This document shows, one piece after another, positions 1 through 54,398 of a DNA stretch of 54,398 nt. Numbering within the stretch: the stretch's first letter is position 1; each line of letters starts with the position of its first letter. The stretch covers positions 1-54,398 of the forward strand of contig JBAXXY010000003.1 in NCBI GenBank assembly GCA_037127655.1, read 5' to 3'. A program made the translations under genes and the position numbers. Below the pieces are notes generated by a model. It searched no databases and had not been told where the DNA came from. It was given only the letters and a program-made list of their open reading frames with translations. The stretch comes from Lentisphaerota bacterium (GTDB lineage: Bacteria; Verrucomicrobiota; Lentisphaeria; Victivallales; GWF2-38-69).

Positions 1-71
1 TTATTACTATCTGTTCTGTTGAGTCTGAGATGTTGATATTATCTCAGACTCAACAGAACAGATAGTAATAA
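1..71. repeat. Perfect 31-bp inverted repeat at window/contig end (probable fold-back assembly artefact)
   Basis: 1-31 TTATTACTATCTGTTCTGTTGAGTCTGAGAT is the exact reverse complement of 41-71, with a 9-nt loop. Confidence 0.9.
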
Positions 72-366
72 TGGTGTCCTTGGTAAGGACAATGCCAAGC
101 GGAATAGTACTGTACGGTTCTTGATGGTTATCCTTCTCGTAGCGAGGTATTCTTAGGATGATAAGAAGATGCTCATCTTCTATTTCTATGCGCGGCCTTT
201 CGTCAATGTCAAGCGGGTCTGTAAGGAATGCTTCAGGCAAGTCGAGGGTCTTGCTTATTTCATTAAGCTCTACAAAGTTTGGCTGAATTGCATTTATCCA
301 GCAATCCTTTTCTATCGAAGATATTTCTTCGATTAAGTCGTCTTTCTTCCTATAAATATTGATCAT
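7..366 (-). CDS. corA: CorA family Mg2+ transporter, N-terminal part only
   Basis: WINAIQP...DPLDIDERPRIE...LIILRIP...TIPLGIV matches the CorA cytoplasmic domain; truncated by the terminal hairpin, so GMN motif and TM helices are absent. Confidence 0.8.
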   Translation of the reverse strand: MINIYRKKDDLIEEISSIEKDCWINAIQPNFVELNEISKTLDLPEAFLTDPLDIDERPRIEIEDEHLLIILRIPRYEKDNHQEPYSTIPLGIVLTKDTIITICSVESEIISTSQTQQNR

Positions 367-412
367 TTAGTTCTCTTAAATAATAAGTCATAACTATAGA
401 TATCCCATTTCA

Positions 413-435
413 TAATAAAGGCGGCTTTCACCGCC
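413..435 (-). terminator. Intrinsic terminator after phosphatase operon
   Basis: Minus strand GGCGGU-GAAA-GCCGCC followed by UUUAUUAU. Confidence 0.65.
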
Positions 436-477
436 ATTGTAACACGAAAAAATGTAAATTTATGTTTTTGACAATAA

Positions 478-2127
478 TCAGCTCTGGTTTTCCTGCTCAT
501 TGTTATTCTTCATATCCTCTTTCAAATAATCAATAACTTCCTGTGAAACATAAAATTTTGAATCGCTGATATACACAGAGACAGACTTTGTCTCAATATT
601 CTTTCCGTTCACTGTGAAATAATTTTTGTTGCTTGGTATTGAGATAGTGTCATCTCCTTTTGTAATCACAAGCGCCGGATTATTGGGAGAAGTGATCTGA
701 TATGAAACTTCATCCATTGCTTTTAAAGCTGGAATAGCGTTCACATAAAGTTTGCTAGTCAGTTTATCCAGGTCAAAATCCATCACTCTTGCTACATATC
801 TGGCAATATCAGTATTTTGAATGTACCCTGAAAGTTTCTCTCCTTTAGGAATATATGTATAGAGTGCGATATCCTCGCCTGTGTGTCCATGCGTCGTCCA
901 TCCGATAAAAGCTCTTTTACTTATTATAGGTCCAGTCGTATAATCGAGCTTATCTGCATGAGCGGCAGCAATTGCTGTTACTTCATCATCAGTAAGATCT
1001 GTTATTCCGTAATAGGTGCTCAGGACTTCTCTGATATTTGACTTGTCAGAATTGAATTTATTGCCAAGCCCAAGACCTGAGAGTTTTGCTTTTTTGAGAG
1101 GGTCTAGGAATTTTGAAAGAGGCACTTTATCATAATCAGAATTTGTGGCGCTATTACCTATTGTTATTCCGCCATTACCGTGGTCAGTCATGATTATAAG
1201 TGCTGTATTGCCATCTTTCTTGGCAAAGTCGAGAGCTATTTTTACAGCTTTGTCAAAAGCGAGAATATCTGAAATGACCCCGACAGGGTCATTGGCATGA
1301 GCAGACCAGTCAATTTCACTTCCTTCAACCATTAGGAAAAATCCATTTCTGTCCTGAGAAAGAATCGAAAGGGCTTTTGCTGTCATTTCAGCTAGTGAGG
1401 GCTCATTAGGATTTATCACAGCTCTGTCAATATCGTGAAGCATTCCTTCAGGTGCGAACGCTCCCCAGATTTTATTTCCTTTTGACTTAGCCATTTCATC
1501 ACTTGTAGTTACATAGTCATAACCTTTTGCCTTGATCACTTCTATGAGATCTTCTCCGTCTGTTCTGTTCTGGAGGAACTTGCTGCCTCCGCCGAGCATA
1601 ACATCTATTCCATTATAAAGTTGCTGTTCTCCAAGTATCTGGTAATTATTTCTGTCGTAGTAATGGCTTGAAAACCCAGCAGGAGTAGCGTGTTGAATAT
1701 TGGAAGTAGCTACAAGGCCTGTTGCTTTGCCTGAAAGTTTTGTCCCTTCAAGAATTGTTGCCAATGGGCTTCTAGCATTTTCTTCTTTTACAGGAGTAGT
1801 TTTATACATAGTAGCAACATCAGGCATAACAGATATAAAACCTGAAGTTGACTTATATCCTGTAGCATAAGCAGTTGCTGCAGGAGCTGAATCTGTAATC
1901 GGCCCATTTGCCCAATAAGTCCTTACAAGCCCGGAAATCAGAGGATCAAAACTGAATGGTTCTCCTCCGTTATACCATCTTGCAAGAGATACACCGCCAG
2001 CCGACATTCCGTCAGGAATCATGATAATTACATTTTTGACTTGCCCATTATCAGACACTGCAAAAAGCAAATTGAATGATAACGCTATAATTGAGACTAG
2101 AATTGCCTTTAAAGATCTATTTTTCAT
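478..2127 (-). CDS. phoA: Secreted alkaline phosphatase (PhoA family)
   Basis: Signal peptide; KNVIIMIPDGM, active-site TDSAPAATA, HATPA, FFLMVEGSEIDWSAH, TDHGNGG, HTGEDI motifs. Confidence 0.92.
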   Translation of the reverse strand: MKNRSLKAILVSIIALSFNLLFAVSDNGQVKNVIIMIPDGMSAGGVSLARWYNGGEPFSFDPLISGLVRTYWANGPITDSAPAATAYATGYKSTSGFISVMPDVATMYKTTPVKEENARSPLATILEGTKLSGKATGLVATSNIQHATPAGFSSHYYDRNNYQILGEQQLYNGIDVMLGGGSKFLQNRTDGEDLIEVIKAKGYDYVTTSDEMAKSKGNKIWGAFAPEGMLHDIDRAVINPNEPSLAEMTAKALSILSQDRNGFFLMVEGSEIDWSAHANDPVGVISDILAFDKAVKIALDFAKKDGNTALIIMTDHGNGGITIGNSATNSDYDKVPLSKFLDPLKKAKLSGLGLGNKFNSDKSNIREVLSTYYGITDLTDDEVTAIAAAHADKLDYTTGPIISKRAFIGWTTHGHTGEDIALYTYIPKGEKLSGYIQNTDIARYVARVMDFDLDKLTSKLYVNAIPALKAMDEVSYQITSPNNPALVITKGDDTISIPSNKNYFTVNGKNIETKSVSVYISDSKFYVSQEVIDYLKEDMKNNNEQENQS

Positions 2128-2150
2128 CTATTATTTTCAGATAGATAGCC

Positions 2151-2960
2151 TTACTTTAACTCGTTGGCTTCCCAGCTTCCGTACATGGGATTTGGAAGGA
2201 TAAAATAGCCGTTTCCAAACTTATCAAATACATCGCTCTCGCCTGAAACATCGATAAGATTCTTCTGCTTGAGAACAGGGAAGTCCTGAATATTATCGCC
2301 AAAATAAGCTATTACCTTGTGTGCAGGCAATTTATTTGACCACACCATAAGAGAACTATCATAATTATCACCAGTTTCAACTGCTTTGAAACGGGGATTT
2401 TTATCACTAGGGGTTTTATTATCCCTATAATTAGATGTTATAAGCTGATCGTAGTAAATATTTTCTCTCTTAAGCGTTTTAGCAGTGGTATCCATTACAT
2501 TGCCTTCCTTGTCTTCAAATGAACCGTCTCTATTGGTGACCATGGAGACATACCCACCTAAATCGTGCACTTTCTGAGTGAAGTTTTTTACTCCTGGCAG
2601 TGCTACAGACATTCCGGGAATTGTAATATTAGCCTCGAAGGTTGATTCATCATCAAGACAGTTCATGTATTTTGCGAAATAAGCAGAGTTATCCAGAGTG
2701 GTTTCGTCTATATCAAGAATAACTCCCCATGTCTTGGGCTGAAGATTCTGTTCCTTAACCGTTTTTTCTACATATTGAGTTCCCAATGTGAAAGTCTGCC
2801 TGTACAGAGCCTTTTTTTCTGCTGAAACTCTGTACCATTTAATCGATTGCTTAAGTGTTTCATCTCTTGCCGGAACAGGATATGCGCTTGCATCAAGAAT
2901 GTCCGCGCACAGCATCCCGCTTAAACATAATGCCAACATTGCTAATAATAGTTTTCTCAT
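2151..2960 (-). CDS. HAD-superfamily acid phosphatase / 5'-nucleotidase, e(P4)-like
   Basis: LDIDETTLDNS, VTNR, GDNIQDF, LPNPMYGSWE motifs; start set at ATG 2960 behind AAGGAG, followed by a signal peptide. Confidence 0.88.
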   Translation of the reverse strand: MRKLLLAMLALCLSGMLCADILDASAYPVPARDETLKQSIKWYRVSAEKKALYRQTFTLGTQYVEKTVKEQNLQPKTWGVILDIDETTLDNSAYFAKYMNCLDDESTFEANITIPGMSVALPGVKNFTQKVHDLGGYVSMVTNRDGSFEDKEGNVMDTTAKTLKRENIYYDQLITSNYRDNKTPSDKNPRFKAVETGDNYDSSLMVWSNKLPAHKVIAYFGDNIQDFPVLKQKNLIDVSGESDVFDKFGNGYFILPNPMYGSWEANELK

Positions 2961-3048
2961 AGTTATCTCCTTTTGATATTTATATAGAGCCTTCAACATT
3001 TATCATTCTAAGGAAGAGATACACTCTGGACAATAGATGAAAAAGGAT

Positions 3049-3065
3049 TTAACATATTGCTAACA
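3049..3065. promoter_or_regulatory. Possible Pho-box-like direct repeat
   Basis: TTAACA (3049) and CTAACA (3060) at 11-bp spacing upstream of two phosphatase genes. Confidence 0.3.
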
Positions 3066-3138
3066 AAACTAGATGAGACATTATAAAAAGCAGGAGTCGA
3101 TCTCATTGCCATTGGTAATGTTTCAAAAAGGAACCAGT

Positions 3139-3681
3139 ATGCTGAAAGTGGTTTTGATTTTTCCCCTAGTCGCTTTTTTGTTTTTATGGAACCAACTTTA
3201 TGCTGGAGAATTCAAACTAACTTCTGAATCTTTTAAGAATAACTCCCGTATTCCTGCAAAATTTGCAAACTACGCAATGGAAAATGGAGAAAACATATCT
3301 CCTCAACTTAGCTGGGATAATCCTCCTCAGGAAGTCAAATCTTACGCCATTGTATGCATTGATACTTCTCCAATAGCTAACAACTGGATACATTGGGCTG
3401 TATTCAACATTCCTTCTAATGTTACAAGTTTATCTGAAGGAGCGTCTTGCAGCAATATGCCTGATGGCGCTACGGAACTTATAAATAGTTTCGTTAGGAA
3501 AGGGTATGGTGGTCCACAACCACCAGACAATACTGGAGTTCACACTTATCTTTTTACTATTTACGCTCTGAATACCACTAAGATAGCATCTGCAAAAAAA
3601 ATGATAACCTACAATGATCTTAAAAACCTTCTACTCGGCAAAGTAATAGCAGAAGCTGCGCTCAGCGGCGCTTTTGATTAG
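3139..3681 (+). CDS. YbhB/YbcL (PEBP/RKIP-like) family exported protein
   Basis: GENISPQLSW, WIHWAVFNIP, GYGGPQPP...HTYLFTIYAL; start 3139 behind AAGGA. Confidence 0.9.
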   Translation: MLKVVLIFPLVAFLFLWNQLYAGEFKLTSESFKNNSRIPAKFANYAMENGENISPQLSWDNPPQEVKSYAIVCIDTSPIANNWIHWAVFNIPSNVTSLSEGASCSNMPDGATELINSFVRKGYGGPQPPDNTGVHTYLFTIYALNTTKIASAKKMITYNDLKNLLLGKVIAEAALSGAFD

Positions 3682-3829
3682 ATAATTACCTAAGGCTTAA
3701 CTCTTTCATAAACACATACTGATTTTATTTACTTTTTTATTTTTTAGCCCCTATTGACGATTATTCTATTGCTAATAAAATACTTATAGGGCTTATTTAA
3801 CCATCATACTAAAAATAAGGAGTATTTAG

Positions 3830-4063
3830 ATGGAAAAAGTAAAAAAAGCACTAGAAAAAGCAGTTAAAAAAGCAACAAAGCCAGCTGTCAAGAAAGCAGT
3901 TAAAAAGGCTGTAGTTAAGAAAGCTGTGGCTAAAGCTGTCAAGAAAGCTGTAAAACCTGTTAAGAAACCTGTAGCCAAAGCAGTTAAGCCGGTAAAGACG
4001 CCTGTTAAAAAGGCCGTCAAGAAAGCTGTAAAAAAAGCCGTTAAGAAAGCAGTTAAGAAGTAA
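3830..4063 (+). CDS. Histone H1-like Lys/Ala/Val/Pro-rich basic protein
   Basis: Iterated KKAV/KKPV units; AAGGAG RBS, synonymous codon variation and its own terminator support a real gene. Confidence 0.8.
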   Translation: MEKVKKALEKAVKKATKPAVKKAVKKAVVKKAVAKAVKKAVKPVKKPVAKAVKPVKTPVKKAVKKAVKKAVKKAVKK

Positions 4064-4077
4064 GTTCAGCGTCATCT

Positions 4078-4108
4078 AAGGGTAGAGCTTTTGCTCTACC
4101 CTTTTTTT
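4078..4108 (+). terminator. Intrinsic terminator
   Basis: AAGGGTAGAGC-TTTT-GCTCTACCCTT followed by a T-run. Confidence 0.85.
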
Positions 4109-4126
4109 ATACAGTAATGAGTGAAA

Positions 4127-5998
4127 TCAAACTGGTTTATTCAGGTTGATGCTTTGGTCTATAACGGGTTCTGTTTTGTCTGCAAGAAGAGTTGCTATCT
4201 CGCTGAATTTATCCTGTAAGGCCAAGAAAGCATCTACAATATCAGGATCAAAATGGGTGCCTCTGCCTTCTTTAATTATCTGTGCGGCCTTATCGTGGGA
4301 GAACGCAGGTTTGTAAACACGCTTTGTTACCAATGCATCATAGACATCAGCCAAAGCCATCAGTCTTCCAGGTATAGGAATATCGTCTCCTTTTAATCCA
4401 AGCGGATAGCCGCTGCCATCCCATTTCTCATGATGCGAGGCTGCTATCTCCTTTGCAAAATTCAGGAATGATCTTTTGGTAAGCTTTTTTTCAGCTCCGG
4501 CAATAGCGTCTCTGCCATAAATCGGGTGTTTTTTCATAATTGCAAACTCTTCATCTGTAAGTTTGCCTGCTTTGAGTAAAATATTATCCGGAATTGCAAC
4601 TTTGCCGACATCATGAAGCGGGGCAGAGAGGTATAGCATTTCAATTGCCTCATCATCAAGAAAGTCTTTGAATCTAGGATGATTTCTGAGGTAGAGCGCC
4701 AGTTCTTTTACATAAATCTGAGTCCTTCTGATATGCATTCCTGTCTCAGGGTCTCTAAATTCAGCAACGGATGCCATGCATTCGATCGTAACTTCCTGGG
4801 TTAATTTCAGAGCTTCAGCAGTTTCGCGCAGGTTTTGAATATACGATATCAGATTATCCTGCATAATATGAAATGAACGGTTCAGGATTCCTATTTCGTC
4901 TGAAGATTTAACTGCAGGCAATTGTGCATGAAAGTTCCCTTCTCCTATCTGATAAGTTGCTTTAGCCAGGCTGCGAAGAGGAATTGTGGCTTTGTTTGAC
5001 AGGAATATAATCAGAGCAAGAGTCAGCAAATATCCTATGACCCCTATTATAAAAAGCTCTTTTGTGATAACATCGAGTTTAGAAAAAAGCTCATCTTCAG
5101 GAATCACAATGCCCAACGACCATTTAGTCATTTCAAGAGGTTGATAGTAAACAAAACTATTCTTCTTTAAAGTATGTGAATAATATCGAATTGAACCAGT
5201 CTTTCCACTAATCATATTCTCGCCAATAGTTCTCTCGACAGGCTCATTATATAACTCTGACAGAGAGAAAAAACTTTGCCCTTTAGTGTAATAATCTTTG
5301 TTTGGATGAGCAATAAAAACACCTTTGCCTGACAGGATAAAGGCATATCCTGTTTTGAATATCTTTATTTCAGATAAGAGCTTAACAAGCCAATCAAGGG
5401 TAATGTCGCATGTGACTACTCCGCAAAATTCCCTCTTGCCGTTAATTTACCTGTAAAATGGCTGAGAATATGTCACCATAAGGGCATTTCCTCCATTCTT
5501 ATCAAAATATGGTTCGCTCCAGATGCCCTTATTTAATTTCTTTGGTAAAGTGTACCAATCCCATTTGAAGTAATCATATTTTTGATTTCCCAGATCGGTG
5601 TATTGAACTGTTCCATCTGATTTATAAAAATACGGCGCAAAGTAATATTCGCCTTTCTTGAACATATTAGGCTCAAAAGAAATTGCGCTACCGTATATTT
5701 CGGGATTAGTTTCAACCGCGCTTTTTAGCATTTCAAGAAGTTGGGTTTTTGAAGGGTCGAAATATTCCAGAACTGTGGCGAAATCTTCTGGCACCTTTTG
5801 AGCGGCAATAAGAATGGAATCAATTTTGTTAAGCGTAGATGATGCCAGGTTTTTCGTGTTTTCCGTATTGTTTTCGATAAAAAGATCTTTGGATACCTGA
5901 TAATTGTATATCAAGACAGCCAGAAATATTATCACAACAGCTGTTATGATGTACATGCTGAGTTTGAGGGCTAGACTTTGCTTTATTTTAATTTCCAT
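4127..5998 (-). pseudogene. dCache-HAMP-HD-GYP c-di-GMP phosphodiesterase interrupted by one in-frame TAA (5447-5449)
   Basis: ORFs 5447..6076 and 4127..5215 share a frame; read-through gives PFYR*INGKREFCGVVTCDITLDWL...GYAFILSGKGVFIAHP (Cache); then HAMP, HDVGK and HHEKWDGSGYP. Confidence 0.85.
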
Positions 5999-6203
5999 AT
6001 TATTTAGCGCATCTTTATGATTTCTTACAAAATTAGTAGAATTGTAGCCGTTATATGAAGTCAAACCAAATAGCAAGGTTAGTCCGATTGCTGAAAAATG
6101 AATTTATTTATTAGTTTGCTATTCGAAATTTGGATAAATGACTATTATTTAATTACGCCTTTATTATTAACTAAAATCTATTTCAAAAAAGGTTTTCCCC
6201 ACT

Positions 6204-6500
6204 ATGAAAAAAGCTACAGCCCGTCATATCCTCGTTCGATCAAAAACCATCTGTGATGAACTAAAGAAAGATATTGAAAAAGGTACAGACTTTGCCGATG
6301 TCGCAAGAGATTTCTCAGAATGTCCGTCAGGATCAAGCGGCGGCGATTTAGGCGAATTCAATGAAGGGGACATGGCTAAGGAATTTGATAAAGCAGTTTT
6401 CAAAGGTGAAATAGGCAAGCTTATAGGTCCTGTGAAAACCCAATTTGGTTATCACCTTATCGAAATAATGAGTATCGGAGATGATTCAGAGGCAGAATAA
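6204..6500 (+). CDS. ppiC: Parvulin-type peptidyl-prolyl isomerase
   Basis: ARHILV, SECPSGSSGGDLGEF, GPVKTQFGYHLI. Confidence 0.93.
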   Translation: MKKATARHILVRSKTICDELKKDIEKGTDFADVARDFSECPSGSSGGDLGEFNEGDMAKEFDKAVFKGEIGKLIGPVKTQFGYHLIEIMSIGDDSEAE

Positions 6501-6542
6501 ATTTTAAAGAAAACTTACCACTTATACTTAGGAATTATAAAT

Positions 6543-7463
6543 ATGGAAAGCGTCGTAATTATCGGAACAGGGCCGGCTGGGTACACAGCGGCTATATATG
6601 CTTCAAGAGCTGATCTTAAACCAATAATGATTGCTGGCAAGCTTCCCGGCGGGCTCCTTACGCAAACTACCGATATAGAGAACTTTCCGGGTTTTCCTGA
6701 CGCTGTTGATGGTTTCGAACTCATGATGATGATGCAGAAGCAGGCCGAAAGATTTGGATCGAAAGTCATGCAAACTTCCGTAAAAAGTGTTGAATTCAAG
6801 AATGGCGGCCCGCAGACTCTTGAACTTGAGAATGGACAGAAAATCCTTTCAAAGACTGTGATAATTGCTACAGGTTCCACTCCGAGATGGATGGGACTTG
6901 ATGCTGAAAAAAGACTTGCTGCCAAAGGTGTCAGCGCCTGTGCCACATGCGACGGAGCGTTCTTTAGAAATGTTCCTGTCGTTGTAGTAGGCGGAGGAGA
7001 TTCAGCAATGGAGGAGGCAACATTCCTGACCAAGTTTGCAAGTAAAGTAATACTTGTTCATAGAAGAAATGAGTTCAGGGCTTCAAAGATTATGATTTCA
7101 AGGGCAGAGAGCAACCCTAAGATTAGTTTTGTCCTGGACAGCATGGTGGTTGATATTATCGGAGAAAAGATCGTAGAAGCTGTTAAAGTTAAAAATCTGA
7201 AGACCTCTGAGATAAGTACAATCGAGTGCAGAGGCTACTTCGCAGCTTTGGGACATGTTCCATCGACTACTATATTCAAAAATCAGATAGATATGGATGA
7301 AAAGGGATTTATAAAACTTCAGGGAGAATCGTCACTTACAAATATTGAGGGGGTATTTGCCGCGGGAGACTGCGCTGATAATCATTACAGACAGGCAATC
7401 ACAGCCGCAGGAATGGGATGCAAAGCGGCAATGGATGCCGAACACTATCTTTCTCTTCACTAG
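6543..7463 (+). CDS. trxB: Thioredoxin-disulfide reductase
   Basis: GTGPAGYTAAIY, CATCDG, GGGDSAMEEA, GVFAAGD...YRQAITAAG. Confidence 0.97.
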   Translation: MESVVIIGTGPAGYTAAIYASRADLKPIMIAGKLPGGLLTQTTDIENFPGFPDAVDGFELMMMMQKQAERFGSKVMQTSVKSVEFKNGGPQTLELENGQKILSKTVIIATGSTPRWMGLDAEKRLAAKGVSACATCDGAFFRNVPVVVVGGGDSAMEEATFLTKFASKVILVHRRNEFRASKIMISRAESNPKISFVLDSMVVDIIGEKIVEAVKVKNLKTSEISTIECRGYFAALGHVPSTTIFKNQIDMDEKGFIKLQGESSLTNIEGVFAAGDCADNHYRQAITAAGMGCKAAMDAEHYLSLH

Positions 7464-7496
7464 TTCCAAAATAACTAAAATTATCGGCTAAATATT

Positions 7497-8462
7497 ATGA
7501 TTTTTCGCCAAAAATGGGTCTTACTGTCATTATTATTATTGCTAATTTCTTTTCAATCAACACTTTCTGCAGCTCTAAAAACGACCATATTTCTTGGCAA
7601 GACATATGTTTATCTCCAGGAAGTTGCCAAGGACTTTGGAATGACAATGACGAAAAATCAGGAGTTCTGCACACTGAAAAACACTACGGGCTACATGAGT
7701 TTTGAGTTCGATAAGAAGAGTGCTACAATCAATGGGATAGAAATAACTCTGCTTTTCCCTACGGCATACAATAGCGGCGCTCCGATCATCAGCCAGAAAG
7801 ATTTCAGTTTTGTTCTGGAGCCGATCATTAAAGCAAGGGCTCTTAAAAGGCAATATGTAAGGACAGTTATATTAGACCCTGGACATGGCGGAGATGACAA
7901 TGGTACTTCGGGAGCCTATTCAAAGGAGAAAAATATAGCCCTCATTATTGCCCAGAAAGTAGCTGCTATTTTAACAGCAAGCGGTTACAAAGTGGTTATG
8001 ACCAGGAATAGCAACAAGTTCGTTCCGCTTGAATCGAGGGATGGAGTCATTGCAAGATATAATGCAGATGTGTTTGTCTCCATACACTGCAATTCGGCCA
8101 AAAAATCCATAAGCGGGTATGAGACATTTGTCCTGGCTCCGCAAGGAACATCATCGACATACAGCAAGAAAATTGTGAATAGTTACGAGAGCGGAAACCG
8201 TTATGACAAGAATAATGAGCGGCTTGGGTATGAAATAGAGAAAGCCTTAGACAAGACCGGAAGAGAGGATAGGGGGCTAAAGCACGCACGATTTGCCGTT
8301 TTAAGATATGCCACAAAACCTGCCGCTTTGGTCGAGACCGGATTCCTATCCAATAGAGCAGAAGAGAATTTGCTAAACTCTAAAGCGTATCAGGATAAAG
8401 TAGCGAAAGCCATTGCGATAGGGATTATTGCCTACAGTAATGCAGCAGCTAAAGGCAACTAA
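7497..8462 (+). CDS. N-acetylmuramoyl-L-alanine amidase (Amidase_3)
   Basis: Signal peptide; ILDPGHGG, EK, FVSIHCN, LVETGFLSN zinc-binding motifs. Confidence 0.92.
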   Translation: MIFRQKWVLLSLLLLLISFQSTLSAALKTTIFLGKTYVYLQEVAKDFGMTMTKNQEFCTLKNTTGYMSFEFDKKSATINGIEITLLFPTAYNSGAPIISQKDFSFVLEPIIKARALKRQYVRTVILDPGHGGDDNGTSGAYSKEKNIALIIAQKVAAILTASGYKVVMTRNSNKFVPLESRDGVIARYNADVFVSIHCNSAKKSISGYETFVLAPQGTSSTYSKKIVNSYESGNRYDKNNERLGYEIEKALDKTGREDRGLKHARFAVLRYATKPAALVETGFLSNRAEENLLNSKAYQDKVAKAIAIGIIAYSNAAAKGN

Positions 8463-8472
8463 AAAACTAATA

Positions 8473-11322
8473 ATGAAAAATGAGATAATAATAAAGGGCG
8501 CCAGACAGCACAATCTTAAAGGAATTGATGTAACTCTTCCGAGGGATTCCTTTATAGTTGTTACAGGTCTGAGCGGTTCCGGCAAATCATCGCTTGCCTT
8601 TGATACTCTCTACGCTGAAGGTCAAAGGCGATATGTGGAGAGTTTGTCTTCATACGCAAGGCAATTTCTTGACCAGATGCAAAAGCCAGATGTAGAACAC
8701 ATTGAAGGCTTGTCTCCTGCTATAGCCATTGAACAGCGCTCATCAGGTTCAAATCCGAGATCAACGGTTGCTACCACTACTGAAATTTATGATTATCTGA
8801 GGCTTCTTTATTCAAGAGCTGGAACTCCCCACTGTCCTGAATGCGGCAAGGAGGTTCATGCTCAGAGCGCTCAAACTATCTGTGATAAAATTCTGAGACT
8901 TCCCCATGACAAAAAGATTATGCTCCTTTCGCCTGTAATTGCAGGAAGAAAGGGCGAGCACAAGGATGTAATAGAAAAAGTCAGAAAAGATGGCTTTGTA
9001 AGGGCGAGAATAGATGGGAAAATAGTCGAACTTGAATCAGAAATCGCTTTGAGCAAGAATTTTAAGCACACTATCGAGGTCGTTATAGATCGTCTGGTAA
9101 CAGGAAAAATCGAGAGTTCTAGAGTATCTGATTCCGTAGAAACCGCTCTTCGGCACGGCAATGGAATAATAAACATTCTTACCGAGACGGAAGAGGGAAG
9201 CTGGCAGGATGAACAAGTAAGCGAACATCTGGCTTGTTTGAGCTGTAACATTAGCTTCGGCAAACTCGAGCCGAGGAATTTCTCATTCAATAGTCCCTAT
9301 GGAGCCTGCCCGGAGTGTAATGGATTAGGCACAAAACTAGTCATGGTAAAGGACAAAGTGCTTCTTTATCCTCAGAAGTCAATTAAGAAGGGCGCTGTGC
9401 CTTTATGGAAGAGGGGGCCAAGGAGGTTGATAATCTATTACAACCATCTCATAAAATGCCTTGCCGAGCATTATTCATTCCCTGTAGATGTGATGCCTTT
9501 TAAGGATATTCCCGAAAAACTCCAGAATGTACTCCTCTACGGAAGCGGAGAGGAAGTGGTTTGTTTCGACTTTTGGATGAGAGGCAAAATACATAAAATG
9601 CAAAAGCCTTTTGAAGGGATACTGCCCCATCTGGAACGGCGTTATCTTGAGACAGAGAGTGATGCTGTAAGAGAAAGGCTCAAAGAGTGTATGACTAAGA
9701 AATCCTGCCCTAAGTGCGACGGTGCAAGACTCAAGCCATCGAGCCTTGCCGTAACGGTAGATAAGATGCCTATAAATAAGTTTAACGCTTTGAGTGTAAG
9801 CGATGCGCTTAAATTTATGTCTGATGTAAAGCTCGATAATGAAAAGCAGATTATTGCATCCGAAGTGATAAATGAGATTAAATCAAGGCTCTCATTTCTT
9901 CTGAATGTCGGGCTTGATTATCTCTCGCTTGATAGAGAAAGCTCTACACTTTCAGGAGGCGAAGCCCAGAGAATAAGGTTGGCAACTCAGCTTGGAAGCG
10001 GGCTTGTGGGTGTTATTTATATTCTGGACGAACCCAGCATAGGTTTGCATCAGAAAGATAATGAAAGACTCCTCGATACTTTAACGAGTTTGAGAGATGC
10101 CGGAAATACAGTCGTTGTTGTCGAGCATGACCTCGACACGATAAGAAGAGCAGACCACATAGTTGACTTGGGACCTGGCGCAGGAAGACTTGGAGGCGAA
10201 TTAATTTACAGCGGGCCTCCGTCAGGAATGAAAGGAATTAAAAACTCCGCTACTGCCGACTTTCTCTACGGAAACAAGGAAATCCCTGTTCCGAAAGAGA
10301 GGCGCAAAGGCAATGGAAAGAAGATAACCATCGAGGGCGCATCCCAGAACAATCTGAAAAATATTACTGCCAAAATTCCTCTTGGGATGTTCGTGTGTGT
10401 GACAGGTGTATCAGGTTCAGGAAAAAGCACTCTGGTTAATGATATTCTGAATGTTGCTCTTGAAAGACATTTCGAGATAGGACAGGACATACCAGGAAAG
10501 CATAAAAAAATTACGGGTTTGGAGCATATTGGAAGAGCAATAGTAATAGACCAGACTCCCATAGGAAGGACGCCACGCTCCAATCCGGCCACATATACAG
10601 AGGTATTTGGAATCATTAGAGACCTTTTTGCCAAGCTTCCCGAATCCAGAGCAAGAGGATACAAACCAGGCAGATTCTCATTCAATGTAAAAGGCGGCAG
10701 GTGCGAAGAGTGTAAAGGTGACGGCATAAAAAAAATCGAGATGCTGTTTCTCCCTGAAGTTTATGTGCAATGTTCTTCGTGCAAAGGCAGGAGATTCAAT
10801 AATGAGACTCTAAGCGTCCTCTACAAAGGCAAGAGCATATCTGATGTACTTGATATGACTGTTAGCGAGGCATGCGAATTCTTCGATGCCATTCATCCAA
10901 TTAAGAGGAAACTCAAAACTCTCTCTGATGTAGGGATGGATTATATTCACCTTGGACAGCCTGCGACGACTCTCTCAGGCGGTGAGGCGCAGAGAGTTAA
11001 ACTTGCCACAGAACTTTCAAAGCATCAGAAAGGTCACACACTCTATATTCTGGATGAACCGACTACAGGGCTTCATATAGCCGATGTCGAGAAACTATTA
11101 TCTGTTATAAATATGCTTGTAGATCAGGGAAGCTCAGTCCTTGTGATTGAGCACAATCTTGATGTGATTAAAACAGCCGACTACATAATAGATCTTGGCC
11201 CTGACGGCGGAGACAGAGGCGGTAAAATAGTCGCCGAAGGCACTCCCGAGACAATTGTTAAATCAAAGACTTCTCATACTGCCACTTACCTTAAGAAAAT
11301 CTTAGGAGCTAATAACCACTGA
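8473..11322 (+). CDS. uvrA: Excinuclease ABC subunit A
   Basis: GARQHNLK, two Walker A motifs (GLSGSGKSS, GVSGSGKST), two LSGGEAQR, zinc fingers. Confidence 0.98.
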   Translation: MKNEIIIKGARQHNLKGIDVTLPRDSFIVVTGLSGSGKSSLAFDTLYAEGQRRYVESLSSYARQFLDQMQKPDVEHIEGLSPAIAIEQRSSGSNPRSTVATTTEIYDYLRLLYSRAGTPHCPECGKEVHAQSAQTICDKILRLPHDKKIMLLSPVIAGRKGEHKDVIEKVRKDGFVRARIDGKIVELESEIALSKNFKHTIEVVIDRLVTGKIESSRVSDSVETALRHGNGIINILTETEEGSWQDEQVSEHLACLSCNISFGKLEPRNFSFNSPYGACPECNGLGTKLVMVKDKVLLYPQKSIKKGAVPLWKRGPRRLIIYYNHLIKCLAEHYSFPVDVMPFKDIPEKLQNVLLYGSGEEVVCFDFWMRGKIHKMQKPFEGILPHLERRYLETESDAVRERLKECMTKKSCPKCDGARLKPSSLAVTVDKMPINKFNALSVSDALKFMSDVKLDNEKQIIASEVINEIKSRLSFLLNVGLDYLSLDRESSTLSGGEAQRIRLATQLGSGLVGVIYILDEPSIGLHQKDNERLLDTLTSLRDAGNTVVVVEHDLDTIRRADHIVDLGPGAGRLGGELIYSGPPSGMKGIKNSATADFLYGNKEIPVPKERRKGNGKKITIEGASQNNLKNITAKIPLGMFVCVTGVSGSGKSTLVNDILNVALERHFEIGQDIPGKHKKITGLEHIGRAIVIDQTPIGRTPRSNPATYTEVFGIIRDLFAKLPESRARGYKPGRFSFNVKGGRCEECKGDGIKKIEMLFLPEVYVQCSSCKGRRFNNETLSVLYKGKSISDVLDMTVSEACEFFDAIHPIKRKLKTLSDVGMDYIHLGQPATTLSGGEAQRVKLATELSKHQKGHTLYILDEPTTGLHIADVEKLLSVINMLVDQGSSVLVIEHNLDVIKTADYIIDLGPDGGDRGGKIVAEGTPETIVKSKTSHTATYLKKILGANNH

Positions 11323-11379
11323 CATAAGTATGTAAGATACTTGTTTTGCAGCGATATTCATCGAGCTTATTTGTCTTAT

Positions 11380-14300
11380 CTAGCTTGGGTTGTATGTCTT
11401 TATGATTAAAGTGATATCATCAAGCAATGTTTTTACGGAAGATTCGAGTTCTTTCATGAGTTTACTCATTTCGTCATTAACCTTTCCTGAAGCAAAGAGC
11501 GATTCGAGCTTTTGTGAAAGCTGAGCAGTATTGTAAGCTCCGACCCAATTGGCATTGCTCTTGAAAGTATGCGCAGCGGTTCTGGCCGCAGTGAAATCCG
11601 AGCATTCGAATGCCGTCCTTGTCTCTCTTAGGGAACTTGAAGCTGTCGCAATAAATTTTGCCAAAGTTTTGAAATACAGCTTTTTATTGCCTCCGAGATT
11701 TTCTATGGCTTTTTTGGGAGAGATGCTTTCGCTTTCATAATCTTGAACACTTTCAGGGAAAATTATTGGTTTGGTCTGAGCTATGATCATTGATTTTGCC
11801 GAGTAGAAATTTCCGCTATATTTCTGAAGGATAGCCTTGAGCTGTTCTACGGCAAAGGGTTTAGGCAGATAATCATCCATTCCTGCTTCTTTGCACTTTC
11901 TGATTTCATCCTGACTATTATGAGCTGTCATGGCAATTACAGGGATAACTTTAAGCTCAGCTGTCTCCTTGATCATCTTAACAGTTTCGAACCCGTTCAT
12001 TATCGGCATATTTATATCCATGAAGATTAAGTCGAATTTTTCCGTAGCTAAAAATAATAAGGCTTCCTGTCCGTTTGGAGCTACAGAGACTTTTACATTT
12101 TCCGCACTGAGGAGTTCTATGGCAAGTTCCTGATTCATTTCATTATCTTCTACTAGCAGAGCTTTTATTTTTGACCCTGAAGTATGGGGTTGTTTTCCTG
12201 TTACAGCATCAGCGGAAATGGTATTTTTGCCGATGTTATCGAGAATAGCAGAGCATAGAATTTTCTGGCTGTAAGGCTTTGAAATATGAGTATTCATGCC
12301 GATGACTTTGCATTCGTCTATAGCCACGCTTGTTGCTTCGGCGGTGAGCGCTATGATAGGAATATCCTTGGTTTTAGGATTTTTTCTGATTCTTCTTGAT
12401 GCATCGTAACCGTCCATAATAGGCATGCGCAAATCCATAAGAATGAGATCAAAACTTTCTTTTTCCAGTATTTCAAGAGCTTCTTGACCATTAACTGCTG
12501 TGGACACTTCAGCCAATGTATTCTCCAGAAAATCCAGCGCAATTTGCTGATTCATGATATTGTCTTCGGCCAGTAATATTTTCTTTCCTGCAAATGCCCC
12601 TTTGAACTCATCAGCATCATGAGACCCGTCTTTGATTTCGGTGTGCTTCATGTAATTTTCTTTGCCGAAGAGCTTGAGTATTAAATCATGCAGAGCCGAT
12701 GGGAATATCGGCTTTTCTAAAACTTCATCTACGAATTGGAGGGCGGATGCTTCGCCGGCATAGTCCTTGAGATGGGCTGTTATGAGTATTAACTTTGGAT
12801 TTCCGTGGATAGCCTTGTCCTTTTTGATGATTTCGGATGCTTTAATGCCATCCATACCGGGCATCATCCAGTCTGTAAGGATGAGTTTGAATGGGTCGTC
12901 TGCCGTAGCATTCCTGAGCATTATTATTCCTTCTTCGGCAGATGAGGCTATAGATGGTCTGAATTTCATTGTTTTCAGGCAGTTTTCTAATATTTCTCTT
13001 GAAGAAGCATTGTCATCAATAATTAGAGCCTTGAGGTTTTTCAGGTCAGGAGGCAGTTCCAGAAAACCTTTTCTGGATTTGTCTGACGCTTCCTGAAGTT
13101 CGGCATCAATGACGAAAAAGAACTTGCTCCCTTTGCCCAATTCGCTCTCTACTTGTATTTTTCCACCCATGAGTTCGACTATTTTTTTTGAAATGGAGAG
13201 CCCGAGTCCTGTGCCGCCGAATTTTCTGGTGGTGGAACTGTCGGCCTGCTCGAAAGGCATAAATAGCCTTTCCTTATGTTCCTGTGTGAGGCCTATTCCG
13301 CTGTCCTTTACTATGAACTCCAGAGAAACCACTCTGGAAATTCTATTGATATTGAGCACTTTAACGGCAATAAGCACTTCTCCTTCGTCTGTATATTTAA
13401 TAGCGTTTGTAGTCAGATTTATGAGTACTTGTTTAAGCCTTAGAGAATCAGCCAGAACAGGATTGGGAATTTCGAAACTGTAACTTAGGAGGAATTCCAG
13501 ACCTTTTTCTCTGGCTTTGAGAGCGTTCATAGTAACTACTTCGCCGATGAGTTCCTCCAAATCGACAGGCGTCTTTTCTATTATCATTTTGCCTGCTTCA
13601 ATTTTGGAGAAGTCGAGAATGTCATTGATGATACCCAGAAGAGATGATGACGACCTTTTAATCTTGGTAAGGTAGCCTCTGGTTTTAGTATCATTGACCG
13701 GTACTCCCTGAATGGCAAGGTCTGTAAAACCTATAATCGCATTCATCGGCGTGCGGATTTCATGGCTCATATTGGAGAGGAAATCGGATTTGACCCGGCT
13801 GGCTACTTCAGCTTTTTTAGTGGCTATTTCCAATTCTTTAACTATCTTTAATCTGTCTGTTATGTCTCGGACTGTTGCCTGTAGAATTTGTTTTTCTTCG
13901 TATTTGAAAGAAGTTAGTAAGACTTCAGCAGGAAATTCTACGCCGTCTATTGTCATGTGCATCCAGTCGAAACGATGCGAGCCATTCTTGAAAGCATTTC
14001 CGATCATCTCATTGGACTTCTCCATGGAAGTCTTGCCGTCAACCTGAAACTCCGGCGACAATTGACTGGGATGAAGTTTTGAAAAATCTTCGACAGATTT
14101 AACTTTGAACATTTTGAGAGTTGTTCCATTGCAATCAAAGAAACCTTTTTCGTCAAGAAGCATTACCGCATCAGAACTTGAATCATAGATAGTTCTAAGA
14201 AGAAACTGATGTTTTTCCAGCTTTCTTTCAGTTCTCTTTTGTTCAGTCAAATCTTTCCATAGCGTGTGAAGGGTAAGCTCGCCATTGAATGTAATAAGAG

Positions 14301-14613
14301 TCAAGGATACTTCGACAGGAAAAACTTCTCCGTCCAATCTTTTATGATCCCATTCAAACCTGTGGAACCCATTCTTAAATGCAGTGGAAATCATATCGTT
14401 AGCCTTCTCGAAAGAAGTTCTGCCGTCGGGCTGAAATTCCGGCGAGAGCTGTGACGGGTGAGTATTGAAGACTTCTTCTCTATCTTTTGCTCTGAGGATT
14501 TTTATGGCAACTTCATTGCAATCCACAAACTTCTGCCCTGAAATTAAAAATATGGCATCCGGGCAATTGTGGAATATTTTTTCAAAAGAACTCTCTTCAA
14601 AATGTTCTGTCAT
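11380..14613 (-). CDS. Cytoplasmic hybrid histidine kinase PAS-PAS-HisKA-HATPase-REC-REC-REC-HPt
   Basis: Two similar PAS domains (HPSQLSPEFQ), MSHEIRTPMN, GGTGLGL, three receivers (DWMMP, DLRMP, DINMP), AHTFKS HPt. Confidence 0.92.
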   Translation of the reverse strand: MTEHFEESSFEKIFHNCPDAIFLISGQKFVDCNEVAIKILRAKDREEVFNTHPSQLSPEFQPDGRTSFEKANDMISTAFKNGFHRFEWDHKRLDGEVFPVEVSLTLITFNGELTLHTLWKDLTEQKRTERKLEKHQFLLRTIYDSSSDAVMLLDEKGFFDCNGTTLKMFKVKSVEDFSKLHPSQLSPEFQVDGKTSMEKSNEMIGNAFKNGSHRFDWMHMTIDGVEFPAEVLLTSFKYEEKQILQATVRDITDRLKIVKELEIATKKAEVASRVKSDFLSNMSHEIRTPMNAIIGFTDLAIQGVPVNDTKTRGYLTKIKRSSSSLLGIINDILDFSKIEAGKMIIEKTPVDLEELIGEVVTMNALKAREKGLEFLLSYSFEIPNPVLADSLRLKQVLINLTTNAIKYTDEGEVLIAVKVLNINRISRVVSLEFIVKDSGIGLTQEHKERLFMPFEQADSSTTRKFGGTGLGLSISKKIVELMGGKIQVESELGKGSKFFFVIDAELQEASDKSRKGFLELPPDLKNLKALIIDDNASSREILENCLKTMKFRPSIASSAEEGIIMLRNATADDPFKLILTDWMMPGMDGIKASEIIKKDKAIHGNPKLILITAHLKDYAGEASALQFVDEVLEKPIFPSALHDLILKLFGKENYMKHTEIKDGSHDADEFKGAFAGKKILLAEDNIMNQQIALDFLENTLAEVSTAVNGQEALEILEKESFDLILMDLRMPIMDGYDASRRIRKNPKTKDIPIIALTAEATSVAIDECKVIGMNTHISKPYSQKILCSAILDNIGKNTISADAVTGKQPHTSGSKIKALLVEDNEMNQELAIELLSAENVKVSVAPNGQEALLFLATEKFDLIFMDINMPIMNGFETVKMIKETAELKVIPVIAMTAHNSQDEIRKCKEAGMDDYLPKPFAVEQLKAILQKYSGNFYSAKSMIIAQTKPIIFPESVQDYESESISPKKAIENLGGNKKLYFKTLAKFIATASSSLRETRTAFECSDFTAARTAAHTFKSNANWVGAYNTAQLSQKLESLFASGKVNDEMSKLMKELESSVKTLLDDITLIIKTYNPS

Positions 14614-14653
14614 AATTTTCCTCTTGTATTCAAAATCTAATGAGAATTTTTAT

Positions 14654-14870
14654 CTATAAATTACTAGTCATTTTAGGTAAAGATATAAAAAATATTGTTC
14701 CTGTTTCCTTGTCTGATTCGAACCATACTCTTCCCTTGAGGATAACCTCACCCAAATATTTCATGCTGAAAGTCCCAATGCCTGAACCATTTTCTATTGA
14801 CCAATGACGACAAAATATCAGCCGATATTTCATCGTCATCTATAATTAGTACTTTTACCTTGTTGTCCAT
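14654..14870 (-). pseudogene. Internally deleted REC-histidine kinase remnant
   Basis: From ATG 14870: MDNKVKVLIIDDDEISADILSSLVNRK (receiver N-terminus), joined out of frame to GSGIGTFSMKYLGEVILKGRVWFESDKETGTIFFISLP (HATPase C-terminus). Confidence 0.75.
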
Positions 14871-14936
14871 ACTCCACCCCTTATTCATTTAAATTCCCTT
14901 ATCCCTTGAACCTAAAATTATCTTCTGTTAATTGCT

Positions 14937-16367
14937 TTATATTTTTTCTATCTCCATAATCGGTGTTCCATTTTTTGTTCCCCCGCCGACAATCAACATT
15001 ACTTTTGTCACTTTGCAGTCATACGGCGCTATTATAACTCCGAGAGCTTTCTTTTCTATAAGATAAGTCAGCTTGGCTTCGCAGTCATCGAGCGCGTTCT
15101 TACTGGTTTCATAAGCAAGTTCTGAGGTTTCACAACTTTCTTTGCTTGATGATTTTTTTTCAGTAAGGTAACTACATCTCTTATAATCGCTTTCTTTATC
15201 TTTCAAATCATGTTTAGCATAATTCAAAGCTAACTTTGCTCTGTTTATTGCGATGTCTATTGAACCTACTTCGTATTTAATCAGAGAAGAGTCCTTTTTT
15301 AAAATTTCGCCTGAGGAGGGTAGATAAGTGATCTGGAACCCATCGCCCAGCGTAGCGATGATTAGTTTTGTATTGAGAGCTTTTTCTTCAGCAGGTGCCT
15401 TTGATTTTTCGAGAGGTTCGACTTTCATAATAGGCGTGCCATCTTTAGTGCCTCCGCCTATAATCAACATTACTGTTGTTACCTTGCAGTCATAAGGCGC
15501 GACAATAGTTCCTGAAGCGTTGTATCCTAAAAAGTAATTTAAGGCTTCTTTTGAATCAGCCAGAGTGTATTTTGCCTTATTGTAAGCAAGTTCTGTATTC
15601 TCGAAATCACTAAGGCTGGTTGACTTATTTTCTCTGAGCTTGGAGTATCTTTTATATTTGCTTTCTTTGTCAATAAGAGCGTGTTCAGCTCCAGTTATGT
15701 CTGCTTTTAAGGCATCAATCATATCAACCGTGACAGGATTGTAAATCTTGACCAATAATTCTCCTTTCTTAATGACCGCTCCTTCTTTTGCAAGATAGTT
15801 GATGACTCCGCCTTTCATTGGAGAGGTAACTGCCTGCGTACTTGCTGAAGATTCGGAAGTCGAAGTGTCAGCATTGGAATCGGAAGTTATTTCCATTATC
15901 TGTGTTCCGTATTCAGTCCCTGAATTGGCGGCGATTAAAGTTTTAGATACTTTGCAGTCATACGGCGCCGCAATAGTTGCTACAGCCAGCACATTTTGGT
16001 ATTCTTTGAGGTCTGCCTTGCAGTCTGCGACTTTGGCTATGGCCTCATCATAAGCCAAATCAACATCTTCGAGTTTCTCGACGCTTACGGAATTACCTTC
16101 TTTAAGATCTTTGTATCTTTCATAATTACCCTTTTTATCTTTCAAGTTTTCTTCTGCCGAACTTAAAGAAGCTTGAGCGCTTTTTATCTGGGCTTCAATG
16201 CTTGCTGTCCTGTATTTTGCCAGAGGTTCGCCTTTTTTTACGACAGTTCCTTCATCTGCGATAAATATCAGACGAGGTCCCTGAAGAGTAGCTGTTATAG
16301 TCTGCGTTCCCAACGCAAAACTTGAAGCCAAAAAGATAATAGTTGAAAATACCCAAATAGTTCTCAT
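14937..16367 (-). CDS. Exported protein of three tandem lipoyl/alpha-hairpin (membrane fusion protein-like) modules
   Basis: Signal peptide; three units, each with EGxxxKKG-like half-lipoyl, a coiled hairpin and IxAPYDCKV...GTxIM. Confidence 0.8.
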   Translation of the reverse strand: MRTIWVFSTIIFLASSFALGTQTITATLQGPRLIFIADEGTVVKKGEPLAKYRTASIEAQIKSAQASLSSAEENLKDKKGNYERYKDLKEGNSVSVEKLEDVDLAYDEAIAKVADCKADLKEYQNVLAVATIAAPYDCKVSKTLIAANSGTEYGTQIMEITSDSNADTSTSESSASTQAVTSPMKGGVINYLAKEGAVIKKGELLVKIYNPVTVDMIDALKADITGAEHALIDKESKYKRYSKLRENKSTSLSDFENTELAYNKAKYTLADSKEALNYFLGYNASGTIVAPYDCKVTTVMLIIGGGTKDGTPIMKVEPLEKSKAPAEEKALNTKLIIATLGDGFQITYLPSSGEILKKDSSLIKYEVGSIDIAINRAKLALNYAKHDLKDKESDYKRCSYLTEKKSSSKESCETSELAYETSKNALDDCEAKLTYLIEKKALGVIIAPYDCKVTKVMLIVGGGTKNGTPIMEIEKI

Positions 16368-16532
16368 AAATACCTACTTACTTGTTTTTATTTTATGTTG
16401 GATGCTAAGATGTTATTGATTAGAGAGTTTACCCCCACCAACCCACCCGAAAGCAACTCTTTTTCAAGTCATTTTTTTTAAAAAAATGCAGAAATAAATT
16501 AATGCTGTAAAAGTGATAATTATATTTTAGAG

Positions 16533-17654
16533 TTATTCGCGTTCTTCGGAGAATTGCTCTCTGATTTTTACGAATTCTTCTTCTATGGCAAGGAAAGATT
16601 CAACAACTATCGGATCAAAATGAGTTCCTGATGAGTTGACTATAATCTCTCTGCTCTTTTCTTCTGAAAACTTTTCCTTGTAGCACCTGGTTGTAGTCAG
16701 AGCATCGTAAACATCTCCCAGAGAAAGTATCCTTGCCGGTAATGGAATATTTTCTCCTTTTAACCCTGTAGGATAACCCGAGCCATCCCACTTTTCATGG
16801 TGATAATGAGCTACATCAATGGCATTCGCGATGAAATTATTTTCAGGGTGTTTTGTGTGTATTTCTCTCAAGGCCTCAGCTCCTATGAGAGTATGAGTCT
16901 TTACTATCTCATATTCTTCAGGAGTGAGTTTTCCTGGTTTGAGGAGGACTTTGTCCGGGACGCCTACCTTGCCGATGTCGTGAAGAGGGGCTGAAATTTC
17001 AAAATTAATTATAAAGTCGTCATCTATAATGTCGTGATATTTAGGATAGGCCTTTCTCATGTGTCTTGCGACGGCTTTGCAATATTCGGCGATGCGGTAA
17101 AGGTGAAGACCCGTTTCTTTATCCCTGTATTCGGCAAGTTTTGCCAGAGCGAAAATTGTACCCACCTGAGCTGAAGTGATCTTACCAACTTGTTCCTGAA
17201 CTTTTTTGCATAGTTCATCATTGAACATCTTCAGATACTTGCGGTGCTCTTCCTGATTATCATTAAGTCTTTTTCTGAGCAGACATGATTTAAGCCTGGA
17301 TTCGAGTATGAGAAGATTGAAAGGTTTTTCCAGATAATCAACAGCGCCTTTTTTTATGCACTTGATTATACTCTCGGTCTCATTAAGTCCTGAGATAACT
17401 ATAATCGGAATTTTTCTGAATATCTTAGTCTGATTTACTTTGTCAAGGAATCCATAACCATCCATTACCGGCATAACTATATCCAGAAGTATTGCGTCAG
17501 GCTGTTCCTTTTCAAGCGCTTCATATCCTTCCTGGCCGTTTGAAGCTGTAACAGCATCATAGCCAAGCCCGGTTATAAAGTCGCAAAGAATATCAGAATT
17601 GATATCATTGTCGTCAATAATGAGAATTTTTGTCTTTCTATTCATCTCATGCAT
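16533..17654 (-). CDS. REC-HD-GYP response regulator (RpfG-like c-di-GMP phosphodiesterase)
   Basis: ILLDIVMPVMDG receiver; HDIGK and HHEKWDGSGYP. Confidence 0.93.
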   Translation of the reverse strand: MHEMNRKTKILIIDDNDINSDILCDFITGLGYDAVTASNGQEGYEALEKEQPDAILLDIVMPVMDGYGFLDKVNQTKIFRKIPIIVISGLNETESIIKCIKKGAVDYLEKPFNLLILESRLKSCLLRKRLNDNQEEHRKYLKMFNDELCKKVQEQVGKITSAQVGTIFALAKLAEYRDKETGLHLYRIAEYCKAVARHMRKAYPKYHDIIDDDFIINFEISAPLHDIGKVGVPDKVLLKPGKLTPEEYEIVKTHTLIGAEALREIHTKHPENNFIANAIDVAHYHHEKWDGSGYPTGLKGENIPLPARILSLGDVYDALTTTRCYKEKFSEEKSREIIVNSSGTHFDPIVVESFLAIEEEFVKIREQFSEERE

Positions 17655-17719
17655 CTAAATTTATTTTTTATCTAATGTAAGTTAAATGATGATTATTCAT
17701 AGACTGAATCAAAAATCTC

Positions 17720-17761
17720 TAATGAATCTTGAGTGGATGGCTTTCCAGCGCAGTTCGGATT
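17720..17761. repeat. Direct repeat copy 1 (orphan gene 3' end)
   Basis: 37/42 identical to 19399-19440; minus strand reads SELRWKAIHSRFIRDF*. Confidence 0.8.
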
Positions 17762-17859
17762 TGCTGTATCATCCAAAAGTAATTGACTTTTGAAAAGCTA
17801 TAGAATAGAATAGAATTGCTCATCATAAATTTTATCAATCAAATATTAGAGGAGTATCA

Positions 17860-18630
17860 ATGAATACTGAAAACGCATCTGCTCTCGAGAGTAACGGGCT
17901 CATTCTGAAAAGGATTGAAGAGCTTCAGAATAAAGTTGGAACCATAAATAAAAACAGGAAAACATCAGCTATTCTTTCGGTCATCGGAATTATCCTGGTT
18001 ATTGTTGCCATTCTGGTTTTCTTCAATAATCTTAACAATTTCGTAAAATATTATGACGCCAATGCACTTATGAGTGAACTTCAGACGAGTTCATCAAATT
18101 TGGCTTCTTCAGAAGAAATGAAAGAACTTGTTAATACCTTAAAGAAAGATTTGATGCCTGCTTATGAACTTTCTCTAACTACAAAATTAAGAGAGTCAGC
18201 GCCTCTTTTTCAGGCTGACTTCAATGGGATTAAAGAGAATCTTTCGACCTACTTGACTCAAGTTATTAAACCTCAAATTGAAAATAACCTGGTAACCAAG
18301 CTTTCCGGCACAGAGACAATGGCTCTAGCTGAAAATTTCAGCAGTCCTGAATCAAAAGCAAAGATTGATAAGATTGTGGCTCTTACTAAGAGTCAACTCC
18401 TTGAAAAAATGCCTGGTTTTATTGATACACGCATAGACCCTGTCCTTGTTCAATTAAATACGCTCAATAATAGTTTCTCAAGCGTCTATGATAATATGAT
18501 ACAATCCGGCGAATTTGACGGAGTGACTCCTCAAATGACAGGGGAAATTGAGAACCGTTTAATCGAAAATATTCTTGAGATGATGATTTATCAGCTCAAT
18601 CCGCAAAAAGCCAATAAACTAGCTAACTAA
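17860..18630 (+). CDS. Hypothetical single-TM helical protein
   Basis: GAGGAG RBS; one N-terminal hydrophobic helix, then a long amphipathic region. Confidence 0.75.
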   Translation: MNTENASALESNGLILKRIEELQNKVGTINKNRKTSAILSVIGIILVIVAILVFFNNLNNFVKYYDANALMSELQTSSSNLASSEEMKELVNTLKKDLMPAYELSLTTKLRESAPLFQADFNGIKENLSTYLTQVIKPQIENNLVTKLSGTETMALAENFSSPESKAKIDKIVALTKSQLLEKMPGFIDTRIDPVLVQLNTLNNSFSSVYDNMIQSGEFDGVTPQMTGEIENRLIENILEMMIYQLNPQKANKLAN

Positions 18631-18644
18631 TCAGGGGAAACACT

Positions 18645-19340
18645 ATGAATGACATTATGGCAAAAATCGAGGCATTAGAAAAAAGTATTGAACTCCAGTT
18701 TAAGAAATCCAAATCTGGAATTATCTGGACATCAGTAATATATATTGTAATAATAATTTTTGTCTTTGCATACACTTCTTTCATTATGCATGAGCTCAGG
18801 GTGTTGGCTAAACCCCCTGTAGTAGCAGAATTTATTGTTGGCCAGGTTCAGTCAAGGATACCTTTGGCTACTGCAAACCTTAAGAAAAATTCAAACGCAT
18901 ATGCTGATGCTCTTGCAGATAAAACAGTTGCTTATATACGGTCATTTATACCTCTCATAGGAAATATGGCAAAAGGTCAGCTTGATACCACAGCTCAAAT
19001 GATCAATGTTCAGATGGATGAACAGTATCTTCCCATCATAGAAGATTACTTCAAAGCAAATAAAGCCCAAATTACTGAAATGTTCAATACGATGACCGAT
19101 GAACAAGTTGCTCTTCAGATGAATAATATTCTTTTTGAAAAACTAGATAAGAATGTTGCTCTTCTAAATGGACCTATTGCAGACACTGTCAATGAACTAA
19201 AAGCCAAAATTGATAAGTTAGCCAATACTCCTAATTCTCAGCTTACTAATCAGGAGTTGGCTCAAAAGAGAATTATTGCCTACTGGATATACCTGGTCAA
19301 ATATCAGAAGCCTACAGGATTTAAAACTATTAAATTTTAA
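18645..19340 (+). CDS. Hypothetical single-TM helical protein (same layout as upstream gene)
   Basis: RBS, TM segment IIWTSVIYIVIIIFVFAY, helical body. Confidence 0.75.
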   Translation: MNDIMAKIEALEKSIELQFKKSKSGIIWTSVIYIVIIIFVFAYTSFIMHELRVLAKPPVVAEFIVGQVQSRIPLATANLKKNSNAYADALADKTVAYIRSFIPLIGNMAKGQLDTTAQMINVQMDEQYLPIIEDYFKANKAQITEMFNTMTDEQVALQMNNILFEKLDKNVALLNGPIADTVNELKAKIDKLANTPNSQLTNQELAQKRIIAYWIYLVKYQKPTGFKTIKF

Positions 19341-19365
19341 ATTTCCTGAATTTTCATGCTAAACT

Positions 19366-19395
19366 AAAGCCGCAATTTAACATTGCGGTTTTTTT
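19366..19395 (+). terminator. Intrinsic terminator between convergent genes
   Basis: GCCGCAAT-TTAAC-ATTGCGGT followed by a T-run. Confidence 0.75.
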
Positions 19396-20368
19396 AATTA
19401 ATGAATCTTGATTGGATGATTTTCCAGCGCAGTTCTGCTTGGGATTTACCTTGGATGAATGAATTAAAACTCTGGTTGTTATTCATCTTTGCTATTGAAG
19501 AGATTTCCTCAAATGAGCATCTGAATAAAATGGGCATTACATTCCCTTTTTTAGTCAGATAGGAGGTCAAAACTCTCTTTGCTTTAGTAAGTTTGCTCAA
19601 CGCCATGTTGTTGCGGATGACTAAAAAAGCCGGATAGATAACGATGAGTAGCCAAAAAAAGGTCGTATTTATATAGGGGTAGATAACAGCTTTTAATATT
19701 GTCACGACCATAAGCAGGAGAATAGGGGCAAGAATCAGGATTGAGTCCCACTGACTTCTAAAACAGTTTCCCAGATATCTTCTCAGCGGACTTGTGGAAA
19801 TATTGTAGGCGAAGAATTCTTCCAGCTTGTTATCCTTGATAGGGGTTCTGGCTGAGTGGCAAAGCTCGTGCGCGAGAAGTTCTAATGAGGTGTAAAGTAA
19901 CCATTTCTTCTTATTCTTGAATGCATTTCGAAGCAAGATAACTGATAAACCAGAGTCAAACGATACAGCGCATCCGCCGACAAAGAATCCAAAATTTTTT
20001 GGAGCATAGAAAGACTGAATTAGTGATGGCGCAAAAGCATATTTAGATGAGACGATCTGTTTTGCTTCTTCGCAAAGTTCCTGTCCGATTCTGTCGCTGT
20101 TTTTTATTCCTAGTCTGCCGTAAACAATAAAACTATTATCATCTTTCAGCTGATTACCTAGATCCTTGATGTCATTGAAAATTTTATATAGTCTAGCTTT
20201 GAATTCTTCCAGGGTCTCATCTGTGCCTATTATGAAACCCTCTTTGTCGAGCTGGCATAAAGAGGGAATATCAGCTTCATGGAGTGTTTCTAGAAGTGTC
20301 TGAAGTTTATCCAATGATTCATGAGATGAATCAGTAGATTTCGGGTTTTTTAATTCGAAACTTAACAT
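19394..20368 (-). CDS. Hypothetical membrane protein with HExxH zincin-like motif
   Basis: LAHELCHSAR...EEFFAY; two C-terminal TM helices. Confidence 0.65.
   Translation of the reverse strand: MLSFELKNPKSTDSSHESLDKLQTLLETLHEADIPSLCQLDKEGFIIGTDETLEEFKARLYKIFNDIKDLGNQLKDDNSFIVYGRLGIKNSDRIGQELCEEAKQIVSSKYAFAPSLIQSFYAPKNFGFFVGGCAVSFDSGLSVILLRNAFKNKKKWLLYTSLELLAHELCHSARTPIKDNKLEEFFAYNISTSPLRRYLGNCFRSQWDSILILAPILLLMVVTILKAVIYPYINTTFFWLLIVIYPAFLVIRNNMALSKLTKAKRVLTSYLTKKGNVMPILFRCSFEEISSIAKMNNNQSFNSFIQGKSQAELRWKIIQSRFIN
19399..19440. repeat. Direct repeat copy 2 (3' end of 19394..20368)
   Basis: 37/42 identical to 17720-17761; encodes AELRWKIIQSRFI. Confidence 0.8.
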
Positions 20369-20381
20369 TCAAAACTCAACA

Positions 20382-20912
20382 CTACTGCGCAGGAGTGCCG
20401 GACGGCATGTCTGGTTTCTGCATTGTGTCAGGAGTAGATCCGTTCCTGAATGGAGTTCTTATAAATATCTGCTCCTGGAGCTTATTGAAGGCTTCCTGAT
20501 ATGGTTGTGGATTATAAATTGCCGTATCTCTAGATATTACCCCACCGCCATTTGGCTGCGATACTTCACTATGCTCAACGAAATTGAGTCTGATTCTTGT
20601 GTCGCCATTTGCCATATCTTCTATGAAGGCAGTTACTCTGGTTTTCTCATTGCCTGAGAAGAAATCAGATGATGTCGGGCTTTCACCTGTAATGAAACCT
20701 GTATCTATGCTTGCAGAGCTAATTATATATCCAAGATCCTGTAGCACAGACATTGTCGCAGAAAAAGCTATTTTCTTGGATGTTTCAAATTCTCTTGACT
20801 GTATCGCCTGTATCTGAAGGCTTGTCATTTGTGGAGGCGGATTGAACATTTCGCAGCCAGCGACAAAAAGAATTATCGAACATGTGAGAAGTAGATAGAT
20901 TTTTTTTAGCAT
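20382..20912 (-). CDS. Uncharacterised lipoprotein
   Basis: Lipobox FVAGC; QSREFET...MSVLQDLGYII. Confidence 0.75.
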   Translation of the reverse strand: MLKKIYLLLTCSIILFVAGCEMFNPPPQMTSLQIQAIQSREFETSKKIAFSATMSVLQDLGYIISSASIDTGFITGESPTSSDFFSGNEKTRVTAFIEDMANGDTRIRLNFVEHSEVSQPNGGGVISRDTAIYNPQPYQEAFNKLQEQIFIRTPFRNGSTPDTMQKPDMPSGTPAQ

Positions 20913-20943
20913 AGATGGATGGTTTTAGGTGTTAAATTTTAAG

Positions 20944-21354
20944 CTAGAAGGATGTTGACATGAACTTGAAGTCAAGAACTTTCTTATCGGATCCAAACTT
21001 TATTATAAGCGTAGCTGTTCTTGTGGATTGACTGTATCCGCCGCTGCCTGAGTTATAGCCTGCAAGAATAATCGTAGCATAAAAACCATCACTACTTGTT
21101 TGCGCCGACATAGCATTCTTTTGATAACTCCAGACTTCGTTGCCTGACGCATCGGTAGTGATGATATTCGGAGCTCCAAAGGCATTAAGGACATCAGCCT
21201 GAGTTGTTTCGCCTTTCTTGAGATTAAGAACGATATTCGCTTGAGTAAGCGTAGTGTCTTTTGTAGCTGTATCTGTAGAACTGCATCCTGAAATAATTGC
21301 TGATGAAATAACAAAAGCTGAAACAGCTAAAGTCTTTAGGATAGGTTTTTTCAT
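20944..21354 (-). CDS. SmpA/BamE-like lipoprotein
   Basis: Lipobox ISGC; LKKGETTQADVLNAFGAPN...EVWSY; start 21354 behind AAGGAG. Confidence 0.7.
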   Translation of the reverse strand: MKKPILKTLAVSAFVISSAIISGCSSTDTATKDTTLTQANIVLNLKKGETTQADVLNAFGAPNIITTDASGNEVWSYQKNAMSAQTSSDGFYATIILAGYNSGSGGYSQSTRTATLIIKFGSDKKVLDFKFMSTSF

Positions 21355-21470
21355 TATGTTGAAAGCTCCTTTTGTGAAGTTTATGAAAGTATTATATTCT
21401 TTTAGACAACACCTTTCAATAGCAAAACGAGACTTGGTTAAAATGTCCATGTTAAGAGTGTGGGTATAGC

Positions 21471-22319
21471 TTAGATAAACTTATAAGTGAGCAAATGATC
21501 AAGTTTTGACTCAGCTATGCCGTAATAACCACCGCTAATAGGCATGGTGAATTTTGGGTCGGCAGAAGAAGTCAAAGCCACCTGCCTTCCGGAAGGAATA
21601 AGTCCAAGAGTAGGATCGAAAGCTATCCATCCGCCGCCTGGTATGTAGAGATCTATCCAGGAATGAAGATCGGGATTTTCGCCTTCCGGCACTTCTTTGA
21701 TTGCATATCCGCTTACGAAACGCGACGGGATTCCGGCATAACGGCAAATTTGAAGGAAGATTCTAGCTATGTCCCGGCACGATCCTGTTTTAAGATGGAA
21801 AGTCTCGTTGGCGTACTGAGGGTTGGTAGAGACTCGTCTCTGATAAGCTATTATCTCGCGTATTTTTGAGCACATAGTTGTGGTAAAATCTATCGTTGAA
21901 TCCGCGACATCGTTTGAAATTGAATGAATAAAATTCTTAAGTTCATCTGAAAGAGGCTCTACTTCGTACAAATATGGCATCAGATCGGGATGCGTTGCGT
22001 GATTCATGGAGAATGGAACTTTAAGGTATTCAAACGGAGAAAGTATAAAGTCTAGAGAATTGTAGTCTTCAAGCGTCACATCTGAAGTATGTTCAAAACT
22101 AAGCACTTTAGCCTTGCCGTTAAAGAAAGCGCTGTAGGCAAATGAGCCGTCAGTTTCTTCATATCTGAAGAGTGATGACGGAGTCGGAGTGATGACCAAC
22201 TTATGAGAGTTGAGTATTATATGTTTTGCAGGTTTAGGTGTGAGTTTGATAATATGGTTTCCGAAACCTACGCTTTCAGAGTAAGTATAAGAAGTATAAT
22301 GTGTGACGATGCATCTCAT
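21471..22319 (-). CDS. Transglutaminase-like protein
   Basis: HYTSYTY N-domain; GSCRDIA, RFVSGY, LHSW, WIAFDPT triad. Confidence 0.92.
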   Translation of the reverse strand: MRCIVTHYTSYTYSESVGFGNHIIKLTPKPAKHIILNSHKLVITPTPSSLFRYEETDGSFAYSAFFNGKAKVLSFEHTSDVTLEDYNSLDFILSPFEYLKVPFSMNHATHPDLMPYLYEVEPLSDELKNFIHSISNDVADSTIDFTTTMCSKIREIIAYQRRVSTNPQYANETFHLKTGSCRDIARIFLQICRYAGIPSRFVSGYAIKEVPEGENPDLHSWIDLYIPGGGWIAFDPTLGLIPSGRQVALTSSADPKFTMPISGGYYGIAESKLDHLLTYKFI

Positions 22320-22388
22320 AATGGAACCTATTTTAATCGAGTTTTAAAAAGACTGTATTTAGCCATTCTCCCGGCATATTTCCAAGAT

Positions 22389-23333
22389 TTAATTAAAGAA
22401 GAAAGATTCTGATATGGCAGCTCCGATATTGTTCACTTTAGTTTCAAGGGAATCTAGATAATCGTGAAGCCCGAACTTTAGTATTTCGTTAGTATCTGTG
22501 AAGTCGAGCTCTGATCTTAATTTGCCTAACTCCCTCTCAGACTTGAATGTGTATGTATTTGTGGGTGTGCCTGTGATGTTATGGATGCCTGTTTCAGCGC
22601 GGGTCACACAGTATTTTACTGCTCTTGGGAAATTCTTATTCAAAAGCAGAAATTCCAGAATATTAGGAGCTGTCAGCCGTGGATAAGTTTTTCTATACAT
22701 TTCATAAGCGCTTGCGGCTTTGAGAGTAGCGCTCCACTGAAGAAGGTCGAGGGATGTCCCTACATATTCGACTTTCGGCAGGAGGTAGTAATATTTCATA
22801 TCAATCATTCTTGTTATCTTGTCGGCTCTTTCGAGCATCCTTCCCACAAGAGAGAAATTCCAGGCTTCACCATGTGAAAATGTCGTGTGCATTATTCCCG
22901 AAAAGAGATGGCTGCCATCTATGATTTCTTTGATAAAAGCGTTGAGTGTCTCATCAGTCCAATTTTTTGTTTTCTGCCTGCTTTGAACTGAGAGATACAG
23001 TTCATTTATCTGGATCCACATTTCTATTGTCAGGGTATCTCTGATGGTTCGGGCATTTTCTCTGGCTTTTGAAACGCATGAGTAAATTGAATTTGGGTTC
23101 TCTGCGTCAACAGTCAGGAATTTAATAACATTAATTTTTGTATATGAGCTGTATTTTGCTTCGAATAATGCGGCATCTCCTGTCATCATCACAAGTGGGT
23201 TCCACTGCTCTTTAAGCGTAGGAGGAAGCTCCAGGGAGAGATTTTTCAAAACATCAATGAACCTTGCATAATTTTCAGCTCTTTCGATGTACCTGCTCAT
23301 CCAATATATAGAATTTGCTACTCTGCTAAGCAT
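22389..23333 (-). CDS. Alpha-E domain protein (DUF403)
   Basis: MLSRVANSIYWMSRYIERAEN, ARENAR, GRMLERAD, FPRA. Confidence 0.93.
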   Translation of the reverse strand: MLSRVANSIYWMSRYIERAENYARFIDVLKNLSLELPPTLKEQWNPLVMMTGDAALFEAKYSSYTKINVIKFLTVDAENPNSIYSCVSKARENARTIRDTLTIEMWIQINELYLSVQSRQKTKNWTDETLNAFIKEIIDGSHLFSGIMHTTFSHGEAWNFSLVGRMLERADKITRMIDMKYYYLLPKVEYVGTSLDLLQWSATLKAASAYEMYRKTYPRLTAPNILEFLLLNKNFPRAVKYCVTRAETGIHNITGTPTNTYTFKSERELGKLRSELDFTDTNEILKFGLHDYLDSLETKVNNIGAAISESFFFN

Positions 23334-23351
23334 TTTTAGTTCTCCTTATAA

Positions 23352-24779
23352 TCATGAATTTAAAACCCATGTGTCTTTACTGCCGCCGCCCTGAGATGAG
23401 TTAACTACCAGAGACCCTTTTCTGAGCGCTACTCTGGTAAGTCCGCCTTTTGTCACATAGACGCTTTCACCGCAAATAATGTAAGGTCTAAGATCTACAT
23501 GCCGTCCCTCAAGATGGTCATCCACAAGCGTAGGTACTGTAGATAAGGACATGACAGGCTGGGCAATATAGTTTCTCGGGTTGCCGATCATATTATTTCT
23601 GAATTCCTCAAGCTCTTTTTTCGAGGCAGTTGGTCCTATCAGCATTCCATAACCGCCTGATTGGTTAGCGGCTTTTACTACCATATTGGGCAAGTTCTCA
23701 AGGACATGGCTTAATTCTTTCTTTATGGAGCATAGGAAAGTCGGTACATTTGGTATTATGGCGTCTTCTCCGAGATAGTACTTGATGAGTTTAGGCACAT
23801 AGGCGCAAATGACTTTATCATCGGCTACGCCTGTTCCGGGAGCATTTACCAGAGCAACATTGTGTTTCTTAAAGGCTTTGAAAATTCCCGGTACTCCTAG
23901 CATCGAATCAGGATTGAAAGCAAGCGGATCGAGAAACTTGTCGTCAATTCTTCTATAGATGACATGAACTCTTTTTGGCCCATTAGTAGTTTTCATATAA
24001 ACTATGTCATTCTCTACGAAAAGGTCTTTTCCCTCCACTAACTCAATTCCCATTTGCTTAGCAAGGAAAGAGTGTTCGAAATATGCTGAATTGTATATTC
24101 CTGGAGTGAGAATAACTGCCTGAGCATCTGAGCGTTCGCTCACATACTGGAGCATTTCTAGCAATTTAAGAGGGTAGTTGAGTACTGGCATGATGTTCAA
24201 ATCTTCCATCAAATCAGAGAAAGTCCGCTTCATAAGATCTCTATTTTCAAGAACATAGGAAACGCCAGACGGAACCCTGAGATTGTCTTCCAGGATATAA
24301 TACTTTCCGTCAGAATGTCGGATCAGGTCAATTCCGGAGATATGGCACCAGATACCTTTTGGTGGACTGAATCCTTTGCATTCCTTTAGATAGTCTTTGC
24401 TTGAGAGGACTATTGAGCGGGGAATTATTTTATCCTTCATCGCTTTTTGATCATTGTAAACATCATCGATGAACATATTCAGAGCTGTAATTCTTTGTAC
24501 GAGACCTTTTTCGAGAATCTGCCATTCACTATCATGTATTATCCTGGGGATTAAGTCGAAAGGAAAGATTCTTTCGGTTCCTGTCCCTTCAGAATAAACA
24601 TTGAAAGTAACACCTTTATTCAATAGCATTCTATCTGCTATGAATTGGTGCTGTTGAATCTCTTCAATTGGAATTTCCTTGAGCTTCTGGCACAGTTTGG
24701 CATAGGGTTCGCGTATCTGCCCTTTCTGATCCATCATCTCATCGAAGAAATTATTAGTTTGGTAACTTGAAAAATCCAT
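23352..24779 (-). CDS. Circularly permuted type 2 ATP-grasp protein
   Basis: FPFDLIPR, LEDNLRVPSGVSY, YRRIDD, GGLTRVAL, VVNSSQGGGSKDTW. Confidence 0.95.
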   Translation of the reverse strand: MDFSSYQTNNFFDEMMDQKGQIREPYAKLCQKLKEIPIEEIQQHQFIADRMLLNKGVTFNVYSEGTGTERIFPFDLIPRIIHDSEWQILEKGLVQRITALNMFIDDVYNDQKAMKDKIIPRSIVLSSKDYLKECKGFSPPKGIWCHISGIDLIRHSDGKYYILEDNLRVPSGVSYVLENRDLMKRTFSDLMEDLNIMPVLNYPLKLLEMLQYVSERSDAQAVILTPGIYNSAYFEHSFLAKQMGIELVEGKDLFVENDIVYMKTTNGPKRVHVIYRRIDDKFLDPLAFNPDSMLGVPGIFKAFKKHNVALVNAPGTGVADDKVICAYVPKLIKYYLGEDAIIPNVPTFLCSIKKELSHVLENLPNMVVKAANQSGGYGMLIGPTASKKELEEFRNNMIGNPRNYIAQPVMSLSTVPTLVDDHLEGRHVDLRPYIICGESVYVTKGGLTRVALRKGSLVVNSSQGGGSKDTWVLNS

Positions 24780-24880
24780 AAAAATGTCCCTCCTCTTACA
24801 GAAATATATTTAAGTATAATAATTCTAGTTGGGAGTTTAAAATTTAACAACTAACTCCGGCTAAAATTTTTTCAAGCATT

Positions 24881-24977
24881 AGAAAAAGCCGTCTCCGGAT
24901 GGGTCAAGGGGGGTAGGGGAGAGTGAGAGATTCCGGAAACGGCTTTGTCAAGAAAGAGTGATTGTCAATTAACTTTG
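24881..24977 (-). ncRNA. Candidate sigma-54-dependent small RNA or leader with 15-bp stem and C/U-rich loop
   Basis: Arms 24885-24899 and 24932-24946 pair fully only on the minus strand (U-G wobble); 32-nt C-rich loop; U5 tail; begins just downstream of a -24/-12 element. Confidence 0.5.
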
Positions 24978-24987
24978 ATTATGAGTC

Positions 24988-25004
24988 AGCAATACTTGTG
25001 CCAA
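24988..25004 (-). promoter_or_regulatory. Sigma-54 (-24/-12) promoter
   Basis: Minus strand TTGGCACAAGTATTGCT = TGGCAC-N5-TTGC. Confidence 0.75.
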
Positions 25005-25211
25005 AGAGCTTCCATATCTTCTTTTGAGTTCAAATCATTTGATTGAGTTCCAGCATTTATTACTTTATTGTTACACAGCTTCTATCTAAACTACATTTTT
25101 GTATTAGGTCAGATTTATCCATTTTGGGATTAGAAGACTTTAGTCTAGTGCGAATTTGATAGGGTTATGCTATTTTCTTCATTATAAATAAATCGGGTAT
25201 TAAAGGTAACG

Positions 25212-26768
25212 ATGTCCAGAAAACTTATACTGAAGGGAACTGCAGGTACATCAGGTATTCTCCTTAGCCGAATTACTGGTTTGGTTAGAGATATGCTTAT
25301 AGCCAGATTCCTTGGCGGCGGGTCGGTAATGAGTGCGTGGGTTCTGGCTTTTAGGATTCCAAATACTTTCAGAGGGTTGCTGGGAGAGGGCGCCGCTACT
25401 CAGGCACTAATTCCTATTCTTGGAAACACCATCCACACAGATGGAAAAGATAAATTCAAGCGCGACTTCGGCACTATGATTGCTACGCTTGCTATTATCC
25501 TTGCTATTCTTTGCGTAGTCGTATCGGCTGTGTGCCTGGTGATAAGACCGTATTTTCCTGCTTACCGTGTCAATGCGGCTTTGTCGCTTATGCCGATTCT
25601 TATGCCATATACATTTTTCGTTTGCCTGACAAGTATATGCGCTGGAGTGTTAAATATTTTCGACAAATACTTTCTGCCGGCTCTAACTGCTATGGCTCTA
25701 AATTTGTGCATAATTATCGCATTGCTGATATTCTATAAAGCTTCGCCTGAGACTCAACTAGTCAATATCAGCTGGGCATCGCTGATTTCAGGCGTACTTC
25801 AGCTTGGGTGGCTCTTTTATCTTTTGAAAAAAGAAGATGCTTTCCCGTATCCTTTAAGACCGGGTTTATGGAAAACTCCTGTGGTTAAGGAATTTTTCAC
25901 TTTGGCCATTCCCCGCTTTATCGGGGCTACTGCTGTCCAGATAAGCTCACTTATGGATAGTTTTATGGCTATCTATATAAGCTCTTATGCGGCTCCTGCG
26001 CTCTACTTCAGCGAGAGGTTGGTATATTTCCCGATCGGTATCTTCGCAGTTTCACTCGGGAATGTCTGCCTAGTTTCAATGACCAAGCATATTTCTGAGA
26101 ACAATTTTGCCATGGTGATTAAAGATATGCGCTACGGACTTAAACAAATAATCTATGTAACCGTACCGATGGCTGTCTTTTTTATCATTTTCAGATATGA
26201 AATACTAAATATTTTATTCGGCGGTAATGAGTTCGGCTCCAAATCAATTGATGAAGCTTCCTGGGCCACTCTCTTCTATTGCTTCGGTATCCCGTCTTTT
26301 TGCGCCATGAAGATTATTTCTTCGGCTTTCTACTCACAGAAAGACACGAAAACTCCCGTCAAAGTCGCTCTCTGGTGCATCCTTCTGAACTTTATCATAA
26401 ACCTGGCGCTGATGTTCCCTCTCCAGCAGGGCGGTATTGCATTGGGAACTGTTATTTCATCAATAGTAAACTGCCTGACACTTATGTATATTTTCAAGAA
26501 AAGGCACATGATTAAAGAGGGCAGTAACGAGGTCTTATTCTGCCTCCTCAAAGTTGCTATGGCAAGTATTGTCTCTGTCGTCATATCGCTGCTAGCTGTA
26601 AAACTCTGCTCTCACATTCAGTTTTTTGCCTATCTGGACTGGAAAGGAATCCTTACTGTTATCTTTGGATGCCTGTTCTTCTGTATTATCTACTTCGTAA
26701 TAAACTTTTTTATGCACTCACCCGAACAAAAAGACTGGGCTTCTCTTATCTCTTCAAAGCTAAGATAA
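25212..26768 (+). CDS. murJ: Lipid II flippase MurJ (MviN)
   Basis: SRITGLVRD, AFRIPNTFRGLLGEGA, FYSQKDTKTPV; many TM helices. Confidence 0.93.
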   Translation: MSRKLILKGTAGTSGILLSRITGLVRDMLIARFLGGGSVMSAWVLAFRIPNTFRGLLGEGAATQALIPILGNTIHTDGKDKFKRDFGTMIATLAIILAILCVVVSAVCLVIRPYFPAYRVNAALSLMPILMPYTFFVCLTSICAGVLNIFDKYFLPALTAMALNLCIIIALLIFYKASPETQLVNISWASLISGVLQLGWLFYLLKKEDAFPYPLRPGLWKTPVVKEFFTLAIPRFIGATAVQISSLMDSFMAIYISSYAAPALYFSERLVYFPIGIFAVSLGNVCLVSMTKHISENNFAMVIKDMRYGLKQIIYVTVPMAVFFIIFRYEILNILFGGNEFGSKSIDEASWATLFYCFGIPSFCAMKIISSAFYSQKDTKTPVKVALWCILLNFIINLALMFPLQQGGIALGTVISSIVNCLTLMYIFKKRHMIKEGSNEVLFCLLKVAMASIVSVVISLLAVKLCSHIQFFAYLDWKGILTVIFGCLFFCIIYFVINFFMHSPEQKDWASLISSKLR

Positions 26769-26799
26769 TTACCGCTTATTGATTAAATGATGGCTTGGG

Positions 26800-26988
26800 G
26801 GAGGCTTCCAATGCTCTGGGGGAATATTGCGACGCTCTTCCGGAGATCTCCAAAGCTTCTCCGGAGCATTCCGAAACTCTGTCGGAGGTCTCCAAAACGA
26901 TTTCGGAGGGTTCCGAAGTTCCTTCGGAGTATAGCGAAGCTCTGTCGGAGGGTTCCGAAACTTCACTGGAGTATTCCCCCGGCATGGG
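26800..26988. repeat. Degenerate 21-bp tandem repeat, 9 units
   Basis: Units begin GGA(G) at 26800, 26821, 26842 ... 26968; consensus approx. GGAGxxTTCCGAAGCTCTxTC. Confidence 0.85.
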
Positions 26989-27178
26989 GCAGAATGCCTT
27001 TAATTAATCGTTATCATATGATTTTCATATAGTTAACGCTATTGTTATCTTTTAAGTTACGAGCGGTCATGGGAGGAATCCAAGCTTTTTTTATGCAGAT
27101 AGCCAGAGCAATTGCAATAGAACAATAAATCATTTATACTTGTCGAAAATAGATATAAAGATCAAATAAAATATTCTG

Positions 27179-30100
27179 ATGCCTATCAACGAATACATAA
27201 AGCAAGTCAAGCAAAGTTTCGTTACAGGGATTTCAACAGAGCACAGCTACAGACCTGCTTTGAAGAACCTATTGGATGAACTTGTAAAAGGCATAATCGT
27301 TACGAACGAACCAAAACGCCAGAAGTGCGGCGCTCCCGATTATATAATCCAGAGAAAACAAGTTCCCATAGGCTATATCGAAGCAAAAGACATTGGAATA
27401 GATCTGGGCAAAACAGAAAAATCAGACCAAATGAGCCGATACCTGAAGAGCCTGGACAATCTGATACTGACTGATTATCTCGAATTCCGCTTTTACAGGT
27501 ACGGTCAAAAGGTCAAAGAGATAAAGATTGCTTCAATTGAAGAAGGCAAACTCAAAGTTCATCCTGAAAACTTCTCCTCATTCGAGACTTATATAAATGA
27601 CTTCTGTTCCTTTAAAGGACAGACTATCAAATCAGCTGAGAAGCTTGCAAAAATGATGGCGCAGAAAGCAAGAATGATGGAAGAAGTCCTCTTCAATGCA
27701 GTTAAGGAAGTTGATGAAAATAACTCTCTCAAAGACCAACTTGAAGCATTTAGACGCGTTCTTATCCATGACCTTGACGAGAAAACTTTTGCTGATATTT
27801 ATGCTCAGACAATCGCTTACGGACTTTTTGCCGCCAGACTTCATGATAAGACGCTTGATACATTCTCCAGACAGGAAGCCAGGGAACTGATTCCAAGGTC
27901 TAATCCTTTTCTACGGAGTCTTTTTGATTATGTTTCGGGCGCTGAACTCGATGACAGGGTAGTCTGGATTGTAGATGACCTCTCTGATATTTTCAGGGCG
28001 ACGGATTTGAAAGCGATTCTTTCAGATTTTGGAAAAGCTACTGAACAAACTGACCCATTCATCCACTTCTATGAAACTTTCCTTGCTGAATATGATCCGA
28101 AACTACGCAAGTCCAGAGGAGTTTATTACACTCCTGAGCCTGTCGTTAATTTCATCGTAAGAGCAGTTGATGACATTCTGAAATCCGACTTCAATCTTCC
28201 CTTAGGTCTAGCCGATACGAGCAAAATCAAGATTAAAAGAACAGTCGAAGGCACAGCCATAACCAAGGGCAAGGATAAAGGCAAAGATGTCATTGAAGAG
28301 GTAGAAGTTCATAAAGTGCAGATACTTGACCCTGCAACTGGAACAGGCACTTTCCTTGCTCAGGTAGTTAAGCAAATCTATGGCAAATTCAAAGGACAAC
28401 AAGGCATCTGGTCAAACTATGTGGACGAACACCTTATTCCGCGATTGAATGGTTTTGAAATACTCATGGCTTCCTATACTATCTGCCATCTGAAAATTGA
28501 AATGCTCCTCAGGGAAACAGGATACAAAGCAGTAGATGAAAACAAACAAAAACGACTCCGCGTATTTTTGACCAACAGCCTTGAAGAAGCCCATCCCGAT
28601 ACTGGAACTCTCTTTGCAAGCTGGCTATCACGCGAATCCACCGAAGCAAACTATGTAAAAAAAGAAACTCCCGTCATGGTTATTCTCGGCAATCCGCCAT
28701 ACTCGGTAAGCAGCAGCAACAAGAGCGAATGGATACAGAACCTGATTGCTGACTACAAGAAAGATTTGAATGAACGAAAAATAAACCTTGATGATGATTA
28801 CATTAAATTCATTCGATTTGGACAGCATTTCATAGATAAAAACGGAGAAGGAATTTTAGCTTTAATCTCTAATAACAGTTTTATTGACGGCATCACACAC
28901 CGACAAATGAGAAAACATCTTCTTGAGAGCTTCGACAAGATTTACATCCTTGATTTACACGGCAACTCTAAAAAGAAAGAAACTGCTCCCGACGGAACCA
29001 AAGACGAAAATGTCTTTGATATTCAACAAGGCGTATCAATAAATATTTTTGTTAAAAGCAAGAATGGGAAAATGGGAATCAACCATTTTGACTTATACGG
29101 AAAAAGAGAGGTAAAATATAGATATTTAAATGACAATAGATTGAGTAATATTAAGTGGAGTATGGTTAAAGAAGACAATGATAATTGTTTTTTTACTTCA
29201 AAAGATTTACTGACTGGTAATTCATATCTCAAATATATTAGCCTATCAGAGCTACTACCTTTAAACAATTCAGGAATTCAAACCAAATGTGACAGTATTT
29301 CTATAAATCAGTCAATTGAAAAACTGCAAAATACAGTCGCACTCTTCCAAACAGAGCCTATAGAAAAATTAAAATCTCTTTTTGCCCGAGAAGAAAGTAG
29401 TGGATGGAATTTTGCCAAAGCAAAAGATGATTTAATTAAAAACACTTCTTTTGTCTACGCAAAATATAACTATCGCCCTTTTGACTTTAGAAACATAGTT
29501 TATACTGGTTCTTCATCTGGCTTTCTAGGACGGTCTCGAAGTGTTGTAATGAAACATTTCATTAAAAGAGATAATATCGGGTTATGCCTTATGAGGCAAT
29601 TTTTTCAAGATGCACCATACAGTCATATTTATGCAACTAACAGTTTGATTGACGAAAGAACAATGTATAGCAATAGAGGTGGTACTTACCTATTTCCTCT
29701 TTATCTCTATCCAGACGAAGGTTCATTTGATACCTCAAGAAAGCCGAATCTGAATTTGGATATTGTTAAGCAGATAGCTGACAAACTCGGTATGACTTTT
29801 ACTGCGGAAAAAACGATGGAGGGACTCGCTTCGTCGAGTCCGTTAAAAGTGGTTTTGACGAAGCAAAACCCTCCAGCGAGTACGCCAATACCCACCTTCT
29901 CTCCGATTGATATACTCGATTACATTTATGCCGTACTACACAGTCCAAGTTACAGAGAGAAGTACAAAGAGTTTCTGAAGATAGACTTTCCGAGAGTGCC
30001 GTATCCTGAAGATGCCAAAACATTCTGGAAACTTGTTAAACTTGGCGGCGAACTCAGGCAGATTCATCTTCTGGAAAGCCCTGTAGTCGAGAATTTTATT

Positions 30101-30367
30101 ACAAGCTATCCTATTAGTGGAGATAATAAAGTCGGCAAAGTCAGATACGAAAACTCCAGAGTTTATATCAATGAAACCCAATACTTTGACAATGTTCCAG
30201 AAGTAGCGTGGAGTTTTTATATCGGCGGTTACCAGCCTGCCCAGAAATGGTTAAAAGACCGCAAAGAAAGGGTATTAAACTTTGATGACATTCTACATTA
30301 CCAGAAAATCATCGTAGCACTAACCGAAACCGCCCGCATAATGAAAGAGATAGATGAAGTTAAATAG
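27179..30367 (+). CDS. Fused restriction endonuclease/N6-adenine methyltransferase (Type IIG-like, with Type ISP-like C-terminal specificity region, no helicase)
   Basis: PDY...YIEAK nuclease, GVYYTP, DPATGTGTF, GNPPY, YRPFD, FPRVP, IGGYQPAQKWLKDRK. Confidence 0.88.
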   Translation: MPINEYIKQVKQSFVTGISTEHSYRPALKNLLDELVKGIIVTNEPKRQKCGAPDYIIQRKQVPIGYIEAKDIGIDLGKTEKSDQMSRYLKSLDNLILTDYLEFRFYRYGQKVKEIKIASIEEGKLKVHPENFSSFETYINDFCSFKGQTIKSAEKLAKMMAQKARMMEEVLFNAVKEVDENNSLKDQLEAFRRVLIHDLDEKTFADIYAQTIAYGLFAARLHDKTLDTFSRQEARELIPRSNPFLRSLFDYVSGAELDDRVVWIVDDLSDIFRATDLKAILSDFGKATEQTDPFIHFYETFLAEYDPKLRKSRGVYYTPEPVVNFIVRAVDDILKSDFNLPLGLADTSKIKIKRTVEGTAITKGKDKGKDVIEEVEVHKVQILDPATGTGTFLAQVVKQIYGKFKGQQGIWSNYVDEHLIPRLNGFEILMASYTICHLKIEMLLRETGYKAVDENKQKRLRVFLTNSLEEAHPDTGTLFASWLSRESTEANYVKKETPVMVILGNPPYSVSSSNKSEWIQNLIADYKKDLNERKINLDDDYIKFIRFGQHFIDKNGEGILALISNNSFIDGITHRQMRKHLLESFDKIYILDLHGNSKKKETAPDGTKDENVFDIQQGVSINIFVKSKNGKMGINHFDLYGKREVKYRYLNDNRLSNIKWSMVKEDNDNCFFTSKDLLTGNSYLKYISLSELLPLNNSGIQTKCDSISINQSIEKLQNTVALFQTEPIEKLKSLFAREESSGWNFAKAKDDLIKNTSFVYAKYNYRPFDFRNIVYTGSSSGFLGRSRSVVMKHFIKRDNIGLCLMRQFFQDAPYSHIYATNSLIDERTMYSNRGGTYLFPLYLYPDEGSFDTSRKPNLNLDIVKQIADKLGMTFTAEKTMEGLASSSPLKVVLTKQNPPASTPIPTFSPIDILDYIYAVLHSPSYREKYKEFLKIDFPRVPYPEDAKTFWKLVKLGGELRQIHLLESPVVENFITSYPISGDNKVGKVRYENSRVYINETQYFDNVPEVAWSFYIGGYQPAQKWLKDRKERVLNFDDILHYQKIIVALTETARIMKEIDEVK
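29817..29875. repeat. Inverted REP doublet (GGAG foot) lying within the R-M coding frame
   Basis: TGGAG-GGACTCG-CTTCGT-CGAGTCC and, inverted, TGGAG-GGTTTTG-CTTCGT-CAAAACC. Confidence 0.75.
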
Positions 30368-30398
30368 ACCAATTACGAATTAAAAAGAAGGGGAAATC

Positions 30399-31757
30399 AT
30401 GGGGCATACGGAAGATGAAAACAATCACGATTTAATCTACAAGCTTAACGACAATCCACCGCTTCTGGAAAAGGTGTTTGCGGCGTTTCAGCATATTTGC
30501 GCAATACTCATTCCCATAATGGTGCCCGGGTATATCGTGGCAAACGCTATCGGGTGCGACTTCAAAACGACATCGGCAATAGTCTCAACATGTCTGATTA
30601 TTTCAGGTTTGGGGACATTCCTCCAAGCCAAGAAAGTTGGGCCGATAGGTTCTGGACTTTTAAGCATACAGGGGACGAGTTTTGGTTTCGTAGGAATACT
30701 GATAATAACTGGTAAAATCGGAGGTTTGCCGCTCATTTTCGGGACTTGCATGATTGGAGTGATAATACAGTTTGTGGTAGCTTATTTTCTGCCTAAAGTA
30801 AAAAATATTTTCCCGCCTGTCGTAAGCGGGACTGTAGTCTTTCTGATAGGAGCGACTCTTATTCATGTGGCAATTGATGCTATGGCAGGAGGGCAGGCGG
30901 CAAAAACAGCAGGCAATTACGCTTCTTCAAAGTTTATACTTCTAGGTGTATTGGTAATTATTTTAATAGTAATCTTTCAGAGTTCCAGAAAAAAGATTTT
31001 GAGGATAGGCTGTATTTTATTTGCTACAGTGATTGGATTCATTGTAGCAATACCTCTTGGCATGGTGGATTTCTCAGGCTTAAGCCAGTCCAGGATGATT
31101 TATACGCCAAGTCTGTTTGGTTATGGAATCAAGTTTGGATGGGCGACTTTGTTGCCTATGCTGATTATTTTCTTCGTTACTGCTATTGAGGCCATCGGAG
31201 ATATTACTGCTACAGCATCTGTTTCAGGAGAACCAATTGATGGCAAAGTTCACATGAAGAGACTTTCTGGAGGAGTCCTGACTGACGGCATATCTTCTTT
31301 AATTGGTTCGATCCTTGGCGGTTTTCCTCTCTCGTGTTTCGCCCAGAATAACGGTATTATCCAGATAACTGGCGTGGCGAGCAGATATGTAGGGTTCTTT
31401 ATAGCCGGATTTCTTGTTATAGCTGGGTTCTTCCCGATTGTATCAAGTATATTCCAGATAATCCCGCAGAGTGTTCTTGGTGGTGGAATGCTGATTATGT
31501 TCGGTACTATCATGGCCGCTGGAATTAGAATACTTGGCATGGAAAAGCTCAGCAGAAGGTCTTTGATAATCGTATCTGTAGCAATAGCAGCTGGTATGAC
31601 TGTCGAGAACCATGCTATTCTTGAGAGTTTTCCTGATATAATTAGATATTCATTTTCTTCAGGAATAGGGACAGGCGGGCTTATCGCGATACTTCTGAAC
31701 CTTATTCTGCCGAAGGACAAGGAAAAGTTAAAACCTCATACAGTACAGGAAAGTTAA
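30399..31757 (+). CDS. NCS2 family xanthine/uracil permease
   Basis: QH in TM1, IGSGLLSIQGTSF, FPPVVSG, EAIGD, FAQNNGII-TGVASR signature. Confidence 0.92.
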   Translation: MGHTEDENNHDLIYKLNDNPPLLEKVFAAFQHICAILIPIMVPGYIVANAIGCDFKTTSAIVSTCLIISGLGTFLQAKKVGPIGSGLLSIQGTSFGFVGILIITGKIGGLPLIFGTCMIGVIIQFVVAYFLPKVKNIFPPVVSGTVVFLIGATLIHVAIDAMAGGQAAKTAGNYASSKFILLGVLVIILIVIFQSSRKKILRIGCILFATVIGFIVAIPLGMVDFSGLSQSRMIYTPSLFGYGIKFGWATLLPMLIIFFVTAIEAIGDITATASVSGEPIDGKVHMKRLSGGVLTDGISSLIGSILGGFPLSCFAQNNGIIQITGVASRYVGFFIAGFLVIAGFFPIVSSIFQIIPQSVLGGGMLIMFGTIMAAGIRILGMEKLSRRSLIIVSVAIAAGMTVENHAILESFPDIIRYSFSSGIGTGGLIAILLNLILPKDKEKLKPHTVQES

Positions 31758-31889
31758 GAATCAATAGATCTTGAGAATGATTATTGGAGCTTTTTTTATT
31801 TTGCACAGTCCTTATAATGTTTATCAAATGCTGTGAGACGGCGTAATCTTAAAAAATAACAAGTTAAACCTAAAAATTATAATTGTCCT

Positions 31890-34211
31890 ATGAAAAAATT
31901 CCTTTTTGCTTTAGCTGCTCTTCTCTTTCTTTCATTAATTCCCTGCATCCACGCCGATAAAACCGACGAAAAAGATGTCGAACTCGAAAATTGGAAGCAG
32001 GTTATCAATGTAAAAGGGAAAGAAATAGCTCACTTTAAGGAACTTTCCAATATCATTTGTGCCACAATGGATGAGAAGCTTAAAGCTTTAACCAAATCGA
32101 AAGACGAAACAGATTTAAAACTGGATCAATTAAGATTTGACTTGATAACGGGCAGTACCAGTCCTTATGATTACCGACAGGTGCTTCGTGAGATTTGTTA
32201 TGTAGCCTATGATTTCCAATCTCTATTAAGCTCCGACAGCGATGATGTAGCTATTCTCAGTAACTATCTGGATATGATTACTGAAGCAAAAGAATCTGTT
32301 AAAGATTTGATGGAGGCGAAAAACATTTCGCCGGAAGTGATAGCTTCTCTTGATAAGATGGATAGCGATATGTCAGAAATTCATGCCAAGTTCTTATATT
32401 ATCGCGATGCAATGAAAGCAGGCATATCCCAGACATCTACTTATGCCGGAGTATCTTTCGACCATCCTGATAAATTCAATGAAGTAGTATTTGCCCAGTT
32501 GAAGACCTTTTATCTCAATCCAAGCAGCTATTTCTTTTCGAAATCTGCATGGATGATGTCAAAATATCTGCGTCAAGACTGGTTCAATAACTTACGCATT
32601 AAAATAAAGCAGAACTTTCCGGACAACCAAAATGAATTTACTGTTCTAAGTATTTGTCTGGTCGGAGGAATAATAGTTTTTCTGATTTTTAATCTGCTGA
32701 TCAATAAACGCTCAAAGCTGGACAAGAAGAAGCTAAAACCGTTTAAAGAGAGTTTGTTATGGTTTATCATGGCATTGGTTTTTATAGTTTATAATTACAG
32801 CGTTGCTTTCATGCCTAAGAATTCTATCGTACTAGCTCTTGCCATTCTCTTTCTGATTAGATCTGTAATGTTTTTAGGTTGGGGGTTAAGGGTTAGAAAA
32901 CATGATGAGTTAGATTCATTTGCTACTCCGTTTGCCCCGCTTTTCTGGCTCTATGTCTATGGAGTGGTTTTACAGTTCACTGATCAATATATGGTTGTTC
33001 TTTCCGCTCTATGGATATTGGGTCTTCTTGTATTTTCCTTTTTTACTCACAGACACTTGAGAAAAATTTTTCTTAGTTTCGAGAAAATCTTACTTTCGAT
33101 TTCGATGGTATTAGGAGTGATTTGCATATTTCTGGTATTAGTCGGAATGGTTTATACATCCATTATAATAATGATGGGATGGTTCCTGATTTGTCTTGGG
33201 ATTCAGCTTGCCAGACACATCAATTACTCCTTTAACGGCATAGTGCAGTATATAGAGGGTAACTATGTGGTGCTGAAAATTCTGCTGATTGGTTTGAGCG
33301 TCCCTATATTATGGTTATTTATAATACTGATGATCTTTATGTGGGGGATTGGTCAGATTTTCGGCACTTATTTCTTTGTGACCTTTATAAATACAAATTT
33401 AAATTTATATGGATACACTTTAAACTTCGGCAATATTGCTTTCGCGGTTTACCTATTCTTCGTATTTAAAACTATTTCTAATGTTGTAAAACTTACTATC
33501 AAAAGACTTTCTGAGTCCTCAAAAATAGAGTCAGGAGCTGCTCCATCAATTACTATACTTGTTACTTATGCCCTATGGACTGTCTGCATAATAGTCATGC
33601 TTAAGCTTATAGGTGTAAGCATGACCAGCTTTGCTGTAATTTCAGGAGGACTCAGCGTGGGCATAGGCTTCGGTTTGCGCGACATTCTCAATAATTTCGT
33701 TTCAGGGATTATAATACTTGGAAGTCACTCAATCAGGCACGGGGATATTATTGAAGTAGGAGGAATCACAGGAAAAGTCATCGAAATTACCATTAGGTCA
33801 ACGGTCGTTAAAACTGGGGATAACGCCATTGTCTGCATCCCTAATTCGACAATAATTTCCGACAAACTCATCAATTGGACCAATCAGGATCTTATTGTCA
33901 GAAAAGGTATCAGCGTAGGTGTGGCTTATGGTTCTGATATTGACAAAGTTAAAGCTATTCTGATCAGAATAGCCAATGAGGCCGAATATGTTCTTTCTAA
34001 ACCTGCTCCAAGTGTTTCCTTTGATAACTTTGGTGATAATTCTATTGCGCTTACATTAGTGGTTTGGATTTCTGACATTGCCTTTGCCGGAAGCGCTTTG
34101 AGTACCATGAGAGAAAGAATATACTCTGACTTTATAAAGAACTCTATAGAAATGCCATTCCCTCAGATGGATGTACACATGATCGCTCCTCCGGAACCAA
34201 AAAAAGTTTAA
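31890..34211 (+). CDS. Large MscS-family mechanosensitive channel (MscK-like)
   Basis: Signal peptide, periplasmic helical region, TM bundle, GGLSVGIGFGLRDILNNFVSG, IPNS, GVAYGSD, PFPQMDVH. Confidence 0.9.
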   Translation: MKKFLFALAALLFLSLIPCIHADKTDEKDVELENWKQVINVKGKEIAHFKELSNIICATMDEKLKALTKSKDETDLKLDQLRFDLITGSTSPYDYRQVLREICYVAYDFQSLLSSDSDDVAILSNYLDMITEAKESVKDLMEAKNISPEVIASLDKMDSDMSEIHAKFLYYRDAMKAGISQTSTYAGVSFDHPDKFNEVVFAQLKTFYLNPSSYFFSKSAWMMSKYLRQDWFNNLRIKIKQNFPDNQNEFTVLSICLVGGIIVFLIFNLLINKRSKLDKKKLKPFKESLLWFIMALVFIVYNYSVAFMPKNSIVLALAILFLIRSVMFLGWGLRVRKHDELDSFATPFAPLFWLYVYGVVLQFTDQYMVVLSALWILGLLVFSFFTHRHLRKIFLSFEKILLSISMVLGVICIFLVLVGMVYTSIIIMMGWFLICLGIQLARHINYSFNGIVQYIEGNYVVLKILLIGLSVPILWLFIILMIFMWGIGQIFGTYFFVTFINTNLNLYGYTLNFGNIAFAVYLFFVFKTISNVVKLTIKRLSESSKIESGAAPSITILVTYALWTVCIIVMLKLIGVSMTSFAVISGGLSVGIGFGLRDILNNFVSGIIILGSHSIRHGDIIEVGGITGKVIEITIRSTVVKTGDNAIVCIPNSTIISDKLINWTNQDLIVRKGISVGVAYGSDIDKVKAILIRIANEAEYVLSKPAPSVSFDNFGDNSIALTLVVWISDIAFAGSALSTMRERIYSDFIKNSIEMPFPQMDVHMIAPPEPKKV

Positions 34212-34289
34212 TGGAATAGTTGGGTACTGATTAATTTATCGAAATAGTGCTTAGCGTGTAATCATTTGAAGTTCTTGGTTGGTAATATT

Positions 34290-36542
34290 TTACCAGTAGA
34301 AAGGCTTAAAGTGCTTAACAGGCTCAGTAAAGACCCTGAAATCCATTACTGATAGGACATTGGAATAACCATCTGTCCAGGGCCTTATCTTCCTTATCTG
34401 AAACTTCTTATTCTCCTCTTTCCATTGAAGTTTCTGGACGAGTTTGTCTTTGGAGTTTACATCCCATGTGAGCGCGACCCATTGAGAGGCAAGACTGACG
34501 CGGTCTTTTACTGTTTTATTAGAAGTAAGAACTGCGTAGGCATTTAGCATTTTGGCATTACTGAATAAAATTGGTTCAAGATCAAAATACCTATTGCTTA
34601 CATGGAATAAAATTACTCCTTTCGGCGTCAAGTGCTTCCTATATTCTTTGATTGCCTCGACTGTCAGAAGGTGAATTGGCACAGAATCGCCGCTAAAAGC
34701 ATCAACTATTATAAGGTCATATCTATCTAATGGTATAGTTCTCAAGGAAACACGCGCATCTCCAAAGATGTGGTTGATTTTGGCGGGAGAGTTCTTTAGG
34801 AAAGTAAAATAAGAATCAGCAATATTATATACATCGCGGTCAAGTTCAAAAAAATCCATTTCCTGGCCTTCTTTGCCATAGGCCGCCAGTGTCCCAGTAC
34901 CTAATCCTATTACACCTATAGCTTTTGCATTGAATAAATTGCTATTAAAGAATTTTCCGATCGTAGTATCTTTATGGTAGTACGAGAGGGGTTCATTTGC
35001 TTTTTTCTTGTCTAAGTATTGGACGCCATGAAGCGTCGTGCCGTTGAGCAGAACCAGCATATTCTCTGTTTTATAAAGTCTATAAATGCCGTAAAAATTT
35101 CTTGAGCTATATACACTGTCGCCCTCAGACGGCATCCAGTACTTCAAAGGAAACAACGATATTACTAATACTGTTAATAAGCATGCGCACAGCATCCTGG
35201 CTGCTTTAAGGTTCGCAAAAATCCATCTAAAAATAACAGCAATGATAATAATCCCGAAGACATTGTAATGTTCGAAGTACAGAGGCCATATGACAAGAAG
35301 TAATGCTGTATAGACAATTAAACGGTACTGCAAAAATTTATTCTCAGGGTTCTTTTCCTTCCTTGCCATTGCCAGAGTAACCATAAAAAGCCCGAAAAGA
35401 AATTCTGAAGTATTTACAAAAACTAATGGCGCAAGCCATGTCACGAGCATGCTTCCGACAACTCCTCCAAATGAAATTATGAGGTAAAAAGAAGTTAGTC
35501 TTGACTTCTCTTCCGGCCTTGATGTGAAAAGTTGATACTGGCAATACATGCACAGGACAAACAAAATCAGGCCATAGGCGGCTATTTCAATCAGACGAGG
35601 GAAAATCCTCATTTGTGTTAAAAAGAATAGGAGAATCGCAAATCCAAGATGCAGATTGAGATAATTCTTTATCCAGTCAGGGCAAAAGGCTTTTTCCTTA
35701 AAAGTAAATACAAAAGAAAGCAAATAGATGCATAGAGGCATGATCCAGAGAAGTGGGCACGGCGCAATTTCATAGGTGATGATATTGGTAACTGAAAGAA
35801 ATATTACCGACCCTGCAGCTGATAATAAAAACCAGAATATTCCCTGATATGCCTTATTGCTGAATGCTAGGCGACTGGAAGTAATATTTATTTCAAAAGT
35901 TGAATCGTGGCGAGCTTCAAGGTTTCTATTTATCTTGATTAGAAGGAAAGCCGACAGGTAGAACAATAGGAATACTAGATAAGCTGATCTCCAGATAAAA
36001 AGCTGTTCCCTTAGGTCAAAGAGCCATTCAAAAATAAAAGGATAGGTAATCAAAGCGAGAAATGAGCCGGCATTAGAGACGCTGTATAATACGAATGGGT
36101 TGGTTTGCTGAGGAAGGTCGCTGAAAGAAAGCCAGCTTTGAGTAATGACGCTGATTGTAGATAATGCAAAAAAAACTACTCCGATGCTGATGAATAATTG
36201 AAGGAAGATGTCGAAAACTATAGAAATATTATTATTCGCAATAAATTCTGGCAGAGCTCTTCCGGGAAAAAACAGCAAGGGCAAGGCAATCAATATTAAA
36301 TGCAGATATCTGTATTTGAATAAACCTATATTCTTTACGACAATATGAGAGTAAAAGTAACCCAGGAGCAGGACGCATTGGAAGAAAACTACGCAGGAAC
36401 CCCAGACGAGATAACTACCCCCGAATTTGGGTAGGAATATCTTTGATATTATGAGTTCAATCTGAAAAAGCAGAAATGCCGCCAGAAAGGTAACAAGATA
36501 AAATAGATGAACTCTTTTAAACTCAAAACTAAAAGAAAACAT
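34290..36542 (-). CDS. Fused multi-TM / spermidine synthase-like SAM-binding protein
   Basis: LPKFGGSYLVW TM domain; RNFYG, GTTLHG, IGLGTGTLA, GDAR, VDAFSGDSVPIHLLT, WTD. Confidence 0.88.
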   Translation of the reverse strand: MFSFSFEFKRVHLFYLVTFLAAFLLFQIELIISKIFLPKFGGSYLVWGSCVVFFQCVLLLGYFYSHIVVKNIGLFKYRYLHLILIALPLLFFPGRALPEFIANNNISIVFDIFLQLFISIGVVFFALSTISVITQSWLSFSDLPQQTNPFVLYSVSNAGSFLALITYPFIFEWLFDLREQLFIWRSAYLVFLLFYLSAFLLIKINRNLEARHDSTFEINITSSRLAFSNKAYQGIFWFLLSAAGSVIFLSVTNIITYEIAPCPLLWIMPLCIYLLSFVFTFKEKAFCPDWIKNYLNLHLGFAILLFFLTQMRIFPRLIEIAAYGLILFVLCMYCQYQLFTSRPEEKSRLTSFYLIISFGGVVGSMLVTWLAPLVFVNTSEFLFGLFMVTLAMARKEKNPENKFLQYRLIVYTALLLVIWPLYFEHYNVFGIIIIAVIFRWIFANLKAARMLCACLLTVLVISLFPLKYWMPSEGDSVYSSRNFYGIYRLYKTENMLVLLNGTTLHGVQYLDKKKANEPLSYYHKDTTIGKFFNSNLFNAKAIGVIGLGTGTLAAYGKEGQEMDFFELDRDVYNIADSYFTFLKNSPAKINHIFGDARVSLRTIPLDRYDLIIVDAFSGDSVPIHLLTVEAIKEYRKHLTPKGVILFHVSNRYFDLEPILFSNAKMLNAYAVLTSNKTVKDRVSLASQWVALTWDVNSKDKLVQKLQWKEENKKFQIRKIRPWTDGYSNVLSVMDFRVFTEPVKHFKPFYW

Positions 36543-36619
36543 ATTACTTAATGATGGTTATTGCTTGGTTACTCTATTTGGTATATTCAAGTTTAAAAGT
36601 TACAGGCGTTTCGATGTGT

Positions 36620-37321
36620 TTAGTTCAGCGTTTTGGCGCAATCGTACCAAGTCGGGAAATACTGAGTCTGAGTGCCGCTGGCGTTAACAGCCGACCAGCC
36701 TTTGCCTTTTGTAAATGAAATTCTAGTGTCTCCTCCGCCTTGAGTTTTTACTATTACGAAAATAATGCCTTTGGAATCCTGTAATGGTCCTTTGACCAGT
36801 TTATATGTCGGCCTTTTGTCGTCTTCTTTATCTTTCTTCGGATTAGTTATATCAGAAGTTGTTTTGGCAAGATGAGATATTTGTTGTTTTGAAAATGATT
36901 CATTTTTATCTTTGAGTTTGGCTTCCGTTTTCTGCTTTAAATCCAATGTCATTTTATAGAAATCGCCGATATTGTAATCGGAAATTTTGCCTTGTTTTGC
37001 ACCGGAAGACAAAGCGCGTTGGCACCAGATAAGAGTTTGCCTGTCATCACCTTTTGAAGCTGATTTAGATGCCTCATTATAGCATGAAAGAGTAATGAGT
37101 TCCTGAGCTTTTTCTCTCCATTTCTGGGAGTTGGACGAACTGAGTTTATTGGCAAGAGATAACATTTCAGAAGAATAGAGATAAACTTCTGCGGTGCTCT
37201 TTGGTGAAGCGTTGAAGGCATCAACAATTTTACTATCCAGTTCGTCAAAACTCGATGACTCGCCAAAAAGCGAAAGCGAGGCGCAGATTAAAAGTGCGGT
37301 GAGAACTTTACGGTACGACAT
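36620..37321 (-). CDS. Exported hypothetical protein (last gene of fibre locus)
   Basis: Signal peptide; helical N-region and small beta C-domain; overlaps upstream gene by 14 nt. Confidence 0.7.
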   Translation of the reverse strand: MSYRKVLTALLICASLSLFGESSSFDELDSKIVDAFNASPKSTAEVYLYSSEMLSLANKLSSSNSQKWREKAQELITLSCYNEASKSASKGDDRQTLIWCQRALSSGAKQGKISDYNIGDFYKMTLDLKQKTEAKLKDKNESFSKQQISHLAKTTSDITNPKKDKEDDKRPTYKLVKGPLQDSKGIIFVIVKTQGGGDTRISFTKGKGWSAVNASGTQTQYFPTWYDCAKTLN

Positions 37322-38135
37322 CGATATTGCCTATAATTGGCTCGGCTTTATTGATTTGCTTGCTTTCAGGCTGTTCAGCTGGCTGAGGTTTTCCTTCAAT
37401 TCTCTGAGCAGCTTGACCTTCGGCTTCGAGATATTCTCTATCGAAGTCAACTACTTTTTCTCCTAGCATATCTGATAGGTCTTTCATATTAATGCGAAGT
37501 TTCACTACAGCTATTGCGTCATCGCCTTCGCCTTCCCAGCTGAAACCCATAAATTCAGCGCCCATCAAAGCTCCAATAACGGAGGTTTTGACCTGGTCAG
37601 ACTTAAGCATAAAATTCTCTACGCTCGTATGGCTTTCTAGTGTGAACCCGCCTATTTTTTTATAAAGATTCTTGTAGGCGTCAATTTCTGCTGCTCTCAG
37701 AGCAGCTATTTTTGGAGCATTAGCCGGAGTCGAAGTAGCAAATGCAGTTCTATGAATGACTTTGTCGGGGTATTTCTCGAGATTGAATTTAGCGCTGTCA
37801 ACAAGGTCAGCTATTCTCGATAGTTTTAGAGATGCAGTAACCATCGCTATATCTTTATCCGGGTCATACTTAATTTCATCAAATTCTATTCCGACAATTT
37901 TTCTCTTTCCTGTTTTAGTTTCTGTTGTACCCTGGAAAGTGCCGTCTATGAAATTATCCACCTGTTCATTGTACTTGAGTTTGATGCCGTAAACAGTTTC
38001 TACAATATTTCGTTCAGCCAAAATCTTTGCCGAATTGATTGAATTAAGCTTCTTTCTGGGATCAACTTTAGAGGCTGAAAACATTATTGCGGGGATGATG
38101 GCAAGCGCCACAGCGAACAAAAGTTTGGTTTTCAT
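37308..38135 (-). CDS. Exported protein with two LPP20/FlgP-like domains
   Basis: SAKILAERNIVETVYGIKL and ALRAAEIDAYKNLYKKIGGFTLESHTSVENFMLKSDQVKTSVIGALMGA. Confidence 0.7.
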   Translation of the reverse strand: MKTKLLFAVALAIIPAIMFSASKVDPRKKLNSINSAKILAERNIVETVYGIKLKYNEQVDNFIDGTFQGTTETKTGKRKIVGIEFDEIKYDPDKDIAMVTASLKLSRIADLVDSAKFNLEKYPDKVIHRTAFATSTPANAPKIAALRAAEIDAYKNLYKKIGGFTLESHTSVENFMLKSDQVKTSVIGALMGAEFMGFSWEGEGDDAIAVVKLRINMKDLSDMLGEKVVDFDREYLEAEGQAAQRIEGKPQPAEQPESKQINKAEPIIGNIDVVP

Positions 38136-38557
38136 AGGCTATTTTTATCCTGTAAATTGTTTGAGTTTATATTTTTTGGTTCAGGAGGCAGGACGCTGTC
38201 AATATCAATTTTGAATTTGGTGTCAATTGTCTTAATTACTTTTCCCTGAAGATAGATTATATCATTATTTTTATTGGAAGGCGATGGCTCATACCATCTA
38301 TCTGAATCGTCTATTGGCGAACTTGATACTTCTTTGAGCAGCAGTTCAAACGAGTTGTTGTCTTTTTCAATAAGCCTGGCTTTTACATAGACGCTCTGGT
38401 TATTATAGTTTTCGAGTATTTTGGAGTTTTCCAGAACGGCGTCGTTGAGTTCTTTGAGCTCTTTAACTCTCTGCGAAATAAGATCTTTACTGGCATCGGA
38501 AGCCATTGAAGTAACACAGAGTATTGAAGCAATCAGAAATGTGAGTAAGAGTTTCAT
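38132..38557 (-). CDS. Small exported hypothetical protein
   Basis: Signal peptide (SMA cleavage); ATGA overlap with next gene. Confidence 0.7.
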   Translation of the reverse strand: MKLLLTFLIASILCVTSMASDASKDLISQRVKELKELNDAVLENSKILENYNNQSVYVKARLIEKDNNSFELLLKEVSSSPIDDSDRWYEPSPSNKNNDIIYLQGKVIKTIDTKFKIDIDSVLPPEPKNINSNNLQDKNSL

Positions 38558-38562
38558 TTAAT

Positions 38563-38596
38563 AAGAAAACCCTGAGACCGGTTTACTCGGTCTCAG
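38563..38596 (-). terminator. Terminator/stabilising hairpin after the duplicated repeat genes
   Basis: CTGAGACCG-7 nt-CGGTCTCAG followed on the minus strand by GGUUUUCUUAUU. Confidence 0.7.
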
Positions 38597-38608
38597 AGTG
38601 AATTGTGA

Positions 38609-39295
38609 TTAATAACCTAAGTTGATACCGGAATTGGCTTCAGATTCACCCTTGGCTGTGTTGTCTACGCCAGTATTTGTGTTTGTGATAGTAGAGTTTT
38701 TTATCTGGGCATTATTTGCGCTTATGCCGGAGATAACTACTGATTTGCCTTCGGCTATGTTAGTACCGTCAGTATTAGTGTTAGAAATTTCAGATCCACC
38801 TTCGACCGTTGCTTTATTCAAAGATATACCTGAAACAATTAGGGATTCATCTTTTGCATAGTTTTCAACGCCGGTGTTTTCATTGTAAATAGTTGAATCC
38901 TTGATTGTAGATTCATTAGCTTCGATGCCTGATACGATCTTTGACTTATTTGTAGCTTCGTTAACACCATCTTTATTAATATTTGTTATTACGCTTCCGT
39001 CTGTTACTTGAGCCTTGTTAAGCGATATGCCTGATACGATTAGAGACTCATCTTTGGCAGTGTTCTCCATATTCGAATTGGTGTTGTAAATTTCTGAATC
39101 TTTTATTGTCGCGCCGACTGCTTCGATACCAGAATTGATCTTAGATTTGTTTGTAGCTTCGTTAGTAACATCCGTGTTGGTGTTTTCAATGGTCGAGTTT
39201 TCAACTGTGGTGACAGGCGGCAACGCAAACATAGTCGAGGCGGCTAAGGTTGTAGCTAATGCGATTGTGATAAGTTTAGTTTTCATAACACTCAT
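38609..39295 (-). CDS. Secreted 6x 33/34-aa beta-solenoid repeat protein (putative major fibre subunit A2)
   Basis: Signal peptide MFA|LPP, then only repeats SxIxNxNxxxxNxAxxxSxIxSGI; ends NSGINLGY. Confidence 0.8.
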   Translation of the reverse strand: MSVMKTKLITIALATTLAASTMFALPPVTTVENSTIENTNTDVTNEATNKSKINSGIEAVGATIKDSEIYNTNSNMENTAKDESLIVSGISLNKAQVTDGSVITNINKDGVNEATNKSKIVSGIEANESTIKDSTIYNENTGVENYAKDESLIVSGISLNKATVEGGSEISNTNTDGTNIAEGKSVVISGISANNAQIKNSTITNTNTGVDNTAKGESEANSGINLGY

Positions 39296-39320
39296 TCTCC
39301 TTTTAATTATTTGGTTGGGT

Positions 39321-39995
39321 TTAATATCCTAAATTGATGCCTGAATTAATTTCAGATCCGTCTTTTGCAATATTGGTTACACCGGTATTTGTATTTGTGA
39401 TAGTGGAATTCTTTATCTGAGCATTATTGGCGCTTATACCGGAGATAATTACAGATTTATTGGAAGCCTCATTATAAACATCCTTGTTGGTGTTGCTGAT
39501 CGTGGAACCATCTGAAACTTTAGCATTATTTAACGAAATACCTGAAACTATGAGAGATTCATCTTTTGCATAGTTCTCAACGCCGGTATTTTCGTTGGTA
39601 ATAGTGGAATTCTTTATCTCTGCCCCATTAGCTTCAATACCTGAAACTATCTTTGATTTATTTATAGCTTCATTAGTAACATCTCGATTGATGTTTTCAA
39701 TATAACTCCCATCGGTAACCTGAGCTTTGTTAAGAGAAATACCCGATACTATCAAAGACTCATCTTTGGCTGTGTTGGTTACATTTTCATTTGTATTGTA
39801 GATTTCCGAATCTTTTATGGTTGCGCCGACTGCTTCGATACCAGAATTAATTTTAGATTTGTTTGTAGCTTCGTTAGTAACATCTGTGTTGGTGTTTTCA
39901 ATAGTCGAGTTTTCAACTGTGGTGACAGGTAACGCAAACATGGTTGAGGTGGCTAAGGTTGTAGCCAATGTGATTGTGATAAGTTTAGTTTTCAT
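39321..39995 (-). CDS. Secreted 6x 33/34-aa beta-solenoid repeat protein (putative major fibre subunit A1)
   Basis: Close paralogue of 38609..39295 with the same repeats and termini. Confidence 0.8.
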   Translation of the reverse strand: MKTKLITITLATTLATSTMFALPVTTVENSTIENTNTDVTNEATNKSKINSGIEAVGATIKDSEIYNTNENVTNTAKDESLIVSGISLNKAQVTDGSYIENINRDVTNEAINKSKIVSGIEANGAEIKNSTITNENTGVENYAKDESLIVSGISLNNAKVSDGSTISNTNKDVYNEASNKSVIISGISANNAQIKNSTITNTNTGVTNIAKDGSEINSGINLGY

Positions 39996-39999
39996 AATA

Positions 40000-40665
40000 T
40001 TATTCTCCTATATTTATGCCTGTATTGGCTTTGGAATCATCCTTGGTTATTATACTGCTGTTTCCTCCTGCATTGGTAAAGTTGGAGTTCTTTACTGCAG
40101 AATTGGAGATTTTAATACCCGTATTTACCTTTGACTTATTATCGGCCAGAGATTGGGTTTTTCCCACACTACTGGACAATTTTGATTCTTTAATTGTGGA
40201 GCCTTGAGAAACTAGCCCGCTGTTTATTTCTGAGTTGTTTTGAGCTGTATTTGTCACCTTGTCATTGGAATTGTCCAGTTTTGAGGTTTTAATCTCAGAA
40301 TCCTTTATGCTTACGCCTGAAACAATATCTGAGTTGGCATCGGCTTTATTTACTACATCAGTGTTGGCATTGGTTATCTTTGAAGACGCTACTGATGAAT
40401 TCTCAATTTCTATCCCTGTATTGATTTTTGAATTTCCAAGCGCTTCCGAAGAAACATCAGAGTTTGCATTTTTTATTTCTGAAGACTTTACATCTATGTC
40501 ACCTATGGCATTAACGCCGGTATTCACATCCGAAGTATCACTGCTTATCACACTAATATTGTCGGTCTGATTTTCGATGGTTGTAACATCCACGCTGGTT
40601 TCAGGCAAAGCCCAAAGTTGCGCGCCTATAAAAAGCATAAAAGATAATAAAAGAAAACTCTTCAT
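40000..40665 (-). CDS. Secreted 6x ~33-aa repeat protein (divergent minor subunit)
   Basis: Signal LWA|LP; repeats ending (N/V)(T/S)G(I/V/L); ends NTGINIGE; strong AGGAGGAGG RBS. Confidence 0.78.
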   Translation of the reverse strand: MKSFLLLSFMLFIGAQLWALPETSVDVTTIENQTDNISVISSDTSDVNTGVNAIGDIDVKSSEIKNANSDVSSEALGNSKINTGIEIENSSVASSKITNANTDVVNKADANSDIVSGVSIKDSEIKTSKLDNSNDKVTNTAQNNSEINSGLVSQGSTIKESKLSSSVGKTQSLADNKSKVNTGIKISNSAVKNSNFTNAGGNSSIITKDDSKANTGINIGE

Positions 40666-40733
40666 AAGCTTAAACCTCCTCCTTGTCTTTTAGTATTTTA
40701 TATAAGAATTTTTAAAAAAACAATAGGGTTAAA

Positions 40734-42977
40734 TCACTTTCCGAAATTGAACTGTAGGTCTGGCGCCGGTTGTTCATTGTCATCTTTATTGAATTTTGTG
40801 CCCTGATTGACTGTTGACCTGTTTTTAACTGTTGTATTAGCGCCTTGAACCGTATTTGAGATGGTTGCATTAGTAAGTTTCGTGTTATTAGCTTGGACTC
40901 CTGCATTAAGAGTAGAGTTGTCACGGGCAGAAAAAGTGCCTTCGACTTCAGATGTGATATTAGAATCCTTAATTTCAGAATTGTTAGCCGAGAGCCCGGT
41001 ATTTATAGTGGAGTTATTTACTGCTTCGACTTTTCCTTCAGTTCTTGTCGAGATGAAGGATCTCTGTACTGTTGACTGATTTATGCTTACGCCCGTATTA
41101 ATTTTTGAATTTTCTTTGGCAATAGCTTCTACATCTCCTGTGTTTTCTATGTAGGAATCTTCCACTTTGGCATTTACAGCGCTTATGCCGGTATTGATTT
41201 TGGATTTGCCGGTTGCTTCTGAAGAACCTTCGACTGTATTTATGATAGTGCTGTTTTCTATGGTGGTAATAACTCCTCCAGTAGAAGGCGCAAATATTCC
41301 TGTAAACATTCTTCCGCCCTTATCGTAGTTCTCCATGAGTTTTTTCAGCCCTTCTTCGGGAGTCATGCCGTTTGCGAGCTTATGTCCTTTGGCTATAGCG
41401 TCCAGGTACATCTGAATTAGAGCCTTCTTGGCCTGTTCGTCATACTGCCCACTCTTGTAGATATTGGCTTCAATCCATTCCGGAGTGAGTCGGTTAGAGA
41501 CTTCCTTGGCCAGGAAATATGTAATAAGAACGACACCAATTACCGTGCCTGCAACAGGATTAGCTACAAAGATTGCAGTCAATCCATATTGAAGAATTTT
41601 CCCGAAAACAAATGTGTATGCCAGGCTTTTCATTCCTTCATAATAATTGCCTGTTCTATAAGTTTCCGTTACCACATCATAGATCTGAAGCGCCATCAAT
41701 ATTCCGCCGCCCCAGCCTAAACCTCTTTGTATTCTATTTATACTTGGTCCCTTAGAAATCGAATTGTATTTTTGTTCAGACATTTTGAATTTCTCACGGA
41801 TATATCTGTCGGGGGTTCCGAGTTTTAATTTTAGATTTTCTTCGCCGCCAGCCAAATTGCTGAGCTTATCCCATACGCCGAATCTCATCTTCTGTTCATA
41901 GACTGAAACTGTATCTTTCATCTTTGAAAATTTAGAAGCCTGCCCAGTCATATTTTTAAAATCCTTTTCCAGCTGATTCAAAAGGTTCTTTGATTCCATG
42001 CCGACTTTTTCTGCCTGAGCGGCGGTACCCTGTCCCCTTTCAACAGCTTCAGAAACATATTCGGGCAATTTGGTTTTCTGACCAACGCCGTATCTTCCCT
42101 GTGTCAGGTTGTGCACATTCTCTGCTCTGCCCAGGTACTTAGCAGTCAGGTGATTAACTTCCTGTAACTGATTGGTGAGTTTTTCAAGAAGTTCTGCATT
42201 TGGGTGGCCGGGGGGGAAGTTTCCAGTCTTAAGCTGGTTAATCTTTGAGGTTAATTGATCTGCGATTTCGATATTAATTTTTACTTGTGATTTCATTTCA
42301 TTGTGGTAGGCGACAGCCTCATTGAAAGTCATCAGGTTATCCCTTCCAAGTCTTATATATGCTTCAACCCTGGCTGCATCAGGGGATCTATAGGCTCTGC
42401 CGCCGCTTTTATTGATATCTTCTACTACTGGAGCGAAATCCGGGGAGTTCGGAGAAACCATAAAATCAGTTTTGGTGGTTTTAGTCCAATTAGTGCCTTT
42501 TGCCACCGGGACTCCATTTTCAGCGTATAGCTGATCCATTCCTTTGCTGAAATTAGCGGTCTGAGTTTTATAGTCATGGAATGTGGCGGGCTTGCCACCG
42601 GGGCGTTCAATAAATATGTCGTTATCTGCCCATAATTTTTGTTTATAGCTTGTTGATTGTGAAACCTGTTTGGAAACATTCAATCCTGATTGTTCTGCAG
42701 CCCACTTAAATCGTTCCTCAAGTATTTGCTGGGAACTGCTCTGAACTCTCTGAAACGCCTCGTCTGTTATATGCCCGCCATTTCTCAAATTGCTCATTTC
42801 GTCATAGGAAGATAGAAGTTGTAATCTTACCTGCATTAGAGCCTTTGGCGGCAATTTTTCTGAGTAATTTGCAAAATAGTTTGCAAGATCTACAAGACTT
42901 TTATCATACCCTAAGAGTATTACAGGAAGGATTATAGATAGGATAAACGGTGTCAGGTATTTTAGAAATTTTCTCAT
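40734..42977 (-). CDS. Secreted effector-like protein with hydrophobic hairpin and 5 C-terminal fibre repeats
   Basis: Signal peptide; helical N-region; hydrophobic GLGWGGGILMAL...AIFVANPVAGTVIGVVLITYFL; then TTIENSTIINT...SKINTGI repeats. Confidence 0.72.
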   Translation of the reverse strand: MRKFLKYLTPFILSIILPVILLGYDKSLVDLANYFANYSEKLPPKALMQVRLQLLSSYDEMSNLRNGGHITDEAFQRVQSSSQQILEERFKWAAEQSGLNVSKQVSQSTSYKQKLWADNDIFIERPGGKPATFHDYKTQTANFSKGMDQLYAENGVPVAKGTNWTKTTKTDFMVSPNSPDFAPVVEDINKSGGRAYRSPDAARVEAYIRLGRDNLMTFNEAVAYHNEMKSQVKINIEIADQLTSKINQLKTGNFPPGHPNAELLEKLTNQLQEVNHLTAKYLGRAENVHNLTQGRYGVGQKTKLPEYVSEAVERGQGTAAQAEKVGMESKNLLNQLEKDFKNMTGQASKFSKMKDTVSVYEQKMRFGVWDKLSNLAGGEENLKLKLGTPDRYIREKFKMSEQKYNSISKGPSINRIQRGLGWGGGILMALQIYDVVTETYRTGNYYEGMKSLAYTFVFGKILQYGLTAIFVANPVAGTVIGVVLITYFLAKEVSNRLTPEWIEANIYKSGQYDEQAKKALIQMYLDAIAKGHKLANGMTPEEGLKKLMENYDKGGRMFTGIFAPSTGGVITTIENSTIINTVEGSSEATGKSKINTGISAVNAKVEDSYIENTGDVEAIAKENSKINTGVSINQSTVQRSFISTRTEGKVEAVNNSTINTGLSANNSEIKDSNITSEVEGTFSARDNSTLNAGVQANNTKLTNATISNTVQGANTTVKNRSTVNQGTKFNKDDNEQPAPDLQFNFGK

Positions 42978-45900
42978 AACTGCCTGCTATTGACTCCTAG
43001 AACCAGATTAGTATTTTTTTCATTGAGTCTTGTGAGCGGCATCTCTTCCATAAAGGACAACTTATTGGAGGAGTCAAGGGCGATATTACCCGGTTTTTGG
43101 GACTGGGGACCGAAAAGTCTCATTGATTTAAGAAGCACAGGTCCGCCTTCTGAAAAAATAATATTTCCTTTATCGAAACCAATCATTCCGCCATAGAAAG
43201 TATCCACATTGAGATCATCTTGAGTTTTTAAGATTCCAAGGCTGTTAAAACTCCTTGAAGATAGCAGTTTGCCTTTATTGTCCGTGAGGTCAGTTATACT
43301 TCCGAAAACATCACATAGAACATACTGGGGTTTGCCGTTTGGTCTTATGATAGCTAGACAGGTATCAGAGTTTGGGAGATAGATATATCTTGTGAAGCAT
43401 TTGGATTCAGAGTCCCAAGTGGCATATAGATTATCGTAAAGGAAATAATACTTTTTCTGTTTGCTGTCTGCGTCAGCCGTATATATCTGATCTTCGAGTG
43501 GAGCATAGGCGATTGAAAGTTTGGAGTTGGGGCCGAAAGAGATTTCGCTGACTCGGTTATCCCAATCGTAGGAGAGTTCTGTTTTTTTTTCTTTTTCAGA
43601 GAATGATTCGATGGCAGAAGTCTGAGTATAGGCTAGTGCTACTGAGTTAATTTCGGAAAGCAGAGCGGGGGATACTCCTTTGGACTTATTGTTGCCAAGT
43701 TGCATAAGATTTCCCCAGATGTCGAATTTTAAATTGACAGACTTCCCATTCGAATCAGATATTTTCTCGAGATGCCCTAGCGCATCATAGGAGTAGTTAA
43801 CCACAGATCCGTTTGTGTTGATTTCGATGAGATTTCCGACTTTATCGTACTTTAACTTTGAATCTCTTTTGGAGCCGTCAGGGAAGTTTATAATATATTC
43901 TGTTATTCTGTCAATGATGTCATAGTTCCATGTTATTATAATTCCGTTAGGATAAGAGATATTTTTAATCATTCCTGAATCGTAATAGGTGATTTTAAAG
44001 ATGCCCGAATTATCCGAAGAGATTGATGTAATTTTTCCTCCAGTATTTTTACCATATTTTAATGCGAATCCAGACGAGTCTGAGATCTCCTTCGGCATAT
44101 CAATCTGATCATAATTTAGATGAATGGAAAGTTCTTTATTGTAATTCTTCGCCGAGAGCCTGCCGTAATCGTCGTATTCAAAAACCATTCTACAACTGTC
44201 TGTCTGAGCATCTGTTATCTGGAAATGTTTATTAAAAGAGTAAGAAGAGAGTATCTTGTTATTCTTATCTTTAATTGCAAGCGGTTTATGGTTGCTGTCG
44301 AAATAGTAGTTGGTAATAGTTGAGTCAGGGCTTATTCTTGCTATACTCAAATCTTTATTATTAAGAAACAACCAGACCCCAAAAAGACTACTACTGAAAG
44401 AGGAGATGTCATTTTCTTTGGATTGTATATACGACTGATTATCAAATCCGCATAGTTCTACGCTACGGCGAGCCGGCAAACCTTGGTAATCAAATATGGT
44501 TTTTTTCCCGAGAGGGTCAAGTACTTCAGTCGGGAGATTATATTCATCAGTTTTAATACTGGAAGAAGCTCCGTCAGGATAAATGATTTCCAAGCCATCT
44601 TTCATATATCTGTAGCTTGTTGTATTTCCAAGTGAATTGACCGATTTAATTATTCTTCCCTGAGTGTCGTATGTGAAGAGGGTTTCGTTTCCTGAAGCAG
44701 TTGTTGTTTTTTCTAGGAGTGTCCCGTCAAGAGAGTATTGATTTTTTAGGATCTGAATACCGTTATAAATTATTCCTATAATGTTTTTATTGGAATCCCT
44801 TATTATTCCGTTATTTTTGATTTCGGCTACTCTATTGTCATTTGCAAGATCAGAAACTGAAATGATGTCTTTGAAGTATTCGATACCATTTTTGTTCTTT
44901 AGAACTATGTTTCCAAAATCAACATTCATTTGATAAGGGGTGAAGCCCACTAATGAAGCATTTACAGTGAAACTTGCATCTTTGCCAGGTACGATTTCCA
45001 TAGTGTCCCCAGTGATGCTATGTGATTTTCTAATACCTGTTTTTCTGTCAATAGTACCGAAAAGAACTTTGTCGGAGTCAATGGGGCCTTCTTTGATTTC
45101 AACTTTATCTTTTGTATATTTGTATTGAGTTTCAGTGGCTTGCGTAATGTTCCATACATAGACATATGAAGTGTCAGGTTCTTTTTTTGTATCGGAAGAA
45201 TATTCGACATAGATAGTATCGCCTCTAGCGTCATCAATACTTAAAATTTTCCCGTTTTCGTAGTATGAAAGAGCATAATCATGATCTGGTTCTTTTAGTC
45301 TTGAAAGAAGTCCCAAGTCATTGTATTCTAAAAGGTATGAAGTGTTGCCATTTATAAGTATTGATGAAAGGATTGAATCAGTGTAGGAGAATTTGTATTC
45401 TCTATTTGCTTTTATTGCTGAGATTTGCTCTGACAGGTTCCAATCGACTTTAGCATCCTCATTTGAATTTGAATTTGAACCTCCAGTAAGAGAGTTGTCG
45501 ATAGAGAAGGTTTTAACTCTGTCTGATTTAGTTCCCCATCCGGAAATGAGTTTTTGGGGATTGCGTATCATGACTGATACTGAACCTGATTCGTCCTGGA
45601 TTGTTTTGAGGTTTCCTTTATCGTCGAAGGTAAGTTTTTCCCCGATATTGGAGGTGAGCGTGTAGTCGCCATTTATGAATTCAAATTTAGCGCCCAGTCC
45701 TCCTCCTGATTCAAATTTGCCGTCTTCATTCTTGATGAATAAAATCTTGGAGCAGTAAGCGCTGATTGTAAATATTGGCACTTCGTCAGAAAGTTGGAGG
45801 TTTGCGTCTAGCGAAGTTTCCCATTTAGCGCCGACAGAGCCTTTGGATATCTCTGGATTGTATTTAAAGGATAGGGGATACCCCGAGATGTTGAATATTG

Positions 45901-46030
45901 AAAACTGCGCATCAATAGTTCCTGTGGCAGTATTAATCTCGATAGACGCGGGCAGAGACAATGAGAAACTAAAGAGGAGCGCCGATGTCAGCGCTACGAG
46001 TATAAAAAATTTCTTCATTTCTTTATTCAA
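42974..46030 (-). CDS. Sec-exported Rhs/YD-repeat protein with degenerate core and no C-terminal toxin
   Basis: Signal peptide; YDTQGR, YDDYGRL, YDKVGNL, YDALGHL, YDWDNR; core remnant DVFGSITDLTDNKG; ends at PLTRLNEKN. Confidence 0.82.
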   Translation of the reverse strand: MNKEMKKFFILVALTSALLFSFSLSLPASIEINTATGTIDAQFSIFNISGYPLSFKYNPEISKGSVGAKWETSLDANLQLSDEVPIFTISAYCSKILFIKNEDGKFESGGGLGAKFEFINGDYTLTSNIGEKLTFDDKGNLKTIQDESGSVSVMIRNPQKLISGWGTKSDRVKTFSIDNSLTGGSNSNSNEDAKVDWNLSEQISAIKANREYKFSYTDSILSSILINGNTSYLLEYNDLGLLSRLKEPDHDYALSYYENGKILSIDDARGDTIYVEYSSDTKKEPDTSYVYVWNITQATETQYKYTKDKVEIKEGPIDSDKVLFGTIDRKTGIRKSHSITGDTMEIVPGKDASFTVNASLVGFTPYQMNVDFGNIVLKNKNGIEYFKDIISVSDLANDNRVAEIKNNGIIRDSNKNIIGIIYNGIQILKNQYSLDGTLLEKTTTASGNETLFTYDTQGRIIKSVNSLGNTTSYRYMKDGLEIIYPDGASSSIKTDEYNLPTEVLDPLGKKTIFDYQGLPARRSVELCGFDNQSYIQSKENDISSFSSSLFGVWLFLNNKDLSIARISPDSTITNYYFDSNHKPLAIKDKNNKILSSYSFNKHFQITDAQTDSCRMVFEYDDYGRLSAKNYNKELSIHLNYDQIDMPKEISDSSGFALKYGKNTGGKITSISSDNSGIFKITYYDSGMIKNISYPNGIIITWNYDIIDRITEYIINFPDGSKRDSKLKYDKVGNLIEINTNGSVVNYSYDALGHLEKISDSNGKSVNLKFDIWGNLMQLGNNKSKGVSPALLSEINSVALAYTQTSAIESFSEKEKKTELSYDWDNRVSEISFGPNSKLSIAYAPLEDQIYTADADSKQKKYYFLYDNLYATWDSESKCFTRYIYLPNSDTCLAIIRPNGKPQYVLCDVFGSITDLTDNKGKLLSSRSFNSLGILKTQDDLNVDTFYGGMIGFDKGNIIFSEGGPVLLKSMRLFGPQSQKPGNIALDSSNKLSFMEEMPLTRLNEKNTNLVLGVNSRQL

Positions 46031-46073
46031 TAGTTTAAACCGTTAACTAAATTTTATTGAATGTTATTCTAAA

Positions 46074-46131
46074 TGGAGGGACTCAGTCCTCTGAGCCCTA
46101 AATCCTGGTCGAAGTGGACTTAGCCCCTCCC
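46074..46131. repeat. Inverted REP doublet (GGAG foot), intergenic
   Basis: TGGAG-GGACTCAG-TCCT-CTGAGCCC and, inverted, GGGAG-GGGCTAAG-TCCA-CTTCGACC. Confidence 0.65.
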
Positions 46132-46160
46132 AATTTAATTTTAAATTAACATCTCAAAGA

Positions 46161-47504
46161 TTACCAGTCTGTTTCTCCGAAACCTACAGGCGCTTCTTTT
46201 GAGTTAACAGGAGGCTGTTTAGTCTGCTGTTTTGCAGGCTGCTGTTGAGCTTGTTGAGCGATCGGAGGTGGCGGCGGAGCCTGTCTTGTCTGCGCTTGTT
46301 GCTGAGAAGGAGCAGGAGCGCTTTGAACTTGTTGTTGAGGAGCAGGAGCTTTTTGTACTGCTTGCTGTGGCTGTTGTTTAGCAGGTTGAGGTATAGCATT
46401 TAACTGAGGAACTGGTCTATTCTTATAGTCCAGATTGCGTTTTCTGGATTCATCAATAGGGACAGTTTCCCATAGATTGAGGAAGAGGTCGGTATAGTTC
46501 GAAGTTCCGGTCTTTTTCATAGCTTCATTGATCATATCTACATCGCTCTGATTGATTGGAGCTGTCTTATCAATGTTGTAACCATGGAAGAACATGTACT
46601 CTCTAAGGTATGTTATTTTTTCATTATTGCCAAGATAGCTGAACTCTTCTCTAAGTCTTGCCAAAAGGGCTTTGTCTTCGGTGGCGCCAGGAATACATCT
46701 CCAGTAAGGAACATCGAAATACTTACCGAGGGTTTCAAGCGTGCTTATTTCGACAAGCAGTCTGATGCCGTAGTAGATGCCCTGTTGCTTCTTCAGAGTG
46801 TAATCGAATGTCAGACCACAACCTTCAAAGAATGCACCGATACCCCATCCAAGTTTGGTTTTTCTGATGTTGATAGAGTTTGATACCTGGGAACTTGCAA
46901 TTGCAGATTGTGTTTTATAGTCCAGTAAACTAAGGTCGAAAGACATACGGGAAACTGATTCTTCTGCATTGTATCCCATGCTTCCATCGTATTGGGAGCT
47001 CGACCCCCACTGACCTTTCTCGACTCCGCCTTCAGCCTTGAGTTCTCTGGCCTTTTCAATCAGATCTTTATCAAACTCTGTAATTCCGCCAGTCATTACG
47101 AGTTGGGGCAATGCCCTATTTATAGAACCGCCAGTAGTGGCTTCATTTATGATGTAGTTAGGATCGTATGGTAAATAGATAACTCTTGTGCCGATTTTAT
47201 TAATTGCAGTGGCAAGCATTTTTGACACATCGTCGGGGAGTGTTTTGTCGGCGGTATCGTTAGTTATTACCTTGCTCTGTACTTTGACCGGGTTTATATC
47301 GTAGGCTTCAAGGAGTTTCCCAAACTGCCTGAGAGAATCATCATATCGGGTTAATTGTGCCTGAGCCTGGCTCATAGACGCATCCAGATCCTTTACTTCT
47401 TCATCACTTACATCTCCAGCGAACCAACGGAAGATACTGCATCCTGAACCGAGCAGTAATATGCTTGCTATTGAAGACAAATAAAATAATTTCCTTAATT
47501 TCAT
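46161..47504 (-). CDS. CsgG/HfaB-like outer-membrane lipoprotein with Pro/Gln-rich tail
   Basis: Lipobox GSGC; MTGGITEFDKD, SFDLSLLDYKT, IRLLVEISTLETLGKYFDVPYWRC; start 47504 behind GGAGG. Confidence 0.7.
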   Translation of the reverse strand: MKLRKLFYLSSIASILLLGSGCSIFRWFAGDVSDEEVKDLDASMSQAQAQLTRYDDSLRQFGKLLEAYDINPVKVQSKVITNDTADKTLPDDVSKMLATAINKIGTRVIYLPYDPNYIINEATTGGSINRALPQLVMTGGITEFDKDLIEKARELKAEGGVEKGQWGSSSQYDGSMGYNAEESVSRMSFDLSLLDYKTQSAIASSQVSNSINIRKTKLGWGIGAFFEGCGLTFDYTLKKQQGIYYGIRLLVEISTLETLGKYFDVPYWRCIPGATEDKALLARLREEFSYLGNNEKITYLREYMFFHGYNIDKTAPINQSDVDMINEAMKKTGTSNYTDLFLNLWETVPIDESRKRNLDYKNRPVPQLNAIPQPAKQQPQQAVQKAPAPQQQVQSAPAPSQQQAQTRQAPPPPPIAQQAQQQPAKQQTKQPPVNSKEAPVGFGETDW

Positions 47505-47537
47505 GAAACCTCCGAACTTATTTATAACCATAAATTG

Positions 47538-49133
47538 TTAATTATTGCCACCTGACCAGTCTTCTTCGGAAAGGTCAGTTATTCCTGTAGGATTTTTATC
47601 CTTAACTATTTTTTCCACCTTAATTACCATACCAGTAGAGTACAGATCTCCTGTTTTGAGGGATTGAGCTTTTTGATATTCTTCAAGAGCCGCGCTGTAG
47701 TTCTGGGTATTATATGCATCATCGCCTTTGGCTATGGCTTCTTTGTAAGCTTTGTCCATATTTACTATTGACTCCATCAGCGACTTGGTTCTAGCTAGCT
47801 GGTCTGTAGCATATTGGTCTTTAGGGATATATCCCAGGGCTTCGTTATATTTATTGTAAGCATTGGCCAAGTCTCCTTCGGTGTAATATTTATCGCCTTG
47901 GGTTACTGCCGTTTCGTATTTACCTTTATTTATTTCTAGCTGCCTGACCATCTCAGATTGTTTCTGCTGTTGGAGTTTCTGTTTTTCCAGAGCCTGTTCT
48001 CTTTCTTGAGCTTCTCTTTTCTTCTGATCTCGCTGCTGTTTTTTTCTGTCTTTGGATATTATGGCCGTAGATTTATCCATTGGGAGATTTTCCCAGACAG
48101 CTATAAAGAGTGACGGGTAATCGTTAACTCCATATATCTTCATCTGGCTTGAGAAAACAGCCTGCTCGGATGGAGAAAGAGTATCACTTGCTTTGTCTAT
48201 ACCGGTAAATCCGCTCAGGTATAGATATTTCTTGATATATCTGATTTGTCTTCCGGTCGGCATAGTTTCGATATTGTCCTTGAGCCTTGTTACCATCGTC
48301 TTATCTGTAGAAGCGCCTTTTATGCACTTCCAGTAGGGAACGGAGAAATATTTGCCAAGGAGTTCGACAGTGCTTAACTCCACAAGGAATCTAAGAGCGG
48401 CATAAATGCCCTGCTTTGTTTTAACTTCAGACTCAAATGATGCGCTGAAGTCCATGTATGAGGCTGAGACAGCCCATCCAAGTCTGTCTTGCCTTATAAC
48501 GATGGCATTTGAAGCAAGGACTCCAGGGAAAAATGACTGGGTTTTGTAACTTCTCATATTCAAATCGAGAGTGATTCTAGAGACATTCATTCCGGCGCTG
48601 TATCTTGCGCTTGCTGATGCTCCTGCCCAGCCGCCTGCGATATCTCCTTCGCGTTCTTTCTGAATCAGGTCTTTATCTACGCCTGTTATTCCGCCTGAAA
48701 TTACGGCATCGGGATAAATTCTCTGTATTGTTCCGCCTGTGGTAGCCTCATTTATTATATATTGTGTGTCGTAAGGAACGAAGACAACTTCTCTGCCTAC
48801 CTTATTAATAGCAGTTGAAAGCATTACATAAAGGTCATTCGGGACTCCTTTGTCCGCTGTCTCATTGCCAATATTCTGGCTTTGGATCGGAGTAGGGGCT
48901 ATATCGTAAGCTATAAGCATCTGTCCAAGATTTATAAGAGCCTCGTCCATGATCGTTTCTCTTTTAAAAGCCTGCATCTGGTCGTCGAGTTCCTTAACTT
49001 CCTTGTCATCAACTTTGCCTTGAATCCATCCGCATGAACTTAATAATAATATTAAAGCTACTGCGACTAATCCTTTTAATCCCATCATCTTCCAGTTCCT
49101 ATACTTTTCGCTATTCACTTTTAATTTTTTCAC
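47538..49133 (-). CDS. CsgG/HfaB-like outer-membrane lipoprotein with coiled coil and TPR-like tail
   Basis: Lipobox LSSC; ISGGITGVDKD, TLDLNMRSYKT, LRFLVELSTVELLGKYFSVPYWKC; two GDxxY...A...Y..A TPR-like units; true start may be a slightly downstream ATG. Confidence 0.7.
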   Translation of the reverse strand: MKKLKVNSEKYRNWKMMGLKGLVAVALILLLSSCGWIQGKVDDKEVKELDDQMQAFKRETIMDEALINLGQMLIAYDIAPTPIQSQNIGNETADKGVPNDLYVMLSTAINKVGREVVFVPYDTQYIINEATTGGTIQRIYPDAVISGGITGVDKDLIQKEREGDIAGGWAGASASARYSAGMNVSRITLDLNMRSYKTQSFFPGVLASNAIVIRQDRLGWAVSASYMDFSASFESEVKTKQGIYAALRFLVELSTVELLGKYFSVPYWKCIKGASTDKTMVTRLKDNIETMPTGRQIRYIKKYLYLSGFTGIDKASDTLSPSEQAVFSSQMKIYGVNDYPSLFIAVWENLPMDKSTAIISKDRKKQQRDQKKREAQEREQALEKQKLQQQKQSEMVRQLEINKGKYETAVTQGDKYYTEGDLANAYNKYNEALGYIPKDQYATDQLARTKSLMESIVNMDKAYKEAIAKGDDAYNTQNYSAALEEYQKAQSLKTGDLYSTGMVIKVEKIVKDKNPTGITDLSEEDWSGGNN

Positions 49134-49997
49134 TTATTCTATATATGTATTGACTTTCTTTACCTTGCTATTTTTATCTATAACTGTATTTCCTACATCG
49201 CTATTTCCTCTGCCTTTTTCGGCAGCTTTTCTTTCATTCTTGTTCACATAATTATATTTTGTACCGTCAGGAGCAACTCCACCTTCATCATCGTAATATT
49301 TGGCCATATGCTTTGTTTTTGCAGTTTGCCCGACTTTGCCGCCTTTTCCTATGGTAGTATTTACTTCTCTGACATTATCGCTATTGATAACTACATTGCC
49401 TATTCCGCCTGACTCGCCGACAGTCGCTCCGCCTGGAGTTACTGTAGCTTTGCCGCCGCTTACATATACGCTGCCGATACTTACAGCCTTATTCTTTGCG
49501 TTGACAGCCGTACTTACATTGGTAGTAATTTTCTTATTTTCAATATCACCTTTAACCGCGCCGACATCCACAGTGGAGTTCTGAGCGTTGATTGTGGCAT
49601 TAACATTTGTTGAAATTTCAGAATTTTTAATGCTTGAAGCTGATACGCCAGTAGTGACACTTGAAGAGCTCGCGTCGATATTTACATTGGAACTTGTCGA
49701 TACTGAAGAGTTTCTGATGGTAGCGCCTCCTGCGTTCAATCCGGTATTTACCCTGGATCCGTTTCTGGCAGTAACACTTCCGCTTGTATCATTTGTGATA
49801 ATAGCGTTATTGATATTGGCTGTAGGGATATTTATGCCTGTATTTATTTTAGAATTATCTGTAGCGGTAAAATCGCCGCTGACAGTATTGGTGATGATAG
49901 CGTTCTGTACCGTGGCTCCGGCGCCGCTGCTGGGTGGGAGGGCAAGAACTAAACTGCAAATGGAAAACAAGACAAAAAGAGACAATACCTTAAACAT
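49134..49997 (-). CDS. Secreted repeat protein with degenerating repeats and charged tail (putative nucleator/anchor)
   Basis: Signal VLA|LPP; NAIITNT...DNSKINTGI repeats, then a Lys-rich non-repeat C-terminus. Confidence 0.72.
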   Translation of the reverse strand: MFKVLSLFVLFSICSLVLALPPSSGAGATVQNAIITNTVSGDFTATDNSKINTGINIPTANINNAIITNDTSGSVTARNGSRVNTGLNAGGATIRNSSVSTSSNVNIDASSSSVTTGVSASSIKNSEISTNVNATINAQNSTVDVGAVKGDIENKKITTNVSTAVNAKNKAVSIGSVYVSGGKATVTPGGATVGESGGIGNVVINSDNVREVNTTIGKGGKVGQTAKTKHMAKYYDDEGGVAPDGTKYNYVNKNERKAAEKGRGNSDVGNTVIDKNSKVKKVNTYIE

Positions 49998-50112
49998 AAA
50001 ATTCCCCTTTTTTTGTGTATATCAATAGATTATCAACCTAACAATATTGTTTTCTTGGCATGGTAAGTTTTAATATAGATAATCATCAAAATCAACAAAA
50101 CAAGGAGATATT

Positions 50113-50469
50113 ATGACATCTAAGGCAAAAAAATACTCAATAATAAGCGCAATACTATTGCTGGCAGTAGTTTCTAGCTACATTTACGCTCAGATGCCGG
50201 CTCTGGCACAGAATATAACTTCGAATATAAGCACTACCAGATACATTCTTTTCGGTGGGGCTTATGATGTTAATGGCTCGAGCAATTCAGCTAATTCAGT
50301 TTTTAAACTCGACACTTATACTGGAAATGCCTGGATGCTTGCTTCAAGCAAGGATGCCAAAGGTAAAGTAAAAAATATATGGGTAGCAGTTGATAACCCG
50401 CCGGATCCCCAGACTATAATTCCTGAAGAACAACCTCAAATCAAAGAACTTGATGATAGCAACGATTAG
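50113..50469 (+). CDS. Small exported hypothetical protein
   Basis: AAGGAG RBS, signal peptide, VFKLDTYTGNAW. Confidence 0.7.
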   Translation: MTSKAKKYSIISAILLLAVVSSYIYAQMPALAQNITSNISTTRYILFGGAYDVNGSSNSANSVFKLDTYTGNAWMLASSKDAKGKVKNIWVAVDNPPDPQTIIPEEQPQIKELDDSND

Positions 50470-50493
50470 CTCTGGCACAGTTTTAGGCAAAGA

Positions 50494-52380
50494 ATGAAAA
50501 TAAAATTTTCCATTTTTATTTCTTCCATTTTTCTGTTTGTTTCCATTAATGCCTTCTCTCAGGAGAATCTGCCATGGCTGGCAGTTCACGATTTTACCGT
50601 TTCTGAACAGCTTGCTGACAAAGGAATCAATGGCTGGAAACTTGCCGAACAGCTCGAGGGGGCTCTTGCCCAGGACGGGATGTACAGGATTGTTACCAGA
50701 GCCAAGATAGCAAAAGTCCTTAAAGAAAAGAACATCTCTTCTTCTTCGACTATTGATGCCTCTGCGATGGGCGGGATGGTAGGAGCAGACTATATCGTTA
50801 CTGGAAGCATCACAAATAACGAGAATAGAATCACGCTTTCGGCAAAGCTTATCGATGTTAAGAAAGAAGCAGGCGAAATAGAGAAAAGTTATGATTTTTC
50901 AGTTACAGGAGATACACTTGACGACGCAATAAAAAAACTCCCTGACCTTTACGATGAAATGGCTACAAGAATAACTATGACTCCCGGGGAACTTTTCGAC
51001 CAGAGTTTACGCTATTTCGACCAGCATAACTATTCAAAAGCCGCCAAGGATTTCAGAGAGCTCAAAAAACAAGTTGATGCCCCAAAAATCAAAGCTCTTA
51101 TTCTTACAAATGAGAACATTCCCATGACAAATGATCCGACGCTTGTTACGCCTGGAAAACTGCTTGACTACGGTCTTAAAATGATGAATGAAGGCAATAA
51201 TAACGAGGCTATTTCTGCTTTTAAGAAAATCAGGACTTTTAAAGATGTAAGAAGTATCACTGAAATTGACTCTCTGATAACAGAAGCCGAGCAGGCCGGA
51301 CTTAAACAGAATGCTGATATTGAAAAGGCCATAGCTATGGCGGCTGAACTTCTGCGAGCTGCAAAAGACCGAAATTCATCAAAAGATCCTGCTCAAATTC
51401 TGGATGAAGCATCAGGAATGCTTGAATCTATCCTTTACAATCCCAATCTTCCGCTGACACCAGATGATAAGAATCAGATAGAAGCGCTTCTTAAAAATAT
51501 CAAGGATTCCAGAAAGGGAATGTATGCAGGCCCTGCTTTGGGAAAAGAGTGGCTTGTTCCAGATGTGAATATAGCATTGCTTCCTATTCCGAAAGGAACT
51601 TTCGTGATGGGGACAGAGTCAATTCCTGCAGAAGGCGAAGCGGCAGATAGTATTGCTCATAGTGTAACTATCAGCAAACCTTTCTGGATGGGAAAATACG
51701 AAATTACAATCGGAGAGTACCTGTTCTTTTTAAACGATATAAGAGCTAACACCTCTCTTTCTAAAAAAGTCGATGAAGGGATAAACTGGGCATCTGATTT
51801 CACGCCGATAGAAAAAGATTACACGATGAAGAGCGGAATCGGAATGACTTGGGGCGATAAGAACCAACCCATGGTGGGAATAAACCATATTGCCGCCAAT
51901 GAGTTCTGCAAATGGCTGACTGCAAGAGAAAGGAATGCCAAACGACTCCAAAAAGGCTATGTTTACAGACTCCCTACCGAAGCGGAATGGGAGTATGTAT
52001 GCAGAGCAGGGAGTGTCGGCAATTATCATATTTCCGAGGGAGCAGGCGAATACGCTCTTGATGAATATGCCTGGCATAGCGGGACAAGCGAGCAAAAAAC
52101 AGCTGTCGCAGGTAAAAAGAAACCTAATCCTTGGGGTTTGTATGACCTTCACGGCAATGTCTGGGAATGGTGCAATGACTGGTATGAAGGAGCTTATCTG
52201 CCTGATGAAGTCACTGATCCTGTCGGACCGGGTTCATCGTCTGAAAACCTCAAAGTAGCAAGGGGCGGTTCGTTTACAAGCGATCCTTCAGATCTTAAGT
52301 CGTACATCAGATATTCCCTTCCTTATAAAACATCAAAGAAGAATGTAGGCTTCCGAGTGGTCTGCGCTCCTGAGATTTAA
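50494..52380 (+). CDS. Exported CsgG/FlgO-like domain + TPR-like + FGE-sulfatase-fold protein
   Basis: LAVHDF...GADYIVTGSI...LSAKLIDV; FVMG, YRLPTEAEWEYVCRAG, PNPWGLYDLHGNVWEWC, RGGSF, GFRVV. Confidence 0.85.
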   Translation: MKIKFSIFISSIFLFVSINAFSQENLPWLAVHDFTVSEQLADKGINGWKLAEQLEGALAQDGMYRIVTRAKIAKVLKEKNISSSSTIDASAMGGMVGADYIVTGSITNNENRITLSAKLIDVKKEAGEIEKSYDFSVTGDTLDDAIKKLPDLYDEMATRITMTPGELFDQSLRYFDQHNYSKAAKDFRELKKQVDAPKIKALILTNENIPMTNDPTLVTPGKLLDYGLKMMNEGNNNEAISAFKKIRTFKDVRSITEIDSLITEAEQAGLKQNADIEKAIAMAAELLRAAKDRNSSKDPAQILDEASGMLESILYNPNLPLTPDDKNQIEALLKNIKDSRKGMYAGPALGKEWLVPDVNIALLPIPKGTFVMGTESIPAEGEAADSIAHSVTISKPFWMGKYEITIGEYLFFLNDIRANTSLSKKVDEGINWASDFTPIEKDYTMKSGIGMTWGDKNQPMVGINHIAANEFCKWLTARERNAKRLQKGYVYRLPTEAEWEYVCRAGSVGNYHISEGAGEYALDEYAWHSGTSEQKTAVAGKKKPNPWGLYDLHGNVWEWCNDWYEGAYLPDEVTDPVGPGSSSENLKVARGGSFTSDPSDLKSYIRYSLPYKTSKKNVGFRVVCAPEI

Positions 52381-52438
52381 CTTATTTTAGAGAAAACTCA
52401 AATGATGCAAAAAGGTTAATTCAAAACAAGCGCTAACT

Positions 52439-54398
52439 ATGGGAAACACCCCAAATAAATCAGAAAAATCTCTTAATCTGCGCCAGAAGACTGAAGAGGA
52501 GCTTTTCTGGAAAACAAAGGCGCTCGAAGCTATTTTTGAGAGCTCGCCGTACATCATGGTGCTTGTCAATGAAGAAGGCCGGATTACCGCCATTAACCGT
52601 ATGGGAATCCAATTCTCCGGCAGGAGCCGTAATGAACTGCTTGGCCTGCTTGGAGGTCAAGTATTTGGATGCGTTAATTCCAACGGGCTCCAATGCGGTA
52701 AAGGCGAAGCGTGCGAGCTCTGTCCCGTGCGTAGCCGGGTGATGCATACTTTTAAAACAGGTGAAGCCGTCTATGAAGGCACAGGACGCCTGGATGTCAA
52801 AAAGGGTGGGCTCAGTGAGAGGTTCGATATTCTAGTATCCACTACGCTCATACAAAATGTCGAAGGGAGGCAAGTATTAGTCACCATCGCGGACATCACC
52901 GAGCGCAAGAAAGCCGAGGAGGCGCTAAAGGAGAGTCATGAGCTGTTATTTCAATATATTAGACAATCACCTTTGTACACCTATATCAAAGAGGTTACGC
53001 CCACCGAAAGTCGTGTGTTGCAAGCCAGCGATAATTTTAAAGAGATGATCGGCTTCTCTGGTTCTGATATGCTTGGCAAAACTATGACAGATCTGTTTCC
53101 CGCCGAATTTGCAGCGAAGATTACAGCCGACGACTTATCAGTCGTGGCCAATGGTAAGATGCTGAAATTAGATGAGGATTTTAATGGTCGAAACTATACC
53201 ACGCTCAAGGTACCGATTGTTATCGGAGATAGAACTTGGCTTGCTGGATACACCACTGACATTACCGAACGCAGGAAGGCGGAGGAAGAGCTGAAAGCGG
53301 CTTATGAAAGATTAGAAGATAAGATTAGAGAAAGGACAAATGAATTACAGCAAGTCAATGATGCGCTAATTATTAGTGAAGCGAGGCTTAGAGCTACATT
53401 GGATCAGACGCCAAATGTGGCTATTCAGTGGTACGATGAAAGCGGGGAGATTCTTTACTGGAATCCAGCATCTGAAACTGTTTACGGGTGGGAAAAATCA
53501 GAAATTATAGGCAAAAAAATCGGTGAAACTATTCTGACACCAGAAGATGCCGAAGAGTTTTGTCGCATTATTCGTGGCATAAGAAATACTGGAAAACCTT
53601 TTGGCCCTTATGAAACGATGGTTAAAAGAAAAGACGGGAGTATCGGTTTGGTAATAGCAACAATATTTGCAATCCCAAGAGAAGATGGAAAGATGGATTT
53701 TAGTTGTATGGATGTGGACATTACCGAGCGTAAAGAGCTGGAGCAGAAACTCATTATTTCCGAGAAGATGGCATCAATAGGGAATTTTACTTCAAGTCTG
53801 GGACATGAAATCAACCAGCCACTGGGGGCGATACTTCTCACAAGCGAGCTCCTAAATTCCTCAGTGGAGAAAAAAGACTACGATAAAGTAGATAAATGCT
53901 CTAAAATGATCAGAGAGCAGATTAAGCGTATTAATAGCATGGTTTTTTCTCTGAAAACTTTCTCAAATGAAAATTTAGAATTCAAGTATGAAACTGTTGA
54001 CCTAAATGAAGCTATAAAGTTTGCTACTTCATCAGTTATGGATCAAATTCAAGAGAAAGGAGTGGATCTGAGTCTTGAGCTTTCTGAAGAGAAACCATTT
54101 ATTTCAGGTGAAGAGGTTGCCATAGAAAGAGTGATTACAAATATTATCAGCAACGCAATCTGGGCAGTGGAGTCTAATACTGATGCAAAGAAGATATATG
54201 TCCGCAGTTTTATTGAAAAGAATGAATGTATAATTACTGTCGCAGATAATGGCAAAGGAATATCGAAGGAGATTGAGGGGAAGATTTTTGAACCGTTCTT
54301 TACGACGAAAGAAGTAGGTAAAGGAACCGGATTAGGTTTGTCAATAAGTTACGGTATAATGAAAAGGCATAAAGGATCAATATCAGTCGGATCTGAGA
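52439..54398 (+). CDS. Multi-PAS sensor histidine kinase, runs off the window end (absent from ORF track)
   Basis: Translated from ATG 52439: three PAS/PAC domains ending [15 protein letters not shown]-box, [25 protein letters not shown], all in one frame. Confidence 0.9.

Follow-up and report, generated by a model that had tools for sequence, protein, structure and literature searches.

What is built by two neighbouring genes whose products consist of a signal peptide and six short repeats, and by which route would such products leave the cell? This question is raised by the window analysed here, i.e., the whole stretch of 54,398 nt from a Lentisphaerota bacterium (Victivallales; GWF2-38-69; assembly GCA_037127655.1, contig JBAXXY010000003.1). 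All sequencing runs containing the stretch carry a lake water or freshwater habitat label. The two genes, A and B, lie in an 11-gene operon on the minus strand (49997-36620), which further encodes a third paralogue (C), two more repeat-bearing proteins, two paralogous lipoproteins with a predicted CsgG fold and a FlgP/LPP20-like protein. On balance, we lean towards A, B and C being subunits of an extracellular β-solenoid fibre exported by a CsgG-type lipoprotein channel, which would make the locus a new curli-like secretion-assembly system with a 33-residue rung. The features are as follows, in the order of transcription for the operon.

49134-49997, minus strand: secreted protein of 287 aa, the operon's first gene; N-terminal part of degenerate repeats from the same family as in A and B, followed by Gly-rich and charged parts at the C-terminus
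47538-49133, minus strand: lipoprotein 1 with a predicted CsgG fold, 531 aa; C-terminal TPR-like extension; paralogue of 46161-47531
46161-47531, minus strand: lipoprotein 2 with a predicted CsgG fold (AF2, Foldseek and hhalign), 456 aa; lipobox Cys; Q/P-rich tail
42974-46030, minus strand: RHS/YD-repeat protein of 1018 aa; signal peptide; 4-nt overlap with the next gene
40734-42977, minus strand: membrane protein of 747 aa; hydrophobic segments 3-29 and 465-493; five C-terminal 32-aa repeats of the same family
40000-40665, minus strand: repeat protein C, a more distant paralogue of A (35-38% identity); six repeats of 33 aa
39321-39995, minus strand: repeat protein B, 224 aa; paralogue of A, 85% identical
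38609-39295, minus strand: repeat protein A, 228 aa; signal peptide and six 33/34-aa repeats; predicted fibre subunit
38569-38599, minus strand: terminator-like hairpin, 10 nt past the stop codon of A (consensus scan only)
38132-38557, minus strand: small secreted protein of 141 aa, always immediately downstream of the repeat genes
37308-38135, minus strand: secreted protein of 275 aa; C-terminal half FlgP/LPP20-like
36620-37321, minus strand: 233-aa protein with a possible lipobox, the module's last gene
50494-52380, plus strand: 628-aa protein with a CsgG/FlgO/LpoB-like N-terminal domain and an FGE-sulfatase domain (Pfam)

The first-pass annotation of this DNA dealt with A and B; the three other repeat-bearing proteins (C, the C-terminus of the 747-aa protein and 49134-49997) and the two lipoproteins with the CsgG-like fold came in addition to it.

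In both A and B, the signal peptide ends in FALP. The repeats begin 2-4 residues past it and continue, as six units of 33/34 aa, up to the very last residue (...NSGINLGY). The true start of A may be the ATG at 39286 (residue 4), as the alignment with B and the ESM Atlas record both begin there. A contains no Cys, no Trp and only two Pro, both at the end of the signal peptide, along with 2 Gln, 31 Asn, 26 Ser and 30 Thr; B similarly has no Cys or Trp, one Pro and two Gln. Thus, the earlier description of A and B as six uncapped repeats is borne out. The periodicity is above chance, the best self-identity at lags of 20-44 being 0.256 (A), 0.280 (B) and 0.317 (C), against maxima of 0.199, 0.191 and 0.234 in 1000 shuffles. 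At a lag of 67, the self-identity rises to 0.52 in A and 0.59 in B, as compared with 0.24-0.25 at lag 33, and the alternation of odd and even repeats, which had also been pointed out in the first reading, reflects this 67-aa double repeat. That reading had further singled out an alternating column of charged residues that would continue from one subunit onto the next. The residue preceding the conserved Ser indeed runs K,E,K,E,K,E in A and K,E,K,E,K,G in B; however, the column is not a conserved design feature. In the alignment of homologues, it occurs only in A, B and their two orthologues in a sister genome; C, P0001 and all the rest lack it. Being confined to the A/B lineage and a trivial result of the double repeat, it is not a feature of the family.

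The family itself is rare, with 59 cluster representatives among 1.84 billion. The repeats of 46 family ORFs, taken from 26 loci, are spaced by 32-34 aa in 255 of 290 intervals, their number per ORF varies from about 5 to 11, and 36 ORFs are without Cys. The 287-aa protein is linked to the family by an hhalign value of 99.2% over 126 columns and a match at 1.1e-10. For the repeat proteins, the Pfam and NCBIfam scans of all operon proteins returned only sub-threshold noise. Endo_dU (0.049) and LIC_10177_fam (E 0.0012, 18.7 bits against a cut-off of 100) were rejected on this ground, as were the GlgC and SmQnr matches of C. Membership in the pentapeptide-repeat proteins was also rejected, the match of C being sub-threshold (NCBIfam E 0.016, 15 bits against 460), the TM at most 0.21 and the period 33. 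The profiles of the repeat, 141-aa and 233-aa families, when run against the PDB sequences, matched nothing below E 0.08. Literature searches on Lentisphaerae amyloids and curli and on type VIII secretion in Victivallales matched only unrelated papers, and among the papers listed for CsgG homologues none dealt with this system by title or abstract; no description of the repeat family was found in these searches. A and B probably build a kind of extracellular fibre that is new to the literature.

The AF2 model of mature A (202 residues, from a 21-row alignment) has a pLDDT of 97.8 and a pTM of 0.93. It is all-beta, with only β-strands from residue 4 to 195, and the predicted solenoid carries no capping element; the monomer model proposed as a check on the first reading has, therefore, come out as a confident cap-less solenoid. 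The trimer proposed along with it gave the predicted head-to-tail stack. In the three-copy model, the ipSAE was 0.90/0.91/0.90 while the best of three controls reached 0.00, the runs share at least 96% of their contacts, and the pLDDT of the partner does not fall below 94. The predicted contacts join residues 167-202 of each copy to residues 1-36 of the following one. The contact offset of 167 equals five repeats, so that the last repeat would sit on the first one in register, with one repeat per rung. When the stacking score was calibrated on solved proteins, 20 of 30 same-chain pairs reached the mark, as did 1 of 23 single chains. These counts hold only roughly here; the calibration used two copies and the tool's own alignments. 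Moreover, the predictor extends a cap-less tandem repeat from end to end almost by construction, and the three-copy score is thus weak as independent evidence. The proposal of polymerisation is partly supported: every in-silico test proposed with the first reading went its way, while the fibre and its amyloid character remain a prediction.

A second reading of the same solenoid is that the repeat proteins are exported by the same machinery and act at the surface as monomers or short stacks, e.g., as an adhesin, a coat or a matrix-binding solenoid, with C, the 287-aa and the 747-aa paralogues terminating or capping the stacks before a long fibre can form. We consider it unlikely. β-solenoids are mostly non-polymerising scaffolds, as the discussion in PMC10192328 puts it, and several different repeat-bearing proteins are encoded here side by side. 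The nearest ESM Atlas clusters point in the same direction at the level of leads: the feature matches of A are all below 0.9 and labelled ‘Adhesin’ or ‘hypothetical’, and the structure matches, at TM 0.41-0.61, are pentapeptide, BigA or autotransporter solenoids. The end repeats of the family are also barely more conserved than the inner ones (R1 0.44 and R6 0.48 against 0.37-0.46 for the others), a trend too weak to be used as a signature of the interface. What speaks for polymerisation instead is that the chains begin and end exactly at the repeat boundaries, 45 of the 46 family members ending at most 8 residues past the last S/T/A-G motif, and that the model of A pairs an uncapped end with the homotypic interface described above.

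A further possibility is that a solenoid so rich in Thr, Asn and Ser serves a lake bacterium by binding ice, mineral or polysaccharide on its flat faces. The composition, the regularity of the predicted fold and the lake water or freshwater label of all runs are in line with it. However, the predicted outward positions of A's longest strand read T,E,T,T / E,Y,T,S / V,T,I,K and so on, which does not look like a regular Thr array, no ice-binding family was matched in Pfam or NCBIfam, and the repeat family co-occurs with a dedicated multi-gene export module. An ice-binding or otherwise surface-active role is, therefore, highly improbable. A structural relative of A cannot be named from Foldseek, which returned only generic solenoids with a TM of at most 0.21 in the PDB and at most 0.36 in BFVD, at an rmsd of 9-23 Å. 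These sole matches, the pentapeptide-repeat and right-handed β-helix proteins, share with A the generic solenoid, but their period is 5 x 4 or about 22 rather than 33, and they are either capped and mostly cytoplasmic or domains of larger proteins.

The fibre reading needs an exit, and the two lipoproteins are the candidates for it. Their lipobox Cys follows a hydrophobic stretch, is preceded by Ser or Gly (S-C or G-C) and does not vary among the 14 aligned sequences. The AF2 model of 46161-47531 has a pLDDT of 62 overall and of 81-96 in its core blocks. Its top Foldseek match in the PDB was the curli channel protein CsgG (4uv2, E 2.3e-6 to 2.1e-5, probability 1.0, TM by target 0.42-0.48), with further CsgG chains (6l7c, 6l7a and 4uv3) also matched; FlgT and PelC followed at 1.4e-3 and 3e-3. 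A CsgG fold is thus predicted from the model. Against a 28-row alignment of the CsgG family, hhalign gave 79.6% (E 1.5e-5, 218 columns) where eight controls gave 0.3-16.5%, a match that is suggestive, not decisive; E. coli CsgG alone gave 3.6%. The alignment was built from Pfam-positive ORFs, the word-based search with E. coli CsgG having listed only sequences at least 83% identical to it. Pfam CsgG (PF03783) matches neither lipoprotein even at E = 10, and its scan of the genome hit three other places. Likewise, no CsgG chain was matched when the profile of the lipoprotein pair was run against the PDB sequences; in 47538-49133, TPR matches fall at profile positions 384-516. The candidate barrel hairpins of 46161-47531 (155-192 and 225-248) have a pLDDT below 50 in the monomer model.

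A CsgG-like fold is also found in proteins that are not channels, namely FlgT, PelC and HpaA, all of which are among the Foldseek matches. A rival reading is that the lipoproteins and the FlgP/LPP20-like protein form a ring scaffold in the periplasm or outer membrane, like the FlgO/FlgP/FlgT discs of some flagellar motors, with the repeat proteins being periplasmic or structural parts of the envelope. The neighbourhood gives some reason for it. The profile of the 275-aa protein weakly matches FlgP-type lipoproteins in the PDB (E 7.7e-4 to 0.023, positions 106-223), the alignment with them covering the second half of the protein at 7.7e-4 to 8.7e-3. The 628-aa neighbour (50494-52380) matches the FlgO and CsgG N-domains in Pfam, and a 399-aa gene of related loci has FlgT_N and LPP20 matches below the Pfam cut-offs, so that the neighbouring genes encode both FlgO-like and FlgT_N-like domains; the fold matches of the lipoprotein 46161-47531 include FlgT and the LPHT ring. 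Among these matches, CsgG nevertheless leads, its E-value being about three orders of magnitude lower than the next. Flagellin was not found in the module-carrying genome G000 (92% complete), nor in four of five other module-carrying genomes, including the single-contig G001. Cap-less repeats free of Cys would, in addition, be typical of proteins that fold only after export. We regard the ring scaffold as improbable. The 275-aa protein has no Pfam match, LPP20 being absent even at E <= 10. In 9 of 10 orthologues a conserved Cys lies after the signal peptide and not in a lipobox, and the copy in the window has Ser there.

For the channel reading, the remaining small genes would be accessory factors. 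The 275-aa protein is the module's most conserved gene product, with 60-88% identity among orthologues. No family was found for the 141-aa and 233-aa proteins with Pfam, NCBIfam and the PDB-sequence profiles, and the ESM Atlas gave the former only OB-fold-like rows at TM < 0.4, which are leads only. When CsgE, CsgF and CsgC were aligned with the 141-, 233- and 275-aa families, hhalign values were at most 0.5%, with low power as the targets were single E. coli sequences, and no Pfam matches for them were seen. The 628-aa gene is divergent in the window; in related loci, it adjoins the module and is co-directional. Its orthologue in L017 was confirmed by a domain scan, and L018, L022 and L023 have ORFs of 622-644 aa at its place, matched by size and position alone.

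The 275-aa gene served as the anchor for following the module through 26 loci. Of these, 25 have the 141-aa gene and 24 a repeat gene, the remainder being cut by contig ends. The pair of predicted CsgG-fold genes is found in 17 loci, and in all three pair-less loci whose upstream DNA exceeds 7 kb it lies elsewhere in the genome; the 287-aa and 233-aa genes are present in 15 and 16 of the 26, respectively. Among 60 relatives, 16 genomes carry the repeat family, 16 the pair and 17 the 275-aa protein; the same 15 genomes have all three together, and 42 have none of them. Across Victivallales MAGs, the module is thus conserved and its parts occur together.

The same comparison bears on the RHS gene, which lies inside the operon next to the repeat-tailed membrane protein and raises the thought of an RHS-linked system for toxin/immunity or contact-dependent competition, of which the repeat proteins would be part. 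The protein (42974-46030) is a clear member by Pfam RHS_repeat (1.4e-25) and the NCBIfam YD repeat. However, it has neither the DPxG[LWMIV] motif nor a recognised toxin domain, and the RHS and 747-aa genes are present in only three of ten compared loci (L016, L019 and L020, the only ones with 747-aa orthologues), the rest of the module being conserved without them. A toxin/immunity or competition system is, therefore, highly improbable.

Curli consist of the CsgA and CsgB subunits and the CsgG, CsgE and CsgF secretion-assembly machinery, also known as type VIII secretion. Like those subunits, A and B are small, Sec-dependent, free of Cys and made of imperfect repeats only, with Asn/Ser ladders pointing inward; subunit paralogues stand side by side, the repeat number varies while the repeat length is constant, and the genes are encoded together with lipoproteins of predicted CsgG fold. 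The models, in which A comes out as a secreted, Cys-free and cap-less stacking subunit, extend the likeness. CsgA fibres are described in PMC10192328 as cap-less solenoids stacked head to tail, and non-polymerising solenoids as having imperfect or blocked ends; a cap-less β-solenoid with head-to-tail stacking is also what is predicted for A. The curlin repeat, according to PMC10192328, has about 23 aa with the kernel N-x-Psi-x-Psi-x-Q-X-G-X-X occurring twice.

The differences are, however, considerable. The rung here has 33-34 aa and about five short strands as against the strand-arc-strand of curlin with its about 23 aa, and the repeats are almost free of Gln and lack the N-x-Psi-x-Psi-x-Q kernel. 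Curlin_rpt (PF07012) matches none of A, B and C at E <= 0.1 and nothing in the whole genome at E <= 1, and hhalign of the repeat family gave 0.7% against E. coli CsgA and 0.8% against CsgB; the first-pass view that the repeat is distinct from curlin has thus held. A and B also lack a segment like the 22-residue disordered N-terminus that CsgA uses for targeting. The two candidate channel proteins are paralogues of each other, carry long extensions at the C-terminus and are missed by Pfam CsgG. Counterparts of CsgE, CsgF and CsgC were not detected in the low-power hhalign, and the accessory genes are instead one FlgP/LPP20-like and two of no recognised family. The host belongs to the PVC group, while the hosts of curli are Proteobacteria or Bacteroidota.

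To our knowledge, curli, Fap and the Hfa anchor are among the few Gram-negative systems that export unfolded repeat proteins for assembly outside the cell. No Fap family came up in the Pfam and NCBIfam scans of the operon proteins. In the Caulobacter holdfast anchor, the CsgG-like HfaB brings the amyloid- or adhesin-like HfaA and HfaD to the surface outside a curli operon, as stated in PMC6707917, and this is a precedent for a CsgG-like outer-membrane protein that surfaces amyloid-like proteins. The module differs from it in having no holdfast polysaccharide genes, and the searches showed no sequence link between the two, the HfaD-annotated cluster being only at rank 22 of the ESM Atlas feature matches with a score of 0.76, below the level of a lead.

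Taken in the order of events, the favoured fibre model would run as follows. A, B and C would be made with a Sec signal peptide and, having no Cys and no folded cap, be kept unfolded in the periplasm. Export would take place via an outer-membrane channel formed by both lipoproteins (47538-49133 and 46161-47531). Outside the cell, the chains would fold into the solenoid, one 33-residue repeat per rung, and the open last rung would dock in register on the open first rung of the next subunit, continuing the Asn/Ser ladders. The 287-aa product of the first gene and, where present, the 747-aa protein may serve as nucleators, anchors or cargo displayed on the fibre, and the 141-aa, 275-aa and 233-aa proteins as periplasmic or outer-membrane factors. 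Here, the build of the repeats, the conservation and co-occurrence of the module and the RNA-library contigs over A, B and C are observed; the solenoid, the interface of A and the CsgG fold are predicted from models, while the export route, the polymerisation outside the cell and the roles of the accessory genes are what we infer.

A bolder form of this model can be put forward tentatively, although we hold it rather doubtful. The locus would then represent an unrecognised class of functional-amyloid-like fibre, so far limited to the Victivallales (PVC), with a five-strand, Gln-free rung of 33 residues unrelated to curlin or Fap and a heteromeric channel of two highly diverged CsgG paralogues. 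Such a system would be modular; any protein with terminal repeats, such as the 287-aa and 747-aa proteins or the 350-aa P0003-type proteins with membrane-like N-domains, could plug in as nucleator, anchor or cargo by solenoid stacking.

If true, the solution of a ‘CsgG-type channel plus cap-less solenoid’ would have a longer history, or have been arrived at anew more often, than thought. Studies of how amyloid-like polymerisation is encoded and restrained would also gain a second self-stacking rung of different geometry. Fibre scaffolds and CsgG-type pores have already found use in engineered living materials and in nanopore sensing, and the locus would add a new scaffold and diverged pores as parts.

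Contigs from two metatranscriptome libraries of one study (X13 and X14) cover 38541-40678, i.e., A, B and C, and 23 of the 25 contig pieces are at least 99% identical to the stretch. This cover is not by itself proof of transcription. As the contigs come from lake water, the product may matter for the formation of aggregates or biofilms by uncultured freshwater bacteria. Such cover is missing, or nearly so, over the genes for the RHS and 747-aa proteins, over most of the lipoprotein genes and over a 750-aa gene downstream; its absence proves nothing, and its depth cannot rank genes. In a DNA run of the same sample, all 30 bins were covered; the unevenness in the RNA libraries is unlike that expected of a uniform carry-over of DNA. 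A promoter scan was uninformative (35 sites against 36.4 expected). Terminator-like hairpins directly after a gene are common behind genes for major subunits. The one behind A (38569-38599) has a 12-bp stem with seven G-C pairs, followed by a T-rich run, and this is the longest stem, with the most G-C pairs, among the 19 sites listed in the consensus scan.

The two open reading frames that the first-pass annotation had described as cap-less six-repeat proteins, here called A and B, are present as claimed:

38609-39295, minus strand: repeat protein A, ORF of 228 aa
39321-39995, minus strand: repeat protein B, ORF of 224 aa

Both begin with a hydrophobic N-terminal signal ending in FALP, after which six repeats of 33 or 34 residues run up to the C-terminal ...NSGINLGY, with nothing else in the chain. 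A contains 0 Cys, 0 Trp, 2 Pro (both at the end of the signal peptide), 2 Gln, 31 Asn, 26 Ser and 30 Thr, and B is alike; the reported lack of Cys, Trp and Pro within the repeats, along with the scarcity of Gln, thus holds for A. The periodicity is beyond chance, as the best self-identity at lags of 20-44 residues (0.256 in A and 0.280 in B) exceeds the highest of 1000 shuffles (0.199 and 0.191). The alternation of odd and even repeats corresponds to a double repeat of 67 residues, the self-identity being 0.52-0.59 at lag 67 against 0.24-0.25 at lag 33. Immediately ahead of the conserved Ser, the six repeats of A carry K,E,K,E,K,E in turn, and those of B K,E,K,E,K,G.

Three more proteins of the same strand and cluster bear this type of repeat:

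40000-40665, minus strand: repeat protein C, six 33-aa repeats, 35-38% identity to A
40734-42977, minus strand: 747-aa membrane protein, its last 160 residues being five 32-aa repeats
49134-49997, minus strand: 287-aa protein with degenerate repeats in its N-terminal half

The 287-aa protein is matched to the repeat family by hhalign (99.2%) and by the genome scan (1.1e-10). Beyond these cluster genes, no copy of the repeat was found in the genome of the window (3.18 Mb, 92% complete). The signal peptides of A, B, C and the 287-aa protein share a conserved A-[LV]-P directly ahead of repeat 1; in the family alignment A3, Ala24 and Pro26 are invariant in 10/10 sequences, a Pro that near the signal-peptidase site being unusual.

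The repeats define a genuine family, though a rare one. In 5.8 billion proteins, a word-based search yielded 3 relatives, and among 1,835,955,588 cluster representatives an exhaustive profile search gave 59 with E <= 1e-3, of which 28 reach <= 1e-10 and 5 reach <= 1e-30. The 26 related loci all come from MAGs, and their taxon labels are only Victivallales, Victivallaceae, Victivallis, Lentisphaera, Lentisphaeria, Lentisphaerae and Lentisphaerota. In the 46 repeat-family ORFs of these loci, 255 of the 290 intervals between successive S/T-G anchors measure 32-34 residues, the repeat count varies from about 5 to 11, the chain ends within eight residues of the last anchor in 45, and 36 are free of Cys. 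These counts extend the repeats-only, cap-less design, with its constant period and variable repeat number, from A and B to the whole family. The K/E alternation is not a family property and is common only to A, B and two sister-genome orthologues. One relative of 350 aa (P0003) also joins a membrane-like N-domain to the repeats.

AlphaFold2 modelled mature A (21-row alignment; pLDDT 97.8, pTM 0.93) as beta-strands only, some five to each repeat, lying within residues 4-195 of 202. The model has neither helix nor terminal cap, in agreement with the proposed cap-less solenoid. Foldseek returned no close structure for it; the best matches were pentapeptide-repeat and other beta-helix proteins with TM <= 0.21 in the PDB and <= 0.36 among the BFVD viral models (rmsd 9-23 Å). 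For the ESM Atlas' own model of A (pTM 0.80), the nearest entries are solenoid clusters with TM 0.41-0.61. That such solenoids serve to bind ice or some other surface appears very improbable.

Three copies of A were predicted to form a complex with scores of 0.90, 0.91 and 0.90; with unrelated proteins in place of the partner, the highest score of three controls was 0.00. In calibration, 20 of 30 proteins with a solved same-chain pair and 1 of 23 with a solved single chain attained the mark, counts that are only a rough guide here. At least 96% of the contacts are common between runs, and the partner pLDDT is at least 94. The modelled interface lies between residues 167-202 of one copy and 1-36 of the next. 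The contact offset of 167 residues (e.g. 194:27, 195:28, 192:25) places the last repeat of a chain in register on repeat 1 of its neighbour, one repeat being one rung. Across the rungs (198:10/12 and 186:27), the I-x-N-x-N strand faces the S-G-I strand and the N-x-A strand faces the x-I-N strand. In such a stack, the K and E residues of the column in A would go on alternating without a break from one subunit to the next. The copies thus stack end to end in the model, as had been anticipated, although such an extension of a cap-less repeat is what a predictor would be expected to give anyway. A surface solenoid that does not polymerise is considered unlikely. Taken as a whole, the earlier interpretation is largely supported in silico as regards the fold, the stacking and the non-curlin repeat; the weight it placed on the K/E column is not.

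As judged from their sequences, the repeat proteins are not members of the curlin family. Their repeat of 33-34 residues is longer than that of curlin (about 23), is almost free of Gln, and lacks the curlin kernel N-x-Psi-x-Psi-x-Q described in PMC10192328. Curlin showed no sequence or profile match to the family, and the genome of the window yielded no curlin repeat; the first-pass annotation was right to set the two apart. No published description of the repeat family was found in the main texts of the literature searched.

A and B lie within eleven co-directional genes separated by -14 to 130 nt, in the order 287-aa repeat-related protein, 531-aa lipoprotein, 456-aa lipoprotein, RHS/YD protein, 747-aa membrane protein, C, B, A, and the 141-, 275- and 233-aa proteins. 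Pfam and NCBIfam scans of the eleven proteins gave a family for the RHS protein only. The 531- and 456-aa lipoproteins are paralogous, and their lipobox Cys is invariant. For the AlphaFold2 model of the 456-aa protein (pLDDT 62; core blocks 81-96), the best PDB fold match is CsgG (4uv2 chains: E 2.3e-6 to 2.1e-5, probability 1.0, TM by target 0.42-0.48), followed by FlgT (1.4e-3) and PelC (3e-3). Against a 28-row CsgG alignment (E. coli, three enterobacterial sequences and 24 Pfam-positive ORFs of the same phylum), hhalign gave the pair 79.6% with E 1.5e-5 over 218 collinear columns; eight control comparisons gave 0.3-16.5%. The Pfam CsgG model matched neither lipoprotein even at E = 10, the profile of the pair found no CsgG among PDB sequences, and hhalign against E. 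coli CsgG alone gave 3.6%; the pair is, therefore, not filed under Pfam CsgG. Both are termed CsgG-fold lipoproteins here and are probably very distant relatives of CsgG. Two further Pfam CsgG matches in the same genome (contig C281:194-2113; E 7.5e-8 and 4.2e-3, partial model coverage) have no positional relation to the operon.

Two genes, one inside the operon and one beside it, bear on other readings of the locus:

42974-46030, minus strand: RHS/YD-repeat protein of 1018 aa, upstream of the 747-aa gene with a 4-nt overlap
50494-52380, plus strand: 628-aa protein with a CsgG/FlgO/LpoB-like N-domain (Pfam CsgG 7.2e-8) and an FGE-sulfatase domain

An RHS-linked competition system is a far-fetched reading. 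The RHS and 747-aa genes are an insertion seen in only 3 of 10 compared loci (L016, L019, L020), and the DPxG[LWMIV] motif is absent from the RHS protein. The 747-aa protein has a hydrophobic N-terminal segment and a glycine-rich hydrophobic block at residues 465-493. The 628-aa gene is divergent from the operon in the window; its orthologue in L017, where the domains were scanned, adjoins the module co-directionally, and ORFs of 622-644 aa, matched by size and place alone, occur in L018, L022 and L023. As the repeat proteins are without Cys, a formylglycine target is not obvious. The 275-aa protein, the best-conserved gene of the module (60-88% identity), weakly matches FlgP-type lipoproteins in its second half (E 7.7e-4 to 8.7e-3). 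An envelope ring scaffold might be built from such parts. However, flagellin was not found in the genome of the window or in 4/5 other module-carrying genomes, one single-contig genome included, which makes a flagellar-disc role of the FlgP-like and FlgO-like parts unlikely, and the scaffold is held to be improbable.

The module, i.e. the repeat genes, the CsgG-fold pair and the 141-, 275-, 233- and 287-aa genes, was compared across 26 loci, with the 275-aa gene as anchor. Of these, 25 have the 141-aa gene and 24 have one or more repeat genes, the other two loci being cut by contig ends; the pair is found in 17, the 233-aa gene in 16 and the 287-aa gene in 15. The pair is missing from nine loci: in six the sequence upstream is too short, and for the other three it lies elsewhere in the same genome. 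In 60 relatives of the same order, which are not independent samples, the repeat family (mostly in tandem copies) and the pair occur in 16 genomes each and the 275-aa protein in 17. All three parts are in the same 15 genomes and none in 42; each of the remaining three has an incomplete or weak set. When 200 other genomes were sampled evenly over the phylum, the repeat family turned up in 2, both of the window's own family. Within the order, the distribution of the module is patchy, spanning four or more families, and its parts go together. In eight loci (L039, L040, L043, L045-L048, L051), the 233-aa gene is followed by one more repeat gene (e.g. L040:11551-12291), coding for 225-247 aa with a Pro-rich N-terminal part, five repeats and the end ...NSG[IV][ND][LF]K or ...NSGINLN; it resembles the relative P0002. 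In L019, L020, L021 and L024, a conserved four-gene set replaces the 233-aa gene (e.g. L020:12219-14798), encoding proteins of ~399 aa (weak FlgT_N/LPP20, below Pfam cut-offs), 121 aa (weak DUF6567), 119 aa and 190 aa. In L018, a gene for a DUF2807 (GIN-domain) protein also lies downstream, and a fusion of an MFS protein with a LuxR/GerE-type domain is encoded upstream.

On balance, we lean towards a curli-like secretion and assembly system. The subunit would be exported by Sec and, unfolded and free of Cys, would then pass through a CsgG-type lipoprotein channel. Outside the cell, it would fold, and the solenoids would stack head to tail. The repeat-bearing 287- and 747-aa proteins may act as nucleator, anchor or cargo, and the 141-, 275- and 233-aa proteins as accessory factors. 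In this scheme, the repeat anatomy, the conservation and co-occurrence of the module and its cover by RNA-library contigs are observed; the solenoid, the subunit interface and the CsgG fold come from models, and the export route, the polymerisation and the accessory roles are inferences. The likeness to curli, and to the HfaB-dependent Hfa anchor of Caulobacter as described in PMC6707917, would lie in this mode of working. With hhalign, no counterpart of CsgE, CsgF or CsgC was detected when the 141-, 233- and 275-aa families were compared with single E. coli sequences.

Twelve sequencing runs, labelled lake water or freshwater, contain half or more of the words sampled from 36620-42000; seven of them give no independent support, since they may be the source of the window's DNA. 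Metatranscriptome contigs from two libraries of one study span 38541-40678, that is A, B and C, and the 141- and 275-aa genes are covered in part; 23 of 25 pieces are at least 99% identical. These contigs, which cannot give transcript levels, hint at in situ transcription of the repeat genes. The stop codon of A is followed, at a distance of 10 nt, by a terminator-like hairpin whose stem measures 12 bp. Directly downstream of the module, 34290-36542 on the same minus strand encodes a multi-pass membrane protein of 750 aa whose C-terminal domain resembles spermidine synthase (NCBIfam fused MFS/spermidine synthase, 3.5e-14), an adjacency not conserved in other genomes. Further along, 27179-30367 on the plus strand encodes a 1062-aa Type ISP restriction-modification enzyme with Type_ISP_C (8.5e-78), N6_Mtase, Eco57I and MmeI methylase domains.

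Follow-up and report, generated by a model that had tools for sequence, protein, structure and literature searches.

A nucleotidyltransferase-like head and a fibre-subunit-like tail joined in one protein of a Victivallales fibre-type gene cluster

The gene cluster and the layout of T747

The window, as we call the whole stretch of 54,398 nucleotides analysed here, comes from a freshwater bacterium of the Victivallales. Inside its fibre-type gene cluster lies the gene of a 747-residue protein, T747. Near-identical contigs of the window were present in four DNA runs and gave no usable variation, and the sequencing-run index lists no RNA holder for it. Our literature search found no paper on the fibre locus or on the family of the T747 head. 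The cluster contains the following genes:

49134..49997, reverse strand: p287, the first gene of the operon, encoding a repeat protein with a distinct C-terminal domain
46161..49133, reverse strand: two paralogous lipoproteins of 456 and 531 residues
42974..46030, reverse strand: an RHS/YD-repeat protein of 1018 residues, the cassette partner of T747
40734..42977, reverse strand: T747, 747 residues from an ATG start
38609..40665, reverse strand: three fibre subunit genes, S221, S224 and S228
36620..38557, reverse strand: the conserved accessory genes p141, p275 and p233

The two lipoproteins belong to the core of the locus and are conserved in all fibre loci examined. They are possibly CsgG-like. 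Their feature neighbours in the Atlas include clusters of CsgG with PG_binding at 0.90, and three of their 77 homologues were named CsgG by JGI. Neither matches Pfam CsgG even at E<=10, an hhalign comparison of the lipoprotein profile with a CsgG-domain protein was negative, and a PDB search with the 456-residue lipoprotein gave no match. When the bacterium's own genome was searched with Pfam CsgG, the match fell in a different gene (50494-52380) and not in the lipoproteins. The accessory genes p141, p275 and p233 keep their synteny in the loci L001, L036, L037, L038, L041, L043 and L047 and match no Pfam family. Each of their products has an N-terminal hydrophobic leader and is probably exported. 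Ser, Thr and Asn are abundant in the three subunits, and Cys is absent. S221, S224, S228, p287 and the T747 tail match no Pfam family, curlin included, and a PDB search with the subunit profile gave no match. From the sequences, we infer that the repeat proteins form a fibre.

T747 itself is without any Pfam or NCBIfam family match. It is built from a head, a hydrophobic region and a fibre-type tail, in which the following features can be placed:

42906..42977, reverse strand: N-terminal hydrophobic segment, residues 1-24
42342..42770, reverse strand: nucleotidyltransferase-type α/β core of the model, residues 70-212
42618..42626, reverse strand: D118-N-D120, at the start of strand 2 (E119-125)
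42465..42467, reverse strand: D171 in TDFM, the third conserved carboxylate, on strand 3 (E170-173)
41778..42341, reverse strand: helical bundle, residues 213-400, with helices 218-250, 259-296, 316-346 and 349-375
41505..41723, reverse strand: Gly-rich hydrophobic three-helix region, residues 419-491, with an ANP turn and an invariant polar loop, YDV..E.Y.TGNY..G
41283..41492, reverse strand: post-hairpin linker domain, residues 496-565, with the conserved motif NYDKGG..F.G.F.P.TG
40737..41282, reverse strand: fibre-subunit-like tail of five 32-residue repeats and a short C-terminal end, ...LQFNFGK

The N-terminal segment, with Kyte-Doolittle values of up to 2.14 over residues 3-32 and a helix at residues 2-20 in the model, is a probable Sec signal or signal anchor. 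None of the 747 residues is Cys, compared with a background of 1.05%; the subunits have no Cys and the T747 orthologues (P0002-P0006) have 0-1. Proteins that pass through the outer membrane in an unfolded state typically lack Cys, and in its total lack of Cys T747 resembles the secreted subunits.

The subunit-like tail and the hydrophobic region

A preliminary description of this DNA had proposed that about 560 non-repeat residues are fused to five copies of the repeat of the locus, starting TTIENSTIIN as the subunits do. Our analysis agrees on each of these points. The non-repeat part counts 565 residues, the five repeat units of 32 residues occupy residues 566-725, and TTIENSTIIN (residues 571-580, 41238-41267, reverse strand) stands at their start. 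The autocorrelation of the repeats is 1.21 at lag 32 and 1.05 at lag 64, compared with a maximum of 0.47 in 500 shuffles. The tail matches S224 with 42% identity over 167 residues (E 6e-23), S221 with an E of 4e-16 and p287 with an E of 3e-10, well above what chance would give. The alignment with S224 starts at its residue 24, the presumed mature N-terminus, directly after the hydrophobic leader. T747 is thus a minor protein with repeats in common with the major subunit S224, and its tail is a near-complete copy of a fibre subunit. The preliminary description had also expected that homologous loci might carry a variable N-terminus on a constant tail. A word-based search with the tail among longer proteins found only the five T747 orthologues, all with the same head family; the converse was seen instead, a conserved head on many different C-termini.

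A tail that copies the subunit is also found in nucleators, and T747 is present as a single copy per locus, directly upstream of the subunit genes. Both observations would fit a fibre base or nucleator. The hairpin would then be inserted into a membrane of the producer itself, inner or outer, the fibre would be seeded or tethered by the tail, as by a CsgB to which an anchor was added, and the head would be a periplasmic accessory domain. A T747-like protein in another genome (G064) could be read in the same way. Its tail is of the p287 type (57% identity), and on that contig the lipoprotein genes are not preceded by a p287-like ORF; p287 is a core gene that is possibly a nucleator itself. The lack of Cys, a property of the secreted subunits, speaks against a base, and we consider this reading doubtful.

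The hydrophobic region bears directly on this alternative. The preliminary description had placed a Gly-rich hydrophobic hairpin at about 41505-41725, and the stretch GLGWGGG...VLITYFLAKE (residues 419-492, 41502-41723, reverse strand) indeed lies there. It contains 14.9% Gly, compared with 7.9% in the whole of T747, and is made of three helix-length stretches (mean Kyte-Doolittle values 1.08, 0.98 and 1.91) and a tight turn, VANP. Besides the N-terminal segment (residues 3-32), only residues 464-494 exceed 1.4 in a 19-residue window. The third stretch, helix c, is hydrophobic enough in T747 to act as an inner-membrane stop-transfer sequence, which is in favour of a base. In the orthologues, however, helices b and c are only moderately hydrophobic (0.9-1.4), too weak for a typical stop-transfer sequence, which argues against retention in the inner membrane. 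Weak YceG-like matches (E ~7e-4) were found just after the hairpin in two distant relatives, one of the 69 scanned members of the head family and a protein in the genome G026. YceG/MltG is anchored in the inner membrane, and these matches would also suit a base. One GxxxG (G477-G481) was read by eye in the region. T747 has no match to a Pfam Gly-zipper family, and its relatives P0020 and P0110 match Gly-zipper_Omp at E 0.4-0.55 only.

The likeness of the hairpin to colicin-type pore or translocation segments, also suggested in the preliminary description, gained no support beyond the presence of a hydrophobic helical hairpin. The pore-forming domain of colicins is a ten-helix bundle that encloses a hydrophobic hairpin. 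No Pfam match was found, and the colicin Ia entry in the structural search with the model of residues 1-400 (Z 7.0) aligns with helices at 216-298 and thus outside the hairpin.

Sequence divergence is graded along the protein. Among the orthologues, identity is 30-36% in the head, 40-51% in the hydrophobic region, 53-69% in the linker and 70-86% in the tail, and the gradient from head to tail is the same in all five. Between the window and the locus L001, the head is 36% identical, the RHS protein 57%, the tail 82% and the core genes 66-88%. The better conservation of the hairpin and post-hairpin regions relative to the head is in favour of a base. Against it, divergence of the head and of the RHS partner proceeds at about double the rate of the core genes.

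The head domain and its family

Residues 30-350 of T747 define an unannotated family with 252 representatives among 1.84 billion proteins. The family has no Pfam hit, and none of 69 members matches any Pfam nucleotidyltransferase family at E<=1. A PDB sequence search with the head profile gave no match, and a metagenome contig scan found no relative. The domain is usually located at the N-terminus of large proteins, most of them with an N-terminal hydrophobic segment; in 117 of 151 members a segment comparable to that of T747 precedes it. The C-termini vary widely and include PKD, LamG, FecR, TPR and PPC domains. The presence of FecR and TPR domains in other members would suit a periplasmic location.

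The head was modelled with high confidence (pLDDT 92.7 for residues 1-400 and 95.0 for the core), and the head models (pLDDT 93-95) consist of a Pol-β-type nucleotidyltransferase core followed by a helical bundle. In a wide VIA structural search with the core, Pol-β-type nucleotidyltransferases, as judged by entry titles, took 18 of the top 25 rows; in a second VIA search against the PDB they took 47 of 50 rows, judged in the same way. The scores are middling: the best Z is 6.3-6.7 with the core alone and 7.2 when both domains are aligned. A fold comparison of the N-terminal domains by Foldseek, as proposed in the preliminary description, gave an E no better than 0.046. Two other candidates were set aside. 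A restriction-endonuclease-fold toxin was suggested by the Atlas (score 0.83), with a TM of only <=0.37 and a poor model (pLDDT 0.46), and the AlphaFold models and nucleotidyltransferase matches were preferred. Matches of the helical bundle over residues 209-347 in the wide VIA search with the 400-residue model, to TcA toxin shells (Z 9.0, 8.0 and 7.1) and colicin Ia, stay under the tool's caution threshold for matches between helices and were disregarded.

Pol-β-type nucleotidyltransferases carry a [DE]x[DE] motif on strand 2, a third carboxylate on strand 3 and an hG[GS] motif about 10-15 residues upstream of the DxD. The preliminary description had noted a DND motif, loosely like the nucleotidyltransferase DxD, in WADNDIFI at about 42615-42630 (residues 116-123, 42609-42632, reverse strand). 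This proved to be an invariant DxD, in a domain modelled with a nucleotidyltransferase-type core: every head-family sequence compared, 100 of 100 and 147 of 147, has D118 and D120. Conservation of D171 and of the bundle residues K280, Y281, R284 and R314 reaches at least 90% (100 sequences), and in the model the conserved set is distributed over strands 2 and 3 and the helical domain. Upstream of the DxD, the family conserves G98...Q104. Judged by its model, the head core with the D118/D120/D171 carboxylate triad is Pol-β-type nucleotidyltransferase-like.

The family consensus, PGTDxD, places G-T immediately ahead of the first Asp. T747 has W116-A117 in place of the near-invariant G116-T117, and G116 is lost in five of six orthologues. 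With this loss, the T747 head may be a pseudo-enzyme. The same substitutions would be expected if the head were a non-catalytic adhesin, a binding module that has retained an ancient enzyme fold and is displayed on the fibre in the manner of a lectin domain at a pilus tip. The rapid divergence of the head, as expected of a surface ligand-binding domain, points the same way, and so does the occurrence of binding domains (PKD, LamG and PPC) elsewhere in the family. However, D118, D120, D171, Y196, K280, Y281, R284 and R314 are all retained in T747 despite an overall identity of 30-36%, which pure binding leaves unexplained. We find an adhesin very unlikely.

Alternatively, the head could be an active envelope or matrix transferase working outside the cytoplasm on the fibre subunits, the wall or a polysaccharide, with the tail localising it to the fibre. 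Active-site-like conservation extends over at least 100 family members, and the N-terminal hydrophobic segment found in most of them is a possible export signal. Family members adjoin envelope genes: a protein with Pfam CsgG and fn3 domains is encoded directly upstream in the genome G101, and in G026 a BamE-domain protein is encoded downstream. The abundance of Ser, Thr and Asn in the subunits would also suit this reading. Yet we know of no nucleotide donor outside the cytoplasm, the roles of the hydrophobic hairpin and the RHS partner would be left unexplained, and the optional presence of T747 described below would make the modification dispensable. An envelope enzyme appears unlikely.

The RHS cassette, proposed function and known systems

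The gene ahead of T747 encodes a true Rhs relative, with matches to Pfam RHS_repeat (1.4e-25) and to Rhs proteins in the PDB (1.8e-23). Its stop overlaps the start of T747 by 4 nucleotides (ATGA), and judging by this arrangement the two genes are translationally coupled. On reading by eye, the RHS protein has little sequence beyond its last YD repeats and no C-terminal toxin domain; downstream of its gene come T747, which has an N-terminal hydrophobic leader of its own, and then the subunit genes. In the gene order of the window, no immunity-like gene is seen after T747. The RHS gene is present in all four loci with T747 and absent where T747 is absent. In the genome G026, an RHS gene is directly ahead of a protein with head and hairpin, outside any fibre locus.

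Within a fibre locus that is conserved in Victivallales, the cassette fills a slot flanked by the secretion lipoprotein genes on one side and the subunit genes on the other. We compared this slot in 10 informative loci of Victivallales. Four carry the RHS-T747 cassette (the window, L001, L036 and L037), five are empty (L038, L041, L043, L044 and L046), and L047 has an unrelated gene of 702 residues. Presence differs even within one genus, with the cassette in G298 and not in G373. This optional occurrence argues that T747 is not a core part of the fibre, and it suits tagged cargo better than a core fibre base. The empty slots and the unrelated gene indicate that the fibre system can do without T747, which speaks against a base. 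The suggestion in the preliminary description that the hairpin anchors the protein in the producer's own membrane is weakened by these data.

Our preferred reading, which we hold tentatively, is that T747 is an accessory minor subunit that caps one end of the fibre and displays an enzyme and a membrane-active hairpin, with an effector-like purpose. After Sec export, the subunit-like tail would take the same outer-membrane route as the subunits and stack onto one fibre end. The bulky head on the N-terminal face of the tail would allow T747 only to cap an end, and the fibre end would then show the enzyme beside the membrane-active hairpin. The hairpin could engage the membrane of another cell and the head act there, with the RHS partner assisting or co-acting. 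An effector-like purpose is the most economical one, since there is no evident source of NTPs for a nucleotidyltransferase outside a cell. In favour of this reading are the fold of the head, the subunit copy in the tail, the optional cassette, the fast divergence of the head, the absence of Cys, the moderate hydrophobicity of the orthologue helices, the Rosetta-stone fusion in G064 and the pairing of an RHS gene with a head and hairpin protein in G026. Counting against it are the middling structural scores, the absence of Pfam nucleotidyltransferase matches, the W-A before the DxD, the lack of an immunity-like gene, the Kyte-Doolittle value of helix c in T747, the status of the CsgG likeness as a lead and the FecR and TPR domains of other family members. 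In a more specific form, the cassette would be a fibre-borne contact weapon: the tail would load a self-translocating, AB-toxin-like protein on the distal end of an amyloid-like fibre, and upon contact with another cell the hairpin would insert and the head would enter and nucleotidylate its target. We think this version rather unlikely. If it is true, the head family, with its PKD, LamG, FecR and PPC tails, would be a large unrecognised class of enzyme-headed proteins with interchangeable targeting tails.

If the end-capping reading holds, T747 provides a natural display of a functional protein on a bacterial fibre by fusion to a subunit. To our knowledge, functional display by fusion to a curli subunit has been done only by engineering. 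The locus also brings to light an unannotated family with a nucleotidyltransferase-type fold, mostly behind a hydrophobic leader and without a Pfam or NCBIfam model. The RHS protein is paired with a separately encoded enzyme-fold protein instead of a toxin of its own, and the conserved, uncharacterised fibre locus of Victivallales has an exchangeable cargo slot.

Several known systems share parts of this arrangement. ANT(3'')(9)/AadA (PDB 7uy4 and 6fzb) also has a nucleotidyltransferase core followed by a helical domain. The alignment with 7uy4_A (Z 7.2, rmsd 4.1) includes 186 of 258 residues and both domains, over model residues 75..344; 6fzb_A has a Z of 6.3 with 193 residues aligned. However, identity is 8-10%, there is no profile match, the G-T before the DxD in the head family is unusual, and the T747 head follows a hydrophobic segment inside a larger protein. 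The Rhs/YD-shell toxins (PDB 8h8a, 8qjb and others) resemble the cassette through the RHS neighbour and through its fast evolution and its gain and loss at the genus level. Toxin domains related to the nucleotidyltransferase fold (RelA/SpoT type) are described in Rhs polymorphic toxin systems (PMC3482391). In Rhs toxins the toxin domain lies at the C-terminus of the RHS polypeptide; here the enzyme-type part lies at the N-terminus of the separate T747, behind a hydrophobic leader of its own, and no immunity gene is seen. AB-type toxins, built of enzyme, translocation and binding parts, have the same order of modules as T747, with its enzyme-fold head with a DxD, its helical region with a hydrophobic hairpin and its C-terminal repeat domain; no homology was detected, and the likeness is architectural only.

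The Cdz bacteriocin of Caulobacter is reported (PMC5380434) to consist of Gly-zipper-type membrane-active proteins that are located on the producer surface in amyloid-like aggregates and act by contact. The proposed display of a membrane-active part on a fibre would be similar. Cdz is made of small proteins that are exported by type I secretion and accompanied by an immunity protein, whereas T747 is large and has a Sec-type leader and an enzyme-type head. In the curli system, with the minor subunit and nucleator CsgB and the CsgG/E/F route (PMC6050966 for CsgA/E/G), a minor protein likewise shares the subunit repeats, lipoproteins and small leader-bearing proteins are encoded alongside, and the subunits are Cys-free. 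Our locus differs in having no Pfam curlin or CsgG match, a 32-residue repeat, a T747 head part of 565 residues and an optional T747. The tip adhesins of chaperone-usher pili (FimH type) have no sequence or fold relation to T747, which belongs to a putative β-repeat fibre and has an enzyme-type head and a hydrophobic hairpin between head and tail. As in T747, however, their functional head is fused to a subunit-like domain, through which they enter the polymer at one end only, as proposed for T747.

The modules of T747 and its locus

Every gene from window position 49997 down to 36620 lies on the minus strand, in the following order.

First: p287, a repeat protein with a distinct C-terminal domain
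Second and third: two paralogous lipoproteins, 531 and 456 aa
Fourth: 42974-46030, an RHS/YD-repeat protein, 1018 aa (Pfam RHS_repeat, 1.4e-25; PDB Rhs proteins, 1.8e-23)
Fifth: 40734-42977, T747, a single ORF of 747 aa
Sixth to eighth: the putative fibre subunits S221, S224 and S228
Ninth to eleventh: the small proteins p141, p275 and p233, each with an N-terminal hydrophobic leader

Apart from the RHS protein, no product of these genes has a Pfam or NCBIfam match. The gene order is the same in L001, the locus of a Victivallales MAG. From their sequences, the repeat proteins probably form a fibre. The ATG of T747 and the stop codon of the upstream RHS gene overlap within ATGA. Three landmarks of T747, named in the preliminary description, lie at the positions it gave.

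42609-42632, minus: WADNDIFI, aa 116-123, in the head
41502-41723, minus: Gly-rich hydrophobic stretch, aa 419-492
41238-41267, minus: TTIENSTIIN, at the opening of the tail repeats, from aa 571

The hydrophobic stretch contains 14.9% Gly, compared with 7.9% in the whole protein, and contains three segments of helix length, arranged about an invariant polar loop and a tight ANP turn. The tail consists of five 32-aa units (lag-32 autocorrelation 1.21, against a maximum of 0.47 in 500 shuffles). It is 42% identical to S224 over 167 residues (E 6e-23), in an alignment that starts at S224 residue 24, directly past the N-terminal hydrophobic leader, and it also matches S221 (E 4e-16) and p287 (E 3e-10). 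The preliminary observation, its five subunit-like repeat copies included, is borne out. In L001 the tail of the T747 orthologue carries a single one-base frameshift (GKSK/INTG, ~11750-11760), with the remaining repeats intact in another frame; either an error in sequencing or a genuine break would account for this.

The fibre-type locus is conserved in Victivallales and uncharacterised; it is present in the window (36620-49997, minus), L001, L036-L038, L041, L043 and L047. It comprises p287, two paralogous lipoproteins, one to three repeat subunits, p141, p275 and p233, often with one further subunit, and the position behind the second lipoprotein gene is an exchangeable slot. The subunits range from 161 to 376 aa, their size set by repeat number. 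Just downstream in the window is a 750-aa membrane protein (34290-36542, minus) whose C-terminal domain resembles spermidine synthase (NCBIfam fused MFS/spermidine synthase, 3.5e-14). Several studies have metagenome runs, from fresh water and lakes, that contain near-identical copies of window 38600-47600; the source organism is free-living, a freshwater Victivallales relative. Our literature search found no paper on the locus or on the head family.

The two lipoproteins are possibly CsgG-like, which we regard as a lead only. Their Atlas feature neighbours include CsgG+PG_binding clusters (0.90), and JGI gives the name CsgG to 3 of 77 homologues. Against this, Pfam CsgG gave no match to them at E<=10, and an hhalign comparison with a CsgG-domain protein was also negative. 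Divergent from the operon, a gene at 50494-52380 (plus) specifies an FGE-sulfatase domain (2.7e-45) fused to an N-terminal domain of CsgG/TolB_N/LpoB type, the latter partial (Pfam CsgG 7.2e-08, covering profile positions 39-103 of 210); the gene is kept beside the locus in L001 (581-2530, minus). It adjoins a multi-PAS histidine kinase (52439-54397, plus) that runs past the window edge and may regulate the locus.

The head family and its fold

The head, aa 30-350, belongs to an unannotated family. A word-based search returned only five close homologues, and a profile search found 252 proteins at E<=1e-3 among 1.84 billion representatives. Among the best 150 of these 252, nearly all match profile positions ~1-350 at their N-terminus, and sizes range from ~140 to 2915 aa, mostly 600-2900. 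A hydrophobic segment precedes the head domain in 117 of 151 family members; head, hydrophobic region and repeat tail are present together in only 11 of 153 stored proteins. Pfam scans of 32 matches placed no family over the head (0/32); 14 carry C-terminal PKD, FecR, TPR, LamG, CarboxypepD_reg or other Pfam domains and 18 have no family at all. Ten family proteins that we looked up are unnamed or hypothetical in their source records, and one cluster member comes from a Lentisphaerae MAG. The domain is found in 9 of 401 genomes of the phylum.

Outside fibre loci, head-family proteins adjoin envelope genes (L032 7336-13873 in genome G101; L035 7003-13687 in genome G026). Directly upstream of the G101 protein is one with a true Pfam CsgG domain and fn3. 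The G026 head-and-hairpin protein has an RHS protein (Pfam 6.9e-45) directly upstream, itself preceded by a PATR-repeat protein, and a BamE-domain protein downstream.

In a 100-sequence alignment of the head, D118, D120 and Y196 are invariant, and N62, Q79, G116, T117, D171, M173, F181, N189, A195, Y224, E227, M228, K280, Y281, R284 and R314 are at least 90% conserved. AlphaFold2 modelled aa 1-400 with pLDDT 92.7 and pTM 0.87, and the core alone (aa 70-212) with pLDDT 95.0. The modelled elements are as follows.

72-96: helix
100-103: strand
119-125: strand, with D118-N-D120 at its start
133-153: helix
170-173: strand containing D171, followed by long helices

Foldseek returned no match to the models at E<=1e-3; above that threshold, the long model had GlnE domains, TUTases, DrrA and CdnE as its best rows, and the core had polymerases mu, lambda and beta. 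In a wide VIA search with the core (best Z 6.3), Pol-beta-type nucleotidyltransferases (NTases) filled 18 of the 25 top rows, and on a second look (best Z 6.7) 47 of 50, as classed by entry title. Both domains of the long model aligned with ANT(3'')(9) (Z 7.2, rmsd 4.1, 186 of 258 residues) and AadA (Z 6.3, 193 residues). All these structural scores are middling by the search tool's own warning. Because one superfamily fills the match lists and the invariant carboxylates lie on the expected strands, the head likely adopts an NTase-type fold. The preliminary description had called the DND motif loosely like DxD; with D118 and D120 invariant on the expected strand, the models uphold this for fold and motif only. 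Several observations count against superfamily membership: none of 69 family members matches a Pfam NTase family at E<=1, the glycine motif lies away from its usual place (consensus PGTDxD), the window's T747 carries W-A in place of the family's G-T, and 5 of 6 orthologues have lost G116. The head agrees in part with the Pol-beta-type NTase fold superfamily. T747 has three modules, with a subunit-like tail and an NTase-type head carrying the conserved triad D118/D120/D171.

An optional RHS-T747 cassette

Across other genomes of the order we surveyed loci that have both lipoproteins and subunits. Ten loci, the window's included, were informative; L045 was left out of the slot count, since the locus ends too early to tell. 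Four loci have RHS and T747: the window, L001, L036 (genome G298) and L037 (genome G064). There the pair separates the second lipoprotein gene from the first subunit gene. The slot is empty in L038, L041, L043, L044 and L046, where a subunit gene directly follows the lipoprotein gene. In L047 (genome G238) it holds an unrelated 702-aa ORF (4141-6249), which matches no Pfam family and has a hydrophobic leader at its N-terminus. This ORF ends in LPFGK and T747 in FNFGK, which may be a shared C-terminal signal or chance. G298 has the cassette and G373, of the same genus, lacks it; G085 (95% complete), a genome of the same genus, yielded no match whatever. The T747-like protein of G064 (L037 8073-10613, 846 aa) has a p287-type tail, 57% identical to p287, and its contig has no p287-like ORF ahead of the lipoprotein genes. 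It is a natural fusion that links T747 with p287.

Between the window and L001, identity is 36% for the head, 57% for RHS, 82% for the tail and 66-88% for the remaining locus genes. Across the five orthologues it rises from 30-36% in the head through 40-51% in the hydrophobic region and 53-69% in the post-hairpin region to 70-86% in the tail. The cassette is an optional, fast-evolving pair of genes. No immunity gene is evident. The RHS protein opens with a hydrophobic leader; judged by eye, its last YD repeats lie close to its end, without a C-terminal toxin domain. Its identity to the RHS proteins of L001, L037 and L036 is 57%, 35% and 29%, respectively, and it evolves faster than the core genes.

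Proposed role and comparison with known systems

We tentatively propose that T747 is an accessory minor fibre subunit that caps one end and displays the NTase-type head and hairpin in an effector-like role. It would enter the fibre via its subunit-like tail. Since the head occupies the N-terminal face of the tail, T747 would be restricted to capping a fibre end; two-domain pilus tip adhesins follow the same logic. The alternative raised earlier, that T747 is a base anchor or nucleator of the fibre, draws on the hydrophobic hairpin, whose helix c has a mean hydropathy of 1.91 in the window's T747. It is weakened by three observations and we consider it unlikely. The gene is dispensable. T747 is free of Cys (0 of 747 residues, against a mean of 1.05% in the window's other ORFs; 0 in the subunits and 0-1 in orthologues). 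The orthologue hairpins are weakly hydrophobic, with a mean of only 0.9-1.4 for helices b and c.

An NTase-fold enzyme needs nucleotide donors, and no extracellular donor is known. Together with the RHS partner, the gain and loss at genus level and the divergence pattern, this favours the effector-like role. That T747 is instead an enzyme of the envelope or matrix seems improbable, and that it is a non-catalytic adhesin more improbable still.

Among the closest working analogies to T747 are CsgB, the nucleator of curli, tip adhesins that carry a pilin domain, and AB toxins, with their order of enzyme, translocation and binding. The others are Gly-zipper bacteriocins held on the surface, such as Cdz (PMC5380434), and the Rhs toxin systems, which are reported to include NTase-fold-related toxin domains (PMC3482391). 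By the criteria tested, T747 belongs to none of these. Its logic is familiar; its parts and their combination are new.
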